Shown here piece by piece: positions 1-64,000 of a DNA stretch of 64,000 bases. Origin of the DNA: Candidatus Omnitrophota bacterium (GTDB lineage: Bacteria; Omnitrophota; Gorgyraeia; Duberdicusellales; 4484-171). Below the pieces are notes generated by a model, which saw only the letters and a list, made by a program, of their open reading frames with translations, did no database searches and had not been told where the DNA came from. The DNA is taken from contig JAIPGM010000004.1 of the NCBI GenBank assembly GCA_021735655.1, forward strand, positions 1-64,000. Reading direction: 5' to 3'. The translations under genes were made by a program, and so were the position numbers. Within the stretch, counting starts at the first letter, position 1; the number at the start of each line of letters is the position of its first letter.

Positions 1-234
1 TCTCCTTTACGGGGTCAATTAAGCCCCAGAAAAACAATACAACCTATAACCTATCTACTCTGTGACTATCTATTTATTCTACTGATAATCCAGAGTTTTC
101 ACCAACTATCATTGAACAATTATCGTATCATCTCCTTTATTTTGACACCTAACTTATCATAAGATAACTGAATTAGCAAGGTTTTTTCGTCTAAACTAAG
201 ACAAAAAATACATAAACTACCTTTATCCAATGAG

Positions 235-1056
235 TTAAGAAAGGCGGCTAACGCCAAAAAGAAGCTGGGTGAGCTCTCGCGGATTAGCTAAATAATATTT
301 AGCCTTAGAGCTTTTAGATCTACCGATCCTTACCCCCAAATCAGGATCTTTAAGCAGTTTGAATACATCTTCATCGGTTAAGTCATCACCAAAAAATAAT
401 GTAAGATCGTTCTTTGCCTTTCTAAGCTTTTTATGAAAAAACTGAACGCTATCAGCCTTACTAAATGCTATATTTGGTCTTAGCTCTAAAACTTTTTTTC
501 CGGAACCAATTTTAAGAAGCTTGGCCTTTAAAAAGGGCTTACTGGTTTCTTTAAATATCTTAATAACTGTTCTCTGCTTGCTCAAAAGCACCTTGCGATA
601 ATGCACTGCCAGGATTGCCCCCTTATCCTCTATAACAACTCCACCGATATCATTTAAACTTTTAGCCAGCTGCGATTTTGCTTTTTTTATAACCGCTCTA
701 GATTTTATTTGCAGCTTAGGATTTAATAGTACCTTTTTCTTATACTCTATCTCCAAGCCATGCCCACCGGCATAAAAAATATCTTTTAAACCAACTCTTT
801 TTTTAACATCCCTAAGCGATCTTCCGCTAATTATGCCAACTACAAACCGTCGGTTTCCAGCCAGTTTTTTTAAGCTTTTTTTTGTCGAAAGAGGAACCCT
901 TGCTAAGTGAGGATTTCGAACTATCGGCGAAAGAGTTCCGTCGTAATCAAAAAAGATAAAAACTCTCTTTCTGCTCTTTAAAACTTTGCTTAAATATTCT
1001 TTGGTGAGTTTTATCACTCTTCTTGGGGGATTTCTGAAACTATTTGACCAATCCAT
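235..1056 (-). CDS. otsB: trehalose-6-phosphate phosphatase (HAD-IIB)
   Basis: N-terminal HAD motif FIFFDYDGTL. Length 273 aa. Overlaps and follows the otsA homolog, which suggests translational coupling. Confidence 0.75.
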   Translation of the reverse strand: MDWSNSFRNPPRRVIKLTKEYLSKVLKSRKRVFIFFDYDGTLSPIVRNPHLARVPLSTKKSLKKLAGNRRFVVGIISGRSLRDVKKRVGLKDIFYAGGHGLEIEYKKKVLLNPKLQIKSRAVIKKAKSQLAKSLNDIGGVVIEDKGAILAVHYRKVLLSKQRTVIKIFKETSKPFLKAKLLKIGSGKKVLELRPNIAFSKADSVQFFHKKLRKAKNDLTLFFGDDLTDEDVFKLLKDPDLGVRIGRSKSSKAKYYLANPRELTQLLFGVSRLS

Positions 1057-2486
1057 TTCCAGATATCGTTACGTTGAACAATCTGACGCAACTTTCTCAT
1101 TCTTTTCTTCCTTGCTAAATCATTAAGGGTAAGTGCCTTATAGATGGCTTCGCTGGTTTCTTCAGTATTATAAGGATTCACCAAAAAGGCTTCCCGGAGC
1201 TCGCGGCTGGCGCCGGTAAATCGACTTAAAACCAAAGCTCCTTTATCGTCGGCCTTGGCTGAAACAAACTCCTTAGCTACCAAGTTCATTCCGTCATGAA
1301 GTGAAGTAACAATGCAGGTGTCAGCTATTTTATAAAAAGCTACCACTTCTTCAAAATTAAGATGACGACGTAGAAAGACGATTGGTTTCCAGGAATTCTG
1401 AGAATGCTTAAAATTAACTTCTTCGACTAAAGCGTTGACCGTTTCATTAAGTTGTTTATATTGAGAAAGGTGAATTCGCGATATTTCTCCCATCTGGATA
1501 AAAACCATCTTTTCTTTTAACTCCGGATATTTATCTAACAACTTATCCACGGCCTGAATCCTTTCAACAATACCTTTGGTATAATCGATACGATCTAAAC
1601 CGACAACCACTTTATAATTTTTTAGCCCGAATTCTTCATAAAGAGACTTGGCTAATTCTTCAACTTTCGGGCTTTGGGCAGTTTTGTTGATACCGTCAAA
1701 ATCGACACTGATTGGGTAAGCGCGAACTAAAGATTTACGTCCTTTATACACCACTAATTGCCGCTCTTTATTGATCTTAGCTTCAATTTCATTAGCGACA
1801 GCATCGAAAAAATTATTACAAAAATAATTGATATGAAAACCGATCATATCGTAAGAGAGCAGTCCATCTAGCAACTCCTGTTTCTGAGGTAAAATTCTAA
1901 AAACATCATAAGTCGGCCAAGGAATATGCCAAAACATAAGAGTAATCGCCTCGGGATTTATTTCCTTTAAATACTTACTGACTAAAGCTAAATGATAATC
2001 CTGGACAAAGACGATCGCCTTTTTGCCTTTTATTTCTTTATTGATATTTTGAGCAAACTTTTTATTAACCTGTTTATAAATCTTCCAATGCTCATTACTA
2101 AAGTCAGGCTGGACAAAAACTAAATGCGAAAGCGGCCAAAGCCCCTGGTTAGAATATCCATAATAATACCCTAGGTTTTCTTCCTTGCTAAGCCAAATAT
2201 AGCGTAAATCATAAGAGGGGTTTTCCGGTGGTACTTTTACCTTAGCATTTTTAGCTACTAACTTGTCCCCATCGCCACTGCTACAGCAAACCCAGGTACC
2301 TTTCAATTCACGCATTATCGGGTCAAGGGCAGTAATTACTCCGCCTGGTCCACGGCTGCATTCAATTTTACCTCGAAATAATTTATGAACATAAGGCTGG
2401 CGATTAGACGCAACCACAAAAGAATAGTCAGAAAATCTTTTCTTTAATAGATCAAGAACTGTTTTTTTGCTCCAGGCTCTTAGCAT
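1014..2486 (-). CDS. otsA: alpha,alpha-trehalose-phosphate synthase (GT20)
   Basis: 490 aa. OtsA-like N-terminus (VVASNRQPY...GGVITALDP) and the DYHL motif (VQDYHLALV). Confidence 0.8.
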   Translation of the reverse strand: MLRAWSKKTVLDLLKKRFSDYSFVVASNRQPYVHKLFRGKIECSRGPGGVITALDPIMRELKGTWVCCSSGDGDKLVAKNAKVKVPPENPSYDLRYIWLSKEENLGYYYGYSNQGLWPLSHLVFVQPDFSNEHWKIYKQVNKKFAQNINKEIKGKKAIVFVQDYHLALVSKYLKEINPEAITLMFWHIPWPTYDVFRILPQKQELLDGLLSYDMIGFHINYFCNNFFDAVANEIEAKINKERQLVVYKGRKSLVRAYPISVDFDGINKTAQSPKVEELAKSLYEEFGLKNYKVVVGLDRIDYTKGIVERIQAVDKLLDKYPELKEKMVFIQMGEISRIHLSQYKQLNETVNALVEEVNFKHSQNSWKPIVFLRRHLNFEEVVAFYKIADTCIVTSLHDGMNLVAKEFVSAKADDKGALVLSRFTGASRELREAFLVNPYNTEETSEAIYKALTLNDLARKKRMRKLRQIVQRNDIWKWIGQIVSEIPQEE

Positions 2487-2514
2487 AATTTTTAAACTGT
2501 AAAAAAAAATATTT

Positions 2515-3741
2515 TTAAGCTTTAGCTAAAGTTTTTTGATAAACTGCTAAAGTATTTTTAGCAACGTCTTCTTTGGTGTATTGTGACTCAACAATTTGCC
2601 GTCCAGTATAGCCAAAACGATGAGCTAACTTTTTATCTTCAAGCAACTGGCAAGCTTTTGCGGCCAAAGCTTCAAAATCCTTCATTTTAACAATGAACCC
2701 ATTTATTCCATCTTTAATGATTTCTGGCATACCACCCATGTCAGTAACTATTATCGGTTTAGCCATTGACATTGCTTCAAGCATGGTAAGGCCAAAAGGC
2801 TCACAAGCGGTCGAAGGGTAAAAACAAAGCGTACTTAATTCATAAAGTTCTTTAACCTCATCTAAAGTGTACATATTAATCAATATGTTTTTCTCCATTT
2901 TGAAATGCTTCACTAAATCTACCAAGTAAGCAATGTCTTTCTCTTGAGTCCCGCCCCAATCAATAATATTTTTTGAACCAGCTAAGACCAAAATCACGTT
3001 CGGGTCTTTTTGTCGAACGATATTCACAGCCTTAATACTAGTATCACAACCTTTAGCTAGGCCAATTCTCGCCGGATGAAATATAATATTTTTTCCTTTT
3101 AGCTGCGGATAAGTTTTTAATATTTTTTTTGTACTGCCCCCCGGCTTAAACCTATCCTGATCAACCCCGTGATGAATAGTAGTAATCTCAACATCGTCAA
3201 CACCAATACCAATCATTTCTTTTTTTATAAAATGGCTTACTGCAATAATATGTGACCAATTTGTCTTGTGGGTTAACTCTAAATAAAGGATGTCGTCCCA
3301 AACGTTATGGGCGGTAAGAATTAACGGGATACCTCTTTTTTGACACATTTTCTCAAGGGTCTTAATATGTATCTTGCTAAAATAATGCATATTGTGGACA
3401 TGGACAACATCAGGTTTGTTTTTCTCTAAAAAATTAAAAAACAGCTCTTCGATTTCATCTTCAAGGCCAGATAAGCCACGCTTAAACAACCAGTTTAAAT
3501 CCATCAGCGGGGTCCGAAAAATACTAACCCCTTCATAGTCCTGTTCGCCGCTTAAACCACTAACTGAACAAGTCAAAAGACTCACCCGATGGCCCATTTT
3601 TACTAATTCCGGAAGCAATATGGTCAGATGAGTTTCAACTCCCCCAATTATCGGAGGAAACCCCCAATGAAAATGAGAAATATTAAGCTTCTTTTTATTC
3701 ATACTAATAGTAATCCTCCTTTTTAAACCCATTAGGCCCAC
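2515..3741 (-). CDS. GT4 family retaining glycosyltransferase (possibly TreT-like trehalose glycosyltransferring synthase)
   Basis: GGVETH N-terminal motif and the C-terminal EPFGLTMLEAMSMAKPIIVTD (GT4 E-X7-E region). The likely true start is the internal MNKKK at about 3702, which gives a 4-nt overlap with the GH65 stop. Confidence 0.6.
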   Translation of the reverse strand: MGLMGLKRRITISMNKKKLNISHFHWGFPPIIGGVETHLTILLPELVKMGHRVSLLTCSVSGLSGEQDYEGVSIFRTPLMDLNWLFKRGLSGLEDEIEELFFNFLEKNKPDVVHVHNMHYFSKIHIKTLEKMCQKRGIPLILTAHNVWDDILYLELTHKTNWSHIIAVSHFIKKEMIGIGVDDVEITTIHHGVDQDRFKPGGSTKKILKTYPQLKGKNIIFHPARIGLAKGCDTSIKAVNIVRQKDPNVILVLAGSKNIIDWGGTQEKDIAYLVDLVKHFKMEKNILINMYTLDEVKELYELSTLCFYPSTACEPFGLTMLEAMSMAKPIIVTDMGGMPEIIKDGINGFIVKMKDFEALAAKACQLLEDKKLAHRFGYTGRQIVESQYTKEDVAKNTLAVYQKTLAKA

Positions 3742-6058
3742 TTTTGAAATTATGGGTCATGTTAGTTTTAACATTAATTAATTTACCAAAAATAACAATT
3801 TTAACTTGCTTATGCTTTGAAGAATTTATCTTTAATTTAACTAAAGAATTAGTTACTTCAAGTTGTAAATTATCTCCTTTCCAGCTTAAACTAAAAACTA
3901 ACTTTCGCCAAGAATGTGGCATCCGAGGACTAATCGACAGCTCTTCCTTTTTAATTTTAATCCCAGCAAAACCAAAAACCAAAGCTTGCCAGGTTCCGCC
4001 TAAAGAAGCAGCATGCATTCCTTCGGGAGTATTCCCATAAAGATTACTGATATCCGTACGCAAAGAAACATTAAAAAGATTGTAGGCGCGATGAAGATCA
4101 CCAACCTCACAAGCAATCAAAGCGTGCATCGGAGCACTTAAGGATGACTTATGCACTGTTCGCGAAATATAAAAATCATAATTCGCCTCCTTAGTAGCTG
4201 GGCTAAAAACATCATCAAGCAAAACCATCAACATTAAAACATCCGCCTGCTTAATGATCTGAGTTTTGCTTAAATTCTTGGCTTTAATTGTAGCTGGAAT
4301 TAACAAAATTCCATTTTCGTCAGCTCGATTAAGAGCAACTTTCTTAAGACCAAAATAACCATCAAATTGCTCAATAATTTTTTTCTTATTGAATCTTATA
4401 GTTATTTGTGAAGCAATTTTTTTCCACTGACGTATCTCCTTATCATTAATCCCAAGCTTTTTTATTAATTTTTCATAAAAACCGGATCTTGTTTTTAGGC
4501 TAGTCAACAATTTAGCTGCTGTAATTAGATTCCATTTAGCAATCATATTAGTAAAAGCATTATTATTAACATCTACATGAAATTCATCTGGGCCAATCAC
4601 ATGACAAATATCACATTTTTTATTTTTGCTGTTATAGGTTACCCGAGAAGCCCAAAAGCGAGCGCTCTCAGCAATAATTTCATAGCCATAACTATCCATG
4701 AACGACTCATCTTTAGTGGCCACATAGTATTTATAGGTTGCGTAAGCTATGTCGGCAGTAATATGGTGTTCCATCTTGTGGGTATGTATTTTAATAATTG
4801 TACGGTCGAAATCATGGGCCCACTCCGGAGTCTCCTCCTGGCCGGTATCGGCTGACTCCCAAGCAAACTGAGCACCGCGATACCCATTCTGCTTAGCGAT
4901 CTCTCGAGAAGCATTTAGGCGCTTGTAGCGATAAATTAACATGTTCTTGGCTATATTAGGAAAAGTGAAAAGATAGAAAGGAAGAAGAAAAATCTCAGCA
5001 TCCCAAAAAATATGCCCTCGATAGCCTTCGCCGCTTAAAGTTCTAGCACCTATGCTTGATAAGCCATTGTCGCTGTGCGCACAAATAAGCATATGGTAAA
5101 TATTAAACCGCATATTTTGTTGAAGGTTGGCTGTTCCCTCAATAATAACGTCAGCCTTCCTCCAAAGCTTATCCCAAGCAAAGATATGATTTTTGAGCAG
5201 ACTGGAAAAATCACTATTAAAAGCCTTATCGAATATACCAAAAGTATTTTTCTTTTGAACCAGATAACTGCTTTTGTAAGGAAAATGTTTAATACAAAAA
5301 ACCTTAGTAAAAACTACCGTTTGGCCTTTTTTAAGCTTAAGGCGAAAAACATTATCCTCAGCTACTATTTTTTTTCCGTCAATTGTATAGTAAAATCCGG
5401 CCCAATAAACAATAGTATACTTTTTATCAAAAGTTTCAGCGACCAAATACCCAGCCCGGCGATGCTGACCCAATTCTTTAACTCGAAAATGTTTTTTCCT
5501 GCCTTCGCTTAAAACTCCGGCATTAGAAACTGAGGTATCGATTCCCGTATTAACATCAACCGTGCAAGCCGAATCGAGCGGGGTAAGCACTGTCTGCATA
5601 ACACCGATATTTTTGTTATGCTGAGAAAGAAACCGTAAAGATTGATATTCATAGCGGTTTTTTTTAACGTCTTGATATAAGGTATTTCTGACTAAAAGGG
5701 CCTTTTTCATATTCAAGGTACGCCGATGTCTAACAACATCCATGGCAACAGCATCGATTTTTTCACCTTCAACCGAAAATTTAAAATTAATCGGATTCGG
5801 TAAATTAACCATCTCGCTTACTTGAGCGGCCATCTTATCGTAAAGCCCAGCGATAAAAGTTGCTGGCGAAGAATCATAAGGAATTTCTTCATAGATTCCT
5901 CGTGAACCTAAATAACCATTGCCTAAAGCAAACTGCGCCTCACGGATATTCTGAATATCTTTGGAAAATTCAGTTTCTTTAATTAACCAAAGGTCATCAG
6001 CTGTGTAAGTAGAATAAATATTTTTCATAATCAGTATTTTAAGAAAATAACCCTTCAA
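3704..6058 (-). CDS. GH65 family glycoside phosphorylase (trehalose/kojibiose/maltose phosphorylase-like)
   Basis: 784 aa with FALGNGYLGSRG near the N-terminus and GHIFWDAEIF in the catalytic region, both typical of GH65. Followed by a beta-phosphoglucomutase, the classic GH65 partner. Confidence 0.85.
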   Translation of the reverse strand: MKGYFLKILIMKNIYSTYTADDLWLIKETEFSKDIQNIREAQFALGNGYLGSRGIYEEIPYDSSPATFIAGLYDKMAAQVSEMVNLPNPINFKFSVEGEKIDAVAMDVVRHRRTLNMKKALLVRNTLYQDVKKNRYEYQSLRFLSQHNKNIGVMQTVLTPLDSACTVDVNTGIDTSVSNAGVLSEGRKKHFRVKELGQHRRAGYLVAETFDKKYTIVYWAGFYYTIDGKKIVAEDNVFRLKLKKGQTVVFTKVFCIKHFPYKSSYLVQKKNTFGIFDKAFNSDFSSLLKNHIFAWDKLWRKADVIIEGTANLQQNMRFNIYHMLICAHSDNGLSSIGARTLSGEGYRGHIFWDAEIFLLPFYLFTFPNIAKNMLIYRYKRLNASREIAKQNGYRGAQFAWESADTGQEETPEWAHDFDRTIIKIHTHKMEHHITADIAYATYKYYVATKDESFMDSYGYEIIAESARFWASRVTYNSKNKKCDICHVIGPDEFHVDVNNNAFTNMIAKWNLITAAKLLTSLKTRSGFYEKLIKKLGINDKEIRQWKKIASQITIRFNKKKIIEQFDGYFGLKKVALNRADENGILLIPATIKAKNLSKTQIIKQADVLMLMVLLDDVFSPATKEANYDFYISRTVHKSSLSAPMHALIACEVGDLHRAYNLFNVSLRTDISNLYGNTPEGMHAASLGGTWQALVFGFAGIKIKKEELSISPRMPHSWRKLVFSLSWKGDNLQLEVTNSLVKLKINSSKHKQVKIVIFGKLINVKTNMTHNFKSGPNGFKKEDYY

Positions 6059-6689
6059 GCTTTTGAAAGTTAAGCTCTGAAAGGTCAGAACAAACTATAT
6101 CTGCTTTTGAAAGGCGCTCCGGTTTTTGATAACGATCAATCCCTATCGATTTCATCTTAGCTCGATTTGCCGCCTCAATACCTAAAACAGCATCTTCAAA
6201 TACAAGGCAAACATCAGAAGTCAAATTTAGTTTTTCGGCAGCTAAAAGAAATACATCCGGCTCTGGTTTCCCTTTTTTAACATCATTACCAGTAAGAATA
6301 ACATCAAACAAACTATCAACGCCGACTCGCTTTAAAATAAAAAGACAGTTTTTGCTCGAAGAAATCACCGCTACTTTTATATTTTGGGCTTTTAGCTCCT
6401 TTACCAAATCTATAGTACTCTGATAGACCTCTACGCCGTCTCTCTCTAAAAATTCAAGAAAATAAATCTGTTTTCGAGCTGCCGCGACCATAAGTTCCTG
6501 ATCAGATAGATCGGTAAGAACTGCCCGGGCACCGCTAATTCTTGGAATGCCATCTACCTTTTGCTTATAATCTTCAAAGCTAAACTCCTTACCGTATTCA
6601 GAAAACATCTTTTGCCAAGCTTTAAAATGCAAAGACACCGTATGAACAATAACCCCGTCTAAGTCAAAAATTGCCCCCTTAAAGCCCAT
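6039..6689 (-). CDS. pgmB: beta-phosphoglucomutase (HAD superfamily)
   Basis: FDLDGVIV HAD motif I. Length 216 aa. Sits immediately downstream of the GH65 phosphorylase. Confidence 0.75.
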   Translation of the reverse strand: MGFKGAIFDLDGVIVHTVSLHFKAWQKMFSEYGKEFSFEDYKQKVDGIPRISGARAVLTDLSDQELMVAAARKQIYFLEFLERDGVEVYQSTIDLVKELKAQNIKVAVISSSKNCLFILKRVGVDSLFDVILTGNDVKKGKPEPDVFLLAAEKLNLTSDVCLVFEDAVLGIEAANRAKMKSIGIDRYQKPERLSKADIVCSDLSELNFQKLEGLFS

Positions 6690-7332
6690 TGATTTTCCTT
6701 TCTTCTCCGTAAGTATAATTAATAATCTTACTTTTACTTAAATCTAAATTAGGAACAATAATTATAGCTTTATCCTGAGCTAGAAATTTTGACCTTCGGA
6801 CACCAATTTCAAGAACTTCAGCCACTTCGCCAGAAGGGATCTTAATTGAATCGCCAATCCGAAAAGGTTGATCAATCATAATCATGAACCCAGAAATAAT
6901 ATTAGCTATTGTATCCTGAGCGGCTAAAGCAATCGCTAAAGAACCCACGCCTAAAGTAGTGATAAGGGCGCTTATATTAATACCATAAAGTGGCAAAATT
7001 ATTAAAAGAGCAATAATCCAAGTGATTATTTTAAGCACTCTGCGGGCAAGCGGAATTAACTCATCATCAAGACGAGTTTTAGTTTTAGCGGCTACGTTTT
7101 CTTTGTACCATTCGGTTATTGCCCCGATCACTCTCTGAACAATAAAGCCTATAATCAGAATTAGTACAGTGGCTGAGTACTTCTTTAAACTATTATGTAA
7201 GTCCAATGAGATATAACTCGAAATTTTTAGCCGATAGAAAATATAACTGCCGAGAAAACAACCAAAAAGACAAACCGGAAAAAATATCTTTTTAACTATT
7301 TCCCAACTAACTTTTTTTGATATATTGTTCAT
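6679..7332 (-). CDS. small-conductance mechanosensitive channel (MscS family)
   Basis: Three N-terminal TM helices plus an MscS beta-domain signature (PFRIGDSIKI...IIIVPN). Length 217 aa. Confidence 0.65.
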   Translation of the reverse strand: MNNISKKVSWEIVKKIFFPVCLFGCFLGSYIFYRLKISSYISLDLHNSLKKYSATVLILIIGFIVQRVIGAITEWYKENVAAKTKTRLDDELIPLARRVLKIITWIIALLIILPLYGINISALITTLGVGSLAIALAAQDTIANIISGFMIMIDQPFRIGDSIKIPSGEVAEVLEIGVRRSKFLAQDKAIIIVPNLDLSKSKIINYTYGEERKINGL

Positions 7333-7462
7333 AACCGGCCACCTTCAATCTGCAAAAAAATAGCCAAAATTAGACTCTTTTGACTAACTATTGAAGCATC
7401 AGTTTTTTATTATAGCATAAAGGAGGCTTTGAGAAAGATAAATTTTATAAGGCTATAGGGGC

Positions 7463-7825
7463 TTATTTGGGTAGCTTAAGGATAATAAAACCTATTAAAA
7501 TATAAGCTATGCCCCCGACCCTAAATAAAATTAGCGGCTGGTTTGAGGACCATTCGATTAACTTATCAGCAGCTTTGCTTTTTAGAATAAAAAAGGCTTT
7601 AAAAACTCCGATGATTCCGATTAGAGCGATCAACTTAGGAATGAGCCCAAAGGCTTTAAAAGAAACTGAAATTAAACTCGAGGCCAAAAAAAGGGTTATA
7701 AAAAATAAAACTCTTTTAATTTTTTTGAAACTCTTTTTACGCAGTCTTTTCTGAAGTAGCTGCGGCCAAATAAAAAACAAAATTCCCAAAATGATCCAAA
7801 GCCAAGCGATAAAATTTAAAATCAT
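7463..7825 (-). CDS. hypothetical small membrane protein (3-4 TM)
   Basis: Hydrophobic 120 aa ORF with codon usage consistent with its neighbours. No recognisable motif. Confidence 0.35.
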   Translation of the reverse strand: MILNFIAWLWIILGILFFIWPQLLQKRLRKKSFKKIKRVLFFITLFLASSLISVSFKAFGLIPKLIALIGIIGVFKAFFILKSKAADKLIEWSSNQPLILFRVGGIAYILIGFIILKLPK

Positions 7826-7852
7826 AAATTTATTATACCATAGAAAGGTATT

Positions 7853-9949
7853 CTATTTCTTATCTTTTTTTTGCCTCTCTTCTAATATCTTCTCAGATAT
7901 AGATGAAGGGACCTCAACATACTTTTCAAAATGCATAGTATAGTTGCCGCGACCACTGCTTAGAGAACGTAAAGCAGTTGCATAGCCAAACATCTCGGCT
8001 AAAGGAGCCTCGGCTGAAATAATCTGTTGATTGGCCTTAGTCTCGATACCTAAAACTTTACCACGACGTGAACAGATATTCCCGACAACATTACCAACAA
8101 ACTCTTCAGGCGTAGTCACCTCAAGCGACATGCACGGCTCAAGCAATACTGGAGCGCCCTTTAAAAAACCCTTCTTAAAACACTGAGCTGCCGCCAATTT
8201 AAAAGCTAACTCTGAAGAATCAACATCGTGATATGAACCATCAATGAGGTTCACCTTAACGTCAACTACCGGATATCCAGCATAAGCCCCTTTCTGCATC
8301 GCACCGATTACACCTTTCTCTACTGCTGGTATATACTCCTTAGGGATTCTACCGCCAACAACGCTATTCTTAAACTCAAAGCCTTCTCCGGGAGCAGTTG
8401 GGATGATCTCCATCTCAACATGTCCATATTGACCACGGCCGCCAGTCTGCTTTTGATGTTTATATTCTTGAGTAACTTTAGTTAAAATTGTCTCCCGGTA
8501 AGCTACCTTAGGTTGGCCAACTATCGCCTGTACACTAAATTCATGTTTTAAGCGATCAACTATAACCTCTAAATGTAGTTCTCCCATTCCTGAAATAATG
8601 GTCTCATCAGTCTCTTTATCGCTATGCACAGTAAAAGTGGGGTCTTCTTCAGCTAGCTTTAATAAAGCCTTGCCGATTTTATCTTGATCATCACGGCTCT
8701 CAGGCTTAACACTAATTGACATAACCGGAGCCGGGAATTCTATAGCCTCAAGCAAGAGGGGATGATCAGGATCGCAAAGTGTATCGCCGGTTACCGTATG
8801 ATCAAAACCAATTGCGGCAGCAATATCACCGGCATAAATCGTTGATCTATTCTCGCGTTGGTTAGCATGCATCTGTAAAATTCTTCCTACTCGTTCTTTA
8901 CGTTCCTTGGTAACATTAAGAACATAGCTTCCTGCATCCAGCTTGCCGGAATAAACTCTAAAATAAACTAACTTACCCATATGTGGATCAGCCTGAACCT
9001 TAAAAGCAAGCGCTGAGAAAGGTTCATCGTCTTTAGGGTGCCTTTCGATAATCTTATCGGCATTTCCCGGTTCATGTCCCTTAATGGTTGGCTGGTCACT
9101 GGGAGCCGGCAAATAAAGTATTACTGCATCAAGTAATTTCTGAACACCTTTATTGCGAAATGCCGAACCACAAAGGACTGGAACGATTTGATTAGCAATA
9201 GTTCCCTTTCTTATAGCTGGAATCAATTCATCAGCACTTATTTTATCTTCAGATTCAAGATACTTCTCCATCAGCGAATCTTCCAACTCAACAGCTTTTT
9301 CAACCATAATATGGTGATACTTTTTAGCCAACTCAGAAAGTTCCTGAGGTATATCTTCAATATGAAAGTTTTTTCCTAAAGAATCATTATCATAAATATA
9401 GGCCTTCATCTCCATGAGATCGATTATGCCGCGAAAATTATCTTCAGCCCCAATCGGAATTTGCAAAGGAATTACATTGGCTCCTAAATCAAACTCGATG
9501 CTCTTTAATACTTCAAAAAAGTCAGCTCCAACCCGATCCATCTTATTAACAAAAGCTATTTTAGGAACACTATATTTATCTGACTGTCGCCAGACCGTCT
9601 CTGACTGTGGCTCAACTCCACCAACAGCACAAAATAAAGCAACCGCGCCATCGAGAACACGCAATGACCTTTCGACCTCCACCGTAAAATCAACGTGACC
9701 AGGAGTATCAATAATATTTATTCGATGCTCCTTCCAAAAACAGGTTGTAGCCGCTGAAGTTATAGTTATTCCCCGCTCTTGCTCCTGCTTCATCCAGTCC
9801 ATCTGGGCTGCTCCGTCATGAACCTCACCAATCTTGTGCGACCGTCCAGTATAAAAAAGAGTTCTTTCGGTAAGCGTAGTCTTCCCAGCATCAATATGAG
9901 CCATAATCCCAATATTTCTTACTTTTTTTAGTTCAACTTGTCGAGCCAT
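7853..9949 (-). CDS. fusA: translation elongation factor G
   Basis: 698 aa. G1 motif AHIDAGKTT, then DTPGHVDF and NKMDR GTPase motifs. Full EF-G domain architecture. Confidence 0.95.
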
Positions 9950-10104
9950 CTTTCACCTCACAAAATCCTTTATTTTATTACCTTTTTAGCTTCTACCTTA
10001 ACAAATTAAAAAGACCCGTTATTATAACCAACCATCTAGAGAAATCAACCTTTTTTTAGCCTATTGACTAAATAGGTCATTTATTAGAATATAGAAATAA
10101 CACC

Positions 10105-10971
10105 ATGAATTTAATTACTCCTTTTGACCCTTGGCAAAGCAAACTTTGCACCTGTCCAACTAAATATAGCTTATCAGCCTATACGGGTTGCTCACATGGT
10201 TGTCTCTACTGTTATGCCTCATCATATATAAGAAAGTTTGACTCACCACGGCCTAAAAAAGACTTTTTAAAAAAGCTTGAAACCGAAGTTAAAAAAATTA
10301 CTCCTGGATCAACTATAACTATCGCTAATTCCTCTGACCCCTATCAATCTTTAGAAAAAAAATTACAGCTAACCAGGAAAACTTTAGAAATATTAAAAAA
10401 CTACGATTTAAAAATAAACCTAGTTACAAAGTCGTCATTGATTTTACGCGATATAAAAATATTAGAAGCTATTAATCGTAAACAAAGGATTGTTGCTTGC
10501 ATTTCTTTAACTACTCCTAATGAAAAGTTGGCTAAGAAACTTGAACCAGGAGCCTCAACAGTAAAGGAACGCTTAAAAACAATTAAACTGCTCGCTAAAA
10601 AAATTCCAATAGCTGTGCGACTAGACCCTTTAATCTATCCCTTAACTACAGAGAAAATTGAGGATATGATAAAAAATTTAAAAACTGTCGGAGCAAAACA
10701 AATTATTACCTCAACTTACAAAACCAAGCCAGACAATTTTAAAAAAATGATCGCTGGTTTTAACCAATTTAAAAAACTCTGGGAAGAACTTTACTTAAAA
10801 CAAGGTCAACGAAAAAATCAGTATATTTACCTGCCCTTTAAAATTAGAAAAGAGTTAATAGAAAAAGTGCGCAATGTTACCTTGAGTTATGGTTTGAAAT
10901 TTTCCAGCTGCCGGGAAGGGTTTGAGGAATTAAATACTTCTGGTTGCGACGGGTCTTCCTTTCTAGAGTAA
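10105..10971 (+). CDS. radical SAM protein, SplB-like (COG1533 DNA repair photolyase family)
   Basis: YTGCSHGCLYCYA, i.e. a CxxxCxxC cluster motif in the context typical of SplB-like enzymes. Length 288 aa. Confidence 0.65.
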   Translation: MNLITPFDPWQSKLCTCPTKYSLSAYTGCSHGCLYCYASSYIRKFDSPRPKKDFLKKLETEVKKITPGSTITIANSSDPYQSLEKKLQLTRKTLEILKNYDLKINLVTKSSLILRDIKILEAINRKQRIVACISLTTPNEKLAKKLEPGASTVKERLKTIKLLAKKIPIAVRLDPLIYPLTTEKIEDMIKNLKTVGAKQIITSTYKTKPDNFKKMIAGFNQFKKLWEELYLKQGQRKNQYIYLPFKIRKELIEKVRNVTLSYGLKFSSCREGFEELNTSGCDGSSFLE

Positions 10972-11313
10972 ATCGATCTCTACTTCCTTGGTATTTAGAA
11001 GAGTATTGTGCACCGGGCAATTGTGAATAAACCTCAAGAATACCTCTTTTTTATCTCCTAACTGAGCATCGGTGTCTACTTTAACCTTGATGTCAACAAT
11101 CCTGGCCGGGCTTTCAGTGGTTAATTCACCAGTCACCATAATTTCAAGCTTTGTAAATGCTATCGCATGGCGCTCCAAATATTTATTAGCATATACTCCA
11201 ATACAACCTCCCAAAGCCGAAAGCAATACTTCCAAAAAATTTGCCTGACCAAACTGAGACTCTTTACCCTTTGAAAATTGTAATTTAACTCTTACTTCCA
11301 TTTTACACTCCAC
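10963..11313 (-). CDS. OsmC/Ohr family peroxiredoxin-like protein
   Basis: 116 aa. Has the two-Cys pattern (GGC...HNCPV) typical of OsmC. Confidence 0.55.
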   Translation of the reverse strand: MECKMEVRVKLQFSKGKESQFGQANFLEVLLSALGGCIGVYANKYLERHAIAFTKLEIMVTGELTTESPARIVDIKVKVDTDAQLGDKKEVFLRFIHNCPVHNTLLNTKEVEIDLL

Positions 11314-13024
11314 TCAAAGAAAGAATGACATTTAAACCAAAACCAACCAAAACAGCCACTATAAGCATAATACAAACTGATTTTAACATATCCTTAATAC
11401 CTAACTCCTTAATTAATACGACAAAAGTAGCGATGCAAGGAAAGTATACTGCCAGCACTGTTGATCCGACAATCAGCTGTCTTAAACTTAAATCAAGCGG
11501 CCTAAGCATTCCTACAGCCACATCCTTTCTTAAAAAACCAATCACCAGTGCTCCGATTGCCTCTTTAGGCAATCCCCAAAGACGAGTAACTAAAGGTGAA
11601 AGAATAACTGCTAAAAAGTCAATTATCTTTAGAAAAAAAAGAACATTTACTACCAATATTCCCAAAAGCACTAAAGGTAAGGCTTCTCTTAAAAATCCGC
11701 TTATCCTAATCCAGAGTTTCTTTAACACGCCAACTAAATGCGGCCGGCGATAGGGAGGAATTTCTAATAATATTTCCGGACTTATACCTTTAGTAAAAGC
11801 ATTAAGCAACCAACCCAAGATTAACCAAAGACAAAACAAAGTCCCTAAAACAATCGCTATGTACTGGCCGCCAAAACGACCCAAAATATTTATAATCATC
11901 GCTGTCTGAGCCATACAGGGAACAGCGATTGCCAAGAGAGTAGCTGAGATGAATTTTTCCCTTCTTTCCTCAAACAAACGGGTGGCTAAAGCTCCCGGCA
12001 CATTGCATCCTAAACCTAAAATCATCGGAACAATAGCATAGCCATGTAACCCTAGACGGTGAAAAATTCTATCACCTAGAATTGCCAATCTCGGCAAATA
12101 ACCCCAATCCTCTAATACTCCTAGAATCAAATAAAAACTAAAAATGTAAGGTAAAACCATTGCTACTGGAACATATAACCCGGTAGTCAAAATACCAAAA
12201 GAAACACCATAGTCTATACTCCCCTCGATTAGATTGCCGATAAAAATATCGTGAAGGAAGCTCCCCTCCTTTAATAAAAGACTTAGCTTCATAATTAAGG
12301 GAGTATAAATATTATTGAAAAAAGGATTAAAAACATAGTTAATTAACCCTTCACCAAGAAACCTAATTATCAAAAATGATAAAAACACGATAAAGCCGGC
12401 AATAAAAAAAGAAAACGGAGGTTTAATGCTTAAATCTTGCAAGATATCTAGAAAGCTATGATGACGATGAGTGAGTTTCTGAACTTGGGAAACTAAATCG
12501 CCAATCTCAACCCAAATCGGATTTTTAACCTTCTTTAAAGGAGAGGTGCTTGCCTGATCGATTCTTTGGACTAAGTCCTTAATTCCTTCACCGCTAAGCG
12601 CACAGGTAGCCACTACCGGAACACCTAATAATTTCTCTAGTTTAACTTTGTTAATCTCAATACCTTTATGCTTTGTTTCATCCCACATATTAAGCACCAC
12701 CTGCATTGGTGTATCGGTTTTTCGAATCAACTCTAAAGTTAGATAAAGATTCCTTTCTAGATTGGTAGCATCAATTATGTTAATAATTAAATCTGCCTCT
12801 TTAAGCAACTCTACTGATACCTTTTCTGCTTTACTGGTAGGCTTTAAGCTATAGGTACCCGGGGTATCAATTATCTCGGCTTCAATGTTAAAAAATTTCA
12901 TGGTACCTTTAGTAAAGGTAACTGTGGTTCCTGGATAGTTAGAAGCAATCACCTTTGTTCCGGTTAGACGCGAAAAAATTACGCTTTTGCCTACGTTAGG
13001 ATTTCCAATTAAAACTACTTTCAT
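11303..13024 (-). CDS. feoB: ferrous iron transporter B
   Basis: N-terminal G-domain GNPNVGKS, followed by a polytopic membrane domain. Length 573 aa. Confidence 0.9.
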   Translation of the reverse strand: MKVVLIGNPNVGKSVIFSRLTGTKVIASNYPGTTVTFTKGTMKFFNIEAEIIDTPGTYSLKPTSKAEKVSVELLKEADLIINIIDATNLERNLYLTLELIRKTDTPMQVVLNMWDETKHKGIEINKVKLEKLLGVPVVATCALSGEGIKDLVQRIDQASTSPLKKVKNPIWVEIGDLVSQVQKLTHRHHSFLDILQDLSIKPPFSFFIAGFIVFLSFLIIRFLGEGLINYVFNPFFNNIYTPLIMKLSLLLKEGSFLHDIFIGNLIEGSIDYGVSFGILTTGLYVPVAMVLPYIFSFYLILGVLEDWGYLPRLAILGDRIFHRLGLHGYAIVPMILGLGCNVPGALATRLFEERREKFISATLLAIAVPCMAQTAMIINILGRFGGQYIAIVLGTLFCLWLILGWLLNAFTKGISPEILLEIPPYRRPHLVGVLKKLWIRISGFLREALPLVLLGILVVNVLFFLKIIDFLAVILSPLVTRLWGLPKEAIGALVIGFLRKDVAVGMLRPLDLSLRQLIVGSTVLAVYFPCIATFVVLIKELGIKDMLKSVCIMLIVAVLVGFGLNVILSLSGV

Positions 13025-13248
13025 AACTCACCTACGATAACTTTCACCGCCAGGCCACGACCGAGAGCAATCTCGGTTTGACCGGCTTTTACAATTATTG
13101 GACCATGGGTAAACATACCTCTAATTTTTTTAACTATTACCCCTTCCCTAAGGCCTAAGTTTTTAAGTTTCTCCTGAGAATTCTTGCCTCCATCTATACT
13201 CACTACCTTTGCCGCTTGGCCGTCTTTTAGTTCAACTAAATTTAACAT
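13021..13248 (-). CDS. feoA: ferrous iron transport protein A
   Basis: 75 aa SH3-like FeoA immediately upstream of feoB, with overlapping stop and start. Confidence 0.7.
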   Translation of the reverse strand: MLNLVELKDGQAAKVVSIDGGKNSQEKLKNLGLREGVIVKKIRGMFTHGPIIVKAGQTEIALGRGLAVKVIVGEL

Positions 13249-13652
13249 TATTTACACTCCTTACAAATACCAACAATCCTTAAAGTATGCTTAAAAGCTT
13301 TGAAGCTTTTTTTGCGACAAGCTTGATCTTGTAATTTTTCTATATTTTTATCCTCAAATTCGATTATCTTCCCGCAGCGTAAGCAATAAAGGTGATCATG
13401 ATGCTTATCGTTACCGGAAACTTCATAGATCTTAAAGCCTTTACCTAAATCAATTGCCTCTAAGATTCCTTTTTCGTAAAAAAGCTTAAGGGTCCGGAAG
13501 GTGCTAGCTCGAGAAGCCTTACTATTTTTCCGCCGAAGATTTCTTAAAACATCTTCGGCGGAAAAATGTCTCTTTCTCAAAGAAAAAATCAACTTAGCGA
13601 TTTCAGCTCTGGCTTGGGTACTTCGAATATTATGCTTTAACAATAAATCCAT
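13248..13652 (-). CDS. fur: Fur family metal-responsive transcriptional regulator
   Basis: 134 aa. HHDHLYCLRCGKIIEF metal-site motif and a C-terminal CxxC. Confidence 0.8.
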   Translation of the reverse strand: MDLLLKHNIRSTQARAEIAKLIFSLRKRHFSAEDVLRNLRRKNSKASRASTFRTLKLFYEKGILEAIDLGKGFKIYEVSGNDKHHDHLYCLRCGKIIEFEDKNIEKLQDQACRKKSFKAFKHTLRIVGICKECK

Positions 13653-13666
13653 AACTCTTCTGTTTA

Positions 13667-13710
13667 TTGAGACTGAGTCTCAATTATACTCTAAACCCAA
13701 AAACTGTCAA
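13667..13710 (-). promoter_or_regulatory. sigma70-like promoter with a 17-bp perfect palindrome operator upstream of fur-feoAB
   Basis: On the minus strand: TTGACA (13705-13710), a 16-nt spacer, TATAAT (13683-13688), then the palindrome TTGAGACTGAGTCTCAA (13667-13683) at the predicted transcription start. Confidence 0.6.
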
Positions 13711-13737
13711 CAAAATATCTAATAATAATCGGGAGGG

Positions 13738-15435
13738 TTAACTAGCGTTTTCTAAAGAATCAACTTGTCGCTGGAGTTCAATTACTTTAGTTGAAATGAA
13801 TTTTTTCAAGGATCGCCTTTCGATAAAACCTTCCATGACCCCTGCGTTATTCGTAACCGGCACGTATTCAAGATTATACCTATCAATTAACTCCTTAACC
13901 GAGAGTAATAATGACTCCGGCCGAACTGAGTCCACCGGGGGTTCCATAAAATCTACGGCTAAAAGTAAATCATTTAAACCAGTAGCCATAAATATGTTTC
14001 TTATATTATCAATGCTAATGATACCAAGAAGTTTTTTATTCTTATCGACAACCGGATAATGTGAATTGTCGCTTGCGCTAAAAATATTCAAAATTTCAGC
14101 TAAAGGTGTATTTTTATATATTAATGGCGGATTCTTATCCATTACTTCTGCGGCCAAAGTCTTGTCCATCAAATCCTCTTCACTAATATTCAAGCCAACT
14201 TCTTTGGCTTTAATCATTGCTAATTTAGTTAGGGCCGGACCGACCAATTGCAAAATAAAAGTAGTGCCGGTAATAACTATGACTATGGTATTACCAATAT
14301 CGCCAGGGAAGTATTGAGCGGCCAAAATAGATAAACCAATAGCTACCCCAGCCTGGCTAAATAAACCTAAAGGTAGATAACGCTGAACTGTTTTCGGTGC
14401 TCCGGAAATACGGGCACCAAAACGAGCGCCAAATGTTTTTCCGAGCATAGTGCCAACTACATATATTCCTACCAGCAGAACCGTCGAAGGAACCATCTGG
14501 CCAAGATTTAATTTTGCACCCACCAGAACAAAAAAAAGTACATATATCGGTGGAGTAAAGGCTCCAACCAGTTTAAAAACGTCTTTACTTTTGCGCGGGC
14601 TGTAGTTAGTGGCAATCACTCCCAAAGTCATTACCGCTAACAGCATATCCACATGTATAGCCAGAGATAAACCAGCAACTAACAACACTATGCCGACAGA
14701 AAAAGCCAGCAGCCTAGCTTCTTCGGAATACTTCTTAAGAATACTAATTAACCCTAATCCGGAAAGGCAACCCACCATAATAGCCCCGCCTACCTCATAC
14801 AAAGGCCAAAGAAAAGCGGTCCAAAAAGTAGTATTTACTTTGCCGATTAGGGCTCCGGCAATGCTTGAAGCAATAACAAAAAGTAACAGGGCCAGACCAT
14901 CATCTAAGGCGACTATGGCCAAAATAGAACGAGTCAGAGGTCCGCGAGTTTTGTACTCACGCAATACTTCGGTGGTTGTAGCCGGGTCAGTAGCTGAAGC
15001 AATAGCACCAAAAAGCAAAGCCATAGCAAAAGACATTCTCCAATCTCCAAATAAAAACAAACCAGCAAAACCAATCAATAAGCTAACCAGAAGAAAAGGG
15101 CCAATGCCTTCACAAAAAAGAATAGTCATCATCTGTCGGCCATATTTAGAAAATACTTCTTTTTTTAACTCACCGCCAACCATGAAACCAATTAAACCTA
15201 AGGCAAAATAGTTAAACGGCTGTAAAGCCGAAACTACACTTTGGTCAACCATTCCTAAGCCTGATTCTCCAATAGCTAAACCAATAGCTATATAACCTAC
15301 CACTTGGGGTATTTTCAGTTTTTGGAATAGCCGACCTCCGATAGTTCCGCCAAAAAGAGCTAGACCTAAAAGAAATAACATATTCAGATGGGGCAATGAG
15401 ACTTTGGATAAAAAAGCGCTAAATTGTTCTAACAT
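13738..15435 (-). CDS. monovalent cation:proton antiporter (CPA family) with a C-terminal CBS-domain pair
   Basis: About 12 TM helices followed by a soluble C-terminal region with CBS-like repeats. Length 565 aa. Confidence 0.75.
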   Translation of the reverse strand: MLEQFSAFLSKVSLPHLNMLFLLGLALFGGTIGGRLFQKLKIPQVVGYIAIGLAIGESGLGMVDQSVVSALQPFNYFALGLIGFMVGGELKKEVFSKYGRQMMTILFCEGIGPFLLVSLLIGFAGLFLFGDWRMSFAMALLFGAIASATDPATTTEVLREYKTRGPLTRSILAIVALDDGLALLLFVIASSIAGALIGKVNTTFWTAFLWPLYEVGGAIMVGCLSGLGLISILKKYSEEARLLAFSVGIVLLVAGLSLAIHVDMLLAVMTLGVIATNYSPRKSKDVFKLVGAFTPPIYVLFFVLVGAKLNLGQMVPSTVLLVGIYVVGTMLGKTFGARFGARISGAPKTVQRYLPLGLFSQAGVAIGLSILAAQYFPGDIGNTIVIVITGTTFILQLVGPALTKLAMIKAKEVGLNISEEDLMDKTLAAEVMDKNPPLIYKNTPLAEILNIFSASDNSHYPVVDKNKKLLGIISIDNIRNIFMATGLNDLLLAVDFMEPPVDSVRPESLLLSVKELIDRYNLEYVPVTNNAGVMEGFIERRSLKKFISTKVIELQRQVDSLENAS

Positions 15436-15531
15436 AGATTAAATAAAAGGATTAATTAGTTTAAGCAAATATTAAACACCTAGGAGTGATTTTGTCAACA
15501 AAATAAAGAATAGCCATAATCGACAAAAAAC

Positions 15532-16866
15532 TTAAAGACATTTAATTATTCGGTAAGTCTTTTTTAAAATGTTCCGTAAATCGCTAATCTTTATTGATAA
15601 AGGTAAATAAAAATATACGATATTACCTAAAGGGCGCAGGATAACCCCCTGCCTCAAGCCTTCCCGATAAATTTTAAGACCAATTCTCTCCTTAAAGCTA
15701 AACTGTTTTTTGGTTTTCTTGTTCTTAACTAACTCTAAAGCCCCAATCATTCCTTTATAACGCAGGTCTCCAACCAATTTTAGTTCTCGAAAATTTTCTA
15801 GCCCTTTATGAAATTCTGGCAACAACTGGTTAACTCTCTCTAATGTCCGCTCTTGTTTAAACAAAGCTAAACTAGCTAAGGCAGCTGAACAAGCGATTGG
15901 ATTAGCAGTATAGGTATGGCCATGATAAAAAGTTTTCTTCTTTTCATAGTCAGCACAAAAAGCTTTAAATATTTTTTCAGTAGTTAAGGTTATCGCTAAA
16001 GGCAGATAGCCAGAGGTTATTCCTTTGGAAAGACAAATAAAGTCTGGCTTTGTCTTTGTATGTTCACAAGCAAACATCTTTCCGGTTCGGCCAAAACCAG
16101 TTGCAACTTCATCTAAAATCAAATGAACCTTATATTTTTTAGCAAGCCGGGATACTTTTTTCAAATACTGTTCAGGATAAATAATCATTCCCCCGGCAGC
16201 CATAACTAACGGCTCTAAAATTATCGCAGCCACTTCCCGGCTTTTTTTCTTTAACAACTGCTCAAGAGTATTAGCACATTCCATATTACAAGTTGATCTT
16301 TCTTTATTTAAAGGGCAACGGTAGCAATAAGGCGAGGGAACCTTAAAACTCTTAAAAAATAAAGGTTTAAACATCTGATTAAATAAATCTACCCCACCCA
16401 CACTCATTGCACCGATAGTATCGCCATGATAACCATGATCGAGTGAAATAAACTTTGTCTTATTTATCTTGCCTAGATTCTGCCAATACTGAAAAGATAT
16501 CTTAAGTGCTACTTCTACTGCGGTTGAACCATTATCAGAGTAAAAAACCTTAGTAAGATTACTCGAAGTAATTGAAACTAACTTTTCAGCTAACTCAATG
16601 GCCGACCGATGGGTAAATCCAGCAAACAAAGTGTGATCCAAAAACTTTAGCTGCTTAGTTATCGCTGAATTTATTTTAGGATGGTTATGACCGTGAATAT
16701 TGCACCACCAGCTGGAAATAGTATCGTAATAAGACTTACCCTTTACATCGTAGAGCTTTACTCCTTTTGCCCGAGCAATTAAAATCGGTGGGTATTTACG
16801 GCAATCCTTCATCTGAGTATAAGGATGCCAAATATATTTTGAATCTTTTTTTATCCAATGATTCAT
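15532..16866 (-). CDS. bioA: adenosylmethionine-8-amino-7-oxononanoate aminotransferase
   Basis: Class III aminotransferase of 444 aa with a PLP lysine region (DEVATGFGRTGK). Sits in the bio operon. Confidence 0.9.
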   Translation of the reverse strand: MNHWIKKDSKYIWHPYTQMKDCRKYPPILIARAKGVKLYDVKGKSYYDTISSWWCNIHGHNHPKINSAITKQLKFLDHTLFAGFTHRSAIELAEKLVSITSSNLTKVFYSDNGSTAVEVALKISFQYWQNLGKINKTKFISLDHGYHGDTIGAMSVGGVDLFNQMFKPLFFKSFKVPSPYCYRCPLNKERSTCNMECANTLEQLLKKKSREVAAIILEPLVMAAGGMIIYPEQYLKKVSRLAKKYKVHLILDEVATGFGRTGKMFACEHTKTKPDFICLSKGITSGYLPLAITLTTEKIFKAFCADYEKKKTFYHGHTYTANPIACSAALASLALFKQERTLERVNQLLPEFHKGLENFRELKLVGDLRYKGMIGALELVKNKKTKKQFSFKERIGLKIYREGLRQGVILRPLGNIVYFYLPLSIKISDLRNILKKTYRIIKCL

Positions 16867-17504
16867 ATCAACTTTTTTCCGATAGGAATAAATTTTTTAT
16901 ACAAAAAATTCTTACTTCTAGAGTAAGGCAAAATACCTAAGATCTTTTCTTGGCTAATTGCTTTTACTATCTGAGGATTATCTTTTACTACAATCTTGTT
17001 TTCTTTTGGCTTTAAATTATTAAAAACCAGGCCGATTATTTTCATCTTTCTTTTCCTTATTGCCTCAATGGTCAAAAGAGTATGGTTGATAGCCCCTAAT
17101 TTATTAGCTACAACGACTATTGTAGGGAGATTTAGATCTTTGGCGATGTCAATTACCAATCTTTTTTTGCTAAAAGGCACTAAAGCTCCACCGATTCCTT
17201 CAACTATTACAAAATCAAAATTTTTAGCTAAAAGCTTAAAACTTCTTTTGATCTTAACTTCTTGAATGCTCCTCTTCTCGCTCCTAGCGGCTAAATGTGG
17301 CGAAGCTGGAAACTTAAAGCGATAGGTTCTAGTTAAAGGGCAGGGCTTATTTAGATTCCGGCATCCGGTTTCGATCCACTTCTGGGTTGCAACTCGATAA
17401 CTTTTTTCCTTTAAGAATCTTGCCAACAAACTAGTTACAATAGTTTTGCCTACTCCGGTATCGGTTCCAGTTACAAAAATACCGTTCATTTTACCCCCCG
17501 ACAA
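16863..17504 (-). CDS. bioD: dethiobiotin synthetase
   Basis: P-loop GTDTGVGKT. Length 213 aa. Confidence 0.85.
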   Translation of the reverse strand: MSGGKMNGIFVTGTDTGVGKTIVTSLLARFLKEKSYRVATQKWIETGCRNLNKPCPLTRTYRFKFPASPHLAARSEKRSIQEVKIKRSFKLLAKNFDFVIVEGIGGALVPFSKKRLVIDIAKDLNLPTIVVVANKLGAINHTLLTIEAIRKRKMKIIGLVFNNLKPKENKIVVKDNPQIVKAISQEKILGILPYSRSKNFLYKKFIPIGKKLI

Positions 17505-18247
17505 AAATAAACTTGATAAGTCACGTTAATCTTGTTAAATTTAGCTAAATATATTTTCTCAATTGCCGCAATTTTGCTCTTAGTCCAAAAACCCTGCCGA
17601 GAGCTGCCTCTGACGCCGGTATATTTTATTTTTTCTAATAGCTCCTTCAACGAACCATGACTTTCTTTGTAGGTTTCTTCCTCTATCTTAACTTTCCTTA
17701 AACTAGCCTCAAGGAAACTATCTATTTTCTCTTTGTCCGGAAAATTAGCCGCAGGTAATGGCGAACTATTCTGAGAAAACTCTTTCAACGAACTTTGAAG
17801 TTCGCAAAAAGTGTTCGGACCGAAAGTAGAAAATAAAATCAGGCCCTCGTCTTTTAAAAATTTAGTATATTTTTTCAAAACCCTGGCTAAATTATCAAAC
17901 CACTGAAAAGTTGCGTTCGAACTTATTAAATCAAATTCCTCGTTAAAATCAGTTGTTTCAGCATCAGCAGTAATGAATTCAATATCTTTACTCCTCAACT
18001 TAGTTTTAGAAACCCCAACCATCTCTTTAGATATATCAATCGCTTTTATCTGCGCCTTGGGAAAACACTCCTTAAGTAAGCTGGTATAATTTCCAGTTCC
18101 ACAACCAATATCTAATATTTTATTAAACTTTTTAGCCTCCGCTATTTTAATCAATTTTAAACCAGAGAGGCCCTGGACTGTCGAATAACAATCATAAACC
18201 TTGGCATACCTTGAAAAATTACGTCTTACAATTTCCTTATTAATCAT
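17486..18247 (-). CDS. bioC: malonyl-ACP O-methyltransferase
   Basis: SAM-methyltransferase motif I ILDIGCGTG. Length 253 aa. Positioned between bioH and bioD. Confidence 0.75.
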   Translation of the reverse strand: MINKEIVRRNFSRYAKVYDCYSTVQGLSGLKLIKIAEAKKFNKILDIGCGTGNYTSLLKECFPKAQIKAIDISKEMVGVSKTKLRSKDIEFITADAETTDFNEEFDLISSNATFQWFDNLARVLKKYTKFLKDEGLILFSTFGPNTFCELQSSLKEFSQNSSPLPAANFPDKEKIDSFLEASLRKVKIEEETYKESHGSLKELLEKIKYTGVRGSSRQGFWTKSKIAAIEKIYLAKFNKINVTYQVYFCRGVK

Positions 18248-18936
18248 AAATATCCAGCTACATCCTTTTCCAAAAAAACTGCATGCCCGGCTCCTTTCAC
18301 TAAGATAAATTCCGCCTGAGGCAAGTTATCTTTAATATCCTTAACTTCGGCCAAAGGAACGATTTTATCATTCTCGCCTTGGATAATTACTACCTGGTTC
18401 AAAACTCTTAAGCCCGAGACATCTATTTCAGTTTGCTCTAAGTAATTTAACCCTTCAAGCAAAAAAGATAAATCTAAATCCTTAAGATAATCTTTCATCA
18501 GACCCTTTCTAAACTTAAGACTTGTTTTTTGATTAGAAAAACACTGGCTGTAGAACCTAGAAAGATACCCCTTTTTACTTCGCTTAAGAAAATTTCTTAT
18601 TTCTGCTAATTGAATTGCCGGATATTTATTTCTTATACCTACTAAAATAAGCTTATCTACAATTTGAGGAAACTTGGCACTAAAATTTGCGGCTAAAAGT
18701 CCTCCCAGAGACCAACCAAAAAAAGAAAGGCGACTTATCTTATTGTCTCGAATTACTTTAAGCAGTTTCCGTTCAAAATCAAAAGGAGAGCAAAAAAAAG
18801 GAATTAAATAATTAAAGTTTAGATCTAAAGAATCAAAAATCCTATAGTCGCTGGCCCAACCAGGAACTAAAACCATCAATTCTCGACTCCCTCGATCGAT
18901 ATACTTAAAACTGTCTGTTGATTGAAATGACATCAT
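18244..18936 (-). CDS. bioH: pimeloyl-ACP methyl ester esterase (alpha/beta hydrolase)
   Basis: Nucleophile elbow GWSLGG, as in E. coli BioH. Length 230 aa. Confidence 0.7.
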   Translation of the reverse strand: MMSFQSTDSFKYIDRGSRELMVLVPGWASDYRIFDSLDLNFNYLIPFFCSPFDFERKLLKVIRDNKISRLSFFGWSLGGLLAANFSAKFPQIVDKLILVGIRNKYPAIQLAEIRNFLKRSKKGYLSRFYSQCFSNQKTSLKFRKGLMKDYLKDLDLSFLLEGLNYLEQTEIDVSGLRVLNQVVIIQGENDKIVPLAEVKDIKDNLPQAEFILVKGAGHAVFLEKDVAGYL

Positions 18937-20062
18937 TGATTAACTTATCTAATATCTGTTTTTTATGCTCGCTGGTCAACGAAAACCGCAAGCGAGCCTC
19001 ATTCTTAGGCACAGTAGGTGGCCTTATCGGAAGAACCCAATAGCCCCTAGACTTAAGCTCCTGACTTATTTTAACCGATCTTTGACTGTCGCCGACAATC
19101 CAAGGTATTATCTGAGAAGCACCTCTCAATTCAAGCCCCTGTTTCTTTAGCTGATTATAAAAATAGTCAGCATTATCAAGAAGGGTTTTCCTCCTGAATG
19201 GCTCAGTCGCTACCAAATCTAAACTAGCTAGGTTGGAAGCTATGACCGAAGCCGGCAAGGCTGTAGAATAAATAAAACTGCGACACTTATTTATTAAGTA
19301 TTGCTTTACTTTTTCTGAGCAAGCAAGATAAGCCCCAAAACTTCCCAAGGCCTTAGAAAAAGTTCCCATTATTAAATCGACTCTATCAGCTAAATTATAT
19401 TCTTCAACTAGACCTGAGCCATTTTGGCCAAATATTCCGGTAGCATGAGCTTCATCAACCATTAACTTACAGTTGTACTTATCTTTTAATATAACAATTT
19501 CCGAAATGTTAGCCTTGTCACCATCCATACTAAAAACAGTCTCAGTAATTATCGCCGCCGCCTTGAATTTATTTCTTTCTTTTTTTAAAAGCATCTTAAG
19601 ATGATCTAAGTCATTGTGCTGAAACCGAAATAATTTGGCACCGGAAAGACTTATCCCATCAATTATACTGGCATGACTTAGACGATCAGAAAAAATAACA
19701 TCGCCTCTTCCCCAAAGAGCACTGACTATACCTAAATTAGCCTGATAACCAGAGTTGAAAACTAAAGCCGCTGGCTTACCCTTAAATACTGCTAGTCTCT
19801 CCTCTAATTGATGGAAAATTTCTAAGTCGCCGCTTAAAAGACGTGAGGCTGAGGAACCGGTACCGAATTGATCCAGGGCCTTTTTTGAGGCCACCTTTAG
19901 CTTAGGGTGGCTGGACAAACCTAGGTAGTCGTTCGACGAAAAATCAACATACTCCCGAGAGTCAATCCAAATAGTCCCTTTCAATCTAAGACTGGCCGGA
20001 CTTAAAGTCCTCAGGAGATTATTATCTTTTTGTATTTTAAAAAAATCTTCTATTTTCTCCAT
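18905..20062 (-). CDS. bioF: 8-amino-7-oxononanoate synthase
   Basis: Alpha-oxoamine synthase family. PLP lysine motif GTFSKALG. Length 385 aa. Confidence 0.9.
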   Translation of the reverse strand: MEKIEDFFKIQKDNNLLRTLSPASLRLKGTIWIDSREYVDFSSNDYLGLSSHPKLKVASKKALDQFGTGSSASRLLSGDLEIFHQLEERLAVFKGKPAALVFNSGYQANLGIVSALWGRGDVIFSDRLSHASIIDGISLSGAKLFRFQHNDLDHLKMLLKKERNKFKAAAIITETVFSMDGDKANISEIVILKDKYNCKLMVDEAHATGIFGQNGSGLVEEYNLADRVDLIMGTFSKALGSFGAYLACSEKVKQYLINKCRSFIYSTALPASVIASNLASLDLVATEPFRRKTLLDNADYFYNQLKKQGLELRGASQIIPWIVGDSQRSVKISQELKSRGYWVLPIRPPTVPKNEARLRFSLTSEHKKQILDKLINDVISINRQF

Positions 20063-20964
20063 AAATCCTCTATTTGCTTAATCAACTTATAATCTTCTTT
20101 TGGCTTCTGACCCTTAACCGTGAGATAGCCACCAATCAACATACCATTGGCTCCAGCCATAAAACCTTGACTCTGATGATCCTTTAATATTGTTTCCCGA
20201 CCAGCCGCTATCTTGATAATCTTATCTTTTAAAATTATTCTAAAAATACATATTGTCCTTATCGCATCCTCATAAGTTATTGGCTTAATTGACTCTAGGG
20301 GTGTTCCTTTAATCGGAACCAAAAAATTTATTGGCACTGAATCAGCATTAAGCTCTTTTAAAATATAAGCCATATCAAATCTATCCTGCCAGCTCTCACC
20401 CATGCCAACTATTCCGCCGCTACAAACTTCTAAGCCAACCTCTTTTGCTGCTTTTATAGTATCAACTCTTTCCTTAAAGCTGTGAGTAGAAACAATTCGA
20501 GGATAAAAATTTTCTGAAGTTTCTATATTATGATGATAGCGAACTAATCCAGACTGTTTTAATTTTTCTAAATCAGACTTAGGCAATGCCCCTAAAGATC
20601 CACAAACAGTAATATCAAAATTATCTTTTATCTCAACGATACTTGAAATTATCACCGCTAGCTCTTCGGCTGTTAAGCGATTACCGCTGGTAACAATTCC
20701 AAACTTTTTAGCTCCAATAGCCTTAGCCGCTTTAGCTGCGGCTATGATTTCTTGTTTAGTTTTAAGTGGATAAGTAGAAATATCAATTCGATGCTTATGA
20801 GATTGGGCGCAAAACTTACAGTCTTCGCCACAAGATCCGGATTTAGCGTTTAAAATCGAACAAAGCTCTAGCTCTTGACCCAAAAACTTTTGCCTGATTT
20901 TATTGGCTTGAATAAGTAATTCGGAAAGCGGTGATTGCAATAGGCTTAAATCTTCTTTTCCCAC
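20050..20964 (-). CDS. bioB: biotin synthase (radical SAM)
   Basis: CGEDCKFCAQS (CxxxCxxC) cluster motif. Length 304 aa. Confidence 0.9.
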   Translation of the reverse strand: MGKEDLSLLQSPLSELLIQANKIRQKFLGQELELCSILNAKSGSCGEDCKFCAQSHKHRIDISTYPLKTKQEIIAAAKAAKAIGAKKFGIVTSGNRLTAEELAVIISSIVEIKDNFDITVCGSLGALPKSDLEKLKQSGLVRYHHNIETSENFYPRIVSTHSFKERVDTIKAAKEVGLEVCSGGIVGMGESWQDRFDMAYILKELNADSVPINFLVPIKGTPLESIKPITYEDAIRTICIFRIILKDKIIKIAAGRETILKDHQSQGFMAGANGMLIGGYLTVKGQKPKEDYKLIKQIEDLWRK

Positions 20965-20972
20965 TAACTATC

Positions 20973-21024
20973 ATTATATTAAGGCTAATTTATTTGTCAA
21001 CCAAATTAGATAGTTAGTTTACAA
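20973..21024 (-). promoter_or_regulatory. bioO-like BirA operator overlapping a consensus promoter for bioBFHCDA
   Basis: Inverted repeat TTGTCAACC (20994-21002) ... AGTTTACAA (21016-21024), compared with E. coli bioO TTGTAAACC...GGTTTACAA. On the minus strand the -35 TTGACA sits inside a half-site, followed by a 16-nt spacer and a -10 TATAAT (20973-20978). Confidence 0.65.
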
Positions 21025-21991
21025 TTACTTTTATAATATCCCCGGCTGAAACCTTAGTGATAAGCCCATTATTGCTACGCAAAAGTAAATAGCCCTTTTC
21101 ATCAATTCCTTGGGCTTCTCCTTCAATCATCCGGTCAAAAATCTTAACCCTTATGCGTTTGCCCCAAAGAACACAAAATTTACTCCATTCTTTAAGCAAA
21201 CTAGAAAAACTGTCTTTTTTGGCCTCTCTGTAGCAAGTTTCAATTTCTCCAAGTATGGCTCTAGCAATTTCGACCCGCTTAAACTTCTTTCTAGTATTAA
21301 GAAGTAATGAGGTTGCTTCCGGCGGTAAATCTTTTGAGTTAATATTTACTCCTACTCCAACTACTATAAAATTCACTCTATCGGTCTCAGCGTTAATCTC
21401 ACAAAGTACTCCACCTAACTTTTTACCCGCAAGAATAATATCATTGGGCCATTTAACTTGACAATTAATGCCGGTGGCTTTCTTAATGGCCTTGATTACA
21501 GCTAAGGCAATAACCAAACTAATTTGTGAAACATCGCCCAAAAGAAAAAAACTCGGCCTCAACAACAAAGAAAAGTAAATTCCCCCTGATGGAGAGATCC
21601 ATTTACGCATCAGGCGGCCTTTTCCTTTTTTTTGAGTTTCAGCAAATACAACTGTTCCCTCCGGTGCTCCATCTAAACCGAGCTCTCGACCAAAATCTTG
21701 AGTAGAACCTAAGCTATCATAGTAATGAATTTGTCTGGCTATGAGCTTTGTCTTTAGATTATGCTTTATCTCTTCAGGATAGAATTTATCCGGCACTGAA
21801 ACTAAACTATAACCTCGATGAGGTACAGCTGTAATTTCATAACCTTTTTCAGTAAGATTTAAGATGTGTTTCCAGAGAGCCTGACGACTAATCTTTAACT
21901 TTTTGGCTAGTTCTTCCCCAGAAGAGTAGCCGGATCCACCCCTTAAAGCTTCTAATATTGCATAGTCTAGATTTTTGTTGCTAGTTTTCAT
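21014..21991 (-). CDS. birA: bifunctional biotin-protein ligase / bio operon repressor
   Basis: N-terminal winged HTH, a BPL catalytic domain (GRGRLMRKWISP) and a C-terminal SH3-like domain. Length 325 aa. Confidence 0.9.
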   Translation of the reverse strand: MKTSNKNLDYAILEALRGGSGYSSGEELAKKLKISRQALWKHILNLTEKGYEITAVPHRGYSLVSVPDKFYPEEIKHNLKTKLIARQIHYYDSLGSTQDFGRELGLDGAPEGTVVFAETQKKGKGRLMRKWISPSGGIYFSLLLRPSFFLLGDVSQISLVIALAVIKAIKKATGINCQVKWPNDIILAGKKLGGVLCEINAETDRVNFIVVGVGVNINSKDLPPEATSLLLNTRKKFKRVEIARAILGEIETCYREAKKDSFSSLLKEWSKFCVLWGKRIRVKIFDRMIEGEAQGIDEKGYLLLRSNNGLITKVSAGDIIKVIVN

Positions 21992-21999
21992 CTAAGAGG

Positions 22000-22344
22000 C
22001 TATGAACGAATCATAGTTAAAATCATCTTAAACTTGGTTAAAGCGCGCAGAGCGTGGGGTTTATTGGCCGGCATAATAATAATTTGACCTTTGTTCAAAA
22101 TGTGCGGTTCATTAGAAATCATAACTTCAACTTCACCATCAATAACACCAACCAAAGCATCGAAAGGAGCAGTATGCTCACTTAAACCTTGGTCTTTATC
22201 AAAGGCAAACACAGTAACTGTTCCGGTCTCACCTTTAATTAAAGTACGACTGACCACTGAACCTTCTTGGTATTCAATTAACTCGCTTAAGCGGGTTACT
22301 TTTCCCAGTAAAGCCTTCTCAACTGAAACTGATTTATTATCCAT
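22000..22344 (-). CDS. cupin domain protein
   Basis: 114 aa with a cupin-like pattern, including a conserved PHA motif. Confidence 0.45.
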   Translation of the reverse strand: MDNKSVSVEKALLGKVTRLSELIEYQEGSVVSRTLIKGETGTVTVFAFDKDQGLSEHTAPFDALVGVIDGEVEVMISNEPHILNKGQIIIMPANKPHALRALTKFKMILTMIRS

Positions 22345-22502
22345 TGAGCCTCTCCTAAAATAATTAATAAACTATTATGAATACAAGGTAGGCAGTTTAA
22401 CGTCTTACCCGGGACATCTTAGAACAACCTTCTTTGCAATGCGTAACTGGACGCAGCATAAATTTGATTATAATATTCATATCTCACCTCCTCAATTATT
22501 AT

Positions 22503-23111
22503 CTAATTCCCAAAATGCTTCTTTAAATATTGTTCTAGAAGAGCCGTGGCTTCATCTTTACATTGACCACAGACTGTACCAAGTTTTGTTTTCTCTTGCA
22601 ACTCATAGTAGCTACGGGTACCTTCTAAAACAGCCTGTTCGATCTCAATGTCAGTAACATTCATACATTGACAGATAATCTTAGCTTTTTCTTTTTCGAT
22701 TTTATCAACCAATCCCTGGCGCTGATAGTAGTCACTGATTGCAGCTCTCAAAGCCTTATCGCCTAAAACCGAACAGTGTATTTTATGTTCCGGTAAACCG
22801 CCAAGTTCCTTAGCAATATCCTTAGGTGAAAGTTCAGAGGCCTGATCTAAAGTCATTCCCTTGGCCATCTCTGACAAAATTGAAGTTGAGGCAATAGCAC
22901 TAGCGCAGCCATAAGTCTTCCACTTACAATCAATAATTTTATTAGTTTCCTTGTCAACCTTAATGACCACAACCATCTGATCGCCACACTTTATGTTTCC
23001 GACTATGCCTTTGCCGTCTGCCTGATAAGCAGCTTCATCTTCTAAAACATTTTTAGGATTAGTAAAATGTGCCTTTAACTTCTCACTATATACCCATTCT
23101 GGATTAGTCAT
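22503..23111 (-). CDS. nifU: NifU-type Fe-S cluster assembly scaffold (IscU-like domain plus BFD-like 2Fe-2S domain)
   Basis: N-terminal IscU motifs (GCASAIAST, HCSVL) and a central CQCMNV...CGQC BFD-like Cys pattern. Length 202 aa. Confidence 0.85.
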   Translation of the reverse strand: MTNPEWVYSEKLKAHFTNPKNVLEDEAAYQADGKGIVGNIKCGDQMVVVIKVDKETNKIIDCKWKTYGCASAIASTSILSEMAKGMTLDQASELSPKDIAKELGGLPEHKIHCSVLGDKALRAAISDYYQRQGLVDKIEKEKAKIICQCMNVTDIEIEQAVLEGTRSYYELQEKTKLGTVCGQCKDEATALLEQYLKKHFGN

Positions 23112-24301
23112 TATTCATCACTTCCTTGATAAGCACTCGACATATCTCTTATCTTTTTTATTACTTTCGGAAGGACTTTAGCTACATATTCTATATCTTT
23201 AGCGCTCGTATCTCTTCCCAAACTAATTCGCACTGAACCATGAGCATATTCAGCTCCTAGGCCAGTTGCTAATAAAACATGTGACGGATCAAGCGAACCA
23301 GAAGCGCAGGCCGAACCAGTTGAAATAGCTATGCCCTCTAAATCAAGATAAAGCAAAATTGCCTCTCCTTCGGCACCAGCAAACGATACGTTTAAGGTAC
23401 CGGGAATGCAATCACTAGGATGACCATTAAAATAAATATCAGAAATATTCTTCTCTATTGCTTCTTTGAGAATTGCTTTTAATTTTAATAAACGCTCCTC
23501 TTCTGGCTTCATCTCTTTAGTCCGCATCTCTATCGCCTTAGCTAATCCGATTATTCCTAAAGTATTTTCAGTTCCGGCCCGGCGACCTCTTTCCTGATGG
23601 CCACCCCTGATTAAAGGACAAAAAGGAACCCCTCTTTTTACGTACAAAGCACCAATTCCTTTAGGCCCGTATATTTTATGTCCAGAAAGAGTTAAAAAAT
23701 CAACGTCTAACTCCTTTACATCTATTGGAATTTTTCCTACTGCCTGAACTGCATCAGTATGAAAAAGTGCCCCCCTAGAATGAGCTATTTTTGCAATCGT
23801 TTTAATATCTTGAATTGTACCAATTTCATTATTAGCCATCATCACTGAAACTAAACCAACCCTCTCACTAAGCATTTTCTCTAAACTTTCGAGATTGATT
23901 TTGCCTTGAGAGTTAACATCAAGATATAAAATTTTAGTACCTTTTTCTTCCAAGCATTTTGCTGTTTCTAATATACAAGGATGTTCGATGGCAGTTGTGA
24001 CGATCTCGGTACGACCACCACGTAAAGAAGTACAATGCGAAGAGGGGCAAGAAAAAATAGATAAAACTGTATTGTTAGCTTCTGAACCACTACCGACAAA
24101 TATAATCTCAGCGCTTTCAGCTCCAAGAAAAGAAGCAATACCTACTCTGGCTTCCTCAATCTGGCCACGAGCACGCCTGCCGGTTGCATGAAGACTTGAG
24201 GGATTACCAAAAAGCCCTAGCGACTCCCTTAAGGCCTTTTCAACTTGAGGATGCAAGGGGGTTGTTGCATTATGATCTAAATAAATATTCTGCCTAGCCA
24301 T
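23111..24301 (-). CDS. nifS: cysteine desulfurase
   Basis: Class V aminotransferase of 396 aa with PLP lysine SGHKIYGPKG and active-site SGSACASG. Confidence 0.9.
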   Translation of the reverse strand: MARQNIYLDHNATTPLHPQVEKALRESLGLFGNPSSLHATGRRARGQIEEARVGIASFLGAESAEIIFVGSGSEANNTVLSIFSCPSSHCTSLRGGRTEIVTTAIEHPCILETAKCLEEKGTKILYLDVNSQGKINLESLEKMLSERVGLVSVMMANNEIGTIQDIKTIAKIAHSRGALFHTDAVQAVGKIPIDVKELDVDFLTLSGHKIYGPKGIGALYVKRGVPFCPLIRGGHQERGRRAGTENTLGIIGLAKAIEMRTKEMKPEEERLLKLKAILKEAIEKNISDIYFNGHPSDCIPGTLNVSFAGAEGEAILLYLDLEGIAISTGSACASGSLDPSHVLLATGLGAEYAHGSVRISLGRDTSAKDIEYVAKVLPKVIKKIRDMSSAYQGSDE

Positions 24302-24363
24302 ATTTTCTCCTTAAACCTCGCTAAAGATTATACTATTAAATCGCCCGAATGAAAAGCAACACC

Positions 24364-27300
24364 TTATTTCTTAAGAATCTGCCTTTCCTTAAACCAACAG
24401 TACAACACTGGGACCAAAATAAGGTTAGAAAGGGTAGCAGTAATCAGACCGCCTACAGTTGGTGAAGCCATTGGCCTCATAACTTCTGAACCGGTTCCGG
24501 TTGCTAACATAACCGGCAAAAGAGCAATAATTGTAGTTGCTGTAGTCATCATTGCCGGACGAAGGCGCAAGAGTCCAGCCCGGATGACTGTCTTTCGTAT
24601 TTCTTCAATAGTTTTGGGGACCTTCTCTCTAAACAAATTATCTAAAGTTGAAAGTAATACTACCGCATTATCAGTAGCCACACCGAACAAAGCAATGAAC
24701 CCCACCCAAACTGCAGTAGATAATCTAAGATCTAAAAAATATAGCAATATAAGGCCACCCATCAAAGACACTGGCAAACCAGTTGAAAGAATAATTAATG
24801 AACTAAAGTTCTTAAAAGCAATGTAAAGGAGCAAGAGAATAACCGTTAAGGCTATAATCAATGAAGGTATTAATCTTTTTCTCGACTCCATCTCTGATTC
24901 AAATTGGCCAGACCAGGAGATAAAATATCCTGAAGGTAATTTAAGACCCCCACTGCCAATTTTTTCCTGAACTGCTTTCTGAGCATTTTTCACAAAATCG
25001 ATCAAGCCAACCTTCTCCTGATCAACATTAATAAAAACCCTTGCATACATCAAAGTATTTTCGGCACTGATAACTGCCGGGCCCAAGACTTTCTTTAACT
25101 TTGCCAGTTGGGCCAAAGGAATGTGGCCGCCGGAAGAAGTTGGGACAAATATCCTCTTTAAGGCCTCAGGGCTCTCCCTAAGTTCACGTAAGTACCTGAT
25201 TCTTACCGGGTAACGCTCTCGGCCTTCAACAGTAGTAGTTATATTCATTCCACCGATTGCAGTCATAATAACATGCTGGATATCGGAAACTTTTATGCCG
25301 TAGCGAGCGGCCTGTTGACGGTCGATTTCTATTTCAAAATATGGCCGACTTGATGCCCGCTCAGCATAAGGACTCACTGCTCCGGGAACTTGCGCCACAA
25401 TTTTTTCAACCTGTATGCCAATATTAACTATTTTTTCTAAATCTGACCCAAAAACCTTAACCCCTACCGGAGTTTGGATTCCGGTCGCTAGCATATCAAT
25501 TCTATTTCGTATCGGTTGGGTCATAATCGGACTCACCCCGGGCATGCGAGTTTTTTCCTGAATCTCCTGAATTAATTTTTGCCGAGTCATACCAACACGC
25601 CAATCTTTTTTATCCTTTAAATGAATAATTGTTTCAATCATCAAAACCGGAGCCGGATCAGTTGCCGTCTCAGCCCGGCCTAATTTTCCAACCACCCACT
25701 CTACTTCGGGAATATCGCTTTTAATAATAAAATCCTGCTTTCGCATTATCTCCATAACCTGAGTTAGAGACGCTCCCGGTAATAGTACCGGCATAAATAA
25801 AAGATCCCCTTCATTTAAGGGCGGCATAAACTCCTGTTTCATGAGCGATCCACAAATAAGCCCAACTACTATCACCAAAATAGAAATTAGCACTATTATT
25901 TTCTTATGCCTCAATGCCCAGCTAATAGTTGGTTTATAGACTTTGCTTAATGCTCGAGCAGTTCTGTTTTCTTCAACCGGACGTAACTTACCGCGCAAAA
26001 AGTAATAACAAAGCGTGGGCAAAAGCACCAAAGCAATAACTGCAGCTGCAGCCATAGCAAAAGTCTTAGTAAAGGCAAGCGGTCTAAAGAGCTTTCCAGC
26101 CTGGCCAGTTAAGACGAAAACCGGGACAAAACCAACTATTGTGGTAAGCAAAGCAAATAAAACCGGCTTACCTACTTCTTGGGATGCGCTAATACAAGTA
26201 TTCAGTCTTTCTGAAGAAGAGAGTTTAGAAACTTTGAGCTCCTCTCTTTTCTCAACAATTCTCCGGTAAATATTTTCAACTAAGACACATCCCGAATCAA
26301 CCATAACTCCGATAGCTATAGCAATACCACCCAAAGACATAATATTAGCATCAACTCCAAATTGACGCATAAGTATAAAAGAAATTAACACTCCTATCGG
26401 AAGAACAATCGAAATGACTATGCTGCCGCCCAAATGTAATAAAAATATAATAATTACAAAAATGGTAATCAGGACTTCTTGACTCAAGGCTGTCTTTAAA
26501 GTGTCGATCGCCCGCAAAATTAAACCGGTACGGTCATAAAAAGGAACTACTTTAACTCCCTCAGGTAAGCCCACTGACAACTCTTTTATTTTTGACTTGA
26601 TTAGCTGGATGACTTTCAATGGATTCTCCCCGTAGCGCATAAGAATTACGCCACCGGTTACTTCCTTTCCTTGCTTATCCAGAGCTCCTCTTCTAAAATC
26701 TGAACCGATAGTAACCTTAGCGATATTCTTTACATATATCGGTACACCCCCTCGGGAATCAATTACAATATCTTCAATATCTTCAGTATTCTTAATAAAG
26801 CCCAAGCCCCTAACCACAAACTCAACCCCACCCTCTTCAAACACCTTTGCCCCGACATCGATGTTTGACTTTTTAACTGCACTAATAACTTGATGCAGCT
26901 TAACCTGGTGAGAAAAAAGCTTATTCGGATCTATATCTATCTGATACTGCTTAACATATCCGCCGACTGAAGCAACTTCTGACACCCCTTCAACCGAAGT
27001 TAGCTGATAACGAACATACCAGTCTTGAATCGAACGAAGCTCGGCCAAATCATAACCATCACCTTCTACTGTATACCAAAATATCTGACCCAAAGCAGTT
27101 GCGTCGGGCCCTAAAGTTACTGAAGCGTCCTTGGGAATATTTTTTTTGGCAAAGTCGAGGCGTTCCAAAACTCTGGTTCTAGCCCAATAAAAATCAGTTC
27201 CGTCTTCAAAAATCATATTAACTAAACCAAAGCCAAAGGCTGAAGTAGAGCGCACCACCTTTACCTTAGGTACTCCCATTAAACCAGTAGTTAAAGGATA

Positions 27301-27498
27301 GATAACTTGATCTTCAACATCTTTAGGACTTCTGCCCGGCCAATCAGCATAAACTAATATTTGAAGCTCACCGATATCGGGTATGGCATCTACCGGAATT
27401 TCTTTCATCGAAGAATAACCCCAAACAATTAGCAAAATAAAGGTAGCTATTACCAAGAAGCGATTCTTGAGAGCAATTTCAATAATTTTATTAATCAT
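24364..27498 (-). CDS. cusA: heavy-metal efflux RND pump (CusA/CzcA family)
   Basis: 1044 aa with 12 TM helices and two large periplasmic loops, typical of HME-RND. Follows the adaptor and OMF genes. Confidence 0.9.
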   Translation of the reverse strand: MINKIIEIALKNRFLVIATFILLIVWGYSSMKEIPVDAIPDIGELQILVYADWPGRSPKDVEDQVIYPLTTGLMGVPKVKVVRSTSAFGFGLVNMIFEDGTDFYWARTRVLERLDFAKKNIPKDASVTLGPDATALGQIFWYTVEGDGYDLAELRSIQDWYVRYQLTSVEGVSEVASVGGYVKQYQIDIDPNKLFSHQVKLHQVISAVKKSNIDVGAKVFEEGGVEFVVRGLGFIKNTEDIEDIVIDSRGGVPIYVKNIAKVTIGSDFRRGALDKQGKEVTGGVILMRYGENPLKVIQLIKSKIKELSVGLPEGVKVVPFYDRTGLILRAIDTLKTALSQEVLITIFVIIIFLLHLGGSIVISIVLPIGVLISFILMRQFGVDANIMSLGGIAIAIGVMVDSGCVLVENIYRRIVEKREELKVSKLSSSERLNTCISASQEVGKPVLFALLTTIVGFVPVFVLTGQAGKLFRPLAFTKTFAMAAAAVIALVLLPTLCYYFLRGKLRPVEENRTARALSKVYKPTISWALRHKKIIVLISILVIVVGLICGSLMKQEFMPPLNEGDLLFMPVLLPGASLTQVMEIMRKQDFIIKSDIPEVEWVVGKLGRAETATDPAPVLMIETIIHLKDKKDWRVGMTRQKLIQEIQEKTRMPGVSPIMTQPIRNRIDMLATGIQTPVGVKVFGSDLEKIVNIGIQVEKIVAQVPGAVSPYAERASSRPYFEIEIDRQQAARYGIKVSDIQHVIMTAIGGMNITTTVEGRERYPVRIRYLRELRESPEALKRIFVPTSSGGHIPLAQLAKLKKVLGPAVISAENTLMYARVFINVDQEKVGLIDFVKNAQKAVQEKIGSGGLKLPSGYFISWSGQFESEMESRKRLIPSLIIALTVILLLLYIAFKNFSSLIILSTGLPVSLMGGLILLYFLDLRLSTAVWVGFIALFGVATDNAVVLLSTLDNLFREKVPKTIEEIRKTVIRAGLLRLRPAMMTTATTIIALLPVMLATGTGSEVMRPMASPTVGGLITATLSNLILVPVLYCWFKERQILKK

Positions 27499-27509
27499 AA
27501 CTTATTAAT

Positions 27510-28688
27510 TTAATGTTGATGCCCGGCTGGCATCGATTCATCTTCTCCCAAAGCTCCTCCATAAGCTGAAGCTGCTGCGCCTAGCTGTGATTGAGAATCA
27601 ATTAAAAAATTTCCTTTTAAAACTACTGACTCTCCTTTTTCAGCTCCGGAAACTAATGGATAGAAATCCATGGTCATACCGTCAAGAACCCCTTGAGCTA
27701 GTGGCCCAACAACTACCTCCCTTAGTTGAAAACGCCCCTGGTCCAAATCAACATAGATAACTTTTCTTCTTCCAGTATCTAAAACCGCATCCTTGGGGAT
27801 ACTTAAAACCGAACCAAGATCACTTCTAAGCCAAACATCCACATACATATTAGGTTTTAGAATATTCCCTTCATTAGCAACTAAAATTTTAAGCCGCTCA
27901 GTTCTGGTTTTTTCCTTTATCACCGGTTCAATACTTTTAACTTCGCCTTTTAAAACAAGACTTGGATCAGCTTGCAAAGTTATCTCGACCAAATCTCCTT
28001 TTTGAGGCCAAATAATTTCATATTCATAAAACTCTGCATAAACCCACATATACTCATCAGGTAAAATTAAACTTCGGTCGGAAACTCCGGCTACTTCAAG
28101 CTCCTTAATCAAATCCTGATCCAAACCCAAAAGCTCAAGTTTTATCTTAGTAGCTTCAACTACATCTTGAGCTCTTTCTTTAGCATCTTCAAACCCCGAC
28201 TCAGAAACCTTTTTATAAGTATTAAGCGCTTGTAAATACTCTTCTTCGGCAGTTCTTAACTGAGGGTCGTGAGCGACAATCCCTACAGTCCGCATCTCTT
28301 TATATAAAGGTACCACCTCGACTTTGAAAGTCTCTACCCCGGCCAATTTCAGTTCGGTAGGGTTTATGGTAACAATGTTAGTTTTTTCCTGAACCATTTC
28401 TAAATCCTTACTACCGATTAAAGTATTTTGAGGAGTTGAATATATCGGAGTTAAATCCATAAAGCAAATCGGGCATTTATTATTTCCTTTTTCAAACTCT
28501 TGAGGACTCACTCTAACCGAAGGATGCATGCCGCAGGTGTAGTACAATATTTTTCTCTCCGGAGTTGCCTCTTCTGACATTTTCATACCACTCATTTGAT
28601 GGCCTTTATGTTTATTCAGATAAAGAAAGGCAATACTGGCGCCAGCTGCCAAAATAACTATTATAATTATCAATATTAATTTTTTCAT
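27510..28688 (-). CDS. cusB: efflux RND periplasmic adaptor with N-terminal heavy-metal-binding domain
   Basis: YYTCGMHPSV and CPICFMDL N-terminal metal-binding motifs, plus the membrane-fusion-protein fold. Length 392 aa. Confidence 0.8.
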   Translation of the reverse strand: MKKLILIIIIVILAAGASIAFLYLNKHKGHQMSGMKMSEEATPERKILYYTCGMHPSVRVSPQEFEKGNNKCPICFMDLTPIYSTPQNTLIGSKDLEMVQEKTNIVTINPTELKLAGVETFKVEVVPLYKEMRTVGIVAHDPQLRTAEEEYLQALNTYKKVSESGFEDAKERAQDVVEATKIKLELLGLDQDLIKELEVAGVSDRSLILPDEYMWVYAEFYEYEIIWPQKGDLVEITLQADPSLVLKGEVKSIEPVIKEKTRTERLKILVANEGNILKPNMYVDVWLRSDLGSVLSIPKDAVLDTGRRKVIYVDLDQGRFQLREVVVGPLAQGVLDGMTMDFYPLVSGAEKGESVVLKGNFLIDSQSQLGAAASAYGGALGEDESMPAGHQH

Positions 28689-28698
28689 TCCTTACCTC

Positions 28699-29964
28699 CT
28701 AAAGATCCTCCCCAATAATATACTCAATTTGAGCAACTGTCTTCATGTAATCTACAGTTTGTTTTAACTCGGCGATTTTTATAGAAATTACGCTTCTTTC
28801 AGCATCAAGAAAACTCAAAAAATCAACCACTCCATCTTCATAGCCAATACGTGATACCGAAAAATTATGCATGCTCTCAGGCAAGATTACATTCTTATAC
28901 AAATCAATAAGTTGCTCTTCAGTCTCCAGCCTAAAGTGTAAGTCCTCTATCTTGAATGATAAAAAGTTTTCCTTATCTTCAACTTGATACTCTTGAGCTT
29001 CTAGCTTTGCTTTTTCAGAACTAATCTCTGAACGTACTTTCCAAAACCACAAAGGAACTTTTACCTGAAAGCCAATCATCCAGGCATCCTGGCCGTCATT
29101 TTCAAGATTAGTGGTTCCGCCGCCGATATCGATATACTCAGCCATAATTCCGAAATCAGGAATATAGCCTTGCTTGGCTAAAGAAAACTTATCCTTTTGT
29201 TTCTCAAGCATTAAAAGATCAATGATTATATGAGGGCTTTCAGCATAAGCTTTATCTAATAACTCATTTTTATCGATGTTGACTCTCTGAGCCAGTAGCC
29301 TAAAACCTAAAGGAAGCTTAATATAACTATTTTGGGGCCGGTTCAAGATACGATTAATTTGAGCTCGAAGAAGGTTTTTTTGCTTGTTTAATTTCAAAAT
29401 TTTGTCTTCGATCTTAGCAATTTCTAAATCAACTTTCACCAAATCCTGCTGCGGGGCGGAGAGGGTTTCGTATTTACTCTTTATACTACTGCGAATACCT
29501 TCCAAGATCAACTTTTCAGCTTCCATGATGTGGACGGATTCAACGACGAAAAAATAATCATAAAAATAAGACTTCAAATTTTCTATAACCCCCCTTACCT
29601 CTAAAATATAACGGGCATAGGCCACTGCAGCCTCTTTCTGGGCTATGTCGCCTTTAAGCCAAAGTTTACCAGGATAAGGTATCGCTTGTTTTATGCTGTA
29701 TTTTCTCTTCATCGGACCAGCTTTAGTTTCGACTGACTCGCCCCAAAAACCAAAACCAACTTCCGGCTGAGGCAGGCTTCTCTCAGCGGTAATCCTGGCC
29801 TTCTTGGACTCCCATTCTTTATTTAAAGCCCTCAACTTAAGATTATTAACTAAAGCCTCATCAAGCAATAATTCTAAAGTGTCTCTCGTTTTATCTTGAG
29901 CAAAAACTGTCATCCTCAAGACAAAAACAAACATCAAAGAAACTACAAGCAATTTTTTCGTCAT
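28699..29964 (-). CDS. cusC: TolC-family outer membrane efflux protein
   Basis: Signal peptide followed by two OEP repeats. Length 421 aa. First gene of the CBA efflux triad. Confidence 0.8.
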   Translation of the reverse strand: MTKKLLVVSLMFVFVLRMTVFAQDKTRDTLELLLDEALVNNLKLRALNKEWESKKARITAERSLPQPEVGFGFWGESVETKAGPMKRKYSIKQAIPYPGKLWLKGDIAQKEAAVAYARYILEVRGVIENLKSYFYDYFFVVESVHIMEAEKLILEGIRSSIKSKYETLSAPQQDLVKVDLEIAKIEDKILKLNKQKNLLRAQINRILNRPQNSYIKLPLGFRLLAQRVNIDKNELLDKAYAESPHIIIDLLMLEKQKDKFSLAKQGYIPDFGIMAEYIDIGGGTTNLENDGQDAWMIGFQVKVPLWFWKVRSEISSEKAKLEAQEYQVEDKENFLSFKIEDLHFRLETEEQLIDLYKNVILPESMHNFSVSRIGYEDGVVDFLSFLDAERSVISIKIAELKQTVDYMKTVAQIEYIIGEDL

Positions 29965-30242
29965 AGCTTATTCAATCTTTTTATTATACTGATTATCTCA
30001 CTTATTTTTTGTTGCTTATCCTTTTCCGATCTGCCGCTCAGGGCATCGACTACGCAATGCTCCATATGCTTAGAAAGTATCTTTTCAGCAACTCTGCGTA
30101 GGGCGCCGATTGAAGCATATACTTGAGTAGCAATATCAATACAATACTTCTTATCGTCAATCATTTTCTGGATACCTTTAACTTGGCCTTCAATTCGTTT
30201 CAAAGCAATTAAATTCTCTTGGTGAGTTGTCTTGTGGGGCAT
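29961..30242 (-). CDS. csoR: CsoR/RcnR family metal-sensing repressor (Cu(I)-type C-H-C site)
   Basis: 93 aa with a C-x24-H-x3-C ligand arrangement (KYC...SKHMEHC), matching CsoR W-X-Y-Z positions. Confidence 0.75.
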   Translation of the reverse strand: MPHKTTHQENLIALKRIEGQVKGIQKMIDDKKYCIDIATQVYASIGALRRVAEKILSKHMEHCVVDALSGRSEKDKQQKISEIISIIKRLNKL

Positions 30243-30247
30243 ATTAC

Positions 30248-30970
30248 CTACCTCCTGTTTAATTTTATCCTATCTAGAATGGGATTGAAACAATTGGCTA
30301 GAAATAGTGAGCCGATAAAGAAATCATAGCCAGGGAATAGCTTGAAAATAAGAAAAGAAAAAATGCCGGCTAAGCTTCCAAAAATGAACCCTCGTAGAGC
30401 TCCGAAACCCGAGGTCTTAGGCTCAATAAGCATAATAAACAAAAAGAAAAAACTCAAAATACTAAAAGGATTTACTCTTTCGAGAACGAAAAGAGATAAA
30501 AAGAAAACTAAGAACCCTAAAATATGCGGGATTTTCTTAAAAACATAAGCCAGATAAATCCCCACAACTATAATTAAAAAAATGTTAGCTTCGATATGCC
30601 AGGTAAGCGGCAATCGAAAAAGAACGGCTAAAAAAAGAGCGAAATTAGCTGGATTAAATAGGTGTTTTTTTCTAAATCTTAAAAGGTGTTTAGAAACAAT
30701 GGCTAGTAAAGAAAAAATAACTAGTATATAAAAAGCCTGATGATAATCCAAAACTCCTGAAACAATAAATCCGGTAATTAGGGCGCTTTTGACTGAAACC
30801 CTGCGCCTAGAAAATACTTTATTTATATAATAATCAGCCAGACTGGCGCTAACCAGTCCACCTAGAACCCAAAACAGAAAGCGCAATCCCTCTTGAACGG
30901 CCATCATTAACGATAGCGCGCTCAAAAGGACGATTACGATATTTTTCTTGTCTTTTAAAAATTTTCTCAT
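30248..30970 (-). CDS. hypothetical polytopic membrane protein (6-8 TM, several His; FNPA motif reminiscent of the RnfD/NqrB family)
   Basis: Hydrophobic 240 aa ORF embedded in the copper operon. Contains [11 protein letters not shown]. No firm family assignment. Confidence 0.35.
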
Positions 30971-31524
30971 TCTTTAACTATTAACTTAGCCTTCATGCTA
31001 TGATGGCCTCTTCCGCAATAAACTGAACAGAGAATCGGAAATTCCCCTGCTTCTTTAGCAATAAACTCTATTTTTCTAGTTTCCCCTTTTTTAACTGTGA
31101 CGTTTATATTGTATTCCTTAATATAGACTCCATGAGGTACATCCCGGGAACTAGCCAGAATTCTTACTATGTCACCTTTTTCTACAACGATCTCCTCTGG
31201 CTCAAAACCAAACTGATAGGCTTCTAATTCAAACTCTTTAATTTTAGAGATATACTTCTCAGGATCCTTCTTAAATTCATCGACGCAGGAAGGGCAACAA
31301 AAATAATAAGTTTTTCCCTGATGAGTGTATGAATATTCTTTGCTAGCCTCTCCTCCCATAACCGGGCAAATTCCTAAATTGTCTTCGGATCTAACTGCCT
31401 TTTCATCCGTCATCTGCTTATTGGTATGATTATCCATGTCGTGGTGATGATGATCCATGTCTTGAGCATAACCCAAACTCAGATTCAAAAAAATAATTAA
31501 ACCAAACAAAACTACTCTTTTCAT
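30967..31524 (-). CDS. secreted His-rich YHS-domain / CuA-type cupredoxin fusion protein
   Basis: Signal peptide, then a His tract [15 protein letters not shown] motif CPVMGG...[11 protein letters not shown]...DPEKY. C-terminal HGVY...(38 aa)...[12 protein letters not shown], which matches the COX2/N2OR CuA motif H...CxxxCGxxHxxM. Confidence 0.65.
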
Positions 31525-31565
31525 CGCCCAGCCTCCTTTTCTAAATTATACCAGACTTTTTATCC

Positions 31566-32261
31566 CTACTCTACTATTTCAACCTCAAACTCAACATTTA
31601 TTGTTGAATATACCGGGTCGTTGCTCTTAATTGTGACCGACCTTGCCATATGGCCTAATTTAACATGGGGGTGGTCTAAATCGGTTACAATGATCAACTT
31701 TCCTTCTTCGGCAGGCGCAAGATCAGCTTTCCAACTACTTTTTAAATTCTCCATATTCATTGAAAAAGCCGGACTCTCGCTTTTTTTCGTCTTTAGCCTG
31801 ACTGTCGTGCACCCGCAGCTAGTCTTAAGTTCATTAATGGTCAGCGCCGTATTGCCTTTATTCTTTACCTTGACCGCTAACTCTAATTTACCCTTACTCT
31901 TACTGACCTTTCCTAAATCGTATGCCAAAGGCTTAATAAAAATCTCTGGCCGCTTTGCTCCGGCTTCCTCTATTAGCTTTTTCTCGACCACCTTTTTAGT
32001 TTTAAAGTCGATTATGCTATCAAGAGAATATTTTTTAGCTATTTTTAGCATAATCTCCTCTTCCCCCAGGCCAGCCTCTAAAAAGGCGTCTATGTAAGCT
32101 TTCATCTCTTTAGCGTGAGCACAAGTGCAGGAAATAAAAGATTTGCCGCACTTGCAACATTCCAATTTAGAATAAATGTCTTCTTTGGCCCCGGCAAAAA
32201 CAGTACTGCTAAAAAACGCAACCAGTAAAACAAAAACAATAACTTTTAATTTTTTACTCAT
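31566..32261 (-). CDS. secreted Cys-rich protein with C-terminal DUF1573 domain
   Basis: Signal peptide. Cys cluster ECCKCGKSFISCTCAH. The DUF1573 hallmark motif (TSCGCTT) lies mid-protein in LAVKVKNKGNTALTINELKTSCGCTTV, with about 80 residues following it. Confidence 0.6.
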   Translation of the reverse strand: MSKKLKVIVFVLLVAFFSSTVFAGAKEDIYSKLECCKCGKSFISCTCAHAKEMKAYIDAFLEAGLGEEEIMLKIAKKYSLDSIIDFKTKKVVEKKLIEEAGAKRPEIFIKPLAYDLGKVSKSKGKLELAVKVKNKGNTALTINELKTSCGCTTVRLKTKKSESPAFSMNMENLKSSWKADLAPAEEGKLIIVTDLDHPHVKLGHMARSVTIKSNDPVYSTINVEFEVEIVE

Positions 32262-33378
32262 CGTTCTCTCCTCCTTCTACCGGATAGCCGGCATCTTCCC
32301 AGGCGCCAAAGCCATCCTCAAAAACCTTGATTCTTCCCGGCTTAAAACCATTCTTGATCAAAATTCTTCCGGCACTCATACTGGCATCGCACTTTCCTCC
32401 GTCCCAGGTACCTTCACAATAAAAAACCACCTCTTTATCAGGTGATATTTTATCAAGATTGTATTCTAAATCTGAAAGCGGAATACCCAGAGCGTCTTTA
32501 ACATGCCCGGCCGAATAATCATCCTTATTTCTAACATCAACCCAAATAATATCCTTAAACAATAAAAAGTAATGTTCGTAAGCTTCCTCTAGGTGGACTA
32601 TGGCCGGTTCTTGGCTAGCCGGTAACTTTGGCCCGCGAATTAAAGGATAACCTTTTTTCTCCCAAAAAGAGATACCGTCTAAGTTGTAAGCGTTGTAACC
32701 CTTCTGCCGCAGCTTCTTGGTTATGTAACTGCTTCTATGGCCGGCTCCGCAATAAGAAACTAGAGGTGTTTCTTTGTCGATGTCCTGAAGTTTAGCTAAA
32801 ACATTCTCATCATTGCGGTCGAACCTGCTTTTAGGAAACCATACGGCCTCGGGGATGTGCCGTTCAATATATTCATTCTCTTCCCTTACGTCTAAAATAA
32901 CTATTTTTTGTTCCTTCCCTAACCGTTCATAGAGCTCAGTTGAGCTAAGGCTGGGTATCTTGGAAATGTTTTTCTGGCCAAAGGATGCCTTAGGCCCAAT
33001 CTCAGCTGAAATACTAAATTTTAACTTGGGCTGGGAGAGATCATTAGAAACAAGGTAGATATATTTCTCGTCTTTGCCGGGCTGCTTGCCTTGAGGATTG
33101 TAAATTACTTTTAATTCTGCCTTAACTCCGGCTGGTATTCGGTTAGAAGAAATCTCAGCAGTAGTACAACCGCAGGTAGTATAGACTTTCTCAATAACCA
33201 GATCCTCATCCCCGACATTCTCTACCGTAAAAATCTTCTCTTTTCTCTGGCTTTCCTCTATCTTGCCAAAATCCCAGTAATTTGAATCAACCCTAATATT
33301 GGGGCCGGATTTTCCGGCGGCTTCTTGGCTGAAAAATAAAGAAAAAAACAATAATAAATAAAGCAATTTTTTCATCAA
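32254..33378 (-). CDS. secreted DUF1573 domain + tandem rhodanese-domain protein (putative sulfurtransferase)
   Basis: Signal peptide, then N-terminal DUF1573 (VYTTCGCTT). First rhodanese has the active loop YCGAGHRSS. A second rhodanese-like domain carries YCEGTWDGGKCDASMSAGR. Length 374 aa. Confidence 0.65.
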   Translation of the reverse strand: MMKKLLYLLLFFSLFFSQEAAGKSGPNIRVDSNYWDFGKIEESQRKEKIFTVENVGDEDLVIEKVYTTCGCTTAEISSNRIPAGVKAELKVIYNPQGKQPGKDEKYIYLVSNDLSQPKLKFSISAEIGPKASFGQKNISKIPSLSSTELYERLGKEQKIVILDVREENEYIERHIPEAVWFPKSRFDRNDENVLAKLQDIDKETPLVSYCGAGHRSSYITKKLRQKGYNAYNLDGISFWEKKGYPLIRGPKLPASQEPAIVHLEEAYEHYFLLFKDIIWVDVRNKDDYSAGHVKDALGIPLSDLEYNLDKISPDKEVVFYCEGTWDGGKCDASMSAGRILIKNGFKPGRIKVFEDGFGAWEDAGYPVEGGENDE

Positions 33379-33617
33379 TCAGCTTCCTTTTTCTGCTTTC
33401 CTTCATGACAGCTCTTAGGAACTTTTCCGCTGCCTTTGGCAATCCAGTTTAAGAATCCATCAGTGGGCTTTCTCCTAAGATAATCTCCAATATTCTCCTG
33501 GAAAGTAGCTTTGCAGGCTTGACAATCAAAATAATAAGTTTTTCCCTGATGAGAAAAAAAATATTCCGTATTTTTACTCACCCTTACTCCGCATACGGGA
33601 TCCCGTTTTTTAAACAT
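33375..33617 (-). CDS. YHS-domain protein
   Basis: DPVCGV...GKTYYFDCQACKATF, a canonical YHS/TRASH motif. Length 80 aa. Immediately downstream of copA. Confidence 0.7.
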   Translation of the reverse strand: MFKKRDPVCGVRVSKNTEYFFSHQGKTYYFDCQACKATFQENIGDYLRRKPTDGFLNWIAKGSGKVPKSCHEGKQKKEAD

Positions 33618-33630
33618 TTTTAACCTCCAA

Positions 33631-36111
33631 TTATATTGCCCGCTTGTACCTTCGCATCAACAAAGAATTAGATACTACGCTGACCGAACTAAAGGCCATG
33701 GCTGCGCCGGCAATCATCGGGTTCAATAAAAACCCAAATATTGGATAAAGTATACCGGCAGCAACCGGTATACCGGCAGCATTATAAAAGAAAGCCCAGA
33801 AAAGATTCTGTTTTATCTTCTTCATCGCATAATGCGATAAATCCATAGCCATAACCACATCGCGCAGGTCATCCTTAATCAATACTATGTCGCCGGATTC
33901 AATAGCTACATCGGTTCCGCTGCCGATAGCCAACCCAATATCAGCCTGAGTTAAAGCCGGGGCATCATTTATACCGTCGCCGACCATAGCTACTTTTAAA
34001 CCTTCAGCCTGAAGCTTCTTGACTTCATTAGCTTTATCTTTAGGCAGGACTTCGGCTAAAACCCGCTTAATACCCAGTTGTTTGGCTATGGCTTGGCCGG
34101 TGCGTTTGTTATCGCCGGTAATCATAATCACCTGTTTTTTCATCTGTTTCAATTTAGCCACTGCCGCTTTAGAAAATTCCTTCAAAGTATCGGCTACGGC
34201 GATAATTCCGATTAGCTTATCGGCAGCAGCTACCAGCATAGCGGTTTTCCCTTCGTTCTCTAATTTTTCTAAATCTTTTTCTGCTTTTAAAATATCGATA
34301 TTCTCTTCCTCCATAAACTTTCGATTACCCAGTAAAACTCTTACTCCCTCTACCCGGGCCAATACGCCTTTGCCGGTGATTGAGTTAAAATCAGTGATTG
34401 CTTTTAATTCTATAGCCTTATCTTTGGCTCCTTTTACAATTGCTTCAGCCAGAGGATGCTCAGAACTTTTCTCCACCGACGCCGCTAAACACAATACTTC
34501 ACTATCAGCTTTATCATAAGCTACCACATCTGTAATTTGCGGTTCTCCCTTGGTAAGTGTACCGGTCTTATCAAAAACTATTGCTTGAATTTGATGGGCT
34601 AGCTGAAGGCTTTCGGCACTCTTGATCAATATGCCGTTTTCTGCCCCTAAACCGGTCCCGACCATTACGGCAGTCGGGGTAGCTAAGCCCAAAGCACAGG
34701 GACAGGCAATAATTAAAACGGCAATGAAAATAGTTAAAGCAAAAACAAACCCCTGGCCAACAGCCAGCCAGATAATAAAAGCTAAGATAGCAATTCCTAC
34801 TACTGCCGGCACAAAATAGGCTGATATCTTATCGGCTAATTCCTGAATTGGCGCCTTAGACCCCTGGGCTTCTTCGACCAATCTGATGATCTGAGCCAAA
34901 GCCGTATCTTTGCCGACTTTGGTAGCTTTAAACTTAAAACTACCGGTTTTATTTATGGTAGCTCCGATAACCTGGCTGCCTTTAGATTTTTCAACCGGGA
35001 TACTTTCTCCGCTGATCATTGACTCATCCACGCTGGAATAGCCGTCTGTTACTTGGCCGTCAACCGGAATTTTTGCTCCCGGCCTGACTATGACAATATC
35101 GCCGGCTATTACTTCTTCTACCGAAACCTCCTGCTCCTTACCGTTACGTAAAACCAGGGCTTTTTTCGCTTGAAGGCCCATGAGTTTTTTTATCGCCTCA
35201 GAAGTTTTACCTTTAGCGATTGATTCTAAAAACTTACCTAACAAGATAAAAGCAATCAAGAATCCAGCAATCTCATAATAAAGATTTTTCATATCAAAAG
35301 CAGATGAGCCCGACCAGATCACTATCGAAACATATAAACTATAAAGGTAAGCTGCTCCCACACCTAAAGCCACCAAAGTATCCATGTTCGCAGTATGGGT
35401 TTTAATCACTGCCGAAAAACCTCGAGTAAAAAACTGATAGCCGGCAAACATAATCGGAGTAGCCAGGAGAAACTGAATCAAAGCCATATTATTTACCATC
35501 CAGGAAGCAAGAGGCAGTTTTAACCCCGAACTCATCGCAAAATACATCAGCGGCGCAGCCAGAATAATCGAAACTATAAACTTAAGTTTAAGAATTCTTA
35601 TCTCCCTTTCTCGAGTTTCTTTTTCTAAATCCGGGGTGGCTTTTTCTTGCTCAATCGGCTCATAGCCAGCGGCTTTAATTACGGCTTTAATCTTCTCGGC
35701 AGAAAGAATAGCCGGATCAAATTTAATCTTTGCCCGCTGGTTCACCAATAACTCTTTGCTGGTTATCCCCTTAAGGCTGTTTAGGGCTCCCTCTACCGTG
35801 CTAAGGCAATGAGGGTTGTCCATACCGATAACTTTAAGCTCTAACAGGCCTGCGGTTTTCTTATTGCCGGCTACCTTGTAGCCGGTTTTCTCTATAGCCT
35901 TATGCAAAACCTCCAAATTAACTTTACCGGAATCATAGTCAACATAAGCCTTTTCGCTGGCAAAATTAACCCTGGCTTGTTTTACTCCCGGAGTTTTTTT
36001 CAAGGCACCTTCAATAGTTGCCACACAGCTCGCACAGTGCATACCGCTTATACTGATAACCGTCTTACTTAAACCAGACATAGATTTACCCTCTCCTTTC
36101 GTTATCCGCAA
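33631..36111 (-). CDS. copA: copper-translocating P1B-type ATPase with two N-terminal HMA domains
   Basis: Two HMA CxxC motifs ([15 protein letters not shown]). TM CPC motif ([11 protein letters not shown]). DKTGT phosphorylation site and GDGINDAP. Length 826 aa. Confidence 0.95.
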
Positions 36112-36140
36112 CCCCCTGACTGTTCTTTTCCGAGATACTC

Positions 36141-36533
36141 TTAATGATGAGCCTCATGTCCGGAAGGCATTTCTTTTTCACTGTTTTTTCTGCCCTGGCC
36201 GGCATCATCTTTACCCATCATCGGACAACTTTTCATCATTTCTTTCATCATTTGCCGCATTCCTTCGCTATCGATGCTTAGCTCAACCTCTTTCACCAAA
36301 TTTAACTTTTTATCATATTTAACAAGCTTATTGCCTAAAAGCAACACTACCCCTCCATCTTCAGTGGCCACTAATTGTTTTTTAACCATCATCTGCATCA
36401 TACCTTTTCCCATCATACTCTTGCTCATCATACCTTTATCCATCATCTCTGAAGAATGTTCTTCAGCAAAAACAGAAAAGTTAACAACAACCAACAGCAA
36501 ACTACCTAAAACAATACCGGTAAACCGCTTCAT
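36141..36533 (-). CDS. secreted methionine-rich putative Cu(I)-binding protein
   Basis: Signal peptide, multiple MxxM/MM motifs ([20 protein letters not shown]; [14 protein letters not shown]) and a C-terminal HEAHH. Resembles PcoE/SilE/CusF-type Met-rich sites. Confidence 0.55.
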
Positions 36534-36534
36534 C

Positions 36535-36723
36535 TTACGCCTCCTTTTTTAATCCGGGAATAAAAGCCGGAACCCGTTTTCTGTACTCCAGAAATTCCCA
36601 GTCGAACTGCTTCTCGACTTCTTTTTCCTCTCTCATCGCTAACTTGTAGTAAACCGACACAAGAACCGGCCACATCCCGTATGCATAACTGTCTAAACCT
36701 TCTCCAGGCATATTTATCTTCAT
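36535..36723 (-). pseudogene. remnant (C-terminal about 60 aa) of an ICMT/CzcN-like isoprenylcysteine carboxyl methyltransferase family gene
   Basis: The 62 aa ORF ...REEKEVEKQFDWEFLEYRKRVPAFIP matches the conserved C-terminus (EE..L...FG.eY.eY...VP.fIP) of the ICMT/PEMT family, to which CzcN belongs. It is preceded immediately by an in-frame TAA. There is no N-terminal TM/catalytic region. A second ORF in another frame (36530-36748) overlaps it. Confidence 0.45.
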
Positions 36724-36784
36724 TTATAATTATGCCTAGTCTAGGCAAGACTGTAAATTAGACCTTAGCCCAATAGCCAACTCT

Positions 36785-36814
36785 ATGATACCACACCCCC
36801 CTATGGTATGTCAA
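36785..36814 (-). promoter_or_regulatory. sigma70-like promoter with CsoR-type operator at the head of the copper operon
   Basis: On the minus strand: TTGACA (36809-36814), an 18-nt spacer, TATCAT (36785-36790). The inverted repeat ATACCA-CACCCCCCTA-TGGTAT (36788-36809) fills the spacer. A G/C tract flanked by ATACC/GGTAT resembles known CsoR operators. Confidence 0.5.
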
Positions 36815-36870
36815 GATGATATTAAAATATTTTCCGCTCATAACTCCTTGAGAATAAGGGTCTTACAAGC

Positions 36871-37461
36871 TTAATCCTTAGTAACCAAAAAAATAGCGTT
36901 TAAAGCGAAAAGGTTGGGGAAAAACTTTACTAACTTCCTTTTGCCAAGATAAAAGGCACTAGAAACCTTTATCTGTTTTTCAACACAGAAGTCTTTAAAG
37001 TCATTAATGCTCAAAAAATGAACATTGGGTGTATCATGCCAATGGTAAGGTAAAGAAGCGGTTATCGGAACTTTTCCTCTAAAGAAAATTCTAAAGCGGG
37101 CCGGAAAATAGGTAAAATTGGGAAAGCCAACAATTACTTCTTTGCCAATCCTCAAAGATTCAGTCACTACGTAGTCGACTTTTTTAATTTCTTGCATACT
37201 TTGATTCAATATCACATAATCAAAAGCTTTAGCCGGATATCCAGAAAGCCCTGTTTCAATGTCGCCATGGAATACACTTAAATCCTTCTCAACACAATTA
37301 TAAATACCTCTCTCATCCAGCTCAATGCCTTGTGCTTTTACTTTCTTTTCTTTGACTAAAAAATGCAAAAGATCTCCATTGCCGCAGCCAAGATCAAGCA
37401 CCTTAGCTCCGGGTTTAACAATCTTATAGATTATCCTATGGTCCAAACGTATCTTATCCAT
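36871..37461 (-). CDS. metW: methionine biosynthesis protein MetW (methyltransferase-fold partner of MetX)
   Basis: LDLGCGNG motif. Length 196 aa. Sits immediately downstream of metX with overlapping stop and start. Confidence 0.75.
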
Positions 37462-38596
37462 TTTTCACCAAATCATAGGTCTTTCTCAAAAAATTCTTAA
37501 CCAAACGGGTCTGTTCGTCAACCTCCAGCAAAAAAGCATCGTGGCCATAGGTTGACTCTATTTCACAATAAGTAACATCAACTTGTCGAGTTTTAAGCTG
37601 CTGAATTATCTCTCTAGACTGATAAGGCGGATAGAGCCAGTCTGACTTAAAGGCAATAACTAAGAAGCGAGTATCAATTTTGTTACTCTTCGCCACTAAT
37701 TTCCCTTCTGACAAATCAAGATAGTCCATAGCCTTAGTGATATAAAGGTAGCTGTTAGCATCAAAGCGCTTTACAAAGCTATCTCCTTGATATCTCAAAT
37801 ATCCTTCAACTTCAAAGTCAGTCTTAAAACTAAAGCTATAGTTTTTTTCTTTAAGTTTACGGGAAAACTTCTTCTCCATCGACTCATCGCTCATATAAGT
37901 TATATGACCGATCATCCTAGCAACAGACAAACCCCTCTGAGGCTGAGATTTTCCGTAGTAATTACCCTCAAGCCAATCTGGGTCAGCCATTACCGCCTGC
38001 CTCCCAACCTCATCGAAAGCTATTTGCTGAGGAGAATGCTTTAAGGCCGTAGCTATAGGAATTGCCGATGAGATGACTTCCGGATAAGAAGCTGCCCATT
38101 GTAAGACTTGCATACCACCCATTGATCCGCCAGTAACACAAAGTATCTTCTTAATGCCTAAATAATCTATAAGTCTCTTCTGAGCCGCGACCATATCAGC
38201 AATGGTAATTATCGGAAAATCAATACCATAAGGTTTATTGGTCTTAGGGCTAGTTGAAGAAGGCCCGGTTGAGCCTTTACAGCCACCAAGAACATTAGAG
38301 CAAATTATGAAATACTTATCGGTATCAAAAGCTTTGCCCGGGCCAATCATTATATCCCACCAGCCGGGTTTTTCGTCTCCTTGATGAAAACCAGCCGCAT
38401 GAGCATCACCGCTTAAAGCATGGGCAACTAGAACGGCATTGGTTTTAGCTGAATTTAATTCCCCATAAGTTTCATAGCAAAGAGTAATCGGGCCTAGCTC
38501 TCCCCCATTAGCTAGCTTAAGCTGATCAGACTGATCAGCAAAAGTAAAACTCTGCGGTTCAATAATTCCTAAGCTATTTTTAGCATTTTTGCTCAT
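37454..38596 (-). CDS. metX: homoserine O-acetyltransferase
   Basis: Alpha/beta hydrolase of 380 aa with nucleophile GGSMGG. Typical MetX N-terminus and metXW pairing. Confidence 0.9.
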
Positions 38597-38673
38597 AATT
38601 TACTAGATTTACTACTTAATCTGACTAAAGATTATTAGACCACAAGAGCAAACATTGTTCAAGGCCTTTATTC

Positions 38674-39600
38674 TTAGCCCTTAAACAACCAGGTTGAAAG
38701 ATATCTTTCGCCAGTATCGGGTAGAATTGCCACAATTGTTTTTCCTGAGGAATCTTTACGCTTGGCTACCTCTAGGGCCGCCCACATTGCTGCTCCGCTG
38801 GATATACCGACAAAAATTCCTTCCTTCTTAGCTAAAAGGCCAGCAACTTTACCGGCATCAACATGGGACACCTTTATAATTTCATCGATTATTTCTCGAT
38901 TTAAAACTTCCGGGATAAACCCGGCACCGATTCCCTGAATTTTATGCGAACCTGGTTTTTCACCGGAGATAACCGCTGACTCAACTGGTTCAAGGGCGAT
39001 AACCTTTAAAGATTTATTTTTTTTCTTTAAGGCTTCGCCTACCCCGGTTACTGTGCCTCCAGTACCAACCCCGGAAATAAAAATATCAATTTTTCCGCCA
39101 GTGGCTTCCCAAATTTCTTCGGCTGTTGTAATTCTATGAATCTCGGGATTAGCCGGATTATTAAACTGTTGAGGTACAAAACTGTTGGGAGTGTTTTTTG
39201 CAATTTCTTCTGCCTTTTCAACAGCCCCCTTCATGCCTTTAGCTCCTTCAGTCAATACTAATTCTGCTCCAAAAATCTCAAGAAGTTGCCGACGCTCAAT
39301 ACTCATTGTGTCAGGCATGGTAAGAATTAATCTATAGCCCTTAGCAGCACAAACAAAAGCTAAAGCTATCCCAGTATTTCCGCTAGTCGGTTCTACTATA
39401 ACCGAACCCTTCTTGATTAAACCTTTACTTTCAGCATCCGCAATCATTGCTGCGCCAATTCTGTCTTTAACGCTGGAAAGTGGATTAAAAGATTCTAATT
39501 TTGCCAATACTGTAGCCTGGGTATCTTTTGCCAAACGGTTGATTTTCACCAAAGGAGTATTGCCAATAGTTTTCGTAATATCATCTAATATTTTCGCCAC
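38674..39600 (-). CDS. cysK: cysteine synthase / O-acetylserine sulfhydrylase
   Basis: PLP-lysine motif SVKDRIG, plus the glycine-rich loop GTGGT. Length 308 aa. Confidence 0.85.
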
Positions 39601-39617
39601 AATAACCTCCTTAGTTA

Positions 39618-41916
<2,299 letters not shown>

Positions 41917-41922
41917 TTTATT

Positions 41923-42777
41923 TTATAAACTTACCCAGTCCTCAGATACAATATTTCCTTTAATGCCTACCACTACACATTTCAACGGTACTTTTCTTTG
42001 GGCTTGGCCCAACCCTTCTTTTACTAAAGCCAAGAGACCACCACAGCAAGGAACCTCCATAATCATTACAGTTAAAGTATTGATTTTTGCCTCATCAGCC
42101 AAAATTTTTATCTTTTCTAAATAAACCTCTTTATTCGTATCTAATTTAGGGCAAGCAATAGCCAAAGATTTCCCAACTAGATATTTGGAATGAAAATTAC
42201 CCAAGGTATAAGCTACGCAATCAGCCGAAAGCAAAACATCTTTTCCCTGAAAATATGGCGCTCGGGGTGATACCAAATGTAATTGAAGCGGCCACTGCCT
42301 TAAAGCTGACGGTTGCTCTCCTGACACTTCTCCTATGTCTGGCTTATCAGAAAAATCCATCGTTCGCATCCCCGGACAACCCTGATGCGCCGCCACAAGC
42401 TTATCTTTAGCAACCGCAAAACCTTCAGGAATTTCTATGCCCTTTGTTTTTAACACTTCTAAGGCCTGTTTAAGGTATCCTCCTTCTCCGTGAACCTTCA
42501 AATGTTCAAGATGAGCTTTAATAGTACCTGCGCCTTGCTTTACAATATTCTCCATTACTTTTCTTTCGTCGTATTTTTCAGCTTCCCGTTCCTCAATGGT
42601 AATTGCATCTACCGGACAACTTCCGATACAAGCCCCTAGGCCATCACAAAAAAGATCACTAATCAAACGAACCTTTCCGTCAATAAGCTGTAAAGCCCCT
42701 TCGGGGCAATTAGGGATACAATCTCCGCAACCAGTGCATTTATCCAAATCAATTTTTATTATTTTTCTTTTTGACAT
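41923..42777 (-). CDS. 2x[4Fe-4S] ferredoxin-domain protein with Cys-containing C-terminal domain of unknown function
   Basis: CTGCGDCIPNCP and CDGLGACIGSCP ferredoxin motifs. C-terminal CPGM...CPKLD...VPCCGG cysteines. Length 284 aa. Confidence 0.55.
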   Translation of the reverse strand: MSKRKIIKIDLDKCTGCGDCIPNCPEGALQLIDGKVRLISDLFCDGLGACIGSCPVDAITIEEREAEKYDERKVMENIVKQGAGTIKAHLEHLKVHGEGGYLKQALEVLKTKGIEIPEGFAVAKDKLVAAHQGCPGMRTMDFSDKPDIGEVSGEQPSALRQWPLQLHLVSPRAPYFQGKDVLLSADCVAYTLGNFHSKYLVGKSLAIACPKLDTNKEVYLEKIKILADEAKINTLTVMIMEVPCCGGLLALVKEGLGQAQRKVPLKCVVVGIKGNIVSEDWVSL

Positions 42778-42794
42778 GACAACCCTTTTCTAGT

Positions 42795-43238
42795 TTAAAT
42801 ATTATACATAAAAACACTCTTAGCATTCTTATCATTATATCGTTTAACTAAAGTTTCAAGAGTCACTGAATCCAAAGCCTTGATAATACTATTTCCGGTC
42901 TCATCCCAAAGTTGACGAACAATTGATACTGAGGCTGGTTGAAGACTATTATCATCTTGCAAATTATCAATTAAAGTTAAGCCACCTTCAAGAATTTCCA
43001 CTATTTCTCTAACCGTTATCTCTCCGGGAGCTTTCGCTAAAGAATAGCCACCGTGGGCTCCACGAAAAGAATTAACTAACCCTTGGGTCCGTAAAGGAAT
43101 AATGATCTGACTAAGGTACTTTTCAGAAATATCTTCCTTCCGGGCAATGTCTTTTAAAAAAACTGGCCCCTTATCGCAGGCCAAGGCTAAGGCCAGCATC
43201 AACCGAGTTCCATATCGACTACGAGCTGAAATTTTCAT
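42795..43238 (-). CDS. Rrf2 family transcriptional regulator (IscR/CymR-like)
   Basis: N-terminal Rrf2 HTH (SARSRYGTRLMLALA). Length 147 aa. Confidence 0.8.
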   Translation of the reverse strand: MKISARSRYGTRLMLALALACDKGPVFLKDIARKEDISEKYLSQIIIPLRTQGLVNSFRGAHGGYSLAKAPGEITVREIVEILEGGLTLIDNLQDDNSLQPASVSIVRQLWDETGNSIIKALDSVTLETLVKRYNDKNAKSVFMYNI

Positions 43239-43284
43239 TTTTTTCTCCTAATTACTAGTAAGATAATCACCACCATAGGTATTA

Positions 43285-44013
43285 TCAAATTCTATTACTG
43301 ACCCCTAATTTGTCAAGGAAGTTATCACGACCGATCTCTTCGATTAAAAGAGCCAATCTTTGCCTGGGTTTAGCATTATCTTTGAAAAAATTAACTACCT
43401 TCTCGATTAAAGAAAGCACCTCATCTTCGGTAAAAATTTTACCTAGCTTGAATCCCAACCGGGGAGTTCTCCCTCCACAGCCACCCAAATAAACAGCATA
43501 GCCAACTATTTTCTCAGAATGATTAAGGTCAATCTCACCGTGTATACCAATTTCAGAACTTTCGGATCGAGTGCAACGATTAGGACAACCGGAAATCGCA
43601 ATTTTAAATTTATGCGGTAGATCCAATCCGCAAACAATATTTAACTCCTTTTCTATTCTTTCAGAAAGAGAAAAGGTATTAACCAAACCTCGCTTACACC
43701 AGTTATTACCCGGACAAACAGTTGTAACTCTAAGTCGCGGGCCAGAAGTTCCAACTTTAATTTCAGCGAGTCTTAGCTCTTTCTCCACTTTCCCAATGTC
43801 TTCGAAACGAATAAAAGGAATTTCTACTGACTGACGAACTGTAAAATGAACAAAACTCCTAGCATACTTTTTAGAAATCTGAGAAAGTTTCTCTAGCTGC
43901 TCAGCTGAAGAGTTACCGGCAAGCATCCTTGTACGTAAAGTAAAATAGCCATCTTCTCGGGCCTTCAAAAACCCTCTCTTTTTTAAAGCATCTAGGTCTA
44001 TCTTATCCTTCAT
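43285..44013 (-). CDS. small siroheme/[4Fe-4S] sulfite (or nitrite) reductase, alSiR-type
   Basis: Siroheme-4Fe4S coupling motifs CPGNNWC (C-x5-C) and CPNRC (C-x3-C). Single NiR/SiR ferredoxin-like half domain plus a heme-binding domain. Length 242 aa. Confidence 0.7.
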   Translation of the reverse strand: MKDKIDLDALKKRGFLKAREDGYFTLRTRMLAGNSSAEQLEKLSQISKKYARSFVHFTVRQSVEIPFIRFEDIGKVEKELRLAEIKVGTSGPRLRVTTVCPGNNWCKRGLVNTFSLSERIEKELNIVCGLDLPHKFKIAISGCPNRCTRSESSEIGIHGEIDLNHSEKIVGYAVYLGGCGGRTPRLGFKLGKIFTEDEVLSLIEKVVNFFKDNAKPRQRLALLIEEIGRDNFLDKLGVSNRI

Positions 44014-45290
44014 TAGCTAACCTCTTTTTTTACAAAACAACTTAAAGTCTTTTTAACCGAAATTATTGATTTAGCAATATCAGCTGAACTATGGGCAAAA
44101 GATAAAAAATTTGCCTCATATTCCGAAGGGGCAAAGTAAACCCCTTGCTCCAAAGCAGACCGATAAAATAAACTAAACAAAGCCCTGTCGGAAAACTTAA
44201 AGCTAAACATTGATCGATATCTACTTATCTTTAAATCTATACCATTAGCAACAGCATATTTACTTATCGAATCACAAAACTGCTTAGCGAACTGGTTAAT
44301 TATTTCGTAATTTTTAGCTTCCTGGTTCAAAATTCTCAAGGTTGCAATGCCGGCTTGCATAACAATTGGATTACCGGAAAAAGTTGACGCCTGATAGACC
44401 TCTCCCTGAGGAGCTAAACAATTCATAATCTTAGAGCTGCCACCGTAGGCACCAATCGGTAAACCACCACCAATAATCTTTCCTAAACAGATTAAATCAG
44501 CATTTATGCCAACAGTTTGTAAAAAAGAACCAAAGTTAAACCTAAAACCGGTAATCACCTCATCGGCGACAAGCAAACTATCATGCTTTTCAGTAATCAA
44601 CCGCAAAGCTTTCAAAAATTCTATATCCGGAAGGGTTACTCCGTAATTTCCACCGACTGGTTCAACCAAAACTGCAGCGATTGACTTACCGTACTGCTTA
44701 AAAATGCTATTCAAGGCTTCGGTATCACCATAATCAACAATTAAAGTATGTTTTATAAACTCAAGCGGTACACCTTTGCTTAAAGGAATCTGTCCGGTTG
44801 CCAAGCCCGAACCAGCTTCAGCCAATAAATAATCGGCATGGCCATGATAAGAGTTTTTGAACTTAACTATTTTATCTCTTTGAGTGTAGCCACGAGCTAG
44901 ACGAACCGCACTCATTAAGCTTTCAGTCCCTGAATTAACAAAACGGATCTTTTCGATAGCCGGGATTGCTGCGTTAATGGTTCGGGCAAGCTCAACTTCA
45001 CTTTGATGAGTTGCGCCAAAACCAAACCCTTTAGTTAATTGATTTCTAACTGCTTCAACCACTTCTGGACGAGCCTGACCCAAAATCATTGCACCAAAAG
45101 ATGAACAATAGTCAATAAACTCTCTACCTTCATAGTCGTATATCTTTGAACCATGGCCTTGCTTTAATAATACCGGTTCACCGCCGACATAGGAAAAACT
45201 CCGTACCGGACTATTCACTCCGCCAACTAAAAACTGTTTGGCTTCTTTAAACAACTGACTGTTCTCTGAGTAATATTCTTTCTTGTTCAT
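44013..45290 (-). CDS. hemL: glutamate-1-semialdehyde 2,1-aminomutase
   Basis: Class III aminotransferase with PLP lysine LGKIIGGG. The ORF track start at 45323 probably overextends; the likely start is MNKKEYY at 45290. Confidence 0.9.
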   Translation of the reverse strand: MNKKEYYSENSQLFKEAKQFLVGGVNSPVRSFSYVGGEPVLLKQGHGSKIYDYEGREFIDYCSSFGAMILGQARPEVVEAVRNQLTKGFGFGATHQSEVELARTINAAIPAIEKIRFVNSGTESLMSAVRLARGYTQRDKIVKFKNSYHGHADYLLAEAGSGLATGQIPLSKGVPLEFIKHTLIVDYGDTEALNSIFKQYGKSIAAVLVEPVGGNYGVTLPDIEFLKALRLITEKHDSLLVADEVITGFRFNFGSFLQTVGINADLICLGKIIGGGLPIGAYGGSSKIMNCLAPQGEVYQASTFSGNPIVMQAGIATLRILNQEAKNYEIINQFAKQFCDSISKYAVANGIDLKISRYRSMFSFKFSDRALFSLFYRSALEQGVYFAPSEYEANFLSFAHSSADIAKSIISVKKTLSCFVKKEVS

Positions 45291-46221
45291 ATTTTTTTTG
45301 CCAATAAGCAATATCAGCTGCATGGTAACTGATTATATAGTCTGCTCCCGCACGCTGGATTGCTCCAATAAGTTCGAACACAAAGTCTTCCTCCGACCAA
45401 AAACCCTGTTGGGCGCCAAGCTTAGCCAAGGCATATTCACCACTTACATTGTAAACAGCTAAAGGAAAATTAAATTGCCTTTTAGCCTGAACAATTATAT
45501 CCAGATAAGCTAAAGCCGGCTTAACCATTACAATGCCTGCTCCTTCTTTGATATCTTGTCTTATCTTCTCTAGGGCAGTTTCTCGATCATGATAATCAAG
45601 TTGATAGGCTCGACGATCTCCAAAACGCGGAGCTGAATCAGCGATTTCACGAAAAGGACCATAAAATTGAGAAGCAAACTTTGCTGAATAAGCCATAATT
45701 TTAACCTGATTATAACCATTTTGATCAAGCTTATTGCGAATTGCCCGAACTTGATTCTCGGCCATTGCTGAAGGACAAACAAAATCAGCGCCAGCTTTTG
45801 CATGTAAAAGTGCCATTGCCGCAAGAGCTTTAAGAGTTAGGGTATTATCAATGGCGACTTGACCCTCCAGAACTATTCCACAATGACCATGTGAACTATA
45901 AGCACACAAGCAAATATCAGTAAAAATAGTAAAACTAGGATAACGAGACTTAATAAAACTTATAGCCTCGCAAAGAAAATAATTACTCTCCCAAGCTGAT
46001 TTTCCTCGCCAACTTTTTTGAACTGGCAGACCAAAAAGTAAAATATTCCTAATCCCAAGATGATCAAGATTAACCAGCTCATCCTTTAAGGCTTCTAAAG
46101 AATATTTAAAAACTCCTGACATTGACTTAACCTCATCGGCCGGACCTTCCTTTTCTTTTACAAACAAAGGATAGATCAACTTTGAAAGCGATAAATTAAA
46201 CTTATTACTTTCTTTTATCAT
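45247..46221 (-). CDS. hemB: porphobilinogen synthase (ALA dehydratase)
   Basis: Active-site Lys region VMVKPAL. C-terminal YHAADIAYW. Length 324 aa. Confidence 0.9.
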   Translation of the reverse strand: MIKESNKFNLSLSKLIYPLFVKEKEGPADEVKSMSGVFKYSLEALKDELVNLDHLGIRNILLFGLPVQKSWRGKSAWESNYFLCEAISFIKSRYPSFTIFTDICLCAYSSHGHCGIVLEGQVAIDNTLTLKALAAMALLHAKAGADFVCPSAMAENQVRAIRNKLDQNGYNQVKIMAYSAKFASQFYGPFREIADSAPRFGDRRAYQLDYHDRETALEKIRQDIKEGAGIVMVKPALAYLDIIVQAKRQFNFPLAVYNVSGEYALAKLGAQQGFWSEEDFVFELIGAIQRAGADYIISYHAADIAYWQKKYEQERILLREQSVV

Positions 46222-46954
46222 TTCTAAATTGCCTCACTCTCTCTCTAACTACTTCACCAACGATTAAAACCGCCGGTGGTTTAATTTTCGATTTTTTAGA
46301 TCTTTTTTCAATAGTTCCTATTGTTGCCTGTAAAATCCGCGACTTTTTTGTAGTTGCCCGTTCAATAAAAGCGCAAGGTACTGTATCTTTTCGACCGGAC
46401 TTGCGCAAAGCTTTAACTACATTTCCAATATTAGCTACGGCCATAAGATAAACTAAGGTTTCACAATCAGGGGCATCTATCAAAGCTTTTTTGTCTTTCT
46501 TTCTGCCAGTTAAAATGGCCACCGATGAAATTCGATTTTTTATTGTAAGCGGGATTTCAGCACTTAAAGGCCCTGCCAAAGCTGAAGTTATCCCGGGAAT
46601 AATTTCGTAGTTAACTTTTTTTAAATTAAGATACCTTGCTTCCTCAGCTCCCCGGCTAAAAATAAAAGGGTCCCCCCCTTTAAGCCGAACTACCGTTTTA
46701 AAAGCCAAGGACTTCTTGTATAAAAGCCGATTGATTTGGTTTTGCTCTTTTAAATGTAAACCGTCACTTTTACCAACACAAATCTTCTCACAAGACGGTT
46801 GAACTTCTCTTAATAATTCCGGAGCCGATAAAAAATCATAAAGAACACAATCGGCTGTACGAAGAGCCCTGACTCCCTTTAGGCTAATCAATTCAGGATC
46901 TCCTGGTCCAGCTCCAACTATATATACTTTTCCTTTATTATTGTTAATTGACAT
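46205..46954 (-). CDS. cobA: uroporphyrinogen-III C-methyltransferase (SUMT)
   Basis: VYIVGAGPGDPELISLKG N-terminal SAM motif of class III tetrapyrrole methylases. Length 249 aa. SUMT domain only, with no fused HemD. Confidence 0.85.
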   Translation of the reverse strand: MSINNNKGKVYIVGAGPGDPELISLKGVRALRTADCVLYDFLSAPELLREVQPSCEKICVGKSDGLHLKEQNQINRLLYKKSLAFKTVVRLKGGDPFIFSRGAEEARYLNLKKVNYEIIPGITSALAGPLSAEIPLTIKNRISSVAILTGRKKDKKALIDAPDCETLVYLMAVANIGNVVKALRKSGRKDTVPCAFIERATTKKSRILQATIGTIEKRSKKSKIKPPAVLIVGEVVRERVRQFRNDKRK

Positions 46955-47600
46955 TTAGCCTCCGAATGATTTCCAATAAATCATCCCTTTTTCTAAATAG
47001 CTGAATTGCCAAACGGCCCTGTAAATGGTGTGGTTCAATAATACTAAAAGGAATAATTTGTGAAATGCGTTTTTCTAATCCCAAACGGATTAGAGCTGCC
47101 TTAGCCATAACAACTGCGTCATATTTTCCGCAATCAACTTGGGCCAAGCGTTCTTCAATGTCACCACGAATATCCAAAGCAACTAAATCCTCTCGATAAT
47201 TTAAAATTGCTTGTTTGCGATTTTTGCTACTGGTACCTATTCGAGATCCCTTGGGCAGCGTATCTAAGGTAAAGTTGCCACGAACGACCAAACAATCGGC
47301 CCGGCTTATAGATTTGGTTAGCGCCGCCACTATCAAACTTTTAGGGATTTCATCTTCTAGATCCTTTGCACTATGCACAGCAAGATCTATTTCACCACTC
47401 AATAAAGCTGCTTCAATTTCATAGGTAAAAAAATCACTCCCTTCCTTAAAAGCCAAAGGTGTCTTTTTATCTTTATCCCCTTTAGTCTTAATTACAACAA
47501 CCTCAAAGTTAAAAAACGGCAAAAGCTGTTTAACTTCCTCAACCTGTTTAAGCGCTAACGAACTCGGCCGAGTTCCTATTTTGATATAGCGAATCATCAA
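46944..47600 (-). CDS. hemC: hydroxymethylbilane synthase, truncated (domains 1-2 only, lacks cofactor-binding domain 3)
   Basis: Aligns to E. coli HemC residues about 1-238 (IGTRPSSLALKQ, IGTSSKNRKQA, YDAVVMAKAALIRLGLE). Stops 11 nt into cobA. No region equivalent to Cys242/domain 3. Confidence 0.7.
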   Translation of the reverse strand: MMIRYIKIGTRPSSLALKQVEEVKQLLPFFNFEVVVIKTKGDKDKKTPLAFKEGSDFFTYEIEAALLSGEIDLAVHSAKDLEDEIPKSLIVAALTKSISRADCLVVRGNFTLDTLPKGSRIGTSSKNRKQAILNYREDLVALDIRGDIEERLAQVDCGKYDAVVMAKAALIRLGLEKRISQIIPFSIIEPHHLQGRLAIQLFRKRDDLLEIIRRLNVN

Positions 47601-48561
47601 TCTGCCTCCTAATAGCTAACACCTGTTCTTCTATGGCCGCTTCAGCTAATTTTACATAGCTGCTCATAGATTGATTATGTCTTTTGCAAAGATCACTTAA
47701 CGAATCAAGGTTTTTTAAAAAAACGCCTGGAATTTTTGTCAACTCAAAATCTATATCTCGCGGTAAAGCTAAATCATAAACATAAAGTGGCTTTTTACGC
47801 AACCGAATAACCTTGACTAATAACTTGCTACTCAGCACCTGGTGAGGGCTTGAAGTTGCACTCACTAAACAATCTGCCCCTAAAAGCTCTTCTGATAAAT
47901 TATCTAGTAGAAAAACTTTGGCAGAATTTTTCCTAGCTAGACTTTGAGCCTTTTTTATCTTCTTTTTAGCGAAAAAATATAGTTCGAGATCAGTAAATTT
48001 ACTTTCTGAAAACATCTTAGCTATTTTTCCAGTACCGACAATAAGCACTTTTTTCTTACTAGCTAATCCGGTATTAAAAATAAGATCTTCTAAAACAATC
48101 TCGGAAATATTGTTTTCGTTACCGAATAAATCTAGCTGTTGACGTAAATCGTAGCTCGAAGTTAAAACTCCTCGCCAAAGATTCTTAATTGGCCAAGAAA
48201 AACTATCCCTCCTAACCCAAGAATCTAATTGCTCAAGAATTTGCCTTTCTCCGACAATTTGTGACTCAAGACCGCAAGCCAACCTCAAAGCTTTACGGAT
48301 AACACCCTGTGTATCCTGTATAAAGTGGGCTTTTTCAAAAATCGGATGGAACTGGCTCTTAAAATTTGCAATATCTTTTATTAATAGCTCTGTGTTTTCA
48401 GCAAGACCATAAATTTCTACTCGATTGCAAGTAAATAGCACCTCGGATTCAAAAACTGATTCTTTCCAGAACCGTACAATCTGATCACGCCGCAGGCAAG
48501 CATGTTCCCTTAGCGATAAAGGTGTATTCTTATAGTCTATTGCGATAGAGTAAAAATTCAT
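47548..48561 (-). CDS. hemA: glutamyl-tRNA reductase (short form)
   Basis: N-terminal catalytic domain with the Cys-containing motif (EVLFTCNRVEIY) and an NADPH-binding GxGxxA/G (IVGTGKIAKM). Only 337 aa, so probably lacks most of the C-terminal dimerisation helix. Confidence 0.8.
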   Translation of the reverse strand: MNFYSIAIDYKNTPLSLREHACLRRDQIVRFWKESVFESEVLFTCNRVEIYGLAENTELLIKDIANFKSQFHPIFEKAHFIQDTQGVIRKALRLACGLESQIVGERQILEQLDSWVRRDSFSWPIKNLWRGVLTSSYDLRQQLDLFGNENNISEIVLEDLIFNTGLASKKKVLIVGTGKIAKMFSESKFTDLELYFFAKKKIKKAQSLARKNSAKVFLLDNLSEELLGADCLVSATSSPHQVLSSKLLVKVIRLRKKPLYVYDLALPRDIDFELTKIPGVFLKNLDSLSDLCKRHNQSMSSYVKLAEAAIEEQVLAIRRQIDDSLYQNRNSAEFVSA

Positions 48562-49003
48562 CCCACTTCTCCTTGAGATAATTTTTTAAATCTCGGGATA
48601 AAACCGGATCCTTGCCATCAGTATACACTGCGATTAAAGCTTTTTCCGTTCGCAGAACAGCTGGTGAAATAAAATCACTCAAAAGAGGTTTGTCTACAAC
48701 ATTAACTGAAATGCCCTTGACTTTAGCCCAATTGCTCACCTGTTCATTTAGGAAAGAATCATCGGTTGCCGAGATAACTAAAGTTGCTCCGAAGATGTCT
48801 GATTCTTTAGCTTTGCGCTCCAACCATTCAATAGCCCCCTGCTTGGCTAACTCTCTTAACTCTACTGTGACTTTAGGCGCAATCAGAGTAATTCTGGCTT
48901 CAGCCAAAAGCAAAGCCTCAATTTTACGCTGGCCTACTTTACCACCGCCAACCACGATGGCTTTCTTGTTTTTAATTTTAAGCGCAACTGGTAAATAATT
49001 CAT
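48530..49003 (-). CDS. sirC: precorrin-2 dehydrogenase / sirohydrochlorin ferrochelatase (siroheme synthase N-terminal domain, SirC/Met8-like)
   Basis: Rossmann motif KKAIVVGGGKVGQRK. Length 157 aa. Confidence 0.65.
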   Translation of the reverse strand: MNYLPVALKIKNKKAIVVGGGKVGQRKIEALLLAEARITLIAPKVTVELRELAKQGAIEWLERKAKESDIFGATLVISATDDSFLNEQVSNWAKVKGISVNVVDKPLLSDFISPAVLRTEKALIAVYTDGKDPVLSRDLKNYLKEKWDEFLLYRNRL

Positions 49004-49015
49004 AAACTCTTTAAC

Positions 49016-49741
49016 TTATATCCCATCTCCGTCTAAATTAGACTTTAACGGCCGAGTGTGGATTCCACACTCACCACCGCATTTGCTAGTTCCAATCCAA
49101 CGTCCGGCCCGCTCATTGTCGTCATTAGTGATTCTGGTGCAAGGAGAGCAACCTAAAGAACGATAACCCTCCTTATAAAGAGGGTTCACCTTAACTTCAT
49201 ATAAGGCTAAATACTGCCAAACTTCTCTTTCTTTCCAAATGAGAATCGGATTAAGTTTTATCAATCCTTTATCGCGTTCCTCAACTTCCTTGTAATCGGT
49301 CCGGGTTCGACCCTCAGTACAACGCAATCCAGTAACCCAACAGGTAACTTTCATCTCATCCACCGCTCTCTTCACCGGCTCAACCTTTAAAACCTCACAA
49401 CATTGATCAGGATCAACATTGTATAATTCGGGCGATATCTCTGAATCATTCTTATATACTGCCAATTCCGGATAACGGACAACTTCTTGATTCATAAACT
49501 CAACTGTTTCTTTGGGCTTGAACCGAGTGGTTACAATAAACCCTTTTATTTTTGGGTCAACCTTCTTTGCCAAATCCCAAACCACAACTGAATCCTTACC
49601 TAAACTGTTAGCAACAACCAGGCCATCACCATATTTATCATATGCTTCTCTTATAAGTTGTAAGGATCGATCCACCTTTTGCTTAAAATTTAAAGTTTCA
49701 ACCAATACTTTCAAATCGTCTTGTGTGCCTAACAAACTCAT
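49016..49741 (-). CDS. cysH: adenylylsulfate (APS) reductase, thioredoxin-dependent, Fe-S type (CysH family)
   Basis: PP-loop-like SLGKDSVV. C-terminal ECGIH catalytic motif. CC...CxxC cysteines (DQCCEV; GCSPC) typical of 4Fe-4S APS reductases. Length 241 aa. Confidence 0.8.
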   Translation of the reverse strand: MSLLGTQDDLKVLVETLNFKQKVDRSLQLIREAYDKYGDGLVVANSLGKDSVVVWDLAKKVDPKIKGFIVTTRFKPKETVEFMNQEVVRYPELAVYKNDSEISPELYNVDPDQCCEVLKVEPVKRAVDEMKVTCWVTGLRCTEGRTRTDYKEVEERDKGLIKLNPILIWKEREVWQYLALYEVKVNPLYKEGYRSLGCSPCTRITNDDNERAGRWIGTSKCGGECGIHTRPLKSNLDGDGI

Positions 49742-49788
49742 TTTTCCCCTCCTTCAATGATACTAACCCTTAAAATGAGTTAGTTAAA

Positions 49789-50010
49789 TTAGATTTGATA
49801 CTCTATTTCCTTAATTCTTCCGAATTTTACCTTATTCCAAATTCGTTCATGTATATAGTAAAGGAATATCTTTACTGTATTTGCGGCAATGCCCACTACC
49901 AATGACTCTTTAACGTCTTTGGTATAAATATAGATAGCAATTATCGTAGTCAAAAAAGCAATTACCCGCCAAGTTAAAGATTTGACTAAAGATCGTTTTG
50001 GATGTTCCAT
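49789..50010 (-). CDS. small membrane protein (DUF2061-like)
   Basis: 73 aa with two TM helices and an LTWR motif. Confidence 0.35.
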   Translation of the reverse strand: MEHPKRSLVKSLTWRVIAFLTTIIAIYIYTKDVKESLVVGIAANTVKIFLYYIHERIWNKVKFGRIKEIEYQI

Positions 50011-50270
50011 TTACTCACTAAATAGTATAAAAATGTATTTTATACACTACCTATTCTATCAAAATACTAGCTAATACTTTCAAAAAATATAGGCGCACAA
50101 ACGCCTTTTTTAATCACTATCAATGCAATCTCTTTGATAGAGATTAAAATATACCATATTATTAAGAATTGTCAAGGATAAATTTTAAGTTTTTTAAACC
50201 TTGTTTCTAGTTGCTAAGTAGCCCAAATATGGTATTATTAAGGATAATAATCAAAATTAACCCCTGGGGA

Positions 50271-50924
50271 ATGAAGAGCATTAGCAATTACAACTTATAT
50301 TTAGTTACTGGTGAGCAACGCTCAGCTACAAAAAAAACCCTAGAAGTAGTGAGGTTAGCCATTAACGGCGGGGCAAATATTATCCAGCTACGTGATAAAA
50401 ATATGGCCCGGTCTGAGCTAGTCAGCTTAGGAAAAAAACTCTCGACATTAGCTAAGAGTAAGAATATAGTATTTATTGTTAACGACGACCCGGATTTAGC
50501 CGCTGAGCTAGATGCTGACGGAGTGCACCTAGGACAAACTGACATAGAAAAATACTCGGTAGAAAAAACAAGAAAACTAATCGGTAGGAATAAAATTATT
50601 GGCCTATCAACCCATTCCCTAGAACAAATAGAACAAGCTAATAAGCTTGATATTAATTACATTGCCTTTGGACCATTATTTGAAACTAAAACTAAAAACT
50701 ACTCAATTGGAACTAGAGATTTAACTAAAGCTTTATCGTTATCAAAATTTCCTTTAGTTTGTATTGGTGGTATAAACTCAAATAATATCGAAGAAGTTTT
50801 AAAGCTGGGCGCAACTAATATTGCTATGATTCGAGAAATTACTGAAAGTCAAGATATAGAAAAAAAAGTGAAACAGCTAAAAAGCCTGATAACCAAATAT
50901 AAAAAAAATGCAGATAACAATTAA
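50271..50924 (+). CDS. thiE: thiamine-phosphate synthase
   Basis: LYLVTG...IIQLRDK motif. The ORF track starts at 50211, but the likely start is MKSISNY at 50271. First gene of thiESGHF. Confidence 0.8.
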   Translation: MKSISNYNLYLVTGEQRSATKKTLEVVRLAINGGANIIQLRDKNMARSELVSLGKKLSTLAKSKNIVFIVNDDPDLAAELDADGVHLGQTDIEKYSVEKTRKLIGRNKIIGLSTHSLEQIEQANKLDINYIAFGPLFETKTKNYSIGTRDLTKALSLSKFPLVCIGGINSNNIEEVLKLGATNIAMIREITESQDIEKKVKQLKSLITKYKKNADNN

Positions 50925-51108
50925 CGGGAAAAAAGAAATTATCGATAACCCTAAATCTCTCCTTGAGCTTATCGGTGAAAAAAAACTAAATAAAGAAAAA
51001 ATGGTAGTTGAGTTAAATCTCAAGATTATTCCCCGTGACAATCTTAAAAGTACTCAAATTCAAGAAGGAGATTCAATTGAATTTGTTAGCTTCGTAGGAG
51101 GAGGTTAA
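50908..51108 (+). CDS. thiS: sulfur carrier protein ThiS
   Basis: 66 aa beta-grasp protein ending in GG. Lies between thiE and thiG. Confidence 0.8.
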   Translation: MQITINGKKEIIDNPKSLLELIGEKKLNKEKMVVELNLKIIPRDNLKSTQIQEGDSIEFVSFVGGG

Positions 51109-51882
51109 ATGTCGGATTCATTAATAATCGCCGGACAAGAAATCAAAAACCGCCTTTTCGTGGGGACCGGTAAGTTTCCCAACAAACCAATCATAAAGGA
51201 AGTTTTAGAACAGGCTAAAACAGAAGTTGCAACCGTTGCTTTGCGCCGAATTGACCTAGAATCAAAAGAAGATAATATTCTTGATTACATTCCAACTAAC
51301 TGCACAGTTATGACTAACACCTCTGGTGCAAGAAACGCCCAGGAAGCAATCCGTATTGCTAGATTGAGTAAAGCTGCTGGCTGTGGAAATTGGATAAAAC
51401 TAGAGGTAATCGCCGACAATAAACACCTCCTGCCTGACAATCTAGAAACTTTAAAAGCTACTGAAGTTTTAGCCAAAGAAGGTTTTATAGTCCTGCCCTA
51501 TATGAGCCCTGATTTATCAGTAGCTAAAAAATTGATCGAGGTCGGAGCTGCTGCAGTTATGCCACTGGGCTCACCAATCGGCTCAAAACGCGGAGTAAAA
51601 ACTGCGGAATTAGTCAAAATTCTAATTAAAGAAATTGCTGAACCAATTATCGTTGACGCTGGAATTGGTTATCCATCAGAAGCAGCTTACTGTATGGAAC
51701 TAGGCTGTGCGGCGGTCTTAGTTAATACGGCCATAGCCACTGCCAAAGATCCGGTTAAAATGGCTGAAAGCTTCAACTTGGCAGTCCGTGCCGGCCGCCT
51801 GTCTTATCTTAACGCAACTAAAAGCTCTGGACAGGCATCAGCATCTTCTCCGCTTACCGGTTTCCTGCAAACAAGTGAATAG
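51109..51882 (+). CDS. thiG: thiazole synthase
   Basis: TIM-barrel of 257 aa. Conserved Lys Schiff-base region (NTSGARNA) and typical ThiG length. Confidence 0.9.
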
Positions 51883-51884
51883 CT

Positions 51885-52955
51885 ATGAGTTTTTATAATA
51901 TTTATCACAAATACAAAAACTGCTCCTTTGAAGAACTACCCAACCAAGAGCTAACCAAGCTTCTTTCTCTTGAGGCTGAAAAATCTTTAGAAGCAATGGC
52001 TCAAAAAGCCAAAACTTTGACCTTGCAGAATTTCGGAAAAACAATTAGCCTCTATACCCCACTCTACCTATCAAACTATTGCGAGAATGAATGCCTTTAC
52101 TGCGGATTCAATGCAAACAATAAAATTCCAAGAAGGAAACTAAAAATTGATGAGCTAAAAAAAGAAGCTAAATTCATCGCTAAGACCGGCCTGCAACACA
52201 TACTAATTCTTACTGGCGAATCGAAAAAGCTAAGCCCACTCTCCTACATAAAAGAATCTGTAAAAATACTAAATAAATTATTTAGTTCAATATCAATTGA
52301 AATTTACCCCTTAAGTCAAACAGAATATAAAGAACTTATCGCCGCGGGTGTCGACGGTCTAACAATTTATCAAGAGGTATATTCTCAATCAGAATACAAA
52401 AAACTCCATCCGGCTGGTCCAAAACAAGATTATCAATTTAGACTCGATGCTCCAGAAAGGGCTGCCCGAGCCGGTATACGTACCATTAACATCGGAAGCC
52501 TGCTAGGGCTAGCTCCTTGGCGAAAAGAAGCTTTTTTCATGCTAAAGCATGCTGAATACCTGCAAAATAAATACCCAGAAATAGAAATGAGCATTTCCTT
52601 ACCGCGGCTAAGACCTCAATTTAATAACTTTCAAACTCCTTATGAGGTAAGTGATAAAAACATCGTCCAAATAATTACTGCCGCCAGGATATTTATGCCA
52701 CGCTTAGGAATTACCCTATCAACCCGGGAAAATTCTCAGCTTCGCAATAACCTAATTAAATTAGGCATAACTAAAATGAGCGCTGGTTCAACCACTGCTG
52801 TCGGCGGTCATACTTTGGAAAAAACTTACATTAAAAATTCACTCCAGTTTGAAATTTCTGACAAACGAGATGTTTCTCAAATCAAAATAATGTTGCTTAA
52901 AGAAGGATACCAACCAGTGCTAAAGGACTGGGTCGGAGCACTGCAAAATGAATAA
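51885..52955 (+). CDS. thiH: 2-iminoacetate synthase (tyrosine lyase, radical SAM)
   Basis: [10 protein letters not shown] CxxxCxxC motif. Length 356 aa. Sits in the thi operon. Confidence 0.85.
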
Positions 52956-53559
52956 CTTTGAAAAAGAAATCATTAAGTACTTTGGTAAAGATCAATTTAA
53001 AAAAATTCAATCAGTAACCATCGGCATTGCTGGGCTTGGTGGCCTTGGCTCAAACTGCAGCCATAATCTTATCCGCTGCGGTTTTAAAAAACTAATAATT
53101 GTTGATTTTGATAAGGTTGAGCTTTCAAATTTAAACCGCCAATTTTACTTCTTAAATCAAATAGGCAAGCGCAAAGTTGATGCCCTTAAAGAAAATCTGC
53201 TTAAAATTAACCCCGACATCAAAATCACGACTTATTGTGAAAAATTAGAAAAAAACAACCTAAAAAATATTTTTAAAGGTTGTTCTATTATCATTGAAGC
53301 TTTCGATAAAGCCGAATACAAAAGCTTAATCGTTGAAACTTTCCTCCCTACCGATAAGTTTATTGTTTCGGCCTCAGGCTTAGCCGGATATGGAAAAAGT
53401 GATGAAATAAAAATTCACCGCCTAAGAAAAAATCTGGCTATTGTTGGTGACCTTAAGTCCGAAGCCAGCCAAGACTTGCCACCGCTTTCTCCACGGGTAA
53501 ATATTGCGGCAGCTAAACAAGCTGATGTGGTATTAAACTATATATTAAAAAACATTTAA
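52948..53559 (+). CDS. thiF: ThiS adenylyltransferase (E1-like, ThiF/MoeB family)
   Basis: Gly-rich nucleotide loop GLGGLGS and the LSNLNRQ motif. Length 203 aa. Confidence 0.75.
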
Positions 53560-53563
53560 TATC

Positions 53564-54844
53564 TTAGAATGACTTAAACTGTTCTTTTGGCAAGTTAAAA
53601 TAGCCCATTTTGAGCTTAGGAAACTCTCTTTTGATAGATTTAAGCAGATATAAAATACCTTGAGCTTTTACATTTTTGGTTGGAATTATTTTTCGATAGA
53701 TCTCCGGATCCATATTCAAATTACGCCATTGAATCATATCAATCCCACTATTTTTTATAAGTTTAATCAAACTTTTTATTTGTTTGGTTGAATCTGAAAA
53801 ACCGGGAAAAACAAACAGATTTATCGAAACAAACTTATTATACCTTTTGGCTATCGCTATTGACTTTAAAACATCTGAAAAACTATATCCTTGGGGTTTA
53901 AAATATAGATCATAAAACCTCTTATCTGGACTATTCAAGCTCACCCGAAAAGAATCAATCCCAGCTAAGCATAAATTTTTAATCTTATTGGGCAAGCTAG
54001 CATTAGTATTCATATTGATCGTGCCTCGGGAAGTCAACTTCCTAACCTCAACCACAGCCCTAGCAAGGCTATCTGCGCCTAGCAATGGTTCGCCTTCGCA
54101 ACCCTGACCAAAGCTAACTATAGCTTCTTGGGCCACCCTCAAATGGTTACTCATAACCTCAACCAGCTCATCTCGATCAGGCATAAAACTAATCCGGTTA
54201 TGCGAAGCACAAAGACCTTCCTCTTGATGGCTCAAGCAACCCAAGCATTTTGCATTACAACTTCTGGCTGTCGGCAAAGGTGCCTCCCACCGCTGAAGAA
54301 ACAAATTTTTCGCGGCTAAGCAATTATAATTAAGAGCGCAATTAGCTAAGTGCTGATAAAGCCTATTTTTAGGATATCTTTTAAAAAAGCTTCTCACCCC
54401 TTCTTTAACTCGCTTACCATCGTAAAACCACGGGCTTTGGCGGACTCTTTTATCTACTCTTATAGCGCTAACAACAAAACGACCTCGATGAAAACCACAA
54501 GCAGTATAGGCCCAAAGCGGTAGACATTTTTTACTAATAACCTTTACTACTGGTAGATGTAACCTTAAATAAGCTGGAATCGGAAAAACTGCAACAGCAA
54601 AAACATCCTGGCCCTTAAATTTATCTAAAAGCTCAACTTTCTTGCTTTGAGGATTAAATCCCAGGGGTTTTCGCCCAGGCAGATAAAAAAGAGTTGAGCC
54701 CTTAGGCATTGCAATTATCTCCTGGCCCTTAGGTAAAGAATACTTTCCTAAGCTTTCAACCACCATCTTTAAGGTTGAGTGGTGGTAAACCTTACCCTTA
54801 GAATCGGAAAATAATAAATCAGGTAATTTGGCTATCGAACTCAT
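53564..54844 (-). CDS. radical SAM protein with about 190-aa N-terminal domain of unknown function
   Basis: CNAKCLGC (CxxxCxxC) at residues about 196-203. C-terminal half shows a TIM-barrel-like radical SAM pattern. The N-terminal domain has no recognisable motif. Length 426 aa. Confidence 0.5.
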   Translation of the reverse strand: MSSIAKLPDLLFSDSKGKVYHHSTLKMVVESLGKYSLPKGQEIIAMPKGSTLFYLPGRKPLGFNPQSKKVELLDKFKGQDVFAVAVFPIPAYLRLHLPVVKVISKKCLPLWAYTACGFHRGRFVVSAIRVDKRVRQSPWFYDGKRVKEGVRSFFKRYPKNRLYQHLANCALNYNCLAAKNLFLQRWEAPLPTARSCNAKCLGCLSHQEEGLCASHNRISFMPDRDELVEVMSNHLRVAQEAIVSFGQGCEGEPLLGADSLARAVVEVRKLTSRGTINMNTNASLPNKIKNLCLAGIDSFRVSLNSPDKRFYDLYFKPQGYSFSDVLKSIAIAKRYNKFVSINLFVFPGFSDSTKQIKSLIKLIKNSGIDMIQWRNLNMDPEIYRKIIPTKNVKAQGILYLLKSIKREFPKLKMGYFNLPKEQFKSF

Positions 54845-54869
54845 AAATCGCTATTTAAGGCGGGGTGAA

Positions 54870-56003
54870 TTAATTAAAAATCAAAATAAGACTACCGAGA
54901 ACAAAAAAAACAAAAGCCATAATTAACTTTATTAAGCCGACGTTTTTCTTTAAAAAGTTATTAAACTTTTGGGATCCTACCCCCACTAATGAAAGAATAA
55001 ACACGATCACTAAAGGAAAAATAAACATCAAATTATAAAGCACCAGATAAAACCAAGCTCTCAAGCGTAGCTGATCGCTCTTTAAAACAAAAACAATAGT
55101 CGGAAGATACAACTGTCCAGTACAAGCTGCTTCGAGCAAAGAGACCATAAACCCAACCGAAAAAGAAGTAATTGCTAACCCCCAAAGGCTATCCTTTTTC
55201 TTATCGCGAAGCTTTGAGCCAATAGTAAGATTTATTTTTTTCTTTAAGAATTTTGGCAACTGCAACAAAGCACCCTCTGACTTCTTGGTTATTTTAAAAT
55301 GGATATAATCATAAATTGCAAAGATACCCATAAAAAAGCAAAAAAAGCCGACAACATAATAAAACCACTTTATAAAAAAAGTAATATTACCCAAAGAGTA
55401 AAAAAACTCAAAAACTCCCAGACCAATTAAAAGATAAGTGATAAAAACAGCAAGGCAATATGAAATTCCTACATAAATTATCTCTCTCTTTTTGTAGCCA
55501 TAAATCGAAAGGAATGATATAAAGAATACAATCACCGCAAAGGCACAAGGATTAACCCCATCGGCCAAACCGCTACCCAGTATTGCAAGAAGCGAAAACT
55601 TTTTAAAAATATCCATTAAGTTTTGTTTAGAAAAGGCCGGTACTCCTACTTTAGTATCAATTACATCCTGAATAGCCTGATCAAGCCCAGCCTGGATTTC
55701 ACCAAAACCAACAAACATCTTATCCCCAACCACAATGCTAGGAACTAGAGCTTTTTCGCGGCCAAACTGCTCACTCAACGATTTAAGCATCTCTAGACTG
55801 GCTGGCTCGCTAACCCCTGACTCCAACCAATCAGCTTTACCTTTATATTTTTCTTTTAGCTCAGGCAAAAGTTCAGCCTTAACTTTATGGCAAACATGAC
55901 AACTAGAAGAAGTAAATACTAAAATTGTTGGCTTATCTTGCGCATAAGAATATCCAATGAGGCCTAAAAAGGCCATAGTTAAAATAATAATTATCTTTCT
56001 CAT
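54870..56003 (-). CDS. thioredoxin-fold (CxxC) domain fused to CcdA/DsbD-family membrane thiol-disulfide transporter
   Basis: Signal peptide followed by SSSCHVCHK (CxxC). Membrane domain with GVNPCAF and EAACTGQ cysteines, typical of CcdA/DsbD TM1/TM4. Length 377 aa. Confidence 0.6.
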   Translation of the reverse strand: MRKIIIILTMAFLGLIGYSYAQDKPTILVFTSSSCHVCHKVKAELLPELKEKYKGKADWLESGVSEPASLEMLKSLSEQFGREKALVPSIVVGDKMFVGFGEIQAGLDQAIQDVIDTKVGVPAFSKQNLMDIFKKFSLLAILGSGLADGVNPCAFAVIVFFISFLSIYGYKKREIIYVGISYCLAVFITYLLIGLGVFEFFYSLGNITFFIKWFYYVVGFFCFFMGIFAIYDYIHFKITKKSEGALLQLPKFLKKKINLTIGSKLRDKKKDSLWGLAITSFSVGFMVSLLEAACTGQLYLPTIVFVLKSDQLRLRAWFYLVLYNLMFIFPLVIVFILSLVGVGSQKFNNFLKKNVGLIKLIMAFVFFVLGSLILIFN

Positions 56004-56087
56004 AGTTAGGATTATACCAATTATTGCTAAAAAATCTATACCAGAATTTATATTTCAAAAACAAACAATTTAGGGTAAAATGTAACG

Positions 56088-58730
56088 ATGCTTTACGAAT
56101 TCATCGACAATCAAGGCACATTTAAAGTAAAAAATCCTCAAGGCCACAACCTATATTTCCCGCTTACCAATCGTGATGGCTCACTACTTAGCTCAATAAG
56201 CCCGAATCTTGCTGGAGATATAAAAGCTGACAACGACCATTTTATAACTCCGCCTCTTTCTTTGGTTGATATAAAGACTAACCTCCTTTGTCGACGAGAT
56301 TTCTTTATAAAAATTAGTTCTCCAAACATCAAAACAAAAAATAAAATTTTACGATTATCTAGCCCCTGGAAAGATACCCTCGAAGCAGGATTTCTCTACC
56401 ACAAAGTTATAAAAGAAAGTTCACAGCTAAAAGCAGAAGTTTTAAATTTTATCCCCTACAATCTCGGGGTTGAAATTACCTGGATAAAATTAATCAATAC
56501 AGGCAACACTGCCTTAGAAATAACTCCTACTTCCTTTATGCCTCTCTATGGCCGTGACGCTAATTGTCTTCGCGACCATCGCCACGTAAGTAGCCTCCTA
56601 AATCGAGTTGATCTGACTAAGCACGGAATATTGCTAAAGCCAACTATGGTTTTTGATGAAACCGGTCACAAGGCCAATGATGCAACTTATTTCTCTCTGG
56701 GTTTTCAAGATAACGCTAGAGCCCCATTAGGTCAATTCCCCAGCTTAAACTACTTCTGCGGCCAAGGCGATTTAATTAAACCTGATGCTATTGAGAAAAC
56801 TGTTAAGCCGATCACTAAAAACCAAAAGGAGTTTGACGGAAAAGAGACGATCGCGGCCTTGCTTTTTGATAAAAAAATATTAAAAAAATCGTCTGAAGTA
56901 AATTACTTTTTAATCACCGGTATGGTCAGAGCCTCTAAGGGCAAGGCTAAGCTAGCAATAAACAACATATTCTCAAAGCTAAACACACCGGCTAAAATTG
57001 AAAAAAGCCTATCGGACACTAAGCAATATTGGTTAAAAAATCTTAAAACAATAGACTTTGACTTCGCCAACAAAGATCTAAATAACTGGTTGCTCTGGGT
57101 TAAGTTGCAGCCAACCTTGCGCAAGCTATTCGGCAACTCGTTTCTGCCCCACTTTGACTACGGTAAGGGGGGCCGTGGCTGGCGCGACCTTTCACAAGAC
57201 GCTCTGGCCTTACTACTATCAGAACCGGACAAAGCTAAAAAAATAATTATCAATAATTTTAAAGGTGTCCGGCTGGATGGTTCCAATGCTACGATAATTA
57301 CTAAAAAGGGTGAGTTTCTTTCTGACCGAAACAGCATTCCCAGAGTCTGGATGGACCATGGCATCTGGCCCTACTTATCCCTGCGCCTATACATTAACCA
57401 AACAGCTGACCTTAATATTCTCAATAAAGATATTACCTATTTTAAAGATCACGTCCTAAAAAGAGCCAAGGAAGTCGACCAAAACTTCAAGCAAAAAGAT
57501 TTTTTGCTTCGCGATAAATCAAACCGTATTTATAAAGGCACTGTACTTGAACACATCTTAATTCAACATCTGGTTTCTTTTTTTAATGTTGGAAAACATA
57601 ATATCATCCGTCTAGAGAATGCTGACTGGAACGATGGCTTAGATATGGCCCCAGATTTAGGTGAAAGCGTAGCTTTTAGTTTCATGTACGCTCGGAATTT
57701 AAAAGATTTGGCTTGCCTCTTAAAGCAGCTGAAACAAAAGCAGAAAAAAATAATCTTGCTCAAAGAAATTTCTTTTCTGCTTGATCTAATAAAAAATCCC
57801 ATCAACTACAATGATTTTAAAAATAAACAGCAACGATTGAAAGATTTTTTTGAAAAAACAAAAAATATAGACGGAAAAAAAATTAGCTTGGAAATCGACG
57901 CAGTGATCAAAGATTTAGAAAATAAATCTGACCACCTGCTAAGTTGGCTTAAAAAAAAGGAATGGCTAAAAAATGGTTTCTTTAACGGCTATTACGATAA
58001 TAAAGGAAAAAGGGTTGAAGGCAAAATTAATAAAAAAATTAGGATAGCCCTACCTTCTCAAGTTTTTGCCTTAATGAATAAGGGCCTAGATTCTTATCAG
58101 CTTAAAAAAACTTGGAGCTCAATAAATAAATATTTAAAAGACCCAAAATTGGGTGGCTTTCGGCTAAATAGTGACTTTGGTTCAATTTATCTTGACTTAG
58201 GAAGGGCCTTTGGCTTTTCTTACGGCGACAAGGAAAATGGTGCTTTTTTTAACCATATGGTGATAATGCTTAGTTACGCTCTCTATGGCCAGGAATTAAG
58301 CCAAGAGGGCTCAATAGCCCTAGAATCCATCTATAAGATGGCAACCACCAAGGAAGCTAGAATCTACCCCGGGATTCCCGAATATTTTAACAGCCAAGGA
58401 AAAGGACTTTATCTCTATCTCACCGGATCGGCAAGCTGGTATATCTACACCCTTTTTGAAAAAGTCCTCGGAATTAAACTCACAATCGGTGACATACGTT
58501 TTAAACCGCTTTTAAACGCAGGAAATTTTTTTAAAGATAGGATAAAGGTCAGCTTTTCCTTAGGTAATAAAAAACTAACTATTTGCTACCAAAGAATCAG
58601 CAAAAACAAAATTCTTAAAATAAAAAAATTATTAGTAGCCGGCAAAAAAATAACACCTAAGAATAATAGCTACCTAATAAAAAGAAATTCTTTGAGTAAA
58701 AATACTAGGATTACAGTTTACTTGGGGTAG
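56088..58730 (+). CDS. large (alpha/alpha)6-barrel glycoside phosphorylase/hydrolase-like protein (GH94-like)
   Basis: 880 aa. The motif ENADWNDGLDM resembles the GH94 catalytic-Asp region (DWNDG). The size matches cellobiose/chitobiose phosphorylase-class enzymes. Confidence 0.45.
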   Translation: MLYEFIDNQGTFKVKNPQGHNLYFPLTNRDGSLLSSISPNLAGDIKADNDHFITPPLSLVDIKTNLLCRRDFFIKISSPNIKTKNKILRLSSPWKDTLEAGFLYHKVIKESSQLKAEVLNFIPYNLGVEITWIKLINTGNTALEITPTSFMPLYGRDANCLRDHRHVSSLLNRVDLTKHGILLKPTMVFDETGHKANDATYFSLGFQDNARAPLGQFPSLNYFCGQGDLIKPDAIEKTVKPITKNQKEFDGKETIAALLFDKKILKKSSEVNYFLITGMVRASKGKAKLAINNIFSKLNTPAKIEKSLSDTKQYWLKNLKTIDFDFANKDLNNWLLWVKLQPTLRKLFGNSFLPHFDYGKGGRGWRDLSQDALALLLSEPDKAKKIIINNFKGVRLDGSNATIITKKGEFLSDRNSIPRVWMDHGIWPYLSLRLYINQTADLNILNKDITYFKDHVLKRAKEVDQNFKQKDFLLRDKSNRIYKGTVLEHILIQHLVSFFNVGKHNIIRLENADWNDGLDMAPDLGESVAFSFMYARNLKDLACLLKQLKQKQKKIILLKEISFLLDLIKNPINYNDFKNKQQRLKDFFEKTKNIDGKKISLEIDAVIKDLENKSDHLLSWLKKKEWLKNGFFNGYYDNKGKRVEGKINKKIRIALPSQVFALMNKGLDSYQLKKTWSSINKYLKDPKLGGFRLNSDFGSIYLDLGRAFGFSYGDKENGAFFNHMVIMLSYALYGQELSQEGSIALESIYKMATTKEARIYPGIPEYFNSQGKGLYLYLTGSASWYIYTLFEKVLGIKLTIGDIRFKPLLNAGNFFKDRIKVSFSLGNKKLTICYQRISKNKILKIKKLLVAGKKITPKNNSYLIKRNSLSKNTRITVYLG

Positions 58731-58749
58731 GAAATTCTACCGATATATT

Positions 58750-59250
58750 TTAAAAACCTATCGAAAGAATAAGTTTCGTTTGGTCATTAATATTAACCAA
58801 TTCAACAGTACTTTCAGTAATCTCAACCACTCTATACTCACCAACCAAATCTTCTTCCTTAAGAGTATTACCATTAATGATTGCAACCGGAAAATCTAAA
58901 TCATAGATAATCCCATCAAGACGATAGACCCCTGCTTTTCCTGACCCAGGGACACTCTTTGAGGGAAGTGGCAACTTAAAACCTAAAGATTTTTGTTGAT
59001 CAGACAAGTCTCCTTTCTTTATTAGCGAAAATAAAGAGCTGGCTTTTTCTAGCAAGTATTGTCGGCCAACAGTGAAAGAAAAAACTAAAATAGTTACCGC
59101 TAAAATTACTATTAAAATCGAAATAATTTTTTTGTTCAATGACCACCTTGACTTTTTAGGCTGGGTTAAATTTTTACCTGGCTCTTCTTGAGAGCTACCC
59201 GATTTATCATTACCTTCCAACTTTTTTAAAGCATCATAAATTATACTCAC
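58750..59250 (-). CDS. GspB/T2SSB-like pilus or secretion accessory protein (single TM)
   Basis: One TM helix. C-terminal LDGIIY...VAIINGNTLKEEDLVGEYRVVEI...VEL, which is T2SSB-domain-like. Follows the ExeA-like ATPase, as gspA-gspB does. Confidence 0.45.
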   Translation of the reverse strand: MSIIYDALKKLEGNDKSGSSQEEPGKNLTQPKKSRWSLNKKIISILIVILAVTILVFSFTVGRQYLLEKASSLFSLIKKGDLSDQQKSLGFKLPLPSKSVPGSGKAGVYRLDGIIYDLDFPVAIINGNTLKEEDLVGEYRVVEITESTVELVNINDQTKLILSIGF

Positions 59251-60044
59251 TGCAACTCCTTAATACATGAAGAGAACATCTCTGGACCAAAAATACTTTT
59301 TTCTTTAACAAATCCTAAAAGTAAAACTCGATCACAAAGCATATTAACTAAACGAGGAATCCCTTTAGAAAATTCATAAATTAACTTAAAAGACTCTGGG
59401 GCAATTACGATATGTTCAGCCTCAGCTTGTCTTAACCGAAAATTAACATACCGCTCCACTTCAGCCTGGTTTAAAGGACTAAGGTTATGTTTTACGAAAA
59501 TACGTTGATGTATTTGTCGTAAATCAAACCGATTAAGCTTTTCAGTCAACTCCGGCTGGCCAACAAGAACAATTTGCAACAACTTATCAGTTGAAGTTTC
59601 TAAGTTAGAAAGTAGGCGGATTTGTTCTAACTGACGATTGCTTAAATCCTGAGCTTCATCAATAATGACTACTGCCTTTTCACCCCTCAAATTAATATCG
59701 ACCAAAAAAGAATTTAGGGCATTGACAATATCGAGACGGGTTTTCTTTTTAAGCTTCAAACCAAAATCCTCTACTATTGCTCGCAATAACTGAACCTCGC
59801 TAAAATAAGGATTAAGGATCAAAGAAGTCCTAGTGTTAGCCGAAATTCGATTAAGAAAAGCCTTACAAAGAGTAGTTTTACCTGTCCCTACTTCGCCAGT
59901 GATAAGAATAATGCCTTTTTTCTCTTGAACTCCATAAGATAACGCCGCCAATGCTTCCTTGTGAGATAAGCTCTCAAAGAAAAATTGTGGATCAGAAGTA
60001 ATATTGAAAGGTATCTTTTTTAAACCGTAAAGTTCTAGGTACAT
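59247..60044 (-). CDS. ExeA/GspA/MshM-like AAA ATPase
   Basis: Walker A GEVGTGKTT and Walker B IIDEAQ. Length 265 aa. Adjacent to the secretin. Confidence 0.75.
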   Translation of the reverse strand: MYLELYGLKKIPFNITSDPQFFFESLSHKEALAALSYGVQEKKGIILITGEVGTGKTTLCKAFLNRISANTRTSLILNPYFSEVQLLRAIVEDFGLKLKKKTRLDIVNALNSFLVDINLRGEKAVVIIDEAQDLSNRQLEQIRLLSNLETSTDKLLQIVLVGQPELTEKLNRFDLRQIHQRIFVKHNLSPLNQAEVERYVNFRLRQAEAEHIVIAPESFKLIYEFSKGIPRLVNMLCDRVLLLGFVKEKSIFGPEMFSSCIKELQ

Positions 60045-60077
60045 CTTTAGGCTCTATTGATGAAATCAGAAAGAAAA

Positions 60078-61610
60078 CTATTTTTCCTTCTTTTCATTTA
60101 GATTAAACTGAACCGGTATCTGACTTGCCCTTATAAGATCTTGACCGAATATTTCACCAGGCTGTACGATTTCAGCGGTGATAAAAATTAACAAATCAAT
60201 CTTATCAATGTCTTCGGTTTGACGCTTAAATAACCAACCAATTAAAGGTATCTTGCTTAAATAAGGTATACCAATATCATACCTGCTTTTTACATCTTTA
60301 AGCAAACCACCAATGACAATCGTCTCGCCGTCTTTAGTTATTACTTGAGTTTCTGCTTCTCGAGATGTAAGCCAAGGATAAGAAACAAGGGTGGTTTGAT
60401 TTTGATCAACGACTCCGATGTCACTTAAACGAGCGGTAACCGCCGGATGGACAATCATACTGATAAAATCTTCGTTCTCGCCGCAAATCTGAGGCACAAC
60501 ATTAAGTTGAATTCCAATATCCTGATAGAAATCTAGAGAACCGCCAGTAATCTGAGAAGTTTCACTACTGGTTTCGGTTTTAACAATTGGGTATTTCTGT
60601 CCAACAAGAATAGATGCTTCCTGGTTATTCAGAGTAAGGATTACCGGCGCCGAAAGCGTATTAGTCCGAACATCTTCCTCAAGAGCATGAATTATCATCT
60701 CAAACTCAGTACCAGTAAGCTTACGGTACAAAAATTGATAAGCATTAGAAGTGATACCGCTTGCCCCGGAAGGTGTTGATGATATTGAAGGTATCGGAGA
60801 TATCGCCCGAATTGCTGCCTGGCCAATAAGATCACCGGCACTATTTTTATCAGCATCTACATATTGAGCTGAGCTTGCAGTCGCTCCGGTTGTACCAGTT
60901 CCCCAGTCAAGACCAAAATCTTCAAGCACGTCTTTACTAACCTCCATAATCCTGGTTTTTATCAAAATCTGTTTCGGCATAACATCAATTTTTTCAAAAA
61001 GGGTATCTATCTCATCTAATTTCTTAGCAATATCGGAAACAACCATTATCTTAGTCCGAGAGGTTTTTCCTTCTTTGACTCTTTGTCTTTTAGTAACATC
61101 GGTACCAAACTCCCAACCAGCCTGGCCAGTAGTTTCTAAAACTGAAATTCTTCCCATCGGAGAAAGTAACGGCTCAATCATTTTCCTAGCATCATTAGCA
61201 TCGATGAATTTTAAGCGATAAACTTTAGTCCGAGCAGGCTCCACCTCCTGACGCTCTTTAGCTGAAGCTTCTCTTCCGCTTATCTTTTCAGTAGTGTCTA
61301 CCAAAACTATATTTTCTCCGACCCACTCATAACTATAATTATAGGGGCGGATGACTGCCTCAAGGGCAGTAAACCAATCTACTTGCTCTAAATTTATACT
61401 AACTAAACCTTGAACCTCGGGACTCACCACTATGTTGATTTTTTGACCTTCTTTGTAAGCTTTTTGAGCTATTGACTGAAGAACAATTTTGATGTCGACA
61501 TCTTTAAACTTAATTACCGATATTGACTCATTTTGAGCACACACAAAGCTAGCCGGGATCAAACAACAAACAATAAACAATAATATAATTGATTTTTTAT
61601 ATTTTTTCAC
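60078..61610 (-). CDS. secretin (MshL/PilQ/GspD family)
   Basis: Signal peptide, N-domains and a C-terminal secretin domain (IPYLSKIPLIGWLFKRQ...LLIFITAEIV). Length 510 aa. Confidence 0.85.
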   Translation of the reverse strand: MKKYKKSIILLFIVCCLIPASFVCAQNESISVIKFKDVDIKIVLQSIAQKAYKEGQKINIVVSPEVQGLVSINLEQVDWFTALEAVIRPYNYSYEWVGENIVLVDTTEKISGREASAKERQEVEPARTKVYRLKFIDANDARKMIEPLLSPMGRISVLETTGQAGWEFGTDVTKRQRVKEGKTSRTKIMVVSDIAKKLDEIDTLFEKIDVMPKQILIKTRIMEVSKDVLEDFGLDWGTGTTGATASSAQYVDADKNSAGDLIGQAAIRAISPIPSISSTPSGASGITSNAYQFLYRKLTGTEFEMIIHALEEDVRTNTLSAPVILTLNNQEASILVGQKYPIVKTETSSETSQITGGSLDFYQDIGIQLNVVPQICGENEDFISMIVHPAVTARLSDIGVVDQNQTTLVSYPWLTSREAETQVITKDGETIVIGGLLKDVKSRYDIGIPYLSKIPLIGWLFKRQTEDIDKIDLLIFITAEIVQPGEIFGQDLIRASQIPVQFNLNEKKEK

Positions 61611-61981
61611 TATTCCTCCAGTTCTAAAGTAAACCCTTGGTTATTTTTCTCTAGAATAACTTTCCTTCTTTCAATAGTTAAGACTTTATACTCACCAATC
61701 ATGTCTCCGATTTTAACTACTTCATTATTAATAATTGCCACTGATTCTTCTTCAGAGTATATTATACCTCCTAATTCCATGTTTGTAACGTCTGTTTCGC
61801 GAGGTATAAGAATTAGCCCATTTCGGCTAACTAAAGGGACAAACGGATCCCGGCTATTTAGCCCAAAAGAATATTTTTCTAAACTCGCATCGGTGGTCGC
61901 CGTTTGAGAGAATCCCAAAGTCGGCAAAACCAACAATAACGAAATAAAAAATACAACTATTACTTTTCGGCTATCGCGCAT
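61610..61981 (-). CDS. small secreted T2SSB-like domain protein (MshK/PilP position)
   Basis: Signal peptide. GGIIYSEEESVAIINNEVVKIGDMIGEYKVLTI..VIL, paralogous to the C-terminus of the 58750-59250 product. Length 123 aa. Confidence 0.4.
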   Translation of the reverse strand: MRDSRKVIVVFFISLLLVLPTLGFSQTATTDASLEKYSFGLNSRDPFVPLVSRNGLILIPRETDVTNMELGGIIYSEEESVAIINNEVVKIGDMIGEYKVLTIERRKVILEKNNQGFTLELEE

Positions 61982-62499
61982 ACTACTATTTCTATAGAAT
62001 TATAAGGGTAATCTGAAGAAACTTTTAACTCTTTAATATCAAAAAAATATTGGCTAGTTTGAAGATATTCCAAAAATAAAGCTAAGTTATGAAATTTAGC
62101 TTTGGCCTCTATACTGATTGGCAAATAGAATAAATTCTCTTCCGATTCCGCAAGATAGTTAATCAATTCGCCAGGGAGAAAAGACTTTATCTCTACCCCA
62201 AACTCCTTGCTAGCGGTTGAAATAAAAGATAGTGATTCTGAAGCTTCCTGAGAAAGAATGAGCTTGCTTCGACTATTCTCTATTTGATTTTTAAGCTCTT
62301 GATTAACCTTTGAATACTCATTAAGCCTAGGCCAATCATTCTCGGTGCTCTTAATTTGCTGACCGATTAAAGCGATTTTCTTATTAAGGCCAATCACTCT
62401 CTTTATGCTCCAAGGAAGCAAAATCAGTATTTCAATTACAATGACCGCGATTAAAAGTGAAAACGCAATTATTTTTTTATCAAAATTTATTTTTTGCAT
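61960..62499 (-). CDS. type IV pilus assembly protein PilO/MshJ-like
   Basis: N-terminal TM, a coiled-coil segment and a C-terminal PilO-like domain. Length 179 aa. Lies between PilN and the secretin. Confidence 0.5.
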   Translation of the reverse strand: MQKINFDKKIIAFSLLIAVIVIEILILLPWSIKRVIGLNKKIALIGQQIKSTENDWPRLNEYSKVNQELKNQIENSRSKLILSQEASESLSFISTASKEFGVEIKSFLPGELINYLAESEENLFYLPISIEAKAKFHNLALFLEYLQTSQYFFDIKELKVSSDYPYNSIEIVVCAIAEK

Positions 62500-63050
62500 T
62501 CGACAATGAATTTTAGAACCTCAGCATTATTGAAATTTTCCTTTTGGGATTCCTTTATTTCAACTACCGAGAATTGTGAAGAAAAGTACTCTCGCTCACG
62601 CAAAGATCTAATAAAATCATTTAAAGATACTAAAAAATCTTTATTCCATTTCACCACATAGCCTTGAATTTCTAGAGTTCCTTCCTGAAAATCTAAATTT
62701 TGAAACCATATGTTTTTAGGTAGTGAGAAAAAAATATCCCCTAAAATAAGGGACATTTTATAGCGCGGGGTTAAAACTTTATCTAACCTGTCGCGTTTTG
62801 TTTTTAAATTATTGGTTTGCTGCTTGATATCCTGCAGGGTTTTAGCTTTTGACTCCCATTGCTGCCAATTTTTAGCCTCAGAAGAGTAAGTATGGGCCTT
62901 TTTCAAAGCTATTACCTGAAGCAATAAAACCATGGCCAAGCCAACAATGGCAACCACAATCAACAAAGGAAGATAGGCGATTAAATTTCCTAAATCTAAT
63001 TTCATCGCCTTTTGTTTTTGAGGACTTAAATTTATAACTACTTTTTTCAT
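62487..63050 (-). CDS. type IV pilus assembly protein PilN-like
   Basis: N-terminal VINLSP (INLLP-like) motif followed by a single TM. Length 187 aa. Confidence 0.5.
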   Translation of the reverse strand: MKKVVINLSPQKQKAMKLDLGNLIAYLPLLIVVAIVGLAMVLLLQVIALKKAHTYSSEAKNWQQWESKAKTLQDIKQQTNNLKTKRDRLDKVLTPRYKMSLILGDIFFSLPKNIWFQNLDFQEGTLEIQGYVVKWNKDFLVSLNDFIRSLREREYFSSQFSVVEIKESQKENFNNAEVLKFIVECKK

Positions 63051-63063
63051 GCTAATAAATACA

Positions 63064-64000
63064 TTATAAAATCAAACCGAAGGCGGCCGAAAAACTACTC
63101 TTAAAGTGATTAAACCGCTCATCTAGGATTTGACCGTCTAGTTTTTTTAAAAAGCTAGGGATATTTGGCAAAAGGCTCACCTCTACATCTAAGGCTTCAG
63201 CAAAAACACTCTCAATATCTTTAATCGAAGCTAACCCGCCGGTCAAATAGACTTTATCTATATGTTCACCTTTGTTAACTTCGAAATAATCAAAAGAGCT
63301 TTTCATTTCCTTGCAAAGCCCCGAGATGCCGCTTTGAATAAATTCCAGAAATTCGCCAGCATCAGGAGAACTCACAAGTTGCTTTTCAACCTCACCTGGC
63401 TTCAAACCTTTGGTCCGAGCTACGATCGCCACTATATCTTTTGTGCTGAATTTGACATCCCGAGTTAGAAAAGGAACCCCTTTATTTACGATCGTCATAA
63501 CCGAGAAACTACTGCCAATGTCTAAAATGCAAGAATTAATCTCCTTGTTATCGCTACAGTTATCGAGAAAAAGATTGAAGATGCAAATGCTATCTAAATT
63601 TATCTCAGATACTTCTACTCCGAGTGTTTTAAAAGCTTCCAAAATATTATCGATATAATCCTTCTTGGCGACGGCTAGCAAAATTGATAGCTCTGTTGGG
63701 CTGGCATCTTTTAAAATATAATAATCAAAATACACCTCTTCCGGAGAAAAAGGAATATGCTTATTCAGCTCATAGAAAAGTGCCTGCTCTAATCTTTTCT
63801 TCTCCATTTTAGGAAAGGAAAAATAACGCACTAGACAACTCGGATTCTTAATAGAAATCTTGACTGATTTGGCAGAAATCTTCTTTTGAGCCCAGACTTT
63901 TCCAAGAGTTTTAACTAAATCTTCATTCGGTTCAATAAAATAATCAGAAAGGCTATCTCCTTTAAAAATTAGCCCTTTAAGGTAGTAATTTCCAATGTTT
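63064..64000 (-). CDS. type IV pilus assembly protein PilM-like (actin-like ATPase fold), 5-prime partial at window edge
   Basis: The listed ORF starts with GTG at 63831. The same frame stays open with no stop to position 64000, so the N-terminus lies beyond the window. Immediately upstream of pilN, as in pilMNO/mshIJ. Confidence 0.55.
   Translation of the reverse strand, partial: NIGNYYLKGLIFKGDSLSDYFIEPNEDLVKTLGKVWAQKKISAKSVKISIKNPSCLVRYFSFPKMEKKRLEQALFYELNKHIPFSPEEVYFDYYILKDASPTELSILLAVAKKDYIDNILEAFKTLGVEVSEINLDSICIFNLFLDNCSDNKEINSCILDIGSSFSVMTIVNKGVPFLTRDVKFSTKDIVAIVARTKGLKPGEVEKQLVSSPDAGEFLEFIQSGISGLCKEMKSSFDYFEVNKGEHIDKVYLTGGLASIKDIESVFAEALDVEVSLLPNIPSFLKKLDGQILDERFNHFKSSFSAAFGLIL

Follow-up and report, generated by a model that had tools for sequence, protein, structure and literature searches.

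A minus-strand cluster of copper-related genes

We analysed a 64-kb stretch of DNA (the window) from an uncultivated Candidatus Omnitrophota bacterium, a host known from metagenomes only. Between positions 24364 and 36814, the minus strand of the window carries 12 tightly packed ORFs (g1 to g12), which comprise 11 intact genes and one 62-aa remnant. A preliminary description had placed a single-strand cluster here, and all of the ORFs do lie on one strand, but its count of thirteen genes has to be corrected to 12. In order along the minus strand, the features are:

36785..36814, minus strand: sigma-70-type promoter (TTGACA, 18-nt spacer, TG-extended TATCAT; 11 of 12 positions match)
36788..36809, minus strand: CsoR-type operator ATACCATAGGGGGGTGTGGTAT (G-tract pseudopalindrome in the spacer that separates the -35 and -10 hexamers)
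36535..36723, minus strand: g1, 62-aa ORF with a weak NCBIfam match to LmtA (E 9e-4) and no Pfam match
36141..36533, minus strand: g2, Met-rich protein (130 aa with 19 Met, C-terminal HEAHH)
33631..36111, minus strand: g3, CopA (TIGR01511, 637 bits against a cut-off of 397)
33375..33617, minus strand: g4, 80-aa YHS/TRASH protein without a signal peptide (Pfam YHS, 44 bits against a cut-off of 30.3)
32254..33378, minus strand: g5, secreted protein with DUF1573 (CGC motif) and two rhodanese domains (Pfam)
31566..32261, minus strand: g6, secreted protein with a CcmH-like domain (C-x2-C...C-x-C; N-domain profile) and DUF1573 (CxC; Pfam)
30967..31524, minus strand: g7, secreted protein that combines a His-rich tail with YHS and CuA-type cupredoxin domains (Pfam YHS, Cupredoxin_1/COX2)
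30248..30970, minus strand: g8, 240-aa membrane protein with the RnfD/NqrB fold, flavin-attachment loop absent
29961..30242, minus strand: g9, CsoR (Pfam PF02583, 89.6 bits)
28699..29964, minus strand: g10, CusC-like outer-membrane factor (Pfam OEP, two stretches, 118 bits)
27510..28688, minus strand: g11, CusB-like periplasmic adaptor (Pfam HlyD_D23, 76 bits, and a weak HMBD match)
24364..27498, minus strand: g12, CusA-type heavy-metal RND pump (TIGR00914, 1027 bits against a cut-off of 701)

Our domain calls come from Pfam and NCBIfam searches of the cluster proteins, which bore out the expected series of HMA plus E1-E2 ATPase, YHS, DUF1573 plus two rhodanese, DUF1573, YHS plus cupredoxin/COX2, CsoR (Trns_repr_metal), OEP, HlyD/CusB-like and ACR_tran/TIGR00914 CusA-CzcA domains. 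The combination of CopA-type and CusCBA-type export with CsoR and unusual envelope accessories was upheld, each core element having passed a sequence-level test. The suggestion that this layout matches nothing described is also consistent with a full-text literature search, which found no description of a YHS domain joined to a cupredoxin.

Gaps between successive ORFs range from −8 to +41 nt, with overlaps at five junctions; for example, the g4 stop and the g5 start overlap by 4 nt, as do g7 and g8, and csoR and g10. The shared direction of the genes is in itself uninformative, because about 40 consecutive genes lie on the same strand (nearly all ORFs of at least 200 aa between positions 235 and 49741 are on the minus strand). 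A sequence scan found no terminator between g12 and nifS. We infer that the 12 ORFs would form one operon, induced by copper.

The promoter, operator and sensor

The promoter at the 5' end of the cluster is the top-scoring promoter-like site across 22-38 kb in our promoter scan, and the promoter ahead of g7 in a closely related locus, L089, is its orthologue. The operator is present as a single copy in the 64-kb window. Because its search pattern was written from ATACCATAGGGGGGTGTGGTAT itself and has a chance expectation of about 0.2, the real test is conservation in relatives. The arrangement TTGACA-TACC..G-tract..GTA occurs at the promoters of five other Omnitrophota loci that contain csoR; equivalent TTGACA-TACC..GGGGGTA..GTAT sites are found at the promoters of L002, L003/L004, L086 and L089, and the equivalent operator site in L087 is positioned after the -10 hexamer. 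Compared with the published rule for CsoR operators, which is TAC-N9-GTA plus a G-tract (PMC3902906), ATACCATAGGGGGGTGTGGTAT has one mismatch (GTG), whereas the L089 orthologue is an exact fit.

The best solved relatives of g9 are the Cu-CsoRs 4M1P (E 2e-18) and 4ADZ (E 7e-18). The aligned ligands are the Cys of YCIDI and the H-x3-C of HMEHC, and this retained C-H-C set identifies g9 as a Cu(I)-sensing repressor. As in the CsoR-copZA operons of Bacillus, Mycobacterium and Streptomyces, a C-H-C CsoR is combined with a CopA target and with a TAC-N9-GTA-type, G-tract pseudopalindromic operator that overlaps the promoter. Unlike in those operons, csoR comes ninth and not first, a YHS protein takes the place of an HMA-type CopZ, and an RND pump and periplasmic proteins are part of the regulon, as fits a diderm.

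The two pumps and the first four genes

CopA (g3) contains two HMA stretches, the first with CASC at residue 26, followed by CPC at 470, DKTGT at 514, YN at 776 and MAFSS (MxxSS) at 805; an alternative ATG start at 36081 is possible. This full P1B-1 Cu(I) signature set identifies g3 as a P1B-1 Cu(I)/Ag(I)-exporting ATPase, and the cluster probably handles silver as well. In the cytoplasm, the small YHS protein g4 probably serves CopA as a Cu(I) partner; the CopA of L086 has a YHS domain fused at its N-terminus.

The RND pump g12 scores 863 bits against E. coli CusA and 575 bits against ZneA, and the residues aligned with the CusA methionine triad (M573, M623 and M672) are all Met. Its adaptor g11 has an N-terminal His/Met tract and an HMBD-like CGMHP...CPIC motif, with partial matches to NCBIfam CusB and CzcB that are under the cut-offs; both g11 and the CusC-like g10 fall below the NCBIfam equivalog cut-offs. 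The ensemble resembles the E. coli Cue/Cus systems (copA, cusCFBA) in having a P1B-1 CopA with CPC, YN and MxxSS, a tripartite RND pump, and a two-step route from cytoplasm to periplasm to outside. It differs in that both pumps are in one cluster under CsoR, where E. coli uses CueR and CusRS; in the absence from the cluster of CusF and of a CueO-type oxidase (none of the 12 ORFs encodes a multicopper oxidase); in the HMBD-like N-terminus of the adaptor; and in the five extra genes between the pumps.

Ahead of copA, g2 contains a 15-nt repeat, present in three copies at 36396-36446, that encodes MMxKG units. It has no family match in Pfam or NCBIfam searches and no homologue in the related loci examined, and its signal peptide was judged by inspection; it is probably a secreted periplasmic Cu(I) binder. 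The earlier identification of g1 as a CzcN remnant comes down to the one weak LmtA match and a motif resemblance. We regard g1 as probably what remains of the C-terminus of an ICMT/PEMT-family (CzcN-like) methyltransferase, whose N-terminal part cannot be present because metW is only 147 nt away. The third-position GC content (GC3) of g1, 0.52, is the highest in the cluster.

A CuA-type cupredoxin and its membrane partner

The cupredoxin domain of g7 and the CuA domain of Thermus ba3 (2CUA) align end to end (E 5e-15), and the closest NCBIfam matches of g7 are the CuA domains of NosZ and CoxB. Nine residues are invariant in 40 g7 homologues: C53, C76, C77 and C80 of the YHS domain, and H131, C166, C170, H174 and M177 of the CuA domain, so that the H, C-x3-C-x3-H-x2-M pattern of 2CUA and NosZ is kept. 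Unlike those proteins, g7 is fused to a YHS domain and a His-rich tail, and is under copper-repressor control, and none of its loci encodes a subunit I or a NosZ catalytic domain; it is also secreted and soluble, without a TM-helix anchor.

The neighbouring g8 had been called simply a membrane protein, which holds and can be made more specific. Its AF2 model (pLDDT 87) has RnfD/NqrB proteins as best Foldseek matches (TMq 0.66-0.76, probability 1.00), and FNPA-type and DPxTS-like (EPKTS in g8) motifs are shared with them; its Pfam score of 26.4 bits is below the cut-off of 27.7. Unlike RnfD/NqrB, g8 lacks the middle ~80 residues of RnfD, with the loop that bears covalently bound FMN, and has no [ST]GA[ST] motif, and no other Rnf or Nqr subunits are present. 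No obvious metal path of Met, Cys or His residues was seen in g8. A g7 homologue is located directly upstream of g8 in 42 of the 45 informative metagenome loci, and those pairs with longer flanks adjoin RND or CopA genes.

Two other cupredoxin-fold proteins encoded with copper-export genes are CopI of Rubrivivax, in which we assume a type-1 copper site, and CupA of Streptococcus pneumoniae, which by our reading of its topology faces the cytoplasm. In contrast to both, g7 has all of the CuA ligands found in cytochrome oxidase subunit II, a four-Cys YHS domain and a dedicated membrane partner; its likeness to them in structure lies in the fold. CopI is a periplasmic, copper-induced, His/Met-rich cupredoxin that works without oxygen; copper tolerance depends on it, and one target of copper in the periplasm is cytochrome c assembly (PMC4600104). 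A 2020 review describes CopI as plastocyanin-like, CusF as taking Cu from CopA and passing it to CusB, and CupA as a cupredoxin chaperone with a binuclear copper cluster (PMC7558416). We propose that g2 and g7 bind copper in the periplasm, and that g7 together with g8 most likely fills a CusF/CopI-like role, in which it would buffer copper in the periplasm and pass it on to the pump.

A pair of cysteine-containing DUF1573 proteins

For the next pair of accessory genes, the names "rhodanese" (g5) and "DUF1573" (g6) were accurate as far as they went: g5 does have two rhodanese domains and g6 a DUF1573 domain, but the N-terminal DUF1573 of g5 and the CcmH-like N-terminal domain of g6 had been missed. 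In comparisons with a 32-sequence profile, the N-terminal domain of g6 matches the CcmH structures 2KW0 (E 2.6e-6) and 2HL7 (E 1.3e-5), with the CxxC aligned. The invariant cysteines are C69, C210 (in CGAGHRS), C321 and C330 in 22 homologues of g5, and C35, C38, C45, C47, C149 and C151 in g6. The two genes adjoin in L006, L007 and L009-L011, and in two relatives g5 and g6-type sequences are fused (P0136/L086 and P0137/L008). Some DUF1573 proteins are predicted selenoproteins with a UGC motif, which points to the first Cys as reactive (PMC9312934). A full-text search found no account that ties DUF1573 to copper handling, PMC9312934 listing DUF1573 solely as a predicted selenoprotein family and the three other matches being judged by title.

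We propose that g5 and g6 make up one Cys-based periplasmic unit, which most likely shields envelope thiols from Cu(I) or repairs them, those of cytochrome c maturation for instance, or else moves sulfane sulfur. Its role would be analogous to that of copper-induced Scs/Dsb systems; Scs thiol oxidoreductases are induced by copper and tie it to envelope redox homeostasis (PMC10907172). Like ScsABCD, DsbC and CcmH, g5 and g6 are secreted, have reactive cysteines and are co-located with copper resistance genes. They differ in having no thioredoxin fold, their cysteines being in a CcmH-like helical domain, Ig-like DUF1573 domains (CxC) and rhodanese loops, and the cluster has no DsbD/ScsB-type electron importer.

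Relatives and history of the locus

The same gene set, in shuffled order, recurs in other Omnitrophota contigs, so the neighbourhood is conserved, and the refutation that the preliminary description proposed, conservation nowhere, does not hold; in particular, the g7-g8 and g5-g6 pairs recur adjoining CsoR, Cus and CopA genes. The close relative L089 has the order metX-metW, g7-g12, nifS-nifU, with flanks 84-92% identical to those of the window and the same operator, and g1-g6 are absent from it. Since L089 has only g7-g12 at this site and operator, either the window gained the 5.2-kb g1-g6 block or L089 lost it. The five longer ORFs of g1-g6 have GC3 values of 0.41-0.52, compared with 0.30-0.38 in g7-g12; g4, with 80 codons, is the exception in its block at 0.33. 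The term "island" suits only the g1-g6 block, which looks added, whereas g7-g12 looks vertically inherited because it occupies the same metW|nifS site in the close relative. We suggest that an older six-gene module, g7-g8-csoR-cusCBA, lay behind the operator at this site, and that the 5.2-kb block (the remnant, the Met-rich protein, copA, the YHS gene, g5 and g6) was later placed between the operator and g7.

Proposed function and alternative explanations

Taken from its sequence, the cluster is in our judgement probably a CsoR-controlled operon for Cu(I) detoxification and export, to which we attach proposals for the accessory roles and the history. Binding of Cu(I) would free CsoR from the operator, and the whole cluster, csoR included, would be transcribed in a negative autoregulatory loop. 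CopA would move cytoplasmic Cu(I), probably supplied by g4, into the periplasm, from which CusCBA would expel it across the outer membrane; the accessory roles set out above are those that we infer for the remaining genes. Two well-known copper pumps and a sensor are thus joined to four uncharacterised envelope proteins that recur beside copper genes in relatives, and the cluster offers leads on copper handling outside the cytoplasm in an uncultivated Omnitrophota lineage.

The two rhodanese domains of g5 would make sense if the sensor were a CstR-like persulfide sensor and the system answered reactive sulfur species, because CstR, a CsoR-family protein, controls a rhodanese-containing operon in Staphylococcus. 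To our knowledge, however, persulfide-sensing CstR proteins lack the His of the Cu(I) C-H-C site, which the window sensor retains; with Cu-CsoRs as its best solved relatives, an operator of the CsoR G-tract type, CopA and CusCBA among the regulated genes, and the same sensor and operator in L089 without any rhodanese, we find this extremely improbable. Copper supply is another reading: the cluster would serve maturation of the CuA cuproprotein g7 instead of detoxification, its CopA working in the manner of the CcoI/CopA2-type ATPases, which supply periplasmic enzymes with copper, while g8 would be the redox partner in a small respiratory module. CuA centres are classically electron-transfer sites and not chaperones, and the complete, invariant ligand set of g7, its NosZ and CoxB matches and the respiratory-complex fold of g8 all agree with this. 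It is nevertheless very unlikely, as control by CsoR turns genes on under copper excess, CusA pumps that have the methionine triad are exporters, g8 has no flavin site, and the loci examined lack an oxidase subunit I, a NosZ propeller and any further Rnf/Nqr subunit.

The remaining alternatives concern how much of the cluster belongs to a copper-export operon. It could be split into two or more units, g1-g6 and g7-g12, each with its own transcription and brought together by an insertion, with the CsoR operator directly governing only the first in this genome. The widest gap in the cluster, the 41-nt spacer between g6 and g7, contains a perfect TG-extended -10 element (TGGTATAAT, 31553-31545), so g7-g12 may also have their own transcription; the two blocks differ in GC3 and history, and a strand common to every gene over 49 kb proves nothing about co-transcription. 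We doubt this division while giving it some weight: the promoter scan found no -35 partner for the element, a transcript from it would have a leader of only ~14 nt, and scanning revealed no terminator-like site between g6 and g7. Moreover, the window's single operator is at the 5' end whereas csoR is in the 3' half, and the operator directly drives g7-g12 in relatives, so that loss of this control would leave pump and sensor unregulated. Alternatively, g5, g6 and perhaps g8 could be passengers whose work has nothing to do with copper, such as sulfur transfer in the periplasm, disulfide chemistry in general or the maturation of cytochrome c, and CcmH and rhodanese do have well-known roles outside copper. 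In L006, the g5-g6 pair is without copper genes and has fatty-acid oxidation genes and a radical-SAM gene as neighbours, and copper neighbours are likewise absent from distant subfamilies of g5 (L088, L012-L017) and g8 (L144-L171). Among close g5-g6 pairs, however, eight of the nine loci have copper genes within 10 kb, Pfam and NCBIfam searches found no ccm genes nearby, and in the window the pair lies downstream of the operator and upstream of csoR, its stop and start codons overlapping. We therefore think passengers rather improbable, the more so because L092 carries a different DUF1573 and g6-like pair at the 3' end of its version of this csoR-cus operon; this is an independent recruitment, non-orthologous to the window pair, so that such pairs have joined opposite ends of one operon.

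Gene content of the copper cluster

The interval 24364-36814 contains 12 ORFs, not 13 genes as the preliminary description had counted, and we number them g1 to g12 in order of transcription:

g1, 36723..36535, minus strand, 62-aa fragment
g2, 36533..36141, minus strand, Met-rich secreted protein, 130 aa
g3, 36111..33631, minus strand, CopA
g4, 33617..33375, minus strand, 80-aa YHS protein
g5, 33378..32254, minus strand, DUF1573 plus two rhodanese domains, 374 aa
g6, 32261..31566, minus strand, 231 aa, DUF1573 at the C-terminal end
g7, 31524..30967, minus strand, YHS plus cupredoxin, 185 aa
g8, 30970..30248, minus strand, 240-aa membrane protein
g9, 30242..29961, minus strand, CsoR
g10, 29964..28699, minus strand, outer-membrane factor (OMF)
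g11, 28688..27510, minus strand, periplasmic adaptor (MFP)
g12, 27498..24364, minus strand, RND pump

The overlapping or near-overlapping junctions reported earlier are confirmed: gaps between neighbors range from -8 to +41 nt, and there is overlap at five junctions. All 12 ORFs are indeed co-directional, but this is uninformative because about 40 successive genes share the same strand. Between positions 235 and 49741 of the window the minus strand holds almost all ORFs of at least 200 aa, and GC skew is negative over the entire window, so the strand bias is a property of the replicon arm and not of the copper cluster. The cluster is flanked by metX-metW upstream and nifS-nifU downstream. The exact NCBI matches (MCF7908074.1, MCF7908075.1) annotate g8 as "hypothetical protein" and g7 as "YHS domain-containing protein". 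No tRNA or other RNA family was matched in the window by Rfam.

A predicted copper export core of a conventional kind

A CsoR-regulated copper export operon is a well-known kind of system, and the core of this one is ordinary. The proposed sensor and both proposed exporters are supported by family models. The g9 product has the PF02583 four-helix-bundle domain (89.6 bits, Pfam cut-off 22.8), and its closest relatives of known structure are the Cu(I) sensors 4M1P and 4ADZ, whose ligands align with the Cys of its YCIDI motif and with H-x3-C in HMEHC, giving the x-C-H-C fingerprint. CopA scores 637 bits against the copper-ATPase subfamily model TIGR01511 (cut-off 397) and carries the signatures CPC (470), DKTGT (514), YN (776) and MAFSS (805). 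We take the CPC/YN/MxxSS signatures to indicate the P1B-1 Cu(I)/Ag(I) subgroup. There are two HMA stretches at the N-terminus of CopA, the first with CASC at residue 26 and the second, by inspection, with the degenerate motif HCLST.

The RND pump g12 scores 1027 bits against TIGR00914 (CusA/CzcA; cut-off 701), and it resembles Escherichia coli CusA (863 bits) far more closely than ZneA, a divalent-cation pump (575 bits), with Met at all three positions aligned to the Cu(I) triad of E. coli CusA (M573, M623 and M672). The adaptor g11 (HlyD_D23) and the outer-membrane factor g10 (OEP) are assigned at the Pfam level only: NCBIfam CusB/CzcB models match just the C-terminal half of g11, far below their cut-offs, and g10 has no specific NCBIfam match. 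Among the 12 ORFs there is no match to CusF, and none is a CopZ-type HMA chaperone or a multicopper oxidase. A cusF gene belongs to the layout in E. coli but is not essential for this family of pumps.

The rhodanese domains of g5 led us to consider CstR-type persulfide sensing for g9. We set this reading aside, as the His ligand, the type of operator and the existence of rhodanese-free relatives all speak against it.

Promoter, operator and transcript boundaries

Between 22 and 38 kb, the sigma-70-like site with the best score is a TG-extended TTGACA-18-TATCAT at 36814..36785 (minus strand). Its spacer, ATACCATAGGGGGGTGTGGTAT (36809..36788, minus strand), is the sole such site within the window. 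CsoR operators are G-tract pseudopalindromes built on TAC-N9-GTA (PMC3902906). The putative operator in the window reads TAC-N9-GTG followed by TGGTA, and lies between the -35 and -10 elements. At locus L089, a relative of the window, the orthologous operator is identical except that it has GTA where the window has GTG, and so fits the TAC-N9-GTA rule exactly. By direct reading we also found TTGACA fused to TACC...GGGGGTA...GTAT in the promoter regions of other csoR-containing Omnitrophota loci (L002, L003/L004, L086 and L087). As far as sequence can indicate, this conservation across csoR-containing relatives is a stronger argument for the operator than its match to the rule. When the related loci were scanned with the strict pattern TACC-N8-14-GGTA, the window's own site was the sole match. 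In the complete Omnitrophota genome CP070807 (L002) a masked run of N occurs just upstream of the conserved promoter/operator (~9788-9885), and a DoxX/MauE-type membrane protein occupies the position of g8.

The 41-nt spacer between g6 and g7 contains a perfect TG-extended -10 element, TGGTATAAT (31553-31545, minus strand), some 20 nt ahead of the start codon of g7. This element could be an internal promoter that produces a second transcript of g7-g12. We found no terminator separating g12 from nifS. A scan for terminator-like sites between 22000 and 38000 returned 27 (compared to 13.6 +/- 4.0 in shuffled sequences), mostly within coding sequence on either strand, and none between genes of the cluster.

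Assembly history of the locus

Comparison with relatives, which the preliminary description had proposed as a check, shows that the neighborhood is conserved: the same genes, arranged in different orders, also occur in the more distant lineages L086, L087 and L009/L137. L089 belongs to a close relative (identities of 91% in metX, 87% in metW, 92% in the RND pump, 84% in nifS and 86% in nifU) and has the gene order metY-cysK-metX-metW, g7-g8-csoR-OEP-MFP-RND, nifS-nifU, behind the same promoter/operator, with g1-g6 absent. Another locus, L093, has the metX-metW-g7-g8-csoR-OEP order of L089 up to the end of its contig. At a third, L092, a free-standing DUF1573 gene and then a g6-like gene lie between g7-g12 and nifS. 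The DUF1573 and g6-like genes are only 41-50% identical to the copies in the window, compared to 72-87% for the pump genes, and therefore this pair was recruited independently at the other end of the operon.

The description of the whole cluster as an island could hold for g1-g6 only, the part that is absent from the same site in L089, whereas g7-g12 look native. The GC content is 0.419 in the block g1-g6, 0.388 in g7-g12 and 0.380 in the window. GC3 ranges from 0.41 to 0.52 in the five longer ORFs of g1-g6 (0.33 in the 80-codon g4) and from 0.30 to 0.38 in g7-g12, or 0.26 to 0.38 when the flanks are included. Read most simply, these comparisons mean that a block containing copA entered between the operator and g7. 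The same difference between the two loci may instead reflect loss of the g1-g6 block in L089 rather than its gain in the window. There are no flanking direct repeats of 11 nt or longer around g1-g6, so no insertion mechanism can be named, and a domain scan of the 12 ORFs and of four flanking genes showed no mobility domains. On the insertion reading, the locus plainly shows how a metal operon grows, with a second module placed between an existing operator and its first gene.

A conserved pair: a YHS-cupredoxin protein and an RnfD-fold membrane protein

The g7 protein carries a His-rich stretch and two domains, YHS and cupredoxin, and by inspection it also has a signal peptide. Its cupredoxin domain aligns end to end with 2CUA, the soluble CuA domain of the Thermus ba3 oxidase (E = 5e-15), with every ligand matched. 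The CuA ligand set H...C-x3-C-x3-H-x2-M (H131, C166, C170, H174 and M177) is invariant among 40 homologs, as are C53, C76, C77 and C80 of the YHS domain. The family is large (more than 200 clusters) and is found mainly in Omnitrophota, with some members in Elusimicrobiota. A CuA center is normally an electron-transfer site. Neither heme-copper oxidase subunit I nor the NosZ catalytic propeller is present in the cluster or in any related locus that we read.

The start of g8 overlaps the stop codon of g7 by 4 nt. An AlphaFold model of g8 made from 40 sequences (pLDDT 87) has RnfD or NqrB as all of its top 14 PDB matches (TMq 0.65-0.76), and nothing else is convincing. The profile alignment shows that g8 retains the N-terminal helices and a C-terminal DPxTS-like motif (EPKTS in g8), but 53 profile positions stand opposite 136 residues of RnfD, with about 80 residues missing from the middle, and therefore the loop that carries covalently bound FMN is absent. 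The Pfam match (PF03116) is limited to the N-terminal 114 residues and scores 26.4 bits, below the gathering cut-off of 27.7. No other Rnf or Nqr subunits occur in the window or the related loci, where g7 is the constant neighbor. We therefore describe g8 as having an RnfD fold without belonging to RnfD/NqrB, since it lacks the loop, falls below the Pfam cut-off and has none of the partners. We reject the possibility that it is a true flavoprotein RnfD in view of the missing FMN loop and the lack of an [ST]GA[ST] flavinylation motif anywhere in g8. It has no obvious metal path.

The linkage between the two genes is conserved. Scanning metagenomes with g8 as the anchor gave 45 loci, not all of them independent, with a close g8 homolog (at least 45% identity) and enough upstream sequence. 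In 42 of them the gene immediately upstream, in the same orientation, is a g7 homolog, and in the other three it is CopA. Wherever the flanks are long enough, the pair adjoins csoR-OEP-MFP-RND or CopA. Between the window and L089, identity is 68% for g7 and 72% for g8, as against 84-92% for the flanking housekeeping genes and the pump, and thus the pair evolves faster than its surroundings. In three loci the g8 homolog appears as two TBLASTN pieces a few bases apart, with 56% and then 41% identity (L009 14131-14795, L137 10001-10665 and L138 150-814), which suggests a frameshift, pseudogene or assembly error in this lineage.

A second pair: DUF1573/rhodanese and CcmH-like/DUF1573 proteins

Homologs of g5 comprise a small family that is almost entirely from Omnitrophota. 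The rhodanese part of g5 has two PF00581 stretches: domain 1 is a predicted sulfurtransferase with a canonical C-x4-R loop (CGAGHRS) in which C210 and R215 are invariant, and domain 2 has an atypical loop with C321 and C330 invariant. DUF1573 (an OS_HP2-like Ig fold; PF07610, cut-off 26.1) is found in both members of the pair, scoring 75.9 bits in g5 and 43 bits in g6. Its cysteines are also conserved, with C69 invariant in the CGC/CC motif of g5 and C149 and C151 invariant in the CxC of g6. Certain members of DUF1573 are predicted selenoproteins in which the CxC motif reads UGC (PMC9312934), which suggests a reactive cysteine at this site.

The N-terminal domain of g6 has an invariant C-x2-C...C-x-C motif. 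A 32-sequence profile of this domain gave only two significant matches in the PDB, both of them CcmH structures (2KW0, E = 2.6e-6; 2HL7, E = 1.3e-5), and the redox CxxC (CPxC) is aligned between the profile and these structures. Neither one sequence alone (Pfam E = 0.011) nor a profile of 8 sequences searched against the PDB makes the likeness significant. Because the profile match is accompanied by a Pfam score below the cut-off (PF03918, 15.5 bits; gathering cut-off 25) and by no ccm genes near g6, we call g6 CcmH-like and not a CcmH ortholog. Its two-domain architecture occurs in about 90 clusters at 50% identity. A fold search with a shallow model of g6 (pLDDT 74) found generic Ig-like sandwiches only. 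These included PCuAC copper chaperones along with many other matches at a TMq of ~0.3, and we do not read them as a sign that g6 is a chaperone.

The two genes are adjacent in L006, L007 and L009-L011. They form a single fusion protein in L086 (P0136), and the fusion in L008 (P0137) joins g5 to the DUF1573 portion of g6. Of the nine loci with a close g5-g6 pair, all but L006 have copper-type genes no more than 10 kb away. A radical-SAM gene of about 410 aa comes right after g5-g6 in L006 (11843-13096) and after the fusion in L086 (11973-13202), and is absent from the window. Distant relatives of g5 (L012-L017 and L088; 36-43% identity, with a CCGY motif) mostly do not have copper-gene neighbors. 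Similarly, distant relatives of g8 (L144-L171; 32-37% identity) are mostly without g7 or copper-gene neighbors. The association with copper is therefore confined to the close subfamilies of both families.

A possible mechanism and its relation to known systems

We propose that Cu(I) would derepress the cluster as an operon, and that CopA, aided by the cytoplasmic YHS protein g4, would move Cu(I) to the periplasm, from which CusCBA would expel it from the cell. The Met-rich g2 may buffer periplasmic copper. So may g7 with g8, which would pass the metal on as a substitute for the absent CusF. Such a role has a parallel in CopI, a copper-induced cupredoxin that protects the assembly of cytochrome c (PMC4600104; PMC7558416). 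The g5-g6 pair could be a cysteine/sulfane-sulfur module that protects or repairs envelope thiols, for which the copper-induced Scs system (PMC10907172) is an analog. The firm part of this scheme is what can be read from the genes themselves–the inventory of parts, the operator, and the conservation of the linkage and of the metal and cysteine sites–and its weakest part is the specific roles given to g5-g8.

A redox role for g7-g8 is also possible. A bolder version would make the pair a new two-protein device, in which a secreted CuA protein wired to a flavin-less RnfD-fold protein changes the redox state of periplasmic copper via the membrane quinone pool, taking the place of multicopper oxidases or cupric reductases without a need for oxygen. 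A dedicated DUF1573/CcmH-like/rhodanese cysteine relay would work beside it and keep Cu(I) away from envelope thiols. We consider this version improbable.

The earlier impression that the layout matches nothing described holds up: in the searchable literature we found no description of both pump types behind one operator, nor of the conserved accessory set of g7-g8 and g5-g6. A full-text search for "YHS domain" together with "cupredoxin" found no paper, and a 2020 review of bacterial copper homeostasis never mentions YHS (PMC7558416). Among papers naming both DUF1573 and copper, a selenoprotein review (PMC9312934) mentions DUF1573 solely among predicted selenoprotein families with a UGC motif, and the others have titles that do not concern copper handling.

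Periplasmic copper handling is known mainly from aerobic or facultative Proteobacteria (CueO, PcoA, CusF, CopI and Scs). The g7-g8 and g5-g6 pairs are from Omnitrophota, a large uncultivated phylum, with homologs also in Elusimicrobiota MAGs, and both pairs are repeatedly found beside CopA and CusCBA under what appears to be CsoR control. If they act on copper, they would be new determinants of periplasmic copper tolerance, and DUF1573, the YHS-cupredoxins and the short RnfD-like proteins, all large families without a known function, would gain a functional context. As leads, the accessory modules are specific, conserved and amenable to experiment, and the questions they raise can be tested by heterologous expression and simple metalloprotein biochemistry.

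The first genes of the cluster and other YHS genes

The only family HMM that matches g1 is NCBIfam LmtA (E = 9e-4, 19 bits compared to a cut-off of 325, over 40 residues), and g1 has no Pfam match even at E = 10. A likeness in its C-terminal motif, seen by eye, points weakly to a truncated methyltransferase-like ORF of the ICMT/PEMT (CzcN-like) type. The Met-rich g2 has 19 Met in 130 aa. Its repeated MMxKG/S pentapeptides are encoded by three tandem 15-nt units at 36396-36446 of the window, and it seems to have grown through short tandem duplication.

The YHS domain (PF04945, cut-off 30.3) occurs in both g4 (44.0 bits) and g7 (42.7 bits). In L086 it is fused to a pyridine-nucleotide-disulfide oxidoreductase and to the N-terminus of CopA (15460-16515 and 17597-20215), and this lineage seems to favor it for copper handling. 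Also in L086, a P-II gene separates small YHS genes from copA. YHS/copper loci also show an apparent link with glycogen phosphorylase. ORFs of about 610 aa with an N-terminal YHS-like segment occur in L009 (8845-10668) and L011 (3084-4928); the DNA of the one in L009 reads as an alpha-glucan phosphorylase, and in L003/L004 a glycogen phosphorylase gene (6800-9277 in L003) is located one gene upstream of the g7 homolog.

Follow-up and report, generated by a model that had tools for sequence, protein, structure and literature searches.

A secreted YHS–CuA cupredoxin and an RnfD-like membrane protein in a predicted CsoR-controlled copper cluster of an Omnitrophota bacterium

The gene described here encodes a putative periplasm-exported copper-stress protein, and its transcription within a CsoR-controlled copper cluster is well supported by the arrangement and upstream sequence of its neighbors. 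From the N- to the C-terminus the protein carries three predicted copper-handling modules in a row, i.e. a His-rich tail, a YHS domain and a cupredoxin, the last of which is predicted to hold every ligand of the binuclear CuA site in B-family oxidase subunit II. The protein appears to be translationally coupled to a 240-aa inner-membrane protein related to RnfD (mini-RnfD, or Mem240), and this pair is conserved in Omnitrophota, Elusimicrobiota, Saganbacteria and Ignavibacteria, beside CusCBA, CsoR and CopA. Tentatively, we read the two proteins as a possible redox and hand-off module for copper, and this is our leading reading; a role purely as a Cu(I) sink or chaperone is almost as probable. 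In the literature searched, no description was found of a YHS–CuA protein or of its gene pair with an RnfD-like protein.

A copper cluster with a CsoR-type operator

The gene sits within an 11-gene same-strand cluster that includes CopA, a YHS protein, DUF1573/rhodanese proteins, the target itself, the membrane protein, CsoR and CusCBA. All positions are those of the window, by which we mean the whole 64,000-nt stretch of DNA that was analyzed, and the basis of each assignment is given in brackets.

36785..36814, minus strand: promoter-like TTGACA-18-TATCAT with an overlapping predicted CsoR-type operator, ATACCATAGGGGGGTGTGGTAT, at 36788–36809 (pattern match)
36141..36533, minus strand: opening gene of the cluster; its 130-aa product is secreted and Met-rich, with MMxKGMM repeats and HEAHH at the C-terminus (ORF translation)
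33631..36111, minus strand: CopA, a Cu(I)-exporting P1B ATPase with two HMA domains (NCBIfam TIGR01511, 636 bits vs a cut-off of 397)
33375..33617, minus strand: 80-aa YHS-domain protein without a signal peptide (Pfam YHS, E 2e-11)
32254..33378, minus strand: secreted protein with DUF1573 and two rhodanese domains (Pfam, NCBIfam)
31566..32261, minus strand: secreted DUF1573 protein with a Cys-rich N-terminal segment, CCKCGKSFISCTCAH (Pfam, translation)
30967..31524, minus strand: YHS–CuA cupredoxin gene, secreted, 185 aa, with its stop codon at 30967–30969
30248..30970, minus strand: mini-RnfD membrane protein, 240 aa (AF2, Foldseek, Pfam)
29961..30242, minus strand: CsoR-family repressor, Cys34 … His58-x3-Cys62 (Pfam Trns_repr_metal, E 2e-25; residues read from the sequence)
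24364..29964, minus strand: RND copper efflux pump CusCBA, with CusC at 28699–29964, CusB at 27510–28688 and CusA at 24364–27498 (Pfam for CusB; orthologs)

An earlier, sequence-only reading of this DNA had placed the cupredoxin in a copper-resistance operon; the gene content agrees with that view, and the CsoR-type operator strengthens it. The copper sensor RicR is the best NCBIfam match of the CsoR-family repressor, and the two features that define a CsoR regulon, a repressor carrying C34, H58 and C62 and a predicted operator at the promoter, are both present. CusA orthologs (74–86%) adjoin target homologs in related loci, with the Pfam labels OEP, RND and ACR_tran. The first gene of the cluster has no match in Pfam or NCBIfam, and its product may take part in copper binding, judging from its composition. 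Neither cusF nor a multicopper oxidase was seen in the cluster by ORF translation and Pfam. A 62-aa ORF between the promoter and the first gene (36535–36723), suspected of being a gene remnant, was dropped, having no Pfam match.

The promoter-like element is the best sigma-70-like match between 24000 and 37000 (11/12, with TG ahead of the second hexamer). CsoR operators are described as G-tract pseudopalindromes of the form TAC-N9-GTA (PMC3902906), a pattern that the box overlapping this promoter fits. It was located by reading the upstream sequence and then with a looser pattern, while the strict form TACCC-N(2–10)-GGGTA gave no match in the window, the actual box having one degenerate arm. 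The same 20-mer is seen again in related loci; the operator recurs upstream of a target homolog or of csoR in 16 of them, and in eight related loci (L003, L004, L009, L015, L021, L028, L083 and L084) the operator lies directly upstream of the target homolog, at a distance of 40–90 nt.

A CuA-type site in a secreted YHS protein

The target ORF (30967..31524, minus strand) starts with ATG, with AGGAGG about 8 nt upstream, and its 185 residues divide as follows.

31462..31524, minus strand: predicted signal peptide, residues 1–21, ending …LSLGYA and followed by QD (read from the sequence)
31375..31461, minus strand: disordered tail, residues 22–50, rich in His, Met, Asp and Glu (pLDDT <50 for residues 20–46)
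31246..31374, minus strand: YHS/TRASH domain, residues 51–93, C53-x2-M56 … C76-C77-x2-C80 (Pfam; pLDDT >93)
30970..31245, minus strand: CuA-type cupredoxin domain, residues 94–185 (Thermus CuA alignment, Foldseek, ligand conservation)
31132–31134 and 30994–31029, minus strand: H131 codon and loop C166–M177, both within the CuA-type cupredoxin domain

The fusion of a His-rich tract and a YHS domain to a cupredoxin, recognized previously from the letters, is borne out by domain scans and by the sequence itself. In the Pfam scan the YHS match PF04945 reached E 5e-11 (42.7 bits vs a cut-off of 30.3) and Cupredoxin_1 PF13473 scored 35.1 bits (cut-off 27), with COX2 PF00116, at 22.9 bits, barely over its cut-off of 22, and Copper-bind, at 19.0, under its threshold of 21.2. 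The YHS part contains GICPVMGG and YYFCCPSC, the cupredoxin part contains DVPHG, and the protein ends in KE. The cleavable signal peptide is replaced by a lipobox in some homologs. Across the target family the tail holds 13.5% His and 8.4% Met, vs 2.2% and 1.9% in the folded part, and at least three His residues occur in the tails of 83 of 119 members.

Conservation was followed over 121 target homologs of 49–96% identity. Each of the YHS residues C53, C76, C77 and C80, and each of the cupredoxin residues H131, C166, C170, H174 and M177, is found in 120–121 of the 121, so that the pattern is no chance effect. M56, a Met where the classical C-x2-C has its second Cys, is kept in 94.

Alignment to the CuA domain of Thermus ba3 subunit II (1ehk_B, 2cua) with HMMER was gapless over 85 residues, of which 33 (39%) are identical, at E 4e-15. 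H131, C166, C170, H174 and M177 correspond to His114, Cys149, Cys153, His157 and Met160 of the Thermus protein, and V168 to the backbone ligand Gln151, so that all six CuA positions coincide. The AlphaFold model of the target (pLDDT >93 over residues 50–185) superimposes on 2cua with 0.9 Å rmsd over 92 columns (E 8e-12), and its top Foldseek matches are CuA domains. The proposal of a binuclear CuA ligand set, made from sequence alone, is upheld by this positional equivalence, and its His…Cys spacing does match that of CuA (His114–Cys149 in Thermus), with the figure given then, 38, corrected to 34. A nitrosocyanin-like red copper site was also considered for the target and rejected, as the PDB match (E 2e-9) stops before the second Cys and the full CuA loop is present.

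CuA domains outside oxidases and N2O reductases had been called rare, which holds for studied proteins and fails for sequence data, where secreted CuA-motif cupredoxins are common, making up 88 of the best 150 representatives at 50% identity. The domain is also modular among the related loci: two neighboring genes encode YHS and CuA separately in L029 and L032, long Met/His linkers connect the two domains in L030, L035 and L036, and in L031 the CuA domain is fused to an ArsP_1 permease that has a vicinal-Cys motif (Pfam E 2e-46, plus Cupredoxin_1/COX2).

The RnfD-like membrane partner

The stop codon of the target overlaps the ATG of the 240-aa membrane protein in the sequence ATGA. This conserved RnfD-like neighbor had been missed in the sequence-only reading. 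The AF2 model of mini-RnfD (pLDDT 91.4) matches RnfD (9eri_D) in Foldseek with a TM-score of 0.80 (E 2e-7) and NqrB with 0.66, and a mini-RnfD profile search of the PDB found RnfD at E 0.003. PF03116 scores 26.4 bits on the protein, just under its cut-off of 27.7, and 68 bits on a paralog. Mini-RnfD combines the RnfD/NqrB membrane fold with the motifs of the family (FNPA; M-x2-[DE]-P-x-T). In databases, members of the mini-RnfD family are labeled 'hypothetical protein' or, mistakenly, 'RnfD' or 'NqrB'.

The RnfD/NqrB proteins studied so far are redox subunits onto which a periplasmic flavoprotein (RnfG/NqrC) docks. Mini-RnfD shares their fold, and RnfD too is encoded alongside a small periplasm-facing redox protein; mini-RnfD is, however, about 70–170 residues shorter, has no adjacent Rnf or Nqr subunits, and is paired with a copper protein where RnfD and NqrB have a flavoprotein. 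The SGAT/TGAT flavinylation motif is found neither in its sequence nor in the family consensus, and the loop where RnfD bears covalent FMN is lacking. Because of the missing motif, and because its neighbors are copper genes and not rnf or nqr, we regard mini-RnfD as a relative of Rnf and Nqr proteins and not as a subunit of either complex. The protein contains no Cys, and the conserved residues H103 and W124 give no more than a hint of a cofactor. The RnfD/NqrB fold is also related to the urea, Rh and Amt (ammonium) channels.

A Mem240 homolog lies directly downstream of the target homolog in about 22 related loci and, seen from the other side, an ORF with the motif CxxxCxxxHxxM ends 17–134 nt upstream of 37 out of 40 close Mem240 homologs. 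About one third of the related loci have no Mem240 beside the target, with CsoR coming directly after it in L004, L005, L007, L015 and L021, so that the target can apparently work without that neighbor. DoxX or DoxD-like proteins (the latter belonging to the TQO small-subunit family) come after the CuA gene in L006, L027, L046 and L050.

The conserved residues of Mem240 are common to paralogs that are paired with a small secreted His3Cys protein in Rrf2/Hcp/flavodiiron loci, and the membrane core is therefore not copper-specific. Superoxide reductase was tried as an identity for the 115-aa partner of these paralogs and set aside as a faint lead: one member gave a sub-threshold Desulfoferrodoxin match (E 7e-4), a single-sequence PDB search returned nothing, and a nine-sequence profile reached SOR only at E 1.5.

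Possible functions and their meaning

As a redox and hand-off module, the target would catch Cu(II) with its His-rich tail, the copper would be reduced to Cu(I), and the YHS thiolate site would accept the Cu(I) and hand it on to CusB and CusCBA, exporters of Cu(I) only. The CuA centre would serve as a one-electron relay, beyond mere storage, and mini-RnfD, or a DoxX protein in other genomes, would link it to a membrane or cytoplasmic reductant. The potential of CuA, about +240 mV, lies above those of quinols, which favors the reductive direction. The cupredoxin of CupA, which falls in the same family PF13473, has no counterpart of the His pair in the CuA set of the target, so that a pure chaperone need not retain ligands of the electron-transfer type. 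There is good support for the identity and regulation of the target, whereas electron transfer and the direction it takes are what we infer.

Several observations weigh against such a module. Without Cys or SGAT, mini-RnfD offers no assignable redox cofactor, and in about a third of the loci it is not adjacent at all; its kinship with urea and ammonium channels makes a channel role possible. The fusion of CuA to an ArsP-type permease in L031 resembles metal trafficking more than electron transfer, and His/Met tails, like YHS domains, are what one expects of a binding protein. For the partner of the paralogs, the resemblance to superoxide reductase falls short of significance.

A serious contender is a periplasmic Cu(I) sink or metallochaperone like CusF, CupA or CopI, in which at least three Cu per protein would be buffered or passed to CusB, the site would stay Cu(I)–Cu(I) with no electron flow, and mini-RnfD would serve as anchor or channel, or be co-regulated but unrelated. 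The target belongs to PF13473, by which the Cu(I) chaperone CupA has been retrieved, and CupA, with its cupredoxin fold, itself binds copper as a binuclear cluster (PMC7558416); the tails are rich in His and Met as in CopI, the cluster is without cusF, the loci without an adjacent Mem240 are easily accommodated, and high expression under predicted CsoR control fits a stoichiometric binder. This reading has to reckon, however, with the invariance of every CuA ligand, both His and the axial Met included, and with the 39% identity to an electron-transfer-competent CuA, in a set that CupA has lost. A CuA site, being buried and kinetically inert, is moreover poorly suited to donating copper. A sink would also leave the near-obligate and apparently translationally coupled membrane partner without explanation.

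Known copper proteins resemble the target in part. CupA of Streptococcus pneumoniae (4f2e, 2mry) likewise has a PF13473 cupredoxin fold and is encoded in a copper-export operon; its ligands are Cys…CxMxM (PMC5552934), it binds two coppers via a bridging cysteine and is reported to reduce Cu(II) in vitro. The target differs in being exported, in its full CuA set and in having no CxMxM, and the similarity of the two is marginal (E 0.013). CopI of Rubrivivax gelatinosus, a periplasmic cupredoxin needed for copper tolerance, has His/Met-rich regions comparable to the target tail, but by its description it is plastocyanin-like and binds a single copper, which would set it apart from a protein with a two-Cys CuA loop, a YHS domain and a membrane partner. 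Like the target, CusF and CopG are small copper proteins of the periplasm whose genes accompany cusCBA or copA, but their folds are unrelated to it, CusF being of the OB type and CopG thioredoxin-like with a Cu4 cluster; neither family was found in the target by Pfam, CusF being absent from its matches at E ≤ 0.01. CupA and CopG are precedents for copper redox conversion at the periplasmic or chaperone level (PMC7558416). How CopI and CopG act has yet to be settled.

Inner-membrane metal trafficking, on the pattern of CopC–CopD or YcnI–YcnJ, appears improbable. The YHS–CuA protein would here bind copper for a permease (mini-RnfD, an ArsP-type protein or DoxX) that moves it into or out of the cytoplasm, as the ArsP_1 permease–CuA fusion in L031, the resemblance of the RnfD/NqrB fold to urea, Rh and Amt channels, and the conserved pairing of a periplasmic binder with a membrane protein might suggest. 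Mini-RnfD, however, lacks both Cys and the kind of Met cluster usual in Cu(I) pathways, the core conserved in it recurs in paralogs from non-copper stress loci, and an inert CuA centre would be an odd site from which to donate a substrate.

We give still less credence to an oxygen-independent cuprous oxidase, in which Cu(I) at the YHS domain or tail would be oxidized via CuA and the electrons would pass to the membrane partner, as a substitute for a CueO-type multicopper oxidase in low-oxygen habitats. Its architecture would be identical to that of the redox and hand-off module, the cluster is without a multicopper oxidase, and CopG, which matters under anaerobic conditions, has been proposed to interconvert Cu(I) and Cu(II), including oxidation of Cu(I) (PMC7558416). 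Cus and CopA export Cu(I), however, and its oxidation would oppose these co-encoded pumps. Cu(I) with thiolate and thioether ligands is also hard to oxidize, and low-potential quinones are poor acceptors.

It is very improbable that the gene is an orphan or displaced B-family oxidase subunit II, or a donor to an N2O or NO reductase, that merely lies near copper genes, even with ba3 and Aquifex oxidase subunit II as its nearest solved structures, 'cytochrome c oxidase subunit 2' among the automatic JGI names, and NosZ CuA domains as the best partial NCBIfam matches, for which only the last 80–100 positions are covered (36–56 bits vs cut-offs of 625–700) in a target of just 185 aa. A check for a displaced subunit found no COX1 or NosZ by Pfam among the ten largest ORFs of the window (sugar enzymes, EF-G, FeoB, an antiporter, aminotransferases and a secretin) or in the Pfam-annotated ±10 kb of the related loci L001 and L002, and a regex for the subunit I signature HPxVY…HH, a crude scan run without a positive control, had 0 matches in 162 loci and the window; such an origin is thus unlikely. 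No CuA-motif ORF in the target loci exceeds 402 aa. The target shares with Thermus thermophilus ba3 subunit II the cupredoxin fold and the spacing His-34-Cys-x3-Cys-x3-His-x2-Met, but it is a secreted protein that, judging from its sequence, starts with a cleavable signal peptide or a lipobox, without the membrane-anchoring helix of subunit II and with no subunit I nearby; it also carries a fused YHS domain and His-rich tail, is predicted to be copper-regulated by the CsoR-type operator ahead of the gene, and lies in efflux loci whose Cus/CsoR/CopA synteny is kept across phyla.

CuA centres are known from textbooks as the points where electrons enter cytochrome oxidase and N2O reductase, and to our knowledge no canonical single-chain CuA site with another job has been characterized. 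PmoD, with a non-canonical dimeric site, is the one natural outlier found in the literature: PmoD and AmoD are, like the target, periplasmic cupredoxins with a CuA-type centre outside COX and N2OR (PMC6189053), but the PmoD site lies across a homodimer and has non-canonical ligands, and the protein has a C-terminal membrane helix and is encoded in pmo/amo operons, whereas the target would form a canonical site in a single chain. A canonical CuA domain thus appears to have been recruited to the copper-stress operons of several uncultivated phyla, under the predicted operator of a copper sensor and tied to an RnfD-like protein. The mature target, at 164 residues, should suit easy expression and testing by color and EPR.

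More doubtful than the redox and hand-off module itself is a wider proposal, that the CuA cupredoxin and the flavin-motif-less mini-RnfD form an unrecognized two-protein inner-membrane redox conduit to or from periplasmic copper, i.e. a dedicated Cus-coupled copper reductase or oxidase. A sister module, made of a mini-RnfD paralog and the His3Cys protein, would then serve in oxidative or nitrosative stress, and the scheme would extend to the many small secreted CuA cupredoxins that come after DoxX-type proteins in CPR bacteria and DPANN archaea. Whichever reading holds, the mini-RnfD family gains a genomic context. If the target is redox-active, it would allow the redox state of periplasmic copper to be set independently of oxygen, an issue for anaerobes, where multicopper oxidases cannot work. 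If the target is only a binder, the CuA scaffold would be reusable as a Cu(I) sink; if the redox conduit is true, CuA centres would have a physiological role outside respiration.

The copper cluster and its CuA-type cupredoxin

The gene for the secreted YHS–CuA cupredoxin (the target) lies in a run of eleven minus-strand genes whose neighbors overlap or are separated by at most 41 nt, and the copper-resistance operon that had been proposed around it is borne out by CopA, CsoR and CusCBA on the same strand.

Genes of the copper cluster
36141–36533, minus: Met-rich secreted protein, first gene of the cluster
33631–36111, minus: CopA
33375–33617, minus: 80-aa YHS protein
32254–33378, minus: secreted protein with DUF1573 and two rhodanese domains
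31566–32261, minus: secreted Cys-rich DUF1573 protein
30967–31524, minus: target YHS–CuA cupredoxin, 185 aa, ATG start, AGGAGG about 8 nt upstream
30248–30970, minus: 240-aa membrane protein (mini-RnfD)
29961–30242, minus: CsoR
28699–29964, minus: CusC
27510–28688, minus: CusB
24364–27498, minus: CusA

Among the remaining ORFs of the window, the ten largest include neither oxidase subunit I nor NosZ. The first gene encodes a secreted protein of 130 aa with MMxKGMM repeats, a CPMMG motif and, at its C-terminus, GHEAHH; it matches no Pfam or NCBIfam family and may be a periplasmic copper binder, rich in Met, that takes the place of CusF. The N-terminal YTCGMHP…CPICFMDL heavy-metal-binding motif of CusB (HMBD, under the Pfam threshold) and its C-terminal MPAGHQH could plausibly serve a periplasmic copper donor as a docking or acceptor site. 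Two secreted DUF1573 proteins are placed between CopA and the target, the Cys-rich segment of one (31566–32261) reading CCKCGKSFISCTCAH; NCBIfam ties the pair weakly to 'OS_HP2' and rhodanese (seleno)protein families, and their homologs stand beside the target only in two of the related loci fetched for comparison (L003 and L012). YHS domains recur across loci (L035 9023–11308, L029 8445–8864 and L145 4829–5992, within-locus coordinates, as well as the window), as the free cytoplasmic 80-aa protein after CopA, and N-terminally on CopA-like ATPases and on an ArsP-type permease.

From the N-terminus, the target comprises a signal peptide (cut before QD), an acidic His-rich tail, a YHS domain containing GICPVMGG, and a beta domain in which DVPHG is followed, after a 34-residue spacing, by a loop near the C-terminus. 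Pfam matches are to YHS (42.7 bits, cut-off 30.3), Cupredoxin_1 (35.1 bits, cut-off 27) and, barely above threshold, COX2 (22.9 bits, cut-off 22). No NCBIfam model covers the whole protein; matches there are confined to the CuA ends of models for NosZ, CoxB and nitrosocyanin and fall far under the cut-offs. The fusion of a His-rich tract, a YHS domain and a CuA-type cupredoxin described in the sequence-only reading is upheld, with all its other features present and the spacing from His to first Cys corrected from 38 to 34.

Residues 101–185 of the target align without gaps to the Thermus CuA domain, with 33 of 85 positions identical, and H131, C166, V168, C170, H174 and M177 fall on His114, Cys149, Gln151, Cys153, His157 and Met160 of the ba3 subunit II structure 1ehk_B. 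In Thermus CuA, Cys153 and His157 are ligands and Gln151 is a backbone ligand. The numbering of His114, Cys149 and Met160 agrees with a published description of the site (PMC6115626). An AlphaFold2 model built from 121 sequences has pLDDT >93 from residue 50 to the end, with a disordered tail, and Foldseek places it on the Thermus structure 2cua at 0.9 Å rmsd over 92 columns (36% identity), followed by Aquifex oxidase subunit II, NosZ CuA domains, uncharacterised Bacillus anthracis 'Cupredoxin_1' structures and nitrosocyanin. Because the ligands coincide and the model superposes on 2cua, the non-equivalence that would have spoken against the claimed CuA ligand set does not hold; judged by alignment and predicted structure, the site is positionally equivalent to CuA and the C-terminal domain belongs among the CuA cupredoxins.

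Conservation of the family and its membrane partner

A word-indexed protein search with the target returned 209 proteins, the best 120 of which all carry YHS and Cupredoxin_1. Most of these 120 belong to Omnitrophota, Elusimicrobiota or unclassified bins from groundwater or sediment, and their labels go no further than 'YHS domain-containing protein', 'cupredoxin domain-containing protein' or, where assigned automatically, 'cytochrome c oxidase subunit 2' or 'nitrosocyanin'. The motif C-x3-C-x3-H-x2-M is present in 120/120 of these best homologs. Across 121 aligned sequences, each of the five CuA side-chain ligands and each of the four YHS cysteines is conserved in 120–121; where the classical TRASH domain has its second cysteine, 94 have Met and 16 have Leu. 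Homolog tails vary in sequence, but are rich in His (13.5%) and Met (8.4%) compared with the folded part (2.2% and 1.9%). On these sequence comparisons the target represents a family and not a one-off. When 1.84 billion 50%-identity representatives were scanned exhaustively with HMMER, 38 clusters reached E ≤ 1e-30, and 88 of the best 150 representatives had the full CuA motif; 70 of these 88 have no recognisable YHS domain and are mostly secreted proteins or lipoproteins of 119–200 aa. The description of CuA domains outside oxidases and N2O reductase as rare is therefore true of studied proteins, but not of sequences. Small secreted or lipoprotein CuA-motif cupredoxins lacking YHS also occur in bins labelled Parcubacteria, Woesearchaeota and Methanosarcinales.

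Small CuA-motif cupredoxins lacking YHS (within-locus coordinates)
L006 10560–10955
L027 4264–4659
L046 2118–2483
L050 11561–12025
L042 9905–10297

The stop codon of the target overlaps the start codon of mini-RnfD (ATGA). A mini-RnfD homolog comes directly after the target in about 22 of the roughly 35 informative loci, representing at least four phyla, and the overlap frequently recurs. In a reverse test, with the mini-RnfD alignment searched against metagenome contigs, an ORF ending in the CuA motif lay 17–134 nt upstream in 37 of 40 homologs with at least 45% identity and upstream sequence. The two genes form a near-obligate pair (window 30248–30970, minus; L003, L009, L013, L014, L016, L017, L024, L025, L029, L031, L032, L036; L083–L133), and this partner was overlooked when the target was called stand-alone. 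Database labels for mini-RnfD are 'hypothetical protein' and occasionally 'RnfD' or 'NqrB', and an entry identical to the window copy comes from a Candidatus Omnitrophica bin; its model (pLDDT 91.4) matches RnfD (TM 0.80, E 2e-7) and NqrB (TM 0.66), with weaker matches to urea, Rh and Amt channels, and sequence profiles agree with the RnfD/NqrB assignment. RnfD and NqrB are 70–170 residues longer, and [ST]GAT, the flavin-attachment motif, is absent from mini-RnfD and its family consensus.

None of 26 mini-RnfD relatives at 30–37% identity has a CuA gene upstream; in 22 of these 26 paralogs an overlapping downstream gene encodes a 115-aa secreted protein in which His23, His45, His53 and Cys102 are invariant (L136 5983–7073; L140; L145 5995–7091; L162 5992–7109; also L036 9476–9850), and the similarity of this small protein to superoxide reductase is not significant (Pfam E 7e-4, one member; PDB E 1.5). 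By Pfam, the paralog loci encode an Rrf2 regulator, ArsP-type and CitMHS/ArsB-type permeases and an Fe-S protein, and further genes are read from sequence as hybrid-cluster protein, flavodiiron protein and neelaredoxin. The membrane core of the copper-linked subfamily (K94, H103, FNPA, W124, MLIEPKT, D216, N226) is common to the paralogs; I126, E127 and N129 of the periplasmic loop, and H149, are specific to that subfamily. The mini-RnfD family may thus be a generic membrane module serving different small periplasmic metalloproteins.

Genomic context and probable copper regulation

In 80 loci from species-representative genomes, queried with the window's proteins, CusA, CusB and CusC mostly lie within 10 kb of a full-length homolog, with CsoR adjoining it in many loci and CopA in several. 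Two Pfam-annotated loci, one from a complete Omnitrophota chromosome and one from an Elusimicrobia contig, share this copper-gene context, and neither contains COX1 or NosZ within ±10 kb. In L029 and L032, neighboring but separate genes encode YHS and CuA, with mini-RnfD after both, and long Met/His-rich linkers connect the two domains in L030, L035 and L036. In L031 (9104–10312) an ArsP_1–CuA fusion of 402 aa, a 'predicted permease' with the vicinal-Cys motif LPVCCWG and a C-terminal CuA domain, precedes mini-RnfD; this predicted product physically links a CuA domain to a membrane transporter. A DoxX or DoxD-like membrane protein replaces mini-RnfD after the CuA protein in L006, L027, L046 (a Methanosarcinales bin) and L050 (a Woesearchaeota bin), and CsoR directly follows the target homolog in five loci. 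Given these variants, the constant element, judged by gene order, is a CuA cupredoxin that is secreted and, in most cases, accompanied by a small membrane protein. A DsbA-like thioredoxin is encoded near the CuA gene in L050.

Putative regulatory sites upstream of the first gene
36814..36785, minus: promoter-like TTGACA-18-TATCAT, the region's best match
36788–36809: CsoR-type operator ATACCATAGGGGGGTGTGGTAT, a pattern match overlapping the promoter-like site

This site conforms to CsoR operators, G-tract pseudopalindromes with TAC-N9-GTA arms (PMC3902906). The 20-mer TACC[CA]TAGGGG[GA]GTATGGTA lies 40–90 nt 5' of the homologous YHS–CuA gene itself in eight loci (L003 9945, L004 9919, L009 9917, L015 7092, L021 9110, L028 9959, L083 5412, L084 3274) and precedes csoR in six more, which is good, though indirect, evidence that the target gene belongs to the CsoR copper regulon.

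A possible electron relay to copper

We tentatively favor a role in which the CuA center would pass electrons one at a time between the membrane partner and copper on the same polypeptide, most plausibly reducing tail-held Cu(II) to Cu(I), which the YHS thiolates would hand to CusB/CusCBA. This relay is favored because the electron-transfer-type ligand set is intact, whereas the chaperone CupA, of the same Pfam family, dropped it; because RnfD/NqrB and DoxX/DoxD, the families of the partners, are related to subunits of redox complexes; and because the Cus pump encoded alongside transports only Cu(I). Doubt comes from mini-RnfD having no assignable cofactor and being missing in a third of loci, and a pure Cu(I) sink or chaperone, the main rival, is nearly as likely. 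The permease–CuA fusion and channel-like mini-RnfD fold suit metal trafficking, which also weighs against the relay and fits a CopC/CopD-like transport pair, an unlikely reading overall; a Cu(I) oxidase is slightly less likely still. A respiratory subunit is very improbable: the target was rejected as part of an oxidase or N2O reductase, since the features of such membership were looked for, in the protein, the large ORFs of the window and related loci, and found lacking.

The functionally nearest studied proteins are CupA, CopI, CopG and CusF, and PmoD has the nearest studied CuA-like site outside oxidases, but in none of them does a canonical CuA site within one chain occur together with a YHS domain and an RnfD-like partner; our literature search found no description of a YHS–CuA protein or of a cupredoxin/mini-RnfD gene pair. 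What could turn out to be categorically new is the hypothesis of a CuA/mini-RnfD gene pair, and the functional reading, purely computational, would bear on bioinorganic copper chemistry and on copper homeostasis in anaerobes.

Follow-up and report, generated by a model that had tools for sequence, protein, structure and literature searches.

A secreted protein with a CcmH-like Cys-rich domain and a DUF1573 domain in Omnitrophota copper-export clusters, probably handling copper in the periplasm

The protein studied here is encoded on the minus strand of a 64,000-nt stretch of DNA from a Candidatus Omnitrophota bacterium (the whole stretch is here referred to as the window), within a putative operon of about ten genes (Table 1). 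In operon order, the gene of a Met-rich protein is followed by those of CopA, a YHS protein, a protein joining DUF1573 to rhodanese domains, the target, a YHS-cupredoxin protein, an RnfD-like membrane protein, CsoR, an outer-membrane factor (OEP), CusB and CusA. The stop of the DUF1573-rhodanese gene overlaps the start of the target by 8 nt. The translation of CsoR shows C34/H59/C63 and that of CopA shows the CPC, YN and MxxSS motifs, which mark specificity for Cu(I)/Ag(I). The cupredoxin encoded next to the target has an N-terminal His-rich stretch and the complete binuclear CuA ligand set, with the CuA Cys pair in a C-x3-C-x3-H arrangement. The best promoter-like site encloses TACCATAGGGGGGTGTGGTA, a predicted G-tract pseudopalindrome resembling a CsoR operator, and a motif search found it to be the sole TACC..GGTA site with a G-tract in the window. 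Published CsoR operators have this form, a G-tract pseudopalindrome with TAC/GTA on its flanks (PMC3902906).

Table 1. Features of the target and of the surrounding copper-export operon (positions in the window)
Feature	Position	Strand	Basis
Whole target ORF: signal peptide, CcmH-like Cys-rich domain and DUF1573 Ig-like domain	31566..32261	-	ORF list, identical NCBI protein, AlphaFold2 model
Predicted Sec signal peptide, residues 1-23, cleavage after VFA (before G)	32193..32261	-	Read by eye from the sequence
Divergent CcmH/NrfF-type helical domain, residues 26-106	31944..32186	-	
Cys-rich loop, residues 35-49, CCKCGKSFISCTCAH (C35, C36, C38, C45, C47, H49)	32115..32159	-	Sequence, homologue conservation, CcmH motif alignment
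DUF1573 Ig-like beta-sandwich of PapD/ASH/MSP type, residues 107-231	31569..31943	-	Pfam, Foldseek
CGC motif (C149-G-C151) in beta-hairpin turn	31809..31817	-	Conservation, NCBIfam match
Putative operon, about ten genes	24364..36533	-	ORF coordinates, gaps <=41 nt, several overlaps, family assignments
Secreted Met-rich protein (first gene)	36141..36533	-	
CopA	33631..36111	-	
Cytoplasmic YHS protein	33375..33617	-	
Secreted protein with DUF1573 and two rhodanese domains	32254..33378	-	Pfam
Secreted protein with His-rich region, YHS and CuA-type cupredoxin	30967..31524	-	Pfam YHS, Cupredoxin_1, COX2; NCBIfam NosZ and CoxB C-terminal matches
RnfD/NqrB-like membrane protein	30248..30970	-	
CsoR	29961..30242	-	
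Outer-membrane factor (OEP), CusB, CusA	24364..29964	-	
Best promoter-like site, TTGACA-18-TATCAT (11/12 matches)	36785..36814	-	Promoter scan

The target is an ATG-started ORF of 231 aa plus stop, and its translation is 100% identical to an NCBI record from a metagenome-assembled genome, 'DUF1573 domain-containing protein [Candidatus Omnitrophica bacterium]'. Public records name the protein 'DUF1573 domain-containing' or even 'LEA14-like', and the N-terminal domain is unannotated there. Residues 1-23 (MSKKLKVIVFVLLVAFFSSTVFA), followed by GAKED, look by eye like a Sec type-I signal peptide with a KK n-region and a hydrophobic core; reading the N-terminus of the target gave neither a lipobox nor a twin-arginine, and all homologues have a hydrophobic N-terminus that ends in FA just ahead of the conserved domain. 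In the full-length AlphaFold2 model (mean pLDDT 91.8, pTM 0.78), residues 86-100 form a charged linker helix between the helical domain and an Ig-like sandwich at residues 113-230, and no hydrophobic segment follows the signal peptide in either the sequence or the model.

The helical domain has a divergent CcmH/NrfF fold, a relation that surfaced only through fold comparison and profile-profile alignment. PDB searches with profiles of the full-length and N-terminal alignments gave only spurious alphaRep/HEAT-repeat matches, and Pfam CcmH (PF03918) matched the target below threshold (13.3-15.2 bits against a cut-off of 25, residues 27-78), such a weak match being present in 18 of 29 family members. 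The target has the three-helix bundle of the CcmH periplasmic domain, and hhalign aligned the family profile with four canonical CcmH sequences at a probability of 96.8% (E 2.2e-10). Both this alignment and an HMM alignment that included P0146, a bona fide CcmH, place C35 and C38 on the CcmH motif RCxxC, so that the Cys cluster is the CcmH active-site loop; the (L)RCxxC motif in the loop before helix 2 is likewise present in the target. When the domain profile was searched against 1.84 billion representative proteins, only 119 clusters were obtained. Pfam CcmH was matched by 60 of the 115 newly retrieved proteins, and the relatives above its cut-off include P0118 (CcmH at 32 bits and DUF1573 at 82 bits), P0113, P0090 and P0094. 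The same search reached P0146, a two-Cys protein with 77 bits in Pfam, matches to 2HL7 and 2KW0, and a C-terminal hydrophobic stretch; CcmH carries a membrane anchor after its periplasmic domain. Because some relatives are of the CYCGC type, we also considered membership of the target in the PCYCGC/CYCXC family (PF13798), which was rejected, with no match to the target at E up to 0.1 and a weak match in only 2 of the 115 wider relatives.

Compared with CcmH/NrfF/CycL (PF03918; 2HL7, 2KW0), which serves cytochrome c maturation System I as its periplasmic thiol-disulfide oxidoreductase, the target differs in several respects. As read from the alignment, three further Cys (C36 or C37, C45 and C47) are added where CcmH has a conserved 'ADSNA' stretch; the C-terminal anchor is absent, DUF1573 is fused to the domain, the gene belongs to copper-export operons, and the first Cys is lost in a large sub-lineage. 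No ccm families were found in the annotated neighbourhoods of close homologues, and the window holds no other CcmH-like ORF and no multihaem ORF. One Cytochrom_C_asm (PF01578) gene lies about 2 kb downstream of the distant relative P0061, inside a haem-synthesis cluster. Because several defining features fail (the Pfam cut-off, the membrane anchor and the association with ccm genes), the target is not a functional CcmH.

The Cys-rich loop begins 12 residues past the predicted cleavage site. Cys makes up 1.26% of the residues in the long ORFs of the window, and the probability of at least five Cys in a given 13-mer is 3.8e-7; since this corresponds to 0.007 such 13-mers expected over the 18.8k residues of these ORFs and one is present, a chance cluster is not credible. 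A homology search (E <= 0.001) returned 34 proteins, namely one identical NCBI record and 33 homologues of 38-64% identity. Among the 33, C45 is invariant, C35, C38 and C47 each reach a conservation of at least 90%, and neither C36 nor H49 is conserved. Of 58 close relatives, 22 have His at position 49; in the wider family (n=112) the residue is Met in 27 and His in 20. Across 174 domain instances of the wider family the 3+2 arrangement of Cys is kept and the exact positions slide: the first group appears as CCxC, CxCC, CxCxC or CxCGxC and the second as CxC or CC. The CC doublet is thus not family-wide, C36 alternating with C37.

Among the Omnitrophota species representatives, the loops fall into three types. 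First, the 5-Cys loops read KCCxC...CxC. Second, the 4-Cys loops read CxxC...CxC. Third, the 3-Cys loops read RD[KR]RC...CxC; they lack the first CcmH cysteine, C35, and with it the (L)RCxxC motif, characterize a large sub-lineage that keeps C38/C45/C47, and are found in complete copper islands (L021-L029). In addition, a 2-Cys subgroup retains only C38 and C45, and a few members are without nearly all loop Cys yet carry DUF1573. Judged from these sequences, the evolutionarily retained core is C38/C45/C47 and not the canonical redox pair. An earlier note on this DNA had described the cluster as CC-x-C-x7-C-x-C-x-H and had made its proposal depend on conservation of the cluster in orthologues. 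The series of Cys agrees with that description, with x6 in place of x7 between C38 and C45, and the core Cys are indeed conserved, the trailing His and C36 not. The same note had described a DUF1573 module fused to the cluster; the cluster is not a separate N-terminal tag but the active-site loop of a CcmH/NrfF-fold domain.

For the C-terminal domain, Pfam DUF1573 (PF07610) matched at 43 bits against a cut-off of 26.1 (residues 113-159, profile positions 7-52 of 98) and PF22544 at 27.8 bits. Modelled with a pLDDT above 95 across most of residues 107-231, the sandwich gave Foldseek matches in the PDB to the Porphyromonas structure 2qsv and to PapD/ASH/MSP-like domains. With DUF1573, OS_HP2 and 2QSV the target thus shares a Pfam match above cut-off, the Ig-like sandwich of PapD/ASH type and the [ST]-C-x-C-[TV] hairpin. 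It differs from the DUF1573 profile in that the first half alone matches, the second half holding a family-specific insertion (about residues 158-178, consensus SPxFG...GW), and from plain DUF1573 proteins in that DUF1573 is paired with a CcmH-like domain. The C149/C151 pair (S-C149-G-C151-T) is at least 90% conserved among the 33 homologues, and the NCBIfam family OS_HP2 (seleno)protein matched residues 129-158. Two reviews list DUF1573 selenoproteins with UGC at the CxC motif, in tables that also include YHS-domain proteins and the E1-E2 cation-transporting ATPase COG2217 (PMC9312934, PMC13188914). A full-text literature search found no functional study of DUF1573.

The earlier description of the target as a secreted DUF1573 protein with an N-terminal Cys cluster agrees with the ORF, the predicted signal peptide and the Pfam score. 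Its DUF1573 had also been called a paralogous module, a fair wording given 35% identity over 63 aa (E 4e-9) to the N-terminal DUF1573 of the rhodanese protein. The suggestion that DUF1573 serves as a periplasmic scaffold for metal or sulfur trafficking fared less well: because the CxC is conserved and selenoprotein UGC forms of it are listed, the Ig domain would itself contain a reactive site and probably does more than hold other proteins passively.

We then analyzed the neighbourhoods in other genomes. A scan with one genome per GTDB species gave 22 loci, 21 from Omnitrophota and one labelled Planctomycetales, in which neighbour genes were found by tblastn with the operon proteins of the window. 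At least one copper gene (YHS, CuA cupredoxin, CsoR, CopA or CusA) is present in 18 of the 22 loci, and CusA lies within 10 kb in 14; copper genes were not found in four loci, within the DNA available there. Typically, a YHS gene stands just upstream and a CuA cupredoxin gene just downstream of the target homologue, and metagenomic contigs agree with this copper neighbourhood. The pairing of a DUF1573-rhodanese gene with the target recurs in L004, L006, L010, L012, L014 and L020. As for the more distant relatives, P0061 comes after CopA, CsoR, OEP, MFP and RND genes, P0037 comes after a YHS gene, and P0118 has genes for an HMA P-type ATPase and a YHS protein nearby. A Redoxin gene is directly downstream of homologue P0017, a DsbA-like gene is near P0082, and the tandem CcmH-like P0094 adjoins a PKD-PCYCGC gene. 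An 867-aa gene upstream of P0082 was considered as a P-type ATPase and rejected, BLASTP giving no similarity to the window's CopA; since this neighbour is unlike CopA, the P0082 locus gives no copper evidence. The target is a lineage-typical accessory of Omnitrophota copper-export islands.

Relatives also join these neighbouring genes into fused proteins. In 5 of the 22 species (L013, L021-L024), a single polypeptide comprises a signal peptide, the CcmH-like domain, DUF1573 and a CuA cupredoxin, the last carrying C-x3-C-x3-H-x2-M, and P0037 and P0053 have the same CcmH-like/DUF1573/CuA cupredoxin architecture. In P0061, two rhodanese domains precede the CcmH-like domain and DUF1573. An extra N-terminal DUF1573 gives P0025, P0039, P0042 and P0044 the order DUF1573-CcmH-like-DUF1573, and P0104 joins a CcmH-like domain to an AhpC/TSA-Redoxin domain of peroxiredoxin type. 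In P0006, an HMA domain at the N-terminus precedes a membrane anchor, on a 1.1-kb contig where gene-calling read-through is possible. Given the fusions in relatives, the three neighbouring periplasmic genes of the window appear to be parts of one functional unit. Two proposals of the earlier note gain from these data: the link to copper, through the CopA/CsoR/CusCBA operon in the window and its recurrence in 18 of 22 species-representative genomes, and the functional tie to the rhodanese-DUF1573 neighbour, through the 8-nt overlap, the recurrent pairing and the fusions of the parts in P0061 and in P0025, P0039, P0042 and P0044.

The target is probably a secreted two-domain protein of Omnitrophota copper-export clusters that handles copper in the periplasm. 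As to how, we tentatively favour a periplasmic Cu(I)-thiolate binding or transfer module, to which we give somewhat less than an even chance. The fold, the pattern of Cys conservation, the place in the operon and the fusions come straight from the analysis; for its export, its Cu(I) binding, the direction of transfer and the roles of its partners, we infer the following route. The protein would be exported by the Sec system to the periplasm with two thiol-bearing modules, a CcmH/NrfF-derived three-helix domain whose active-site loop would have been enriched from the ancestral two Cys (C35/C38) to five, and, as the second, a DUF1573 Ig-like sandwich with a CxC hairpin. It would act as a dedicated accessory of an island for Cu(I)/Ag(I) export (CopA and CusCBA) under CsoR control and would partner physically with the DUF1573-rhodanese protein and the soluble CuA-type cupredoxin. 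The reduced Cys loop may bind Cu(I) as a thiolate site, either trigonal S3 or a small cluster; it may pick up Cu(I) released by CopA into the periplasm and exchange the metal, in one direction or the other, with the YHS/CuA-cupredoxin partner or the Cus pump. The CxC of DUF1573 and the rhodanese or thioredoxin-fold partners would keep the thiols reduced or relay the metal.

Several observations argue for this Cu(I)-thiolate reading. The 3-Cys lineage does without C35, and so without the CcmH redox pair, in complete copper islands, and the three thiols that it keeps are better suited to coordinating Cu(I) than to relaying disulfides; the sliding Cys positions, the frequent Met or His at position 49 and the odd thiol count of the core point the same way. 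So do the setting in a Cu(I) export island with its hallmarks (CsoR, the CopA motifs, the Met-rich first gene and the candidate CsoR-type operator), the link to CuA, the HMA fusion in P0006 and the UGC selenocysteine forms of the DUF1573 CxC. Against it, the parent fold CcmH is a thiol-disulfide oxidoreductase and not a metallochaperone, and thioredoxin-fold partners recur (P0017, P0104), as expected for an electron relay of the CcmG-to-CcmH type. Moreover, His or Met occupies position 49 in only about 40% of sequences, 4 of the 22 loci are without copper genes in the available DNA, and P0006 may be a gene-calling read-through. An Fe-S cluster was also considered and rejected, as the signal peptide is of Sec type without a twin-arginine and the protein would therefore cross the membrane unfolded.

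A reductase is the strongest competitor, which we consider unlikely although it deserves serious attention. Here the target would be a CcmH-like periplasmic thiol-disulfide oxidoreductase, its loop, or a CxxC/CxC pair within the loop, being redox-active without stably holding copper. Electrons would come from a TlpA/CcmG-type redoxin or the rhodanese partner, and the enzyme would keep the CuA Cys pair of the cupredoxin or the CxC of DUF1573 reduced for copper loading, or alternatively repair wrong disulfides formed by copper catalysis. The CcmH homology with C35/C38 aligned on RCxxC is in its favour, as are the possible partners, namely the Redoxin gene directly downstream of P0017, the fusion of the CcmH-like domain with AhpC/TSA-Redoxin in P0104 and the DsbA-like gene near P0082. 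TlpA reduces CoxB and Sco. The fusions with CuA cupredoxins fit as well, since the CuA Cys pair needs reduction before metallation, and the selenocysteine forms of the DUF1573 CxC are typical of redox sites. The thiol-dependent assembly of cytochrome c in the periplasm is a known target of copper (PMC4600104), and this sensitivity of periplasmic thiol pathways is in line with a reductase. However, C35, and with it the canonical CxxC pair, is missing from a large sub-lineage found in the same copper islands, five sliding Cys exceed the needs of a redox relay, the odd number of conserved thiols fits a disulfide set poorly, and a redoxin partner occurs in few loci only. The Cu(I)-module and reductase readings are not mutually exclusive. 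Sco, ScsC and CCS combine copper-binding and reductase activities.

We regard a structural or adaptor role as improbable. In such a role the Cys would stabilise the helical domain through Zn(Cys)3-4 or disulfides, and the protein would serve as a scaffold without catalytic activity, bringing the rhodanese, YHS and cupredoxin proteins together close to CopA or Cus. The Ig fold of PapD/ASH/MSP type is a common protein-protein interaction module, and the domains are shuffled among polypeptides like parts of one complex. The 2-Cys subgroup (C38, C45) and the near-Cys-less members with DUF1573 suggest that the fold survives without the full cluster. However, the copper-island lineage strongly conserves the core Cys, position 49 is often occupied in the wider family by Met, which is no Zn ligand, and the ancestral CcmH fold is stable without metal or extra disulfides (2HL7 is a two-Cys protein). 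Finally, an ordinary CcmH/NrfF orthologue of cytochrome c maturation with coincidental copper neighbours would explain the fold and the profile similarity, but it is effectively excluded on the sequence evidence by 13-15 bits against the Pfam cut-off of 25, DUF1573 in place of a C-terminal membrane anchor, annotated neighbourhoods of close homologues that hold no ccm genes, the copper context in 18 of 22 genomes and the cupredoxin fusions, so that context and architecture rule out the canonical role.

On the Cu(I)-thiolate reading, the CcmH-like/DUF1573 protein, the DUF1573-rhodanese protein and the YHS/CuA-cupredoxin could together form an undescribed periplasmic copper system of anaerobic Omnitrophota, a proposal that we make with considerable doubt. 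A cytochrome-maturation fold would have been turned into a Cu(I)-thiolate carrier that loads or unloads a soluble binuclear CuA cupredoxin, with the DUF1573 CxC (Sec in some lineages) as relay. If true, this would be the first biochemical role for the large orphan family DUF1573 and bacteria would have a counterpart, built on unrelated folds, to the mitochondrial Cox17-to-Sco-to-CuA route. Adjacency and fusion repeatedly place this orphan domain in CsoR/CopA/CusCBA islands, which provides a concrete hypothesis that can be tested. Also at stake is how periplasmic Cu(I) is dealt with by strict or facultative anaerobes, which cannot use the O2-dependent CueO. The known roles of the CcmH fold concern haem attachment. 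A Cys-enriched CcmH offshoot in copper islands would mean that a thiol-oxidoreductase fold has been recruited a second time to handle copper, the precedents being Sco, ScsC and CopG with their thioredoxin folds. The target itself combines known kinds of domain, a Cys-enriched CcmH fold and DUF1573, and is not a new category.

Some known copper proteins resemble the target or its partners in part. ScsC/ScsB, Sco, TlpA and CopG (DUF411, CxCC) are thioredoxin-fold periplasmic proteins of copper-stress loci whose Cys bind Cu(I) or service copper sites. The likeness is one of functional analogy, as the target has a CcmH fold and an Ig fold instead of a thioredoxin fold, showed no relation to them in sequence or fold and gave no Pfam match to these families at E up to 0.1. 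Cox17, a protein of the mitochondrial intermembrane space with a twin-Cx9C CHCH fold, binds Cu(I) with a CCxC motif and passes copper through Sco1 towards the CuA site of Cox2. In common with Cox17, the target has a K-C-C-x-C motif and its family a link to CuA-type cupredoxins, by adjacency and by fusion; it differs in having neither the twin-Cx9C motif nor the CHCH fold, and its CC doublet is not shared by the whole family. Pfam and NCBIfam gave no match of the target to Cox17, Csp, metallothionein or CopG/DUF411, the resemblance being limited to short CCxC/CxC motifs; its CcmH-like fold is neither a twin-Cx9C CHCH fold nor a Cys-lined four-helix bundle nor the thioredoxin-like fold of DUF411. 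CopI (PMC4600104, PMC13308877), a copper-tolerance protein of the periplasm, is cupredoxin-like and has regions rich in His and in Met. It resembles not the target but the partner cupredoxin, likewise a secreted cupredoxin with an N-terminal His-rich stretch encoded with copA-type resistance genes. The partner differs in its full binuclear CuA ligand set and its YHS domain, CopI being described as cupredoxin-like. The site of CopI is a mononuclear (green) copper centre.

The minus-strand copper-export genes are bordered on one side by PALP, MetX and MetW (window 36871..39600); NifS, NifU, cupin and BirA lie on the opposite side (21014..24301). At L008, one of the target-family loci (L numbers), the order is PALP, MetX, MetW ... 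a DUF1573-CcmH-like-DUF1573 fusion and then cupin, without a copper pump. The copper genes therefore have the look of a variable insertion, placed at a site that is itself conserved.

Features of the copper island, all on the minus strand
Feature	Coordinates	Strand	Description
Promoter-like site, strong	36785..36814	-	TTGACA-18-TATCAT with TG
Met-rich secreted ORF, operon gene 1	36141..36533	-	130 aa
DUF1573-rhodanese protein	32254..33378	-	
Soluble secreted cupredoxin	30967..31524	-	complete binuclear CuA ligand set D-V-x-H ... C-x3-C-x3-H-x2-M (sequence motif)
Membrane protein	30248..30970	-	240 aa; weak relation to the RnfD/NqrB N-terminal half

The promoter-like site encloses TACCATAGGGGGGTGTGGTA, a predicted site that is a G-tract pseudopalindrome of the same kind as CsoR operators are described to have; the window contains no other site like it. 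The first gene product has an extremely high Met content and includes HEAHH; it returned zero matches in searches of Pfam and NCBIfam, and its composition resembles that of periplasmic proteins which bind Cu(I)/Ag(I).

In the DUF1573-rhodanese protein, rhodanese domain 1 carries the typical loop C-G-A-G-H-R-S and domain 2 an unusual Cys-rich loop, YCEGTWDGGKCDAS; its NCBIfam similarities are to rhodanese-related selenoproteins and to rhodanese/DsbD-like TsoB. In the CuA-type cupredoxin protein, a His-rich stretch and a YHS domain come before the cupredoxin domain. Its setting is a copper-resistance operon, not an oxidase or N2O reductase, and cupredoxins of this sort also occur at L013 and L021-L024. 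The membrane protein, whose RnfD/NqrB match scores 26.4 bits, just below the cut-off, is conserved in several Omnitrophota as part of their copper islands (L011, L012, L013, L014, L020 and L030).

Several islands (L013, L020-L024 and L029) contain a second P-type ATPase between cusA and the YHS/target genes. It shares only 23-25% identity with the CopA of the window, and these islands additionally hold an orthologue of CopA, at about 60% identity. Two target-family paralogues lie on a single Omnitrophota contig, L014 (2389..3084 and 6928..7623), one with the 4-Cys loop (CxxC...CxC) and the other with the 5-Cys loop (KCCxC...CxC).

A separate group has two tandem Cys-rich CcmH-like domains of the pattern CxCGxCG...CxCxHPxGA. 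Among individual relatives of the target (P numbers), its members are the P0127 cluster (Melioribacter / Rosettibacter), P0085, P0096, P0112 and others. Pfam finds a double zinc ribbon at the N-terminus of P0127, and DZR matches in 9 of the 115 proteins scanned. The related tandem protein P0094 adjoins a PKD-PCYCGC protein, an FTR1 permease and a DtxR-type regulator.

Follow-up and report, generated by a model that had tools for sequence, protein, structure and literature searches.

The arrangement examined here raises the question of why genes for siroheme biosynthesis lie between a sulfonucleotide reductase gene (CysH) and the gene of a 242-aa sulfite reductase (SiR), and what this small reductase does in a member of Candidatus Omnitrophota. 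In the analyzed window, a 64-kb stretch of a Candidatus Omnitrophota MAG, the minus strand from 36871 to 50010 carries a single ~13-kb co-directional gene train. DUF2061, CysH, a CysG-B-like protein, HemA, HemC, CobA, HemB, HemL and SiR are encoded in that order, followed by an Rrf2 regulator, a ferredoxin-domain protein, a PP-loop ATPase, MetY, CysK, MetX and MetW, directly past which lies a 338-bp gap (Table 1). All genes named in the original prediction are present on this strand with strong family matches, and CysH, CobA, HemB and HemL, together with MetY, CysK, MetX and MetW, exceeded curated NCBIfam cut-offs. The proposed assimilatory train indeed runs from CysH to MetW, and the genes of CysH and the sulfite reductase enclose those for siroheme. 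However, the span first assigned to it, 43285-49741, holds CysH to SiR but excludes DUF2061 and the Rrf2-to-MetW genes, so that the Rrf2 regulator, cysK, metY and metXW are real genes located outside it. We consider it likely that the locus is an assimilatory APS-to-sulfide-to-Cys/Met operon that co-expresses the cofactor supply of its reductase.

Table 1. Genes and predicted regulatory features of the locus, in order of transcription
Feature	Position	Strand	Evidence
Promoter-like TTGACA-16-TATATT with TG, 5' of DUF2061	50148..50175	-	Consensus scan, 11/12 match, predicted
Perfect inverted repeat CTATCAA-N10-TTGATAG, candidate repressor site	50117..50140	-	8 nt past -10 box, predicted
GC-rich hairpin then T-run in 5' leader, possible attenuator	50091..50106	-	Predicted; same stem in L003
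Candidate operator, 25-bp imperfect palindrome, consensus aCTAsTAAnnTGATAGannTAGTAG	50047..50071	-	Motif search
DUF2061 small membrane protein, 73 aa, first cassette gene	49789..50010	-	Pfam PF09834, E 6.5e-15
CysH, Fe-S-type (APS-reductase-like) sulfonucleotide reductase	49016..49741	-	PAPS_reduct E 2.6e-40; NF002537 171.6 bits vs cut-off 154
CysG-B/Met8p-like protein, 157 aa	48530..49003	-	NAD_binding_7 / cysG_Nterm
HemA, glutamyl-tRNA reductase, short form, 337 aa	47548..48561	-	GlutR_N + Shikimate_DH
HemC, two-domain hydroxymethylbilane synthase, 218 aa	46944..47600	-	Family match
CobA/SirA, uroporphyrinogen-III C-methyltransferase	46205..46954	-	NF004790 253 bits vs cut-off 198
HemB, porphobilinogen synthase	45247..46221	-	NF006762 379 bits vs 297
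HemL, glutamate-1-semialdehyde aminomutase (true start probably ATG at ~45290)	44013..45323	-	NF000818 521 bits vs 398
SiR, single-repeat siroheme-[4Fe-4S] sulfite reductase, 242 aa	43285..44013	-	NIR_SIR_ferr + NIR_SIR
Promoter-like TTGACA-16-TAGAAT in SiR gene 3' end, possible module 2 start	43289..43316	-	Predicted
Rrf2-family regulator, CymR-like	42795..43238	-	Pfam Rrf2 E 9e-34; NF047409 CymR 135 bits, below cut-off 195
2x[4Fe-4S] ferredoxin domain + AF_0155-type C-terminal domain, 284 aa	41923..42777	-	Domain matches
PP-loop ATPase (ThiI-like) + NFACT-R_2 domain	40927..41916	-	Domain matches
MetY, O-acetylhomoserine sulfhydrylase (homocysteine synthase)	39618..40913	-	NF006096 733.9 bits vs 726
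CysK, cysteine synthase A	38674..39600	-	TIGR01139 467 bits vs 351
MetX, homoserine O-acetyltransferase	37454..38596	-	NF001209 523 bits vs 331
MetW, last train gene	36871..37461	-	TIGR02081 222 bits vs 189.5

SiR carries the expected CPGNNWC (residues 100-106) and CPNRC (143-147) motifs, whose cysteines C100, C106, C143 and C147 form a CX5C...CX3C pattern. Residues R27, R60, R95, K135 and K137 align to R355, R388, R423, K460 and K462 of MjFsr, and C147 aligns to its bridging C472 (residue roles from PMC10229431); these positions are invariant in 16 orthologues. The sulfite-reductase domain of Fsr was the top match both in sequence (E ~1e-26) and for the AlphaFold model (pLDDT 78; TM 0.78, E 2e-16). 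SiR thus has every catalytic residue of this C-terminal domain (PDB 7NP8, 7NPA), sharing the Arg/Lys set, the Arg388 equivalent and the bridging cysteine. The inserted 2x[4Fe-4S] ferredoxin domain of Fsr is missing, with SiR residues 159 to 170 skipping chain residues 485-544, as is the N-terminal F420H2 oxidase half, and, unlike Fsr, SiR is bacterial and placed inside a cys/met operon. In Fsr, one protomer anchors siroheme and the other its coupled [4Fe-4S] cluster (PMC10229431), which supports an obligate SiR dimer. Considering the common catalytic residues and fold, two SiR protomers would likely, by analogy, complement each other in a homodimer that holds two siroheme-[4Fe-4S] sites.

The suggestion that SiR is a stand-alone alSiR-type protein held up well, as orthologues in 72 loci are 230-257 aa long. 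This length and the varying downstream neighbor rule out a fragment or half of a split gene. On the basis of published definitions (PMC3448663, PMC6286981) rather than alignment to DVU_1597, SiR resembles the alSiR / Group I Dsr-LP proteins (Desulfovibrio vulgaris DVU_1597, Methanosarcina P590, ANME alSir) in its single repeat (~220-240 aa in that group), the coupled siroheme-[4Fe-4S] motif, the full set of Arg/Lys sulfite ligands and the absence of a ferredoxin domain. The role of classical alSiRs has been described as unclear (PMC3448663), whereas the genomic context here points clearly to an assimilatory role. By sequence clustering, the Omnitrophota SiRs form their own clade, all falling in one 50%-identity cluster at 433 bits, with the next cluster representative at 179 bits and 31-38% identity.

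Two other functions of SiR have to be weighed. COG2221 matches in 23 Omnitrophota genomes and in Ca. Omnitrophus magneticus SKK-01 were interpreted as DsrA-like (PMC10066038 and its supplement), these 240-aa proteins bear the JGI label [quoted passage not shown] and SiR does match DsrA and DsrB models weakly. A dissimilatory or reversible enzyme of energy metabolism, acting in sulfite reduction or sulfide oxidation, is nevertheless highly improbable here. SiR consists of just one 242-aa repeat, lacks a ferredoxin domain, has the aSiR-type CX5C...CX3C in place of the DsrB CXnCCX3C, and carries Arg60 where DsrA has Thr. Furthermore, DsrB, DsrC and DsrMK are absent from all ~70 neighborhoods, and SiR always sits among cysH, hem, cysK and metY genes, SKK-01 (L051) being no exception. 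Sulfite detoxification or nitrite reduction as the main task, with the assimilatory context secondary, is also improbable, although Fsr, the nearest relative of solved structure, detoxifies sulfite, group II Fsr is a nitrite reductase and siroheme reductases commonly reduce both anions. The NCBIfam nitrite-reductase models (nirB, NirA) score SiR as well as the sulfite-reductase models, all below cut-off, and the preference for sulfite or nitrite cannot be read from sequence. However, SiR keeps both arginines that are replaced in group II Fsr (PMC3448663, PMC10229431), its operon partners are CysH, an intracellular sulfite source, and the sulfide-consuming CysK and MetY, and nitrate/nitrite genes are absent nearby.

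The siroheme pathway attributed to the locus is present in part. While hemA, hemC, hemB, hemL, cobA and a dehydrogenase gene are encoded, hemD is absent from the 64-kb window and, in ~56 loci, from the cassette; no relative carries it there. HemA, HemC and the protein first called "SirC" are all C-terminally short. HemA lacks the dimerization domain (orthologues 306-337 aa), and its catalytic Cys45 is retained in all 54 sequences. HemC aligns to E. coli HemC (PDB 1PDA) only over residues 4-208, with which it shares domains 1-2 and the catalytic cleft residues, and matches positions 20-223 of the 241-position short NCBIfam model PRK01066. In contrast to E. coli HemC, it lacks domain 3 (orthologues 207-241 aa in 54 loci) and the dipyrromethane-cofactor cysteine, no Cys being conserved among orthologues; solved HMBS structures are all 310-389 aa, compared to 218 aa here. 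The encoded trunk pathway is therefore not demonstrably functional. The "SirC" protein aligns without gaps to CysG residues 1-144 and contains the CysG-B/Met8p residues for precorrin-2 dehydrogenase as well as those for ferrochelatase (K27, N101, D104-x-P106, P133 and R137; residue roles from PMC7018833), with K27, N101, D104 and P133 at least 95% conserved. Judged from these residues, this CysG-B/Met8p-like precorrin-2 dehydrogenase probably also acts as a sirohydrochlorin ferrochelatase. Compared to CysG-B/Met8p and Bacillus SirC, this 157-aa protein is missing the C-terminal helical domain and has no methyltransferase fusion.

The linkage of these genes to SiR extends across the phylum. The CysH-to-SiR order was found in ~40 of 45 species-level Omnitrophota loci with enough flank, with the full core detected in 37 of the 45 having >7.5 kb upstream and a core with divergent or fused genes in three more; DUF2061 precedes CysH in 28 of the 37 complete cassettes. 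HemL directly precedes SiR in 63/70 species-level loci, indicating that the arrangement is not due to chance. The linkage, though strong, is not obligatory, as SiR lacks adjacent hem genes in 5/45. These five loci, and the heme and cobalamin pathways of some Omnitrophota (PMC10066038), would fit hem genes that form a general tetrapyrrole trunk, feeding heme or cobalamin as well and lying beside cys genes by chance, rather than one dedicated to SiR. We regard this as unlikely: CysH and SiR enclose the trunk genes, among which the siroheme-specific CobA and CysG-B-like genes are interspersed; the gene order is fixed with overlapping reading frames; and hemE, hemN and cbi genes are absent from the 64-kb window. 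As a weak additional point, K01599 (hemE) does not occur in the part of the KO lists covered, which names hemB, hemC, hemL and cobA.

Siroheme last steps are also co-located in the B. subtilis cysH operon with ylnD/E/F and in E. coli nirBDC-cysG. In C. glutamicum, fpr2-cysIXHDNYZ includes the SirB-like CysY (PMC1266029). As is probable for Omnitrophota, these last steps are co-regulated with the sulfite/nitrite reductase pathway; however, the Omnitrophota operon additionally brackets the common trunk (HemA, HemL, HemB and HemC) between CysH and SiR, and its reductase is a 242-aa single repeat instead of a CysI/CysJ or NirA-type enzyme.

The CC (residues 113-114), CSPC and ECGIH motifs of CysH, whose orthologues show 76-87% identity, agree with its assignment as an APS reductase. 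A self-contained route from sulfate to sulfide had been proposed but is not supported: the ORFs of ≥100 aa in the 64-kb window include neither a sulfate transporter nor sat, cysDN or cysC, leaving the APS source unseen. CysD and CysN/C lie inside the cassette in only three relatives (L051, L059 and L061), and a PiT/CysP-like permease with a second CysK is inserted in 12 loci.

An Rrf2 binding site had been proposed upstream of 49741; consensus and motif searches instead place the promoter region upstream of 50010, and module 1 likely starts from the promoter-like site there. An inverted repeat similar to the candidate repressor site is found at the same place in L003. The candidate operator motif occurs 5' of DUF2061 in ~29/39 loci, matching once in the 64-kb window compared to none in 10 shuffles, and TACTA-N15-TAGTA occurs in 9/39 loci compared to at most 4 in shuffles. 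Downstream of SiR, the Rrf2 gene follows in 17 loci, and MetY and CysK are adjacent in 23. The 284-aa ferredoxin-domain protein keeps 62-80% identity over several phyla, and in candidate division WOR-1 its neighbor is the hybrid-cluster protein Hcp; judged from this distribution, it is a generic electron-transfer protein not specific to SiR. The PP-loop ATPase is possibly a sulfide-dependent thiolation enzyme.

Taken as an assimilatory operon, the train would comprise two co-directional modules, from 50010 down to 43285 and from 43238 down to 36871. In the first, CysH would convert APS, the product of genes elsewhere in the genome, to sulfite, which SiR would reduce to sulfide, and the six genes between them would make the SiR cofactor, so that apoenzyme and siroheme supply would be transcribed together. 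HemA, HemL, HemB and HemC would lead from glutamyl-tRNA to hydroxymethylbilane, CobA would methylate uroporphyrinogen III, and the CysG-B-like protein would oxidize precorrin-2 and probably insert iron. As SiR itself lacks a ferredoxin domain, its electrons would come from a soluble low-potential carrier. In the second module, MetX/MetW and MetY would place sulfide into homocysteine, and CysK into cysteine. The function of the locus would be ordinary, while its enzymes are unusually stripped-down and its layout is conserved across the phylum.

From 50010 down to 36871, the minus strand carries 16 co-directional genes, with a largest intergenic gap of no more than 78 bp. The gene calls of the original prediction were right, as were the CPGNNWC and CPNRC motifs of the sulfite reductase (SiR). 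The span that it had assigned, 43285-49741, does hold CysH to SiR, while the other genes it listed (Rrf2, CysK, MetY, MetX and MetW) fall outside.

Genes of the operon, identified by Pfam and NCBIfam profile matches, and insertions found in the cassettes of related loci (L handles)
Feature	Locus	Coordinates	Strand
DUF2061, small membrane protein, 73 aa	window	49789-50010	-
CysH	window	49016-49741	-
NAD_binding_7 / cysG-N-terminal protein ("SirC")	window	48530-49003	-
HemA	window	47548-48561	-
HemC	window	46944-47600	-
CobA	window	46205-46954	-
HemB	window	45247-46221	-
HemL	window	44013-45323	-
SiR, 242 aa, NIR_SIR_ferr + NIR_SIR	window	43285-44013	-
Rrf2 regulator	window	42795-43238	-
Ferredoxin-domain protein, 2x[4Fe-4S]	window	41923-42777	-
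PP-loop ATPase, ThiI-like, with NFACT-R_2	window	40927-41916	-
MetY	window	39618-40913	-
CysK	window	38674-39600	-
MetX	window	37454-38596	-
MetW	window	36871-37461	-
CysD + CysN/APS-kinase fusion	L051	962-4983	
CysD + CysN/APS-kinase fusion	L059	1535-5030	
CysD + CysN/APS-kinase fusion	L061		
PiT/PHO4 permease + second CysK	L054	3175-5058	
PiT/PHO4 permease + second CysK	eleven other loci		

SiR shares 100% identity with a hypothetical protein from a Candidatus Omnitrophica MAG. Its relatives of 231-251 aa number over 500, and those with names come nearly all from Omnitrophota. When one genome per species was scanned, 70 Omnitrophota SiR loci were found at 53-75% identity, with a sharp drop to at most 39% in other phyla, and in a 50%-identity library the Omnitrophota clade formed one representative at 433 bits followed by a next match at 179 bits. 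The nearest small proteins outside the phylum (212-241 aa, 31-38% identity) are mostly without names; looking up the cluster members of ten small SiR relatives yielded hardly any names and gave no link to Dv-alSiR. Synteny around the Omnitrophota loci was mapped with tblastn. HemL immediately precedes SiR in 63 of the 70 loci, and the full order CysH-SirC-HemA-HemC-CobA-HemB-HemL-SiR was present in 37 of the 45 loci whose upstream flank exceeded 7.5 kb. Three more of these 45 (L051, L059 and L064) showed the core order with divergent or fused genes, and five carried SiR without hem genes. The core thus forms a cassette conserved across the phylum. A second module, MetY-CysK(-MetX-MetW), often adjoins it (23 loci) and sometimes lies upstream. 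In L059, the CysG-B-like protein, HemA and a short HemC form a single 693-aa ORF (5014-7095, plus strand), which may be a natural fusion of the three enzymes or else an artefact of assembly or reading frame.

[quoted passage not shown] Its orthologues measure 230-257 aa across 72 loci, and the downstream neighbor differs between loci (Rrf2, MetY, CysK or an efflux gene); this conserved length and the varying neighbors rule out a fragment of a split gene. Residues C100, C106, C143 and C147, which form the CX5C-Xn-CX3C motif of a coupled siroheme-[4Fe-4S] center, are invariant. The top PDB sequence matches were the C-terminal halves of F420-dependent sulfite reductases (Fsr; 7NP8, 7NPA and 9TN7, E ~1e-26), in an alignment that jumps from query residue 159 to 170 over the inserted two-cluster ferredoxin domain of Fsr (Fsr residues 485-544 skipped), and Pfam gave no match to a Fer4 domain in SiR. 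By alignment count, R27, R95, K135 and K137 correspond to R355, R423, K460 and K462 of MjFsr, the numbering reference, R60 to R388, and C147 to C472; the mapped Arg and Lys residues and C147 were invariant in 16 orthologues. In MjFsr, the first four residues are sulfite ligands, C472 is siroheme-bridging, and R388 marks assimilatory enzymes, with Thr at this position in DsrA (PMC10229431). An AlphaFold model of SiR (pLDDT 78, pTM 0.71) likewise found the Fsr domain as its best fold match (TM 0.78, E 2e-16). Siroheme in Fsr is anchored by one protomer and the coupled [4Fe-4S] cluster by the partner protomer (PMC10229431), and because the two are shared in this way, we infer that the one-repeat SiR is an obligate homodimer. 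At the sequence level, SiR agrees in every defining feature with the published descriptions of Group I Dsr-LP / alSiR proteins (PMC3448663, PMC6286981).

In PMC10066038, COG2221 "DsrA" hits in Omnitrophota were used to suggest dissimilatory sulfur metabolism. However, SiR is a single short chain, whereas DsrAB is an alpha/beta pair with ferredoxin domains, and its motif is of the aSiR type with R60, whereas DsrB shows CXnCCX3C and DsrA has Thr at the aSiR Arg position. The dsr partners DsrC/DsrMK were not found in the ~70 SiR neighborhoods. Together, the short single chain, the aSiR-type motif, R60 and the lack of dsr partners in these neighborhoods make a DsrAB dissimilatory sulfite reductase very unlikely, and the gene context contradicts the dissimilatory reading of the COG2221 hits. 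We argue that these hits, that of Ca. Omnitrophus magneticus included, are assimilatory enzymes. The operon seems to encode no sulfite reductase besides SiR.

The adjacent 284-aa ferredoxin-domain protein was considered as a dedicated donor for SiR. Across several phyla of bacteria and archaea its identity is 62-80%, an unusually high conservation, and a WOR-1 locus (L086, 4612-7387) showed the order Rrf2-Fer4-Hcp, in which this ferredoxin and AF_0155-domain protein has an Rrf2 regulator on one side and Hcp, the hybrid-cluster protein, on the other. Its presence in only 5 of 70 Omnitrophota SiR loci and its high conservation where it lies beside Hcp exclude the dedicated role. The protein is instead a generic low-potential carrier, possibly usable by SiR. 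Between it and MetY lies the PP-loop ATPase, which contains CxC and CxxC cysteines together with an RNA-binding-type NFACT-R_2 domain and may be a sulfide-dependent thiolation enzyme. PDB sequence searches with the PP-loop protein and with the C-terminal domain of the ferredoxin-domain protein returned only ferredoxin domains and a marginal MnmA match.

CysH has the PAPS_reduct fold and exceeds the cut-off of NF002537, and it falls below that of the APS-specific model TIGR02055 (137.5 versus 235.3). The CC, CSPC and ECGIH motifs are present, the Fe-S signature of APS-type reductases, and they point to a preference for APS over PAPS. The window contains no sulfate transporter, and no sat, cysDN or cysC among its ORFs of at least 100 aa. 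A self-contained route from sulfate to sulfide had been predicted, but the lack of an activation gene among these ORFs does not bear out complete assimilatory sulfate reduction (KEGG M00176-like); the suggested search for sat/cysDN was negative as far as the 64-kb window reaches. At three other loci (L051 from Ca. Omnitrophus magneticus SKK-01, L059 and L061), CysD and a CysN/APS-kinase fusion directly follow a different CysH, with 31% identity to that of the window, and it is this form of the cassette that is truly self-contained. In twelve loci, a PiT/PHO4 permease similar to CysP of B. subtilis and a second CysK are inserted after CysH and ahead of the hem genes. Both kinds of variant confirm that the cassette serves assimilation and show that the version in the window starts at APS. 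A TauE/SafE sulfite-exporter-family gene was also observed nearby in L054 and L023.

The operon probably encodes a complete siroheme branch, with a canonical CobA. The protein named "SirC", 157 aa long, can be aligned to residues 1-144 of Salmonella CysG without a gap and keeps CysG K27, N101, D104 on the D-x-P106 loop, P133 and R137, with K27, N101, D104 and P133 at least 95% conserved in 53 orthologues. D104 and its loop are found in bifunctional dehydrogenase/ferrochelatases, whereas Bacillus SirC, which is monofunctional, carries Ser and an SSFS loop (PMC7018833). The protein ends at residue 157, lacking the CysG-type C-terminal helical domain, and matches TIGR01470 only over positions 1-140 of 205. 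It has the Rossmann domain, and judging from the retained CysG residues, a bifunctional dehydrogenase/ferrochelatase is a likelier identity for it than a SirC of the Bacillus type. These CysG-B-type residues would explain the absence of SirB/CbiX, despite the missing C-terminal domain.

The tetrapyrrole trunk is less orderly than the branch. HemA is short, with an invariant catalytic Cys45. No hemD was found in the cassette, where HemC and CobA are no more than 97 bp apart in 56 loci, or among the window ORFs of at least 100 aa. The source data of PMC10066038 contain KO lists in which K01719 appears beside hemB, hemC, hemL, cobA and cysH for two entries labelled "231" and "221", with K00958 also listed; on the basis of K01719 in these lists, hemD is probably located elsewhere in the genome.

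HemC orthologues are 207-241 aa long in all 54 loci (spread over L001, L003 and L006-L075). HemC retains domains 1-2 with the catalytic Asp and the Arg cleft, whose residues are conserved, and aligns only to E. coli HMBS residues 4-208. In HMBS, a cysteine of domain 3 carries the dipyrromethane cofactor; since the alignment stops at E. coli residue 208, HemC lacks both this domain and the cofactor cysteine. No Cys is conserved among the orthologues of the 54 loci, and 1.33 Mb of Omnitrophota DNA contained no motif like GGCxxP(I/V)(G/A), the cofactor-Cys site of HMBS. All solved HMBS structures are 310-389 aa; among curated models, PRK01066 describes a short HMBS of 241 positions. Literature searches for natural domain-3-less HMBS and for Chlamydia hemC/hemD found nothing relevant. 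A two-domain HemC without cysteine conflicts with the textbook HMBS mechanism. It would be a long shot to propose that uroporphyrinogen III arises in Omnitrophota through a non-canonical trunk, with a two-domain HMBS lacking covalently tethered dipyrromethane and possibly no canonical HemD, and that siroheme for a minimal homodimeric SiR is the only tetrapyrrole end product of the lineage.

A near-consensus promoter was predicted at 50175-50148 (minus strand) and a second one at 43316-43289 (minus strand), within the end of the SiR gene, which suggests two transcription units. A 25-bp imperfect palindrome upstream of DUF2061 is common to ~29 of 39 loci; it occurs once in the window, at 50047-50071, and in 0 of 10 shuffles. 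A perfect CTATCAA-N10-TTGATAG repeat (7-bp inverted repeat) overlaps the predicted start region, and the operon leader (50047-50175, minus strand) contains a terminator-like hairpin with a T-run. Rrf2 genes flank the cassette in two ways, one type after SiR (17 loci) and a distant type before DUF2061 or CysH (23 loci). A candidate Rrf2 operator at the cassette leader is plausible. DUF2061 itself heads the cassette and lies upstream of CysH in most Omnitrophota loci; a literature search on it found nothing relevant. Scanning the whole window with Rfam at gathering thresholds gave no hits, so no known riboswitch controls the operon.

The surroundings of the operon (15532-24301 and 50211-53559) are rich in sulfur-consuming cofactor genes, including a divergent thiE-thiS-thiG-thiH-thiF cluster, a biotin cluster (bioA/D/C/H-like/F/B and birA) and NifS/NifU, as well as a rhodanese-domain protein encoded at 32254-33378. 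Just downstream, 24364-36111 contains copper and metal handling genes, namely a P-type ATPase with two HMA domains, a YHS/cupredoxin protein and an RND efflux set, and the same genes directly follow SiR in L001.

Siroheme-branch genes in sulfate-assimilation operons and small sulfite reductases are both already known. The B. subtilis cysH operon with ylnD/E/F is one example of the former. A second is cysY of C. glutamicum (PMC1266029). In contrast to these operons, the whole trunk and branch are here bracketed by CysH and a one-repeat SiR, in an arrangement kept across a phylum with a minimal enzyme set and a Cys-less HemC. The cassette exposes a minimal set of tetrapyrrole enzymes phylum-wide, and it gives the small alSiR-type SiR a clear physiological setting between cysH and cysK/metY. 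As the role and electron donor of the alSiR class have been described as unclear, this operon now provides a tractable test system.
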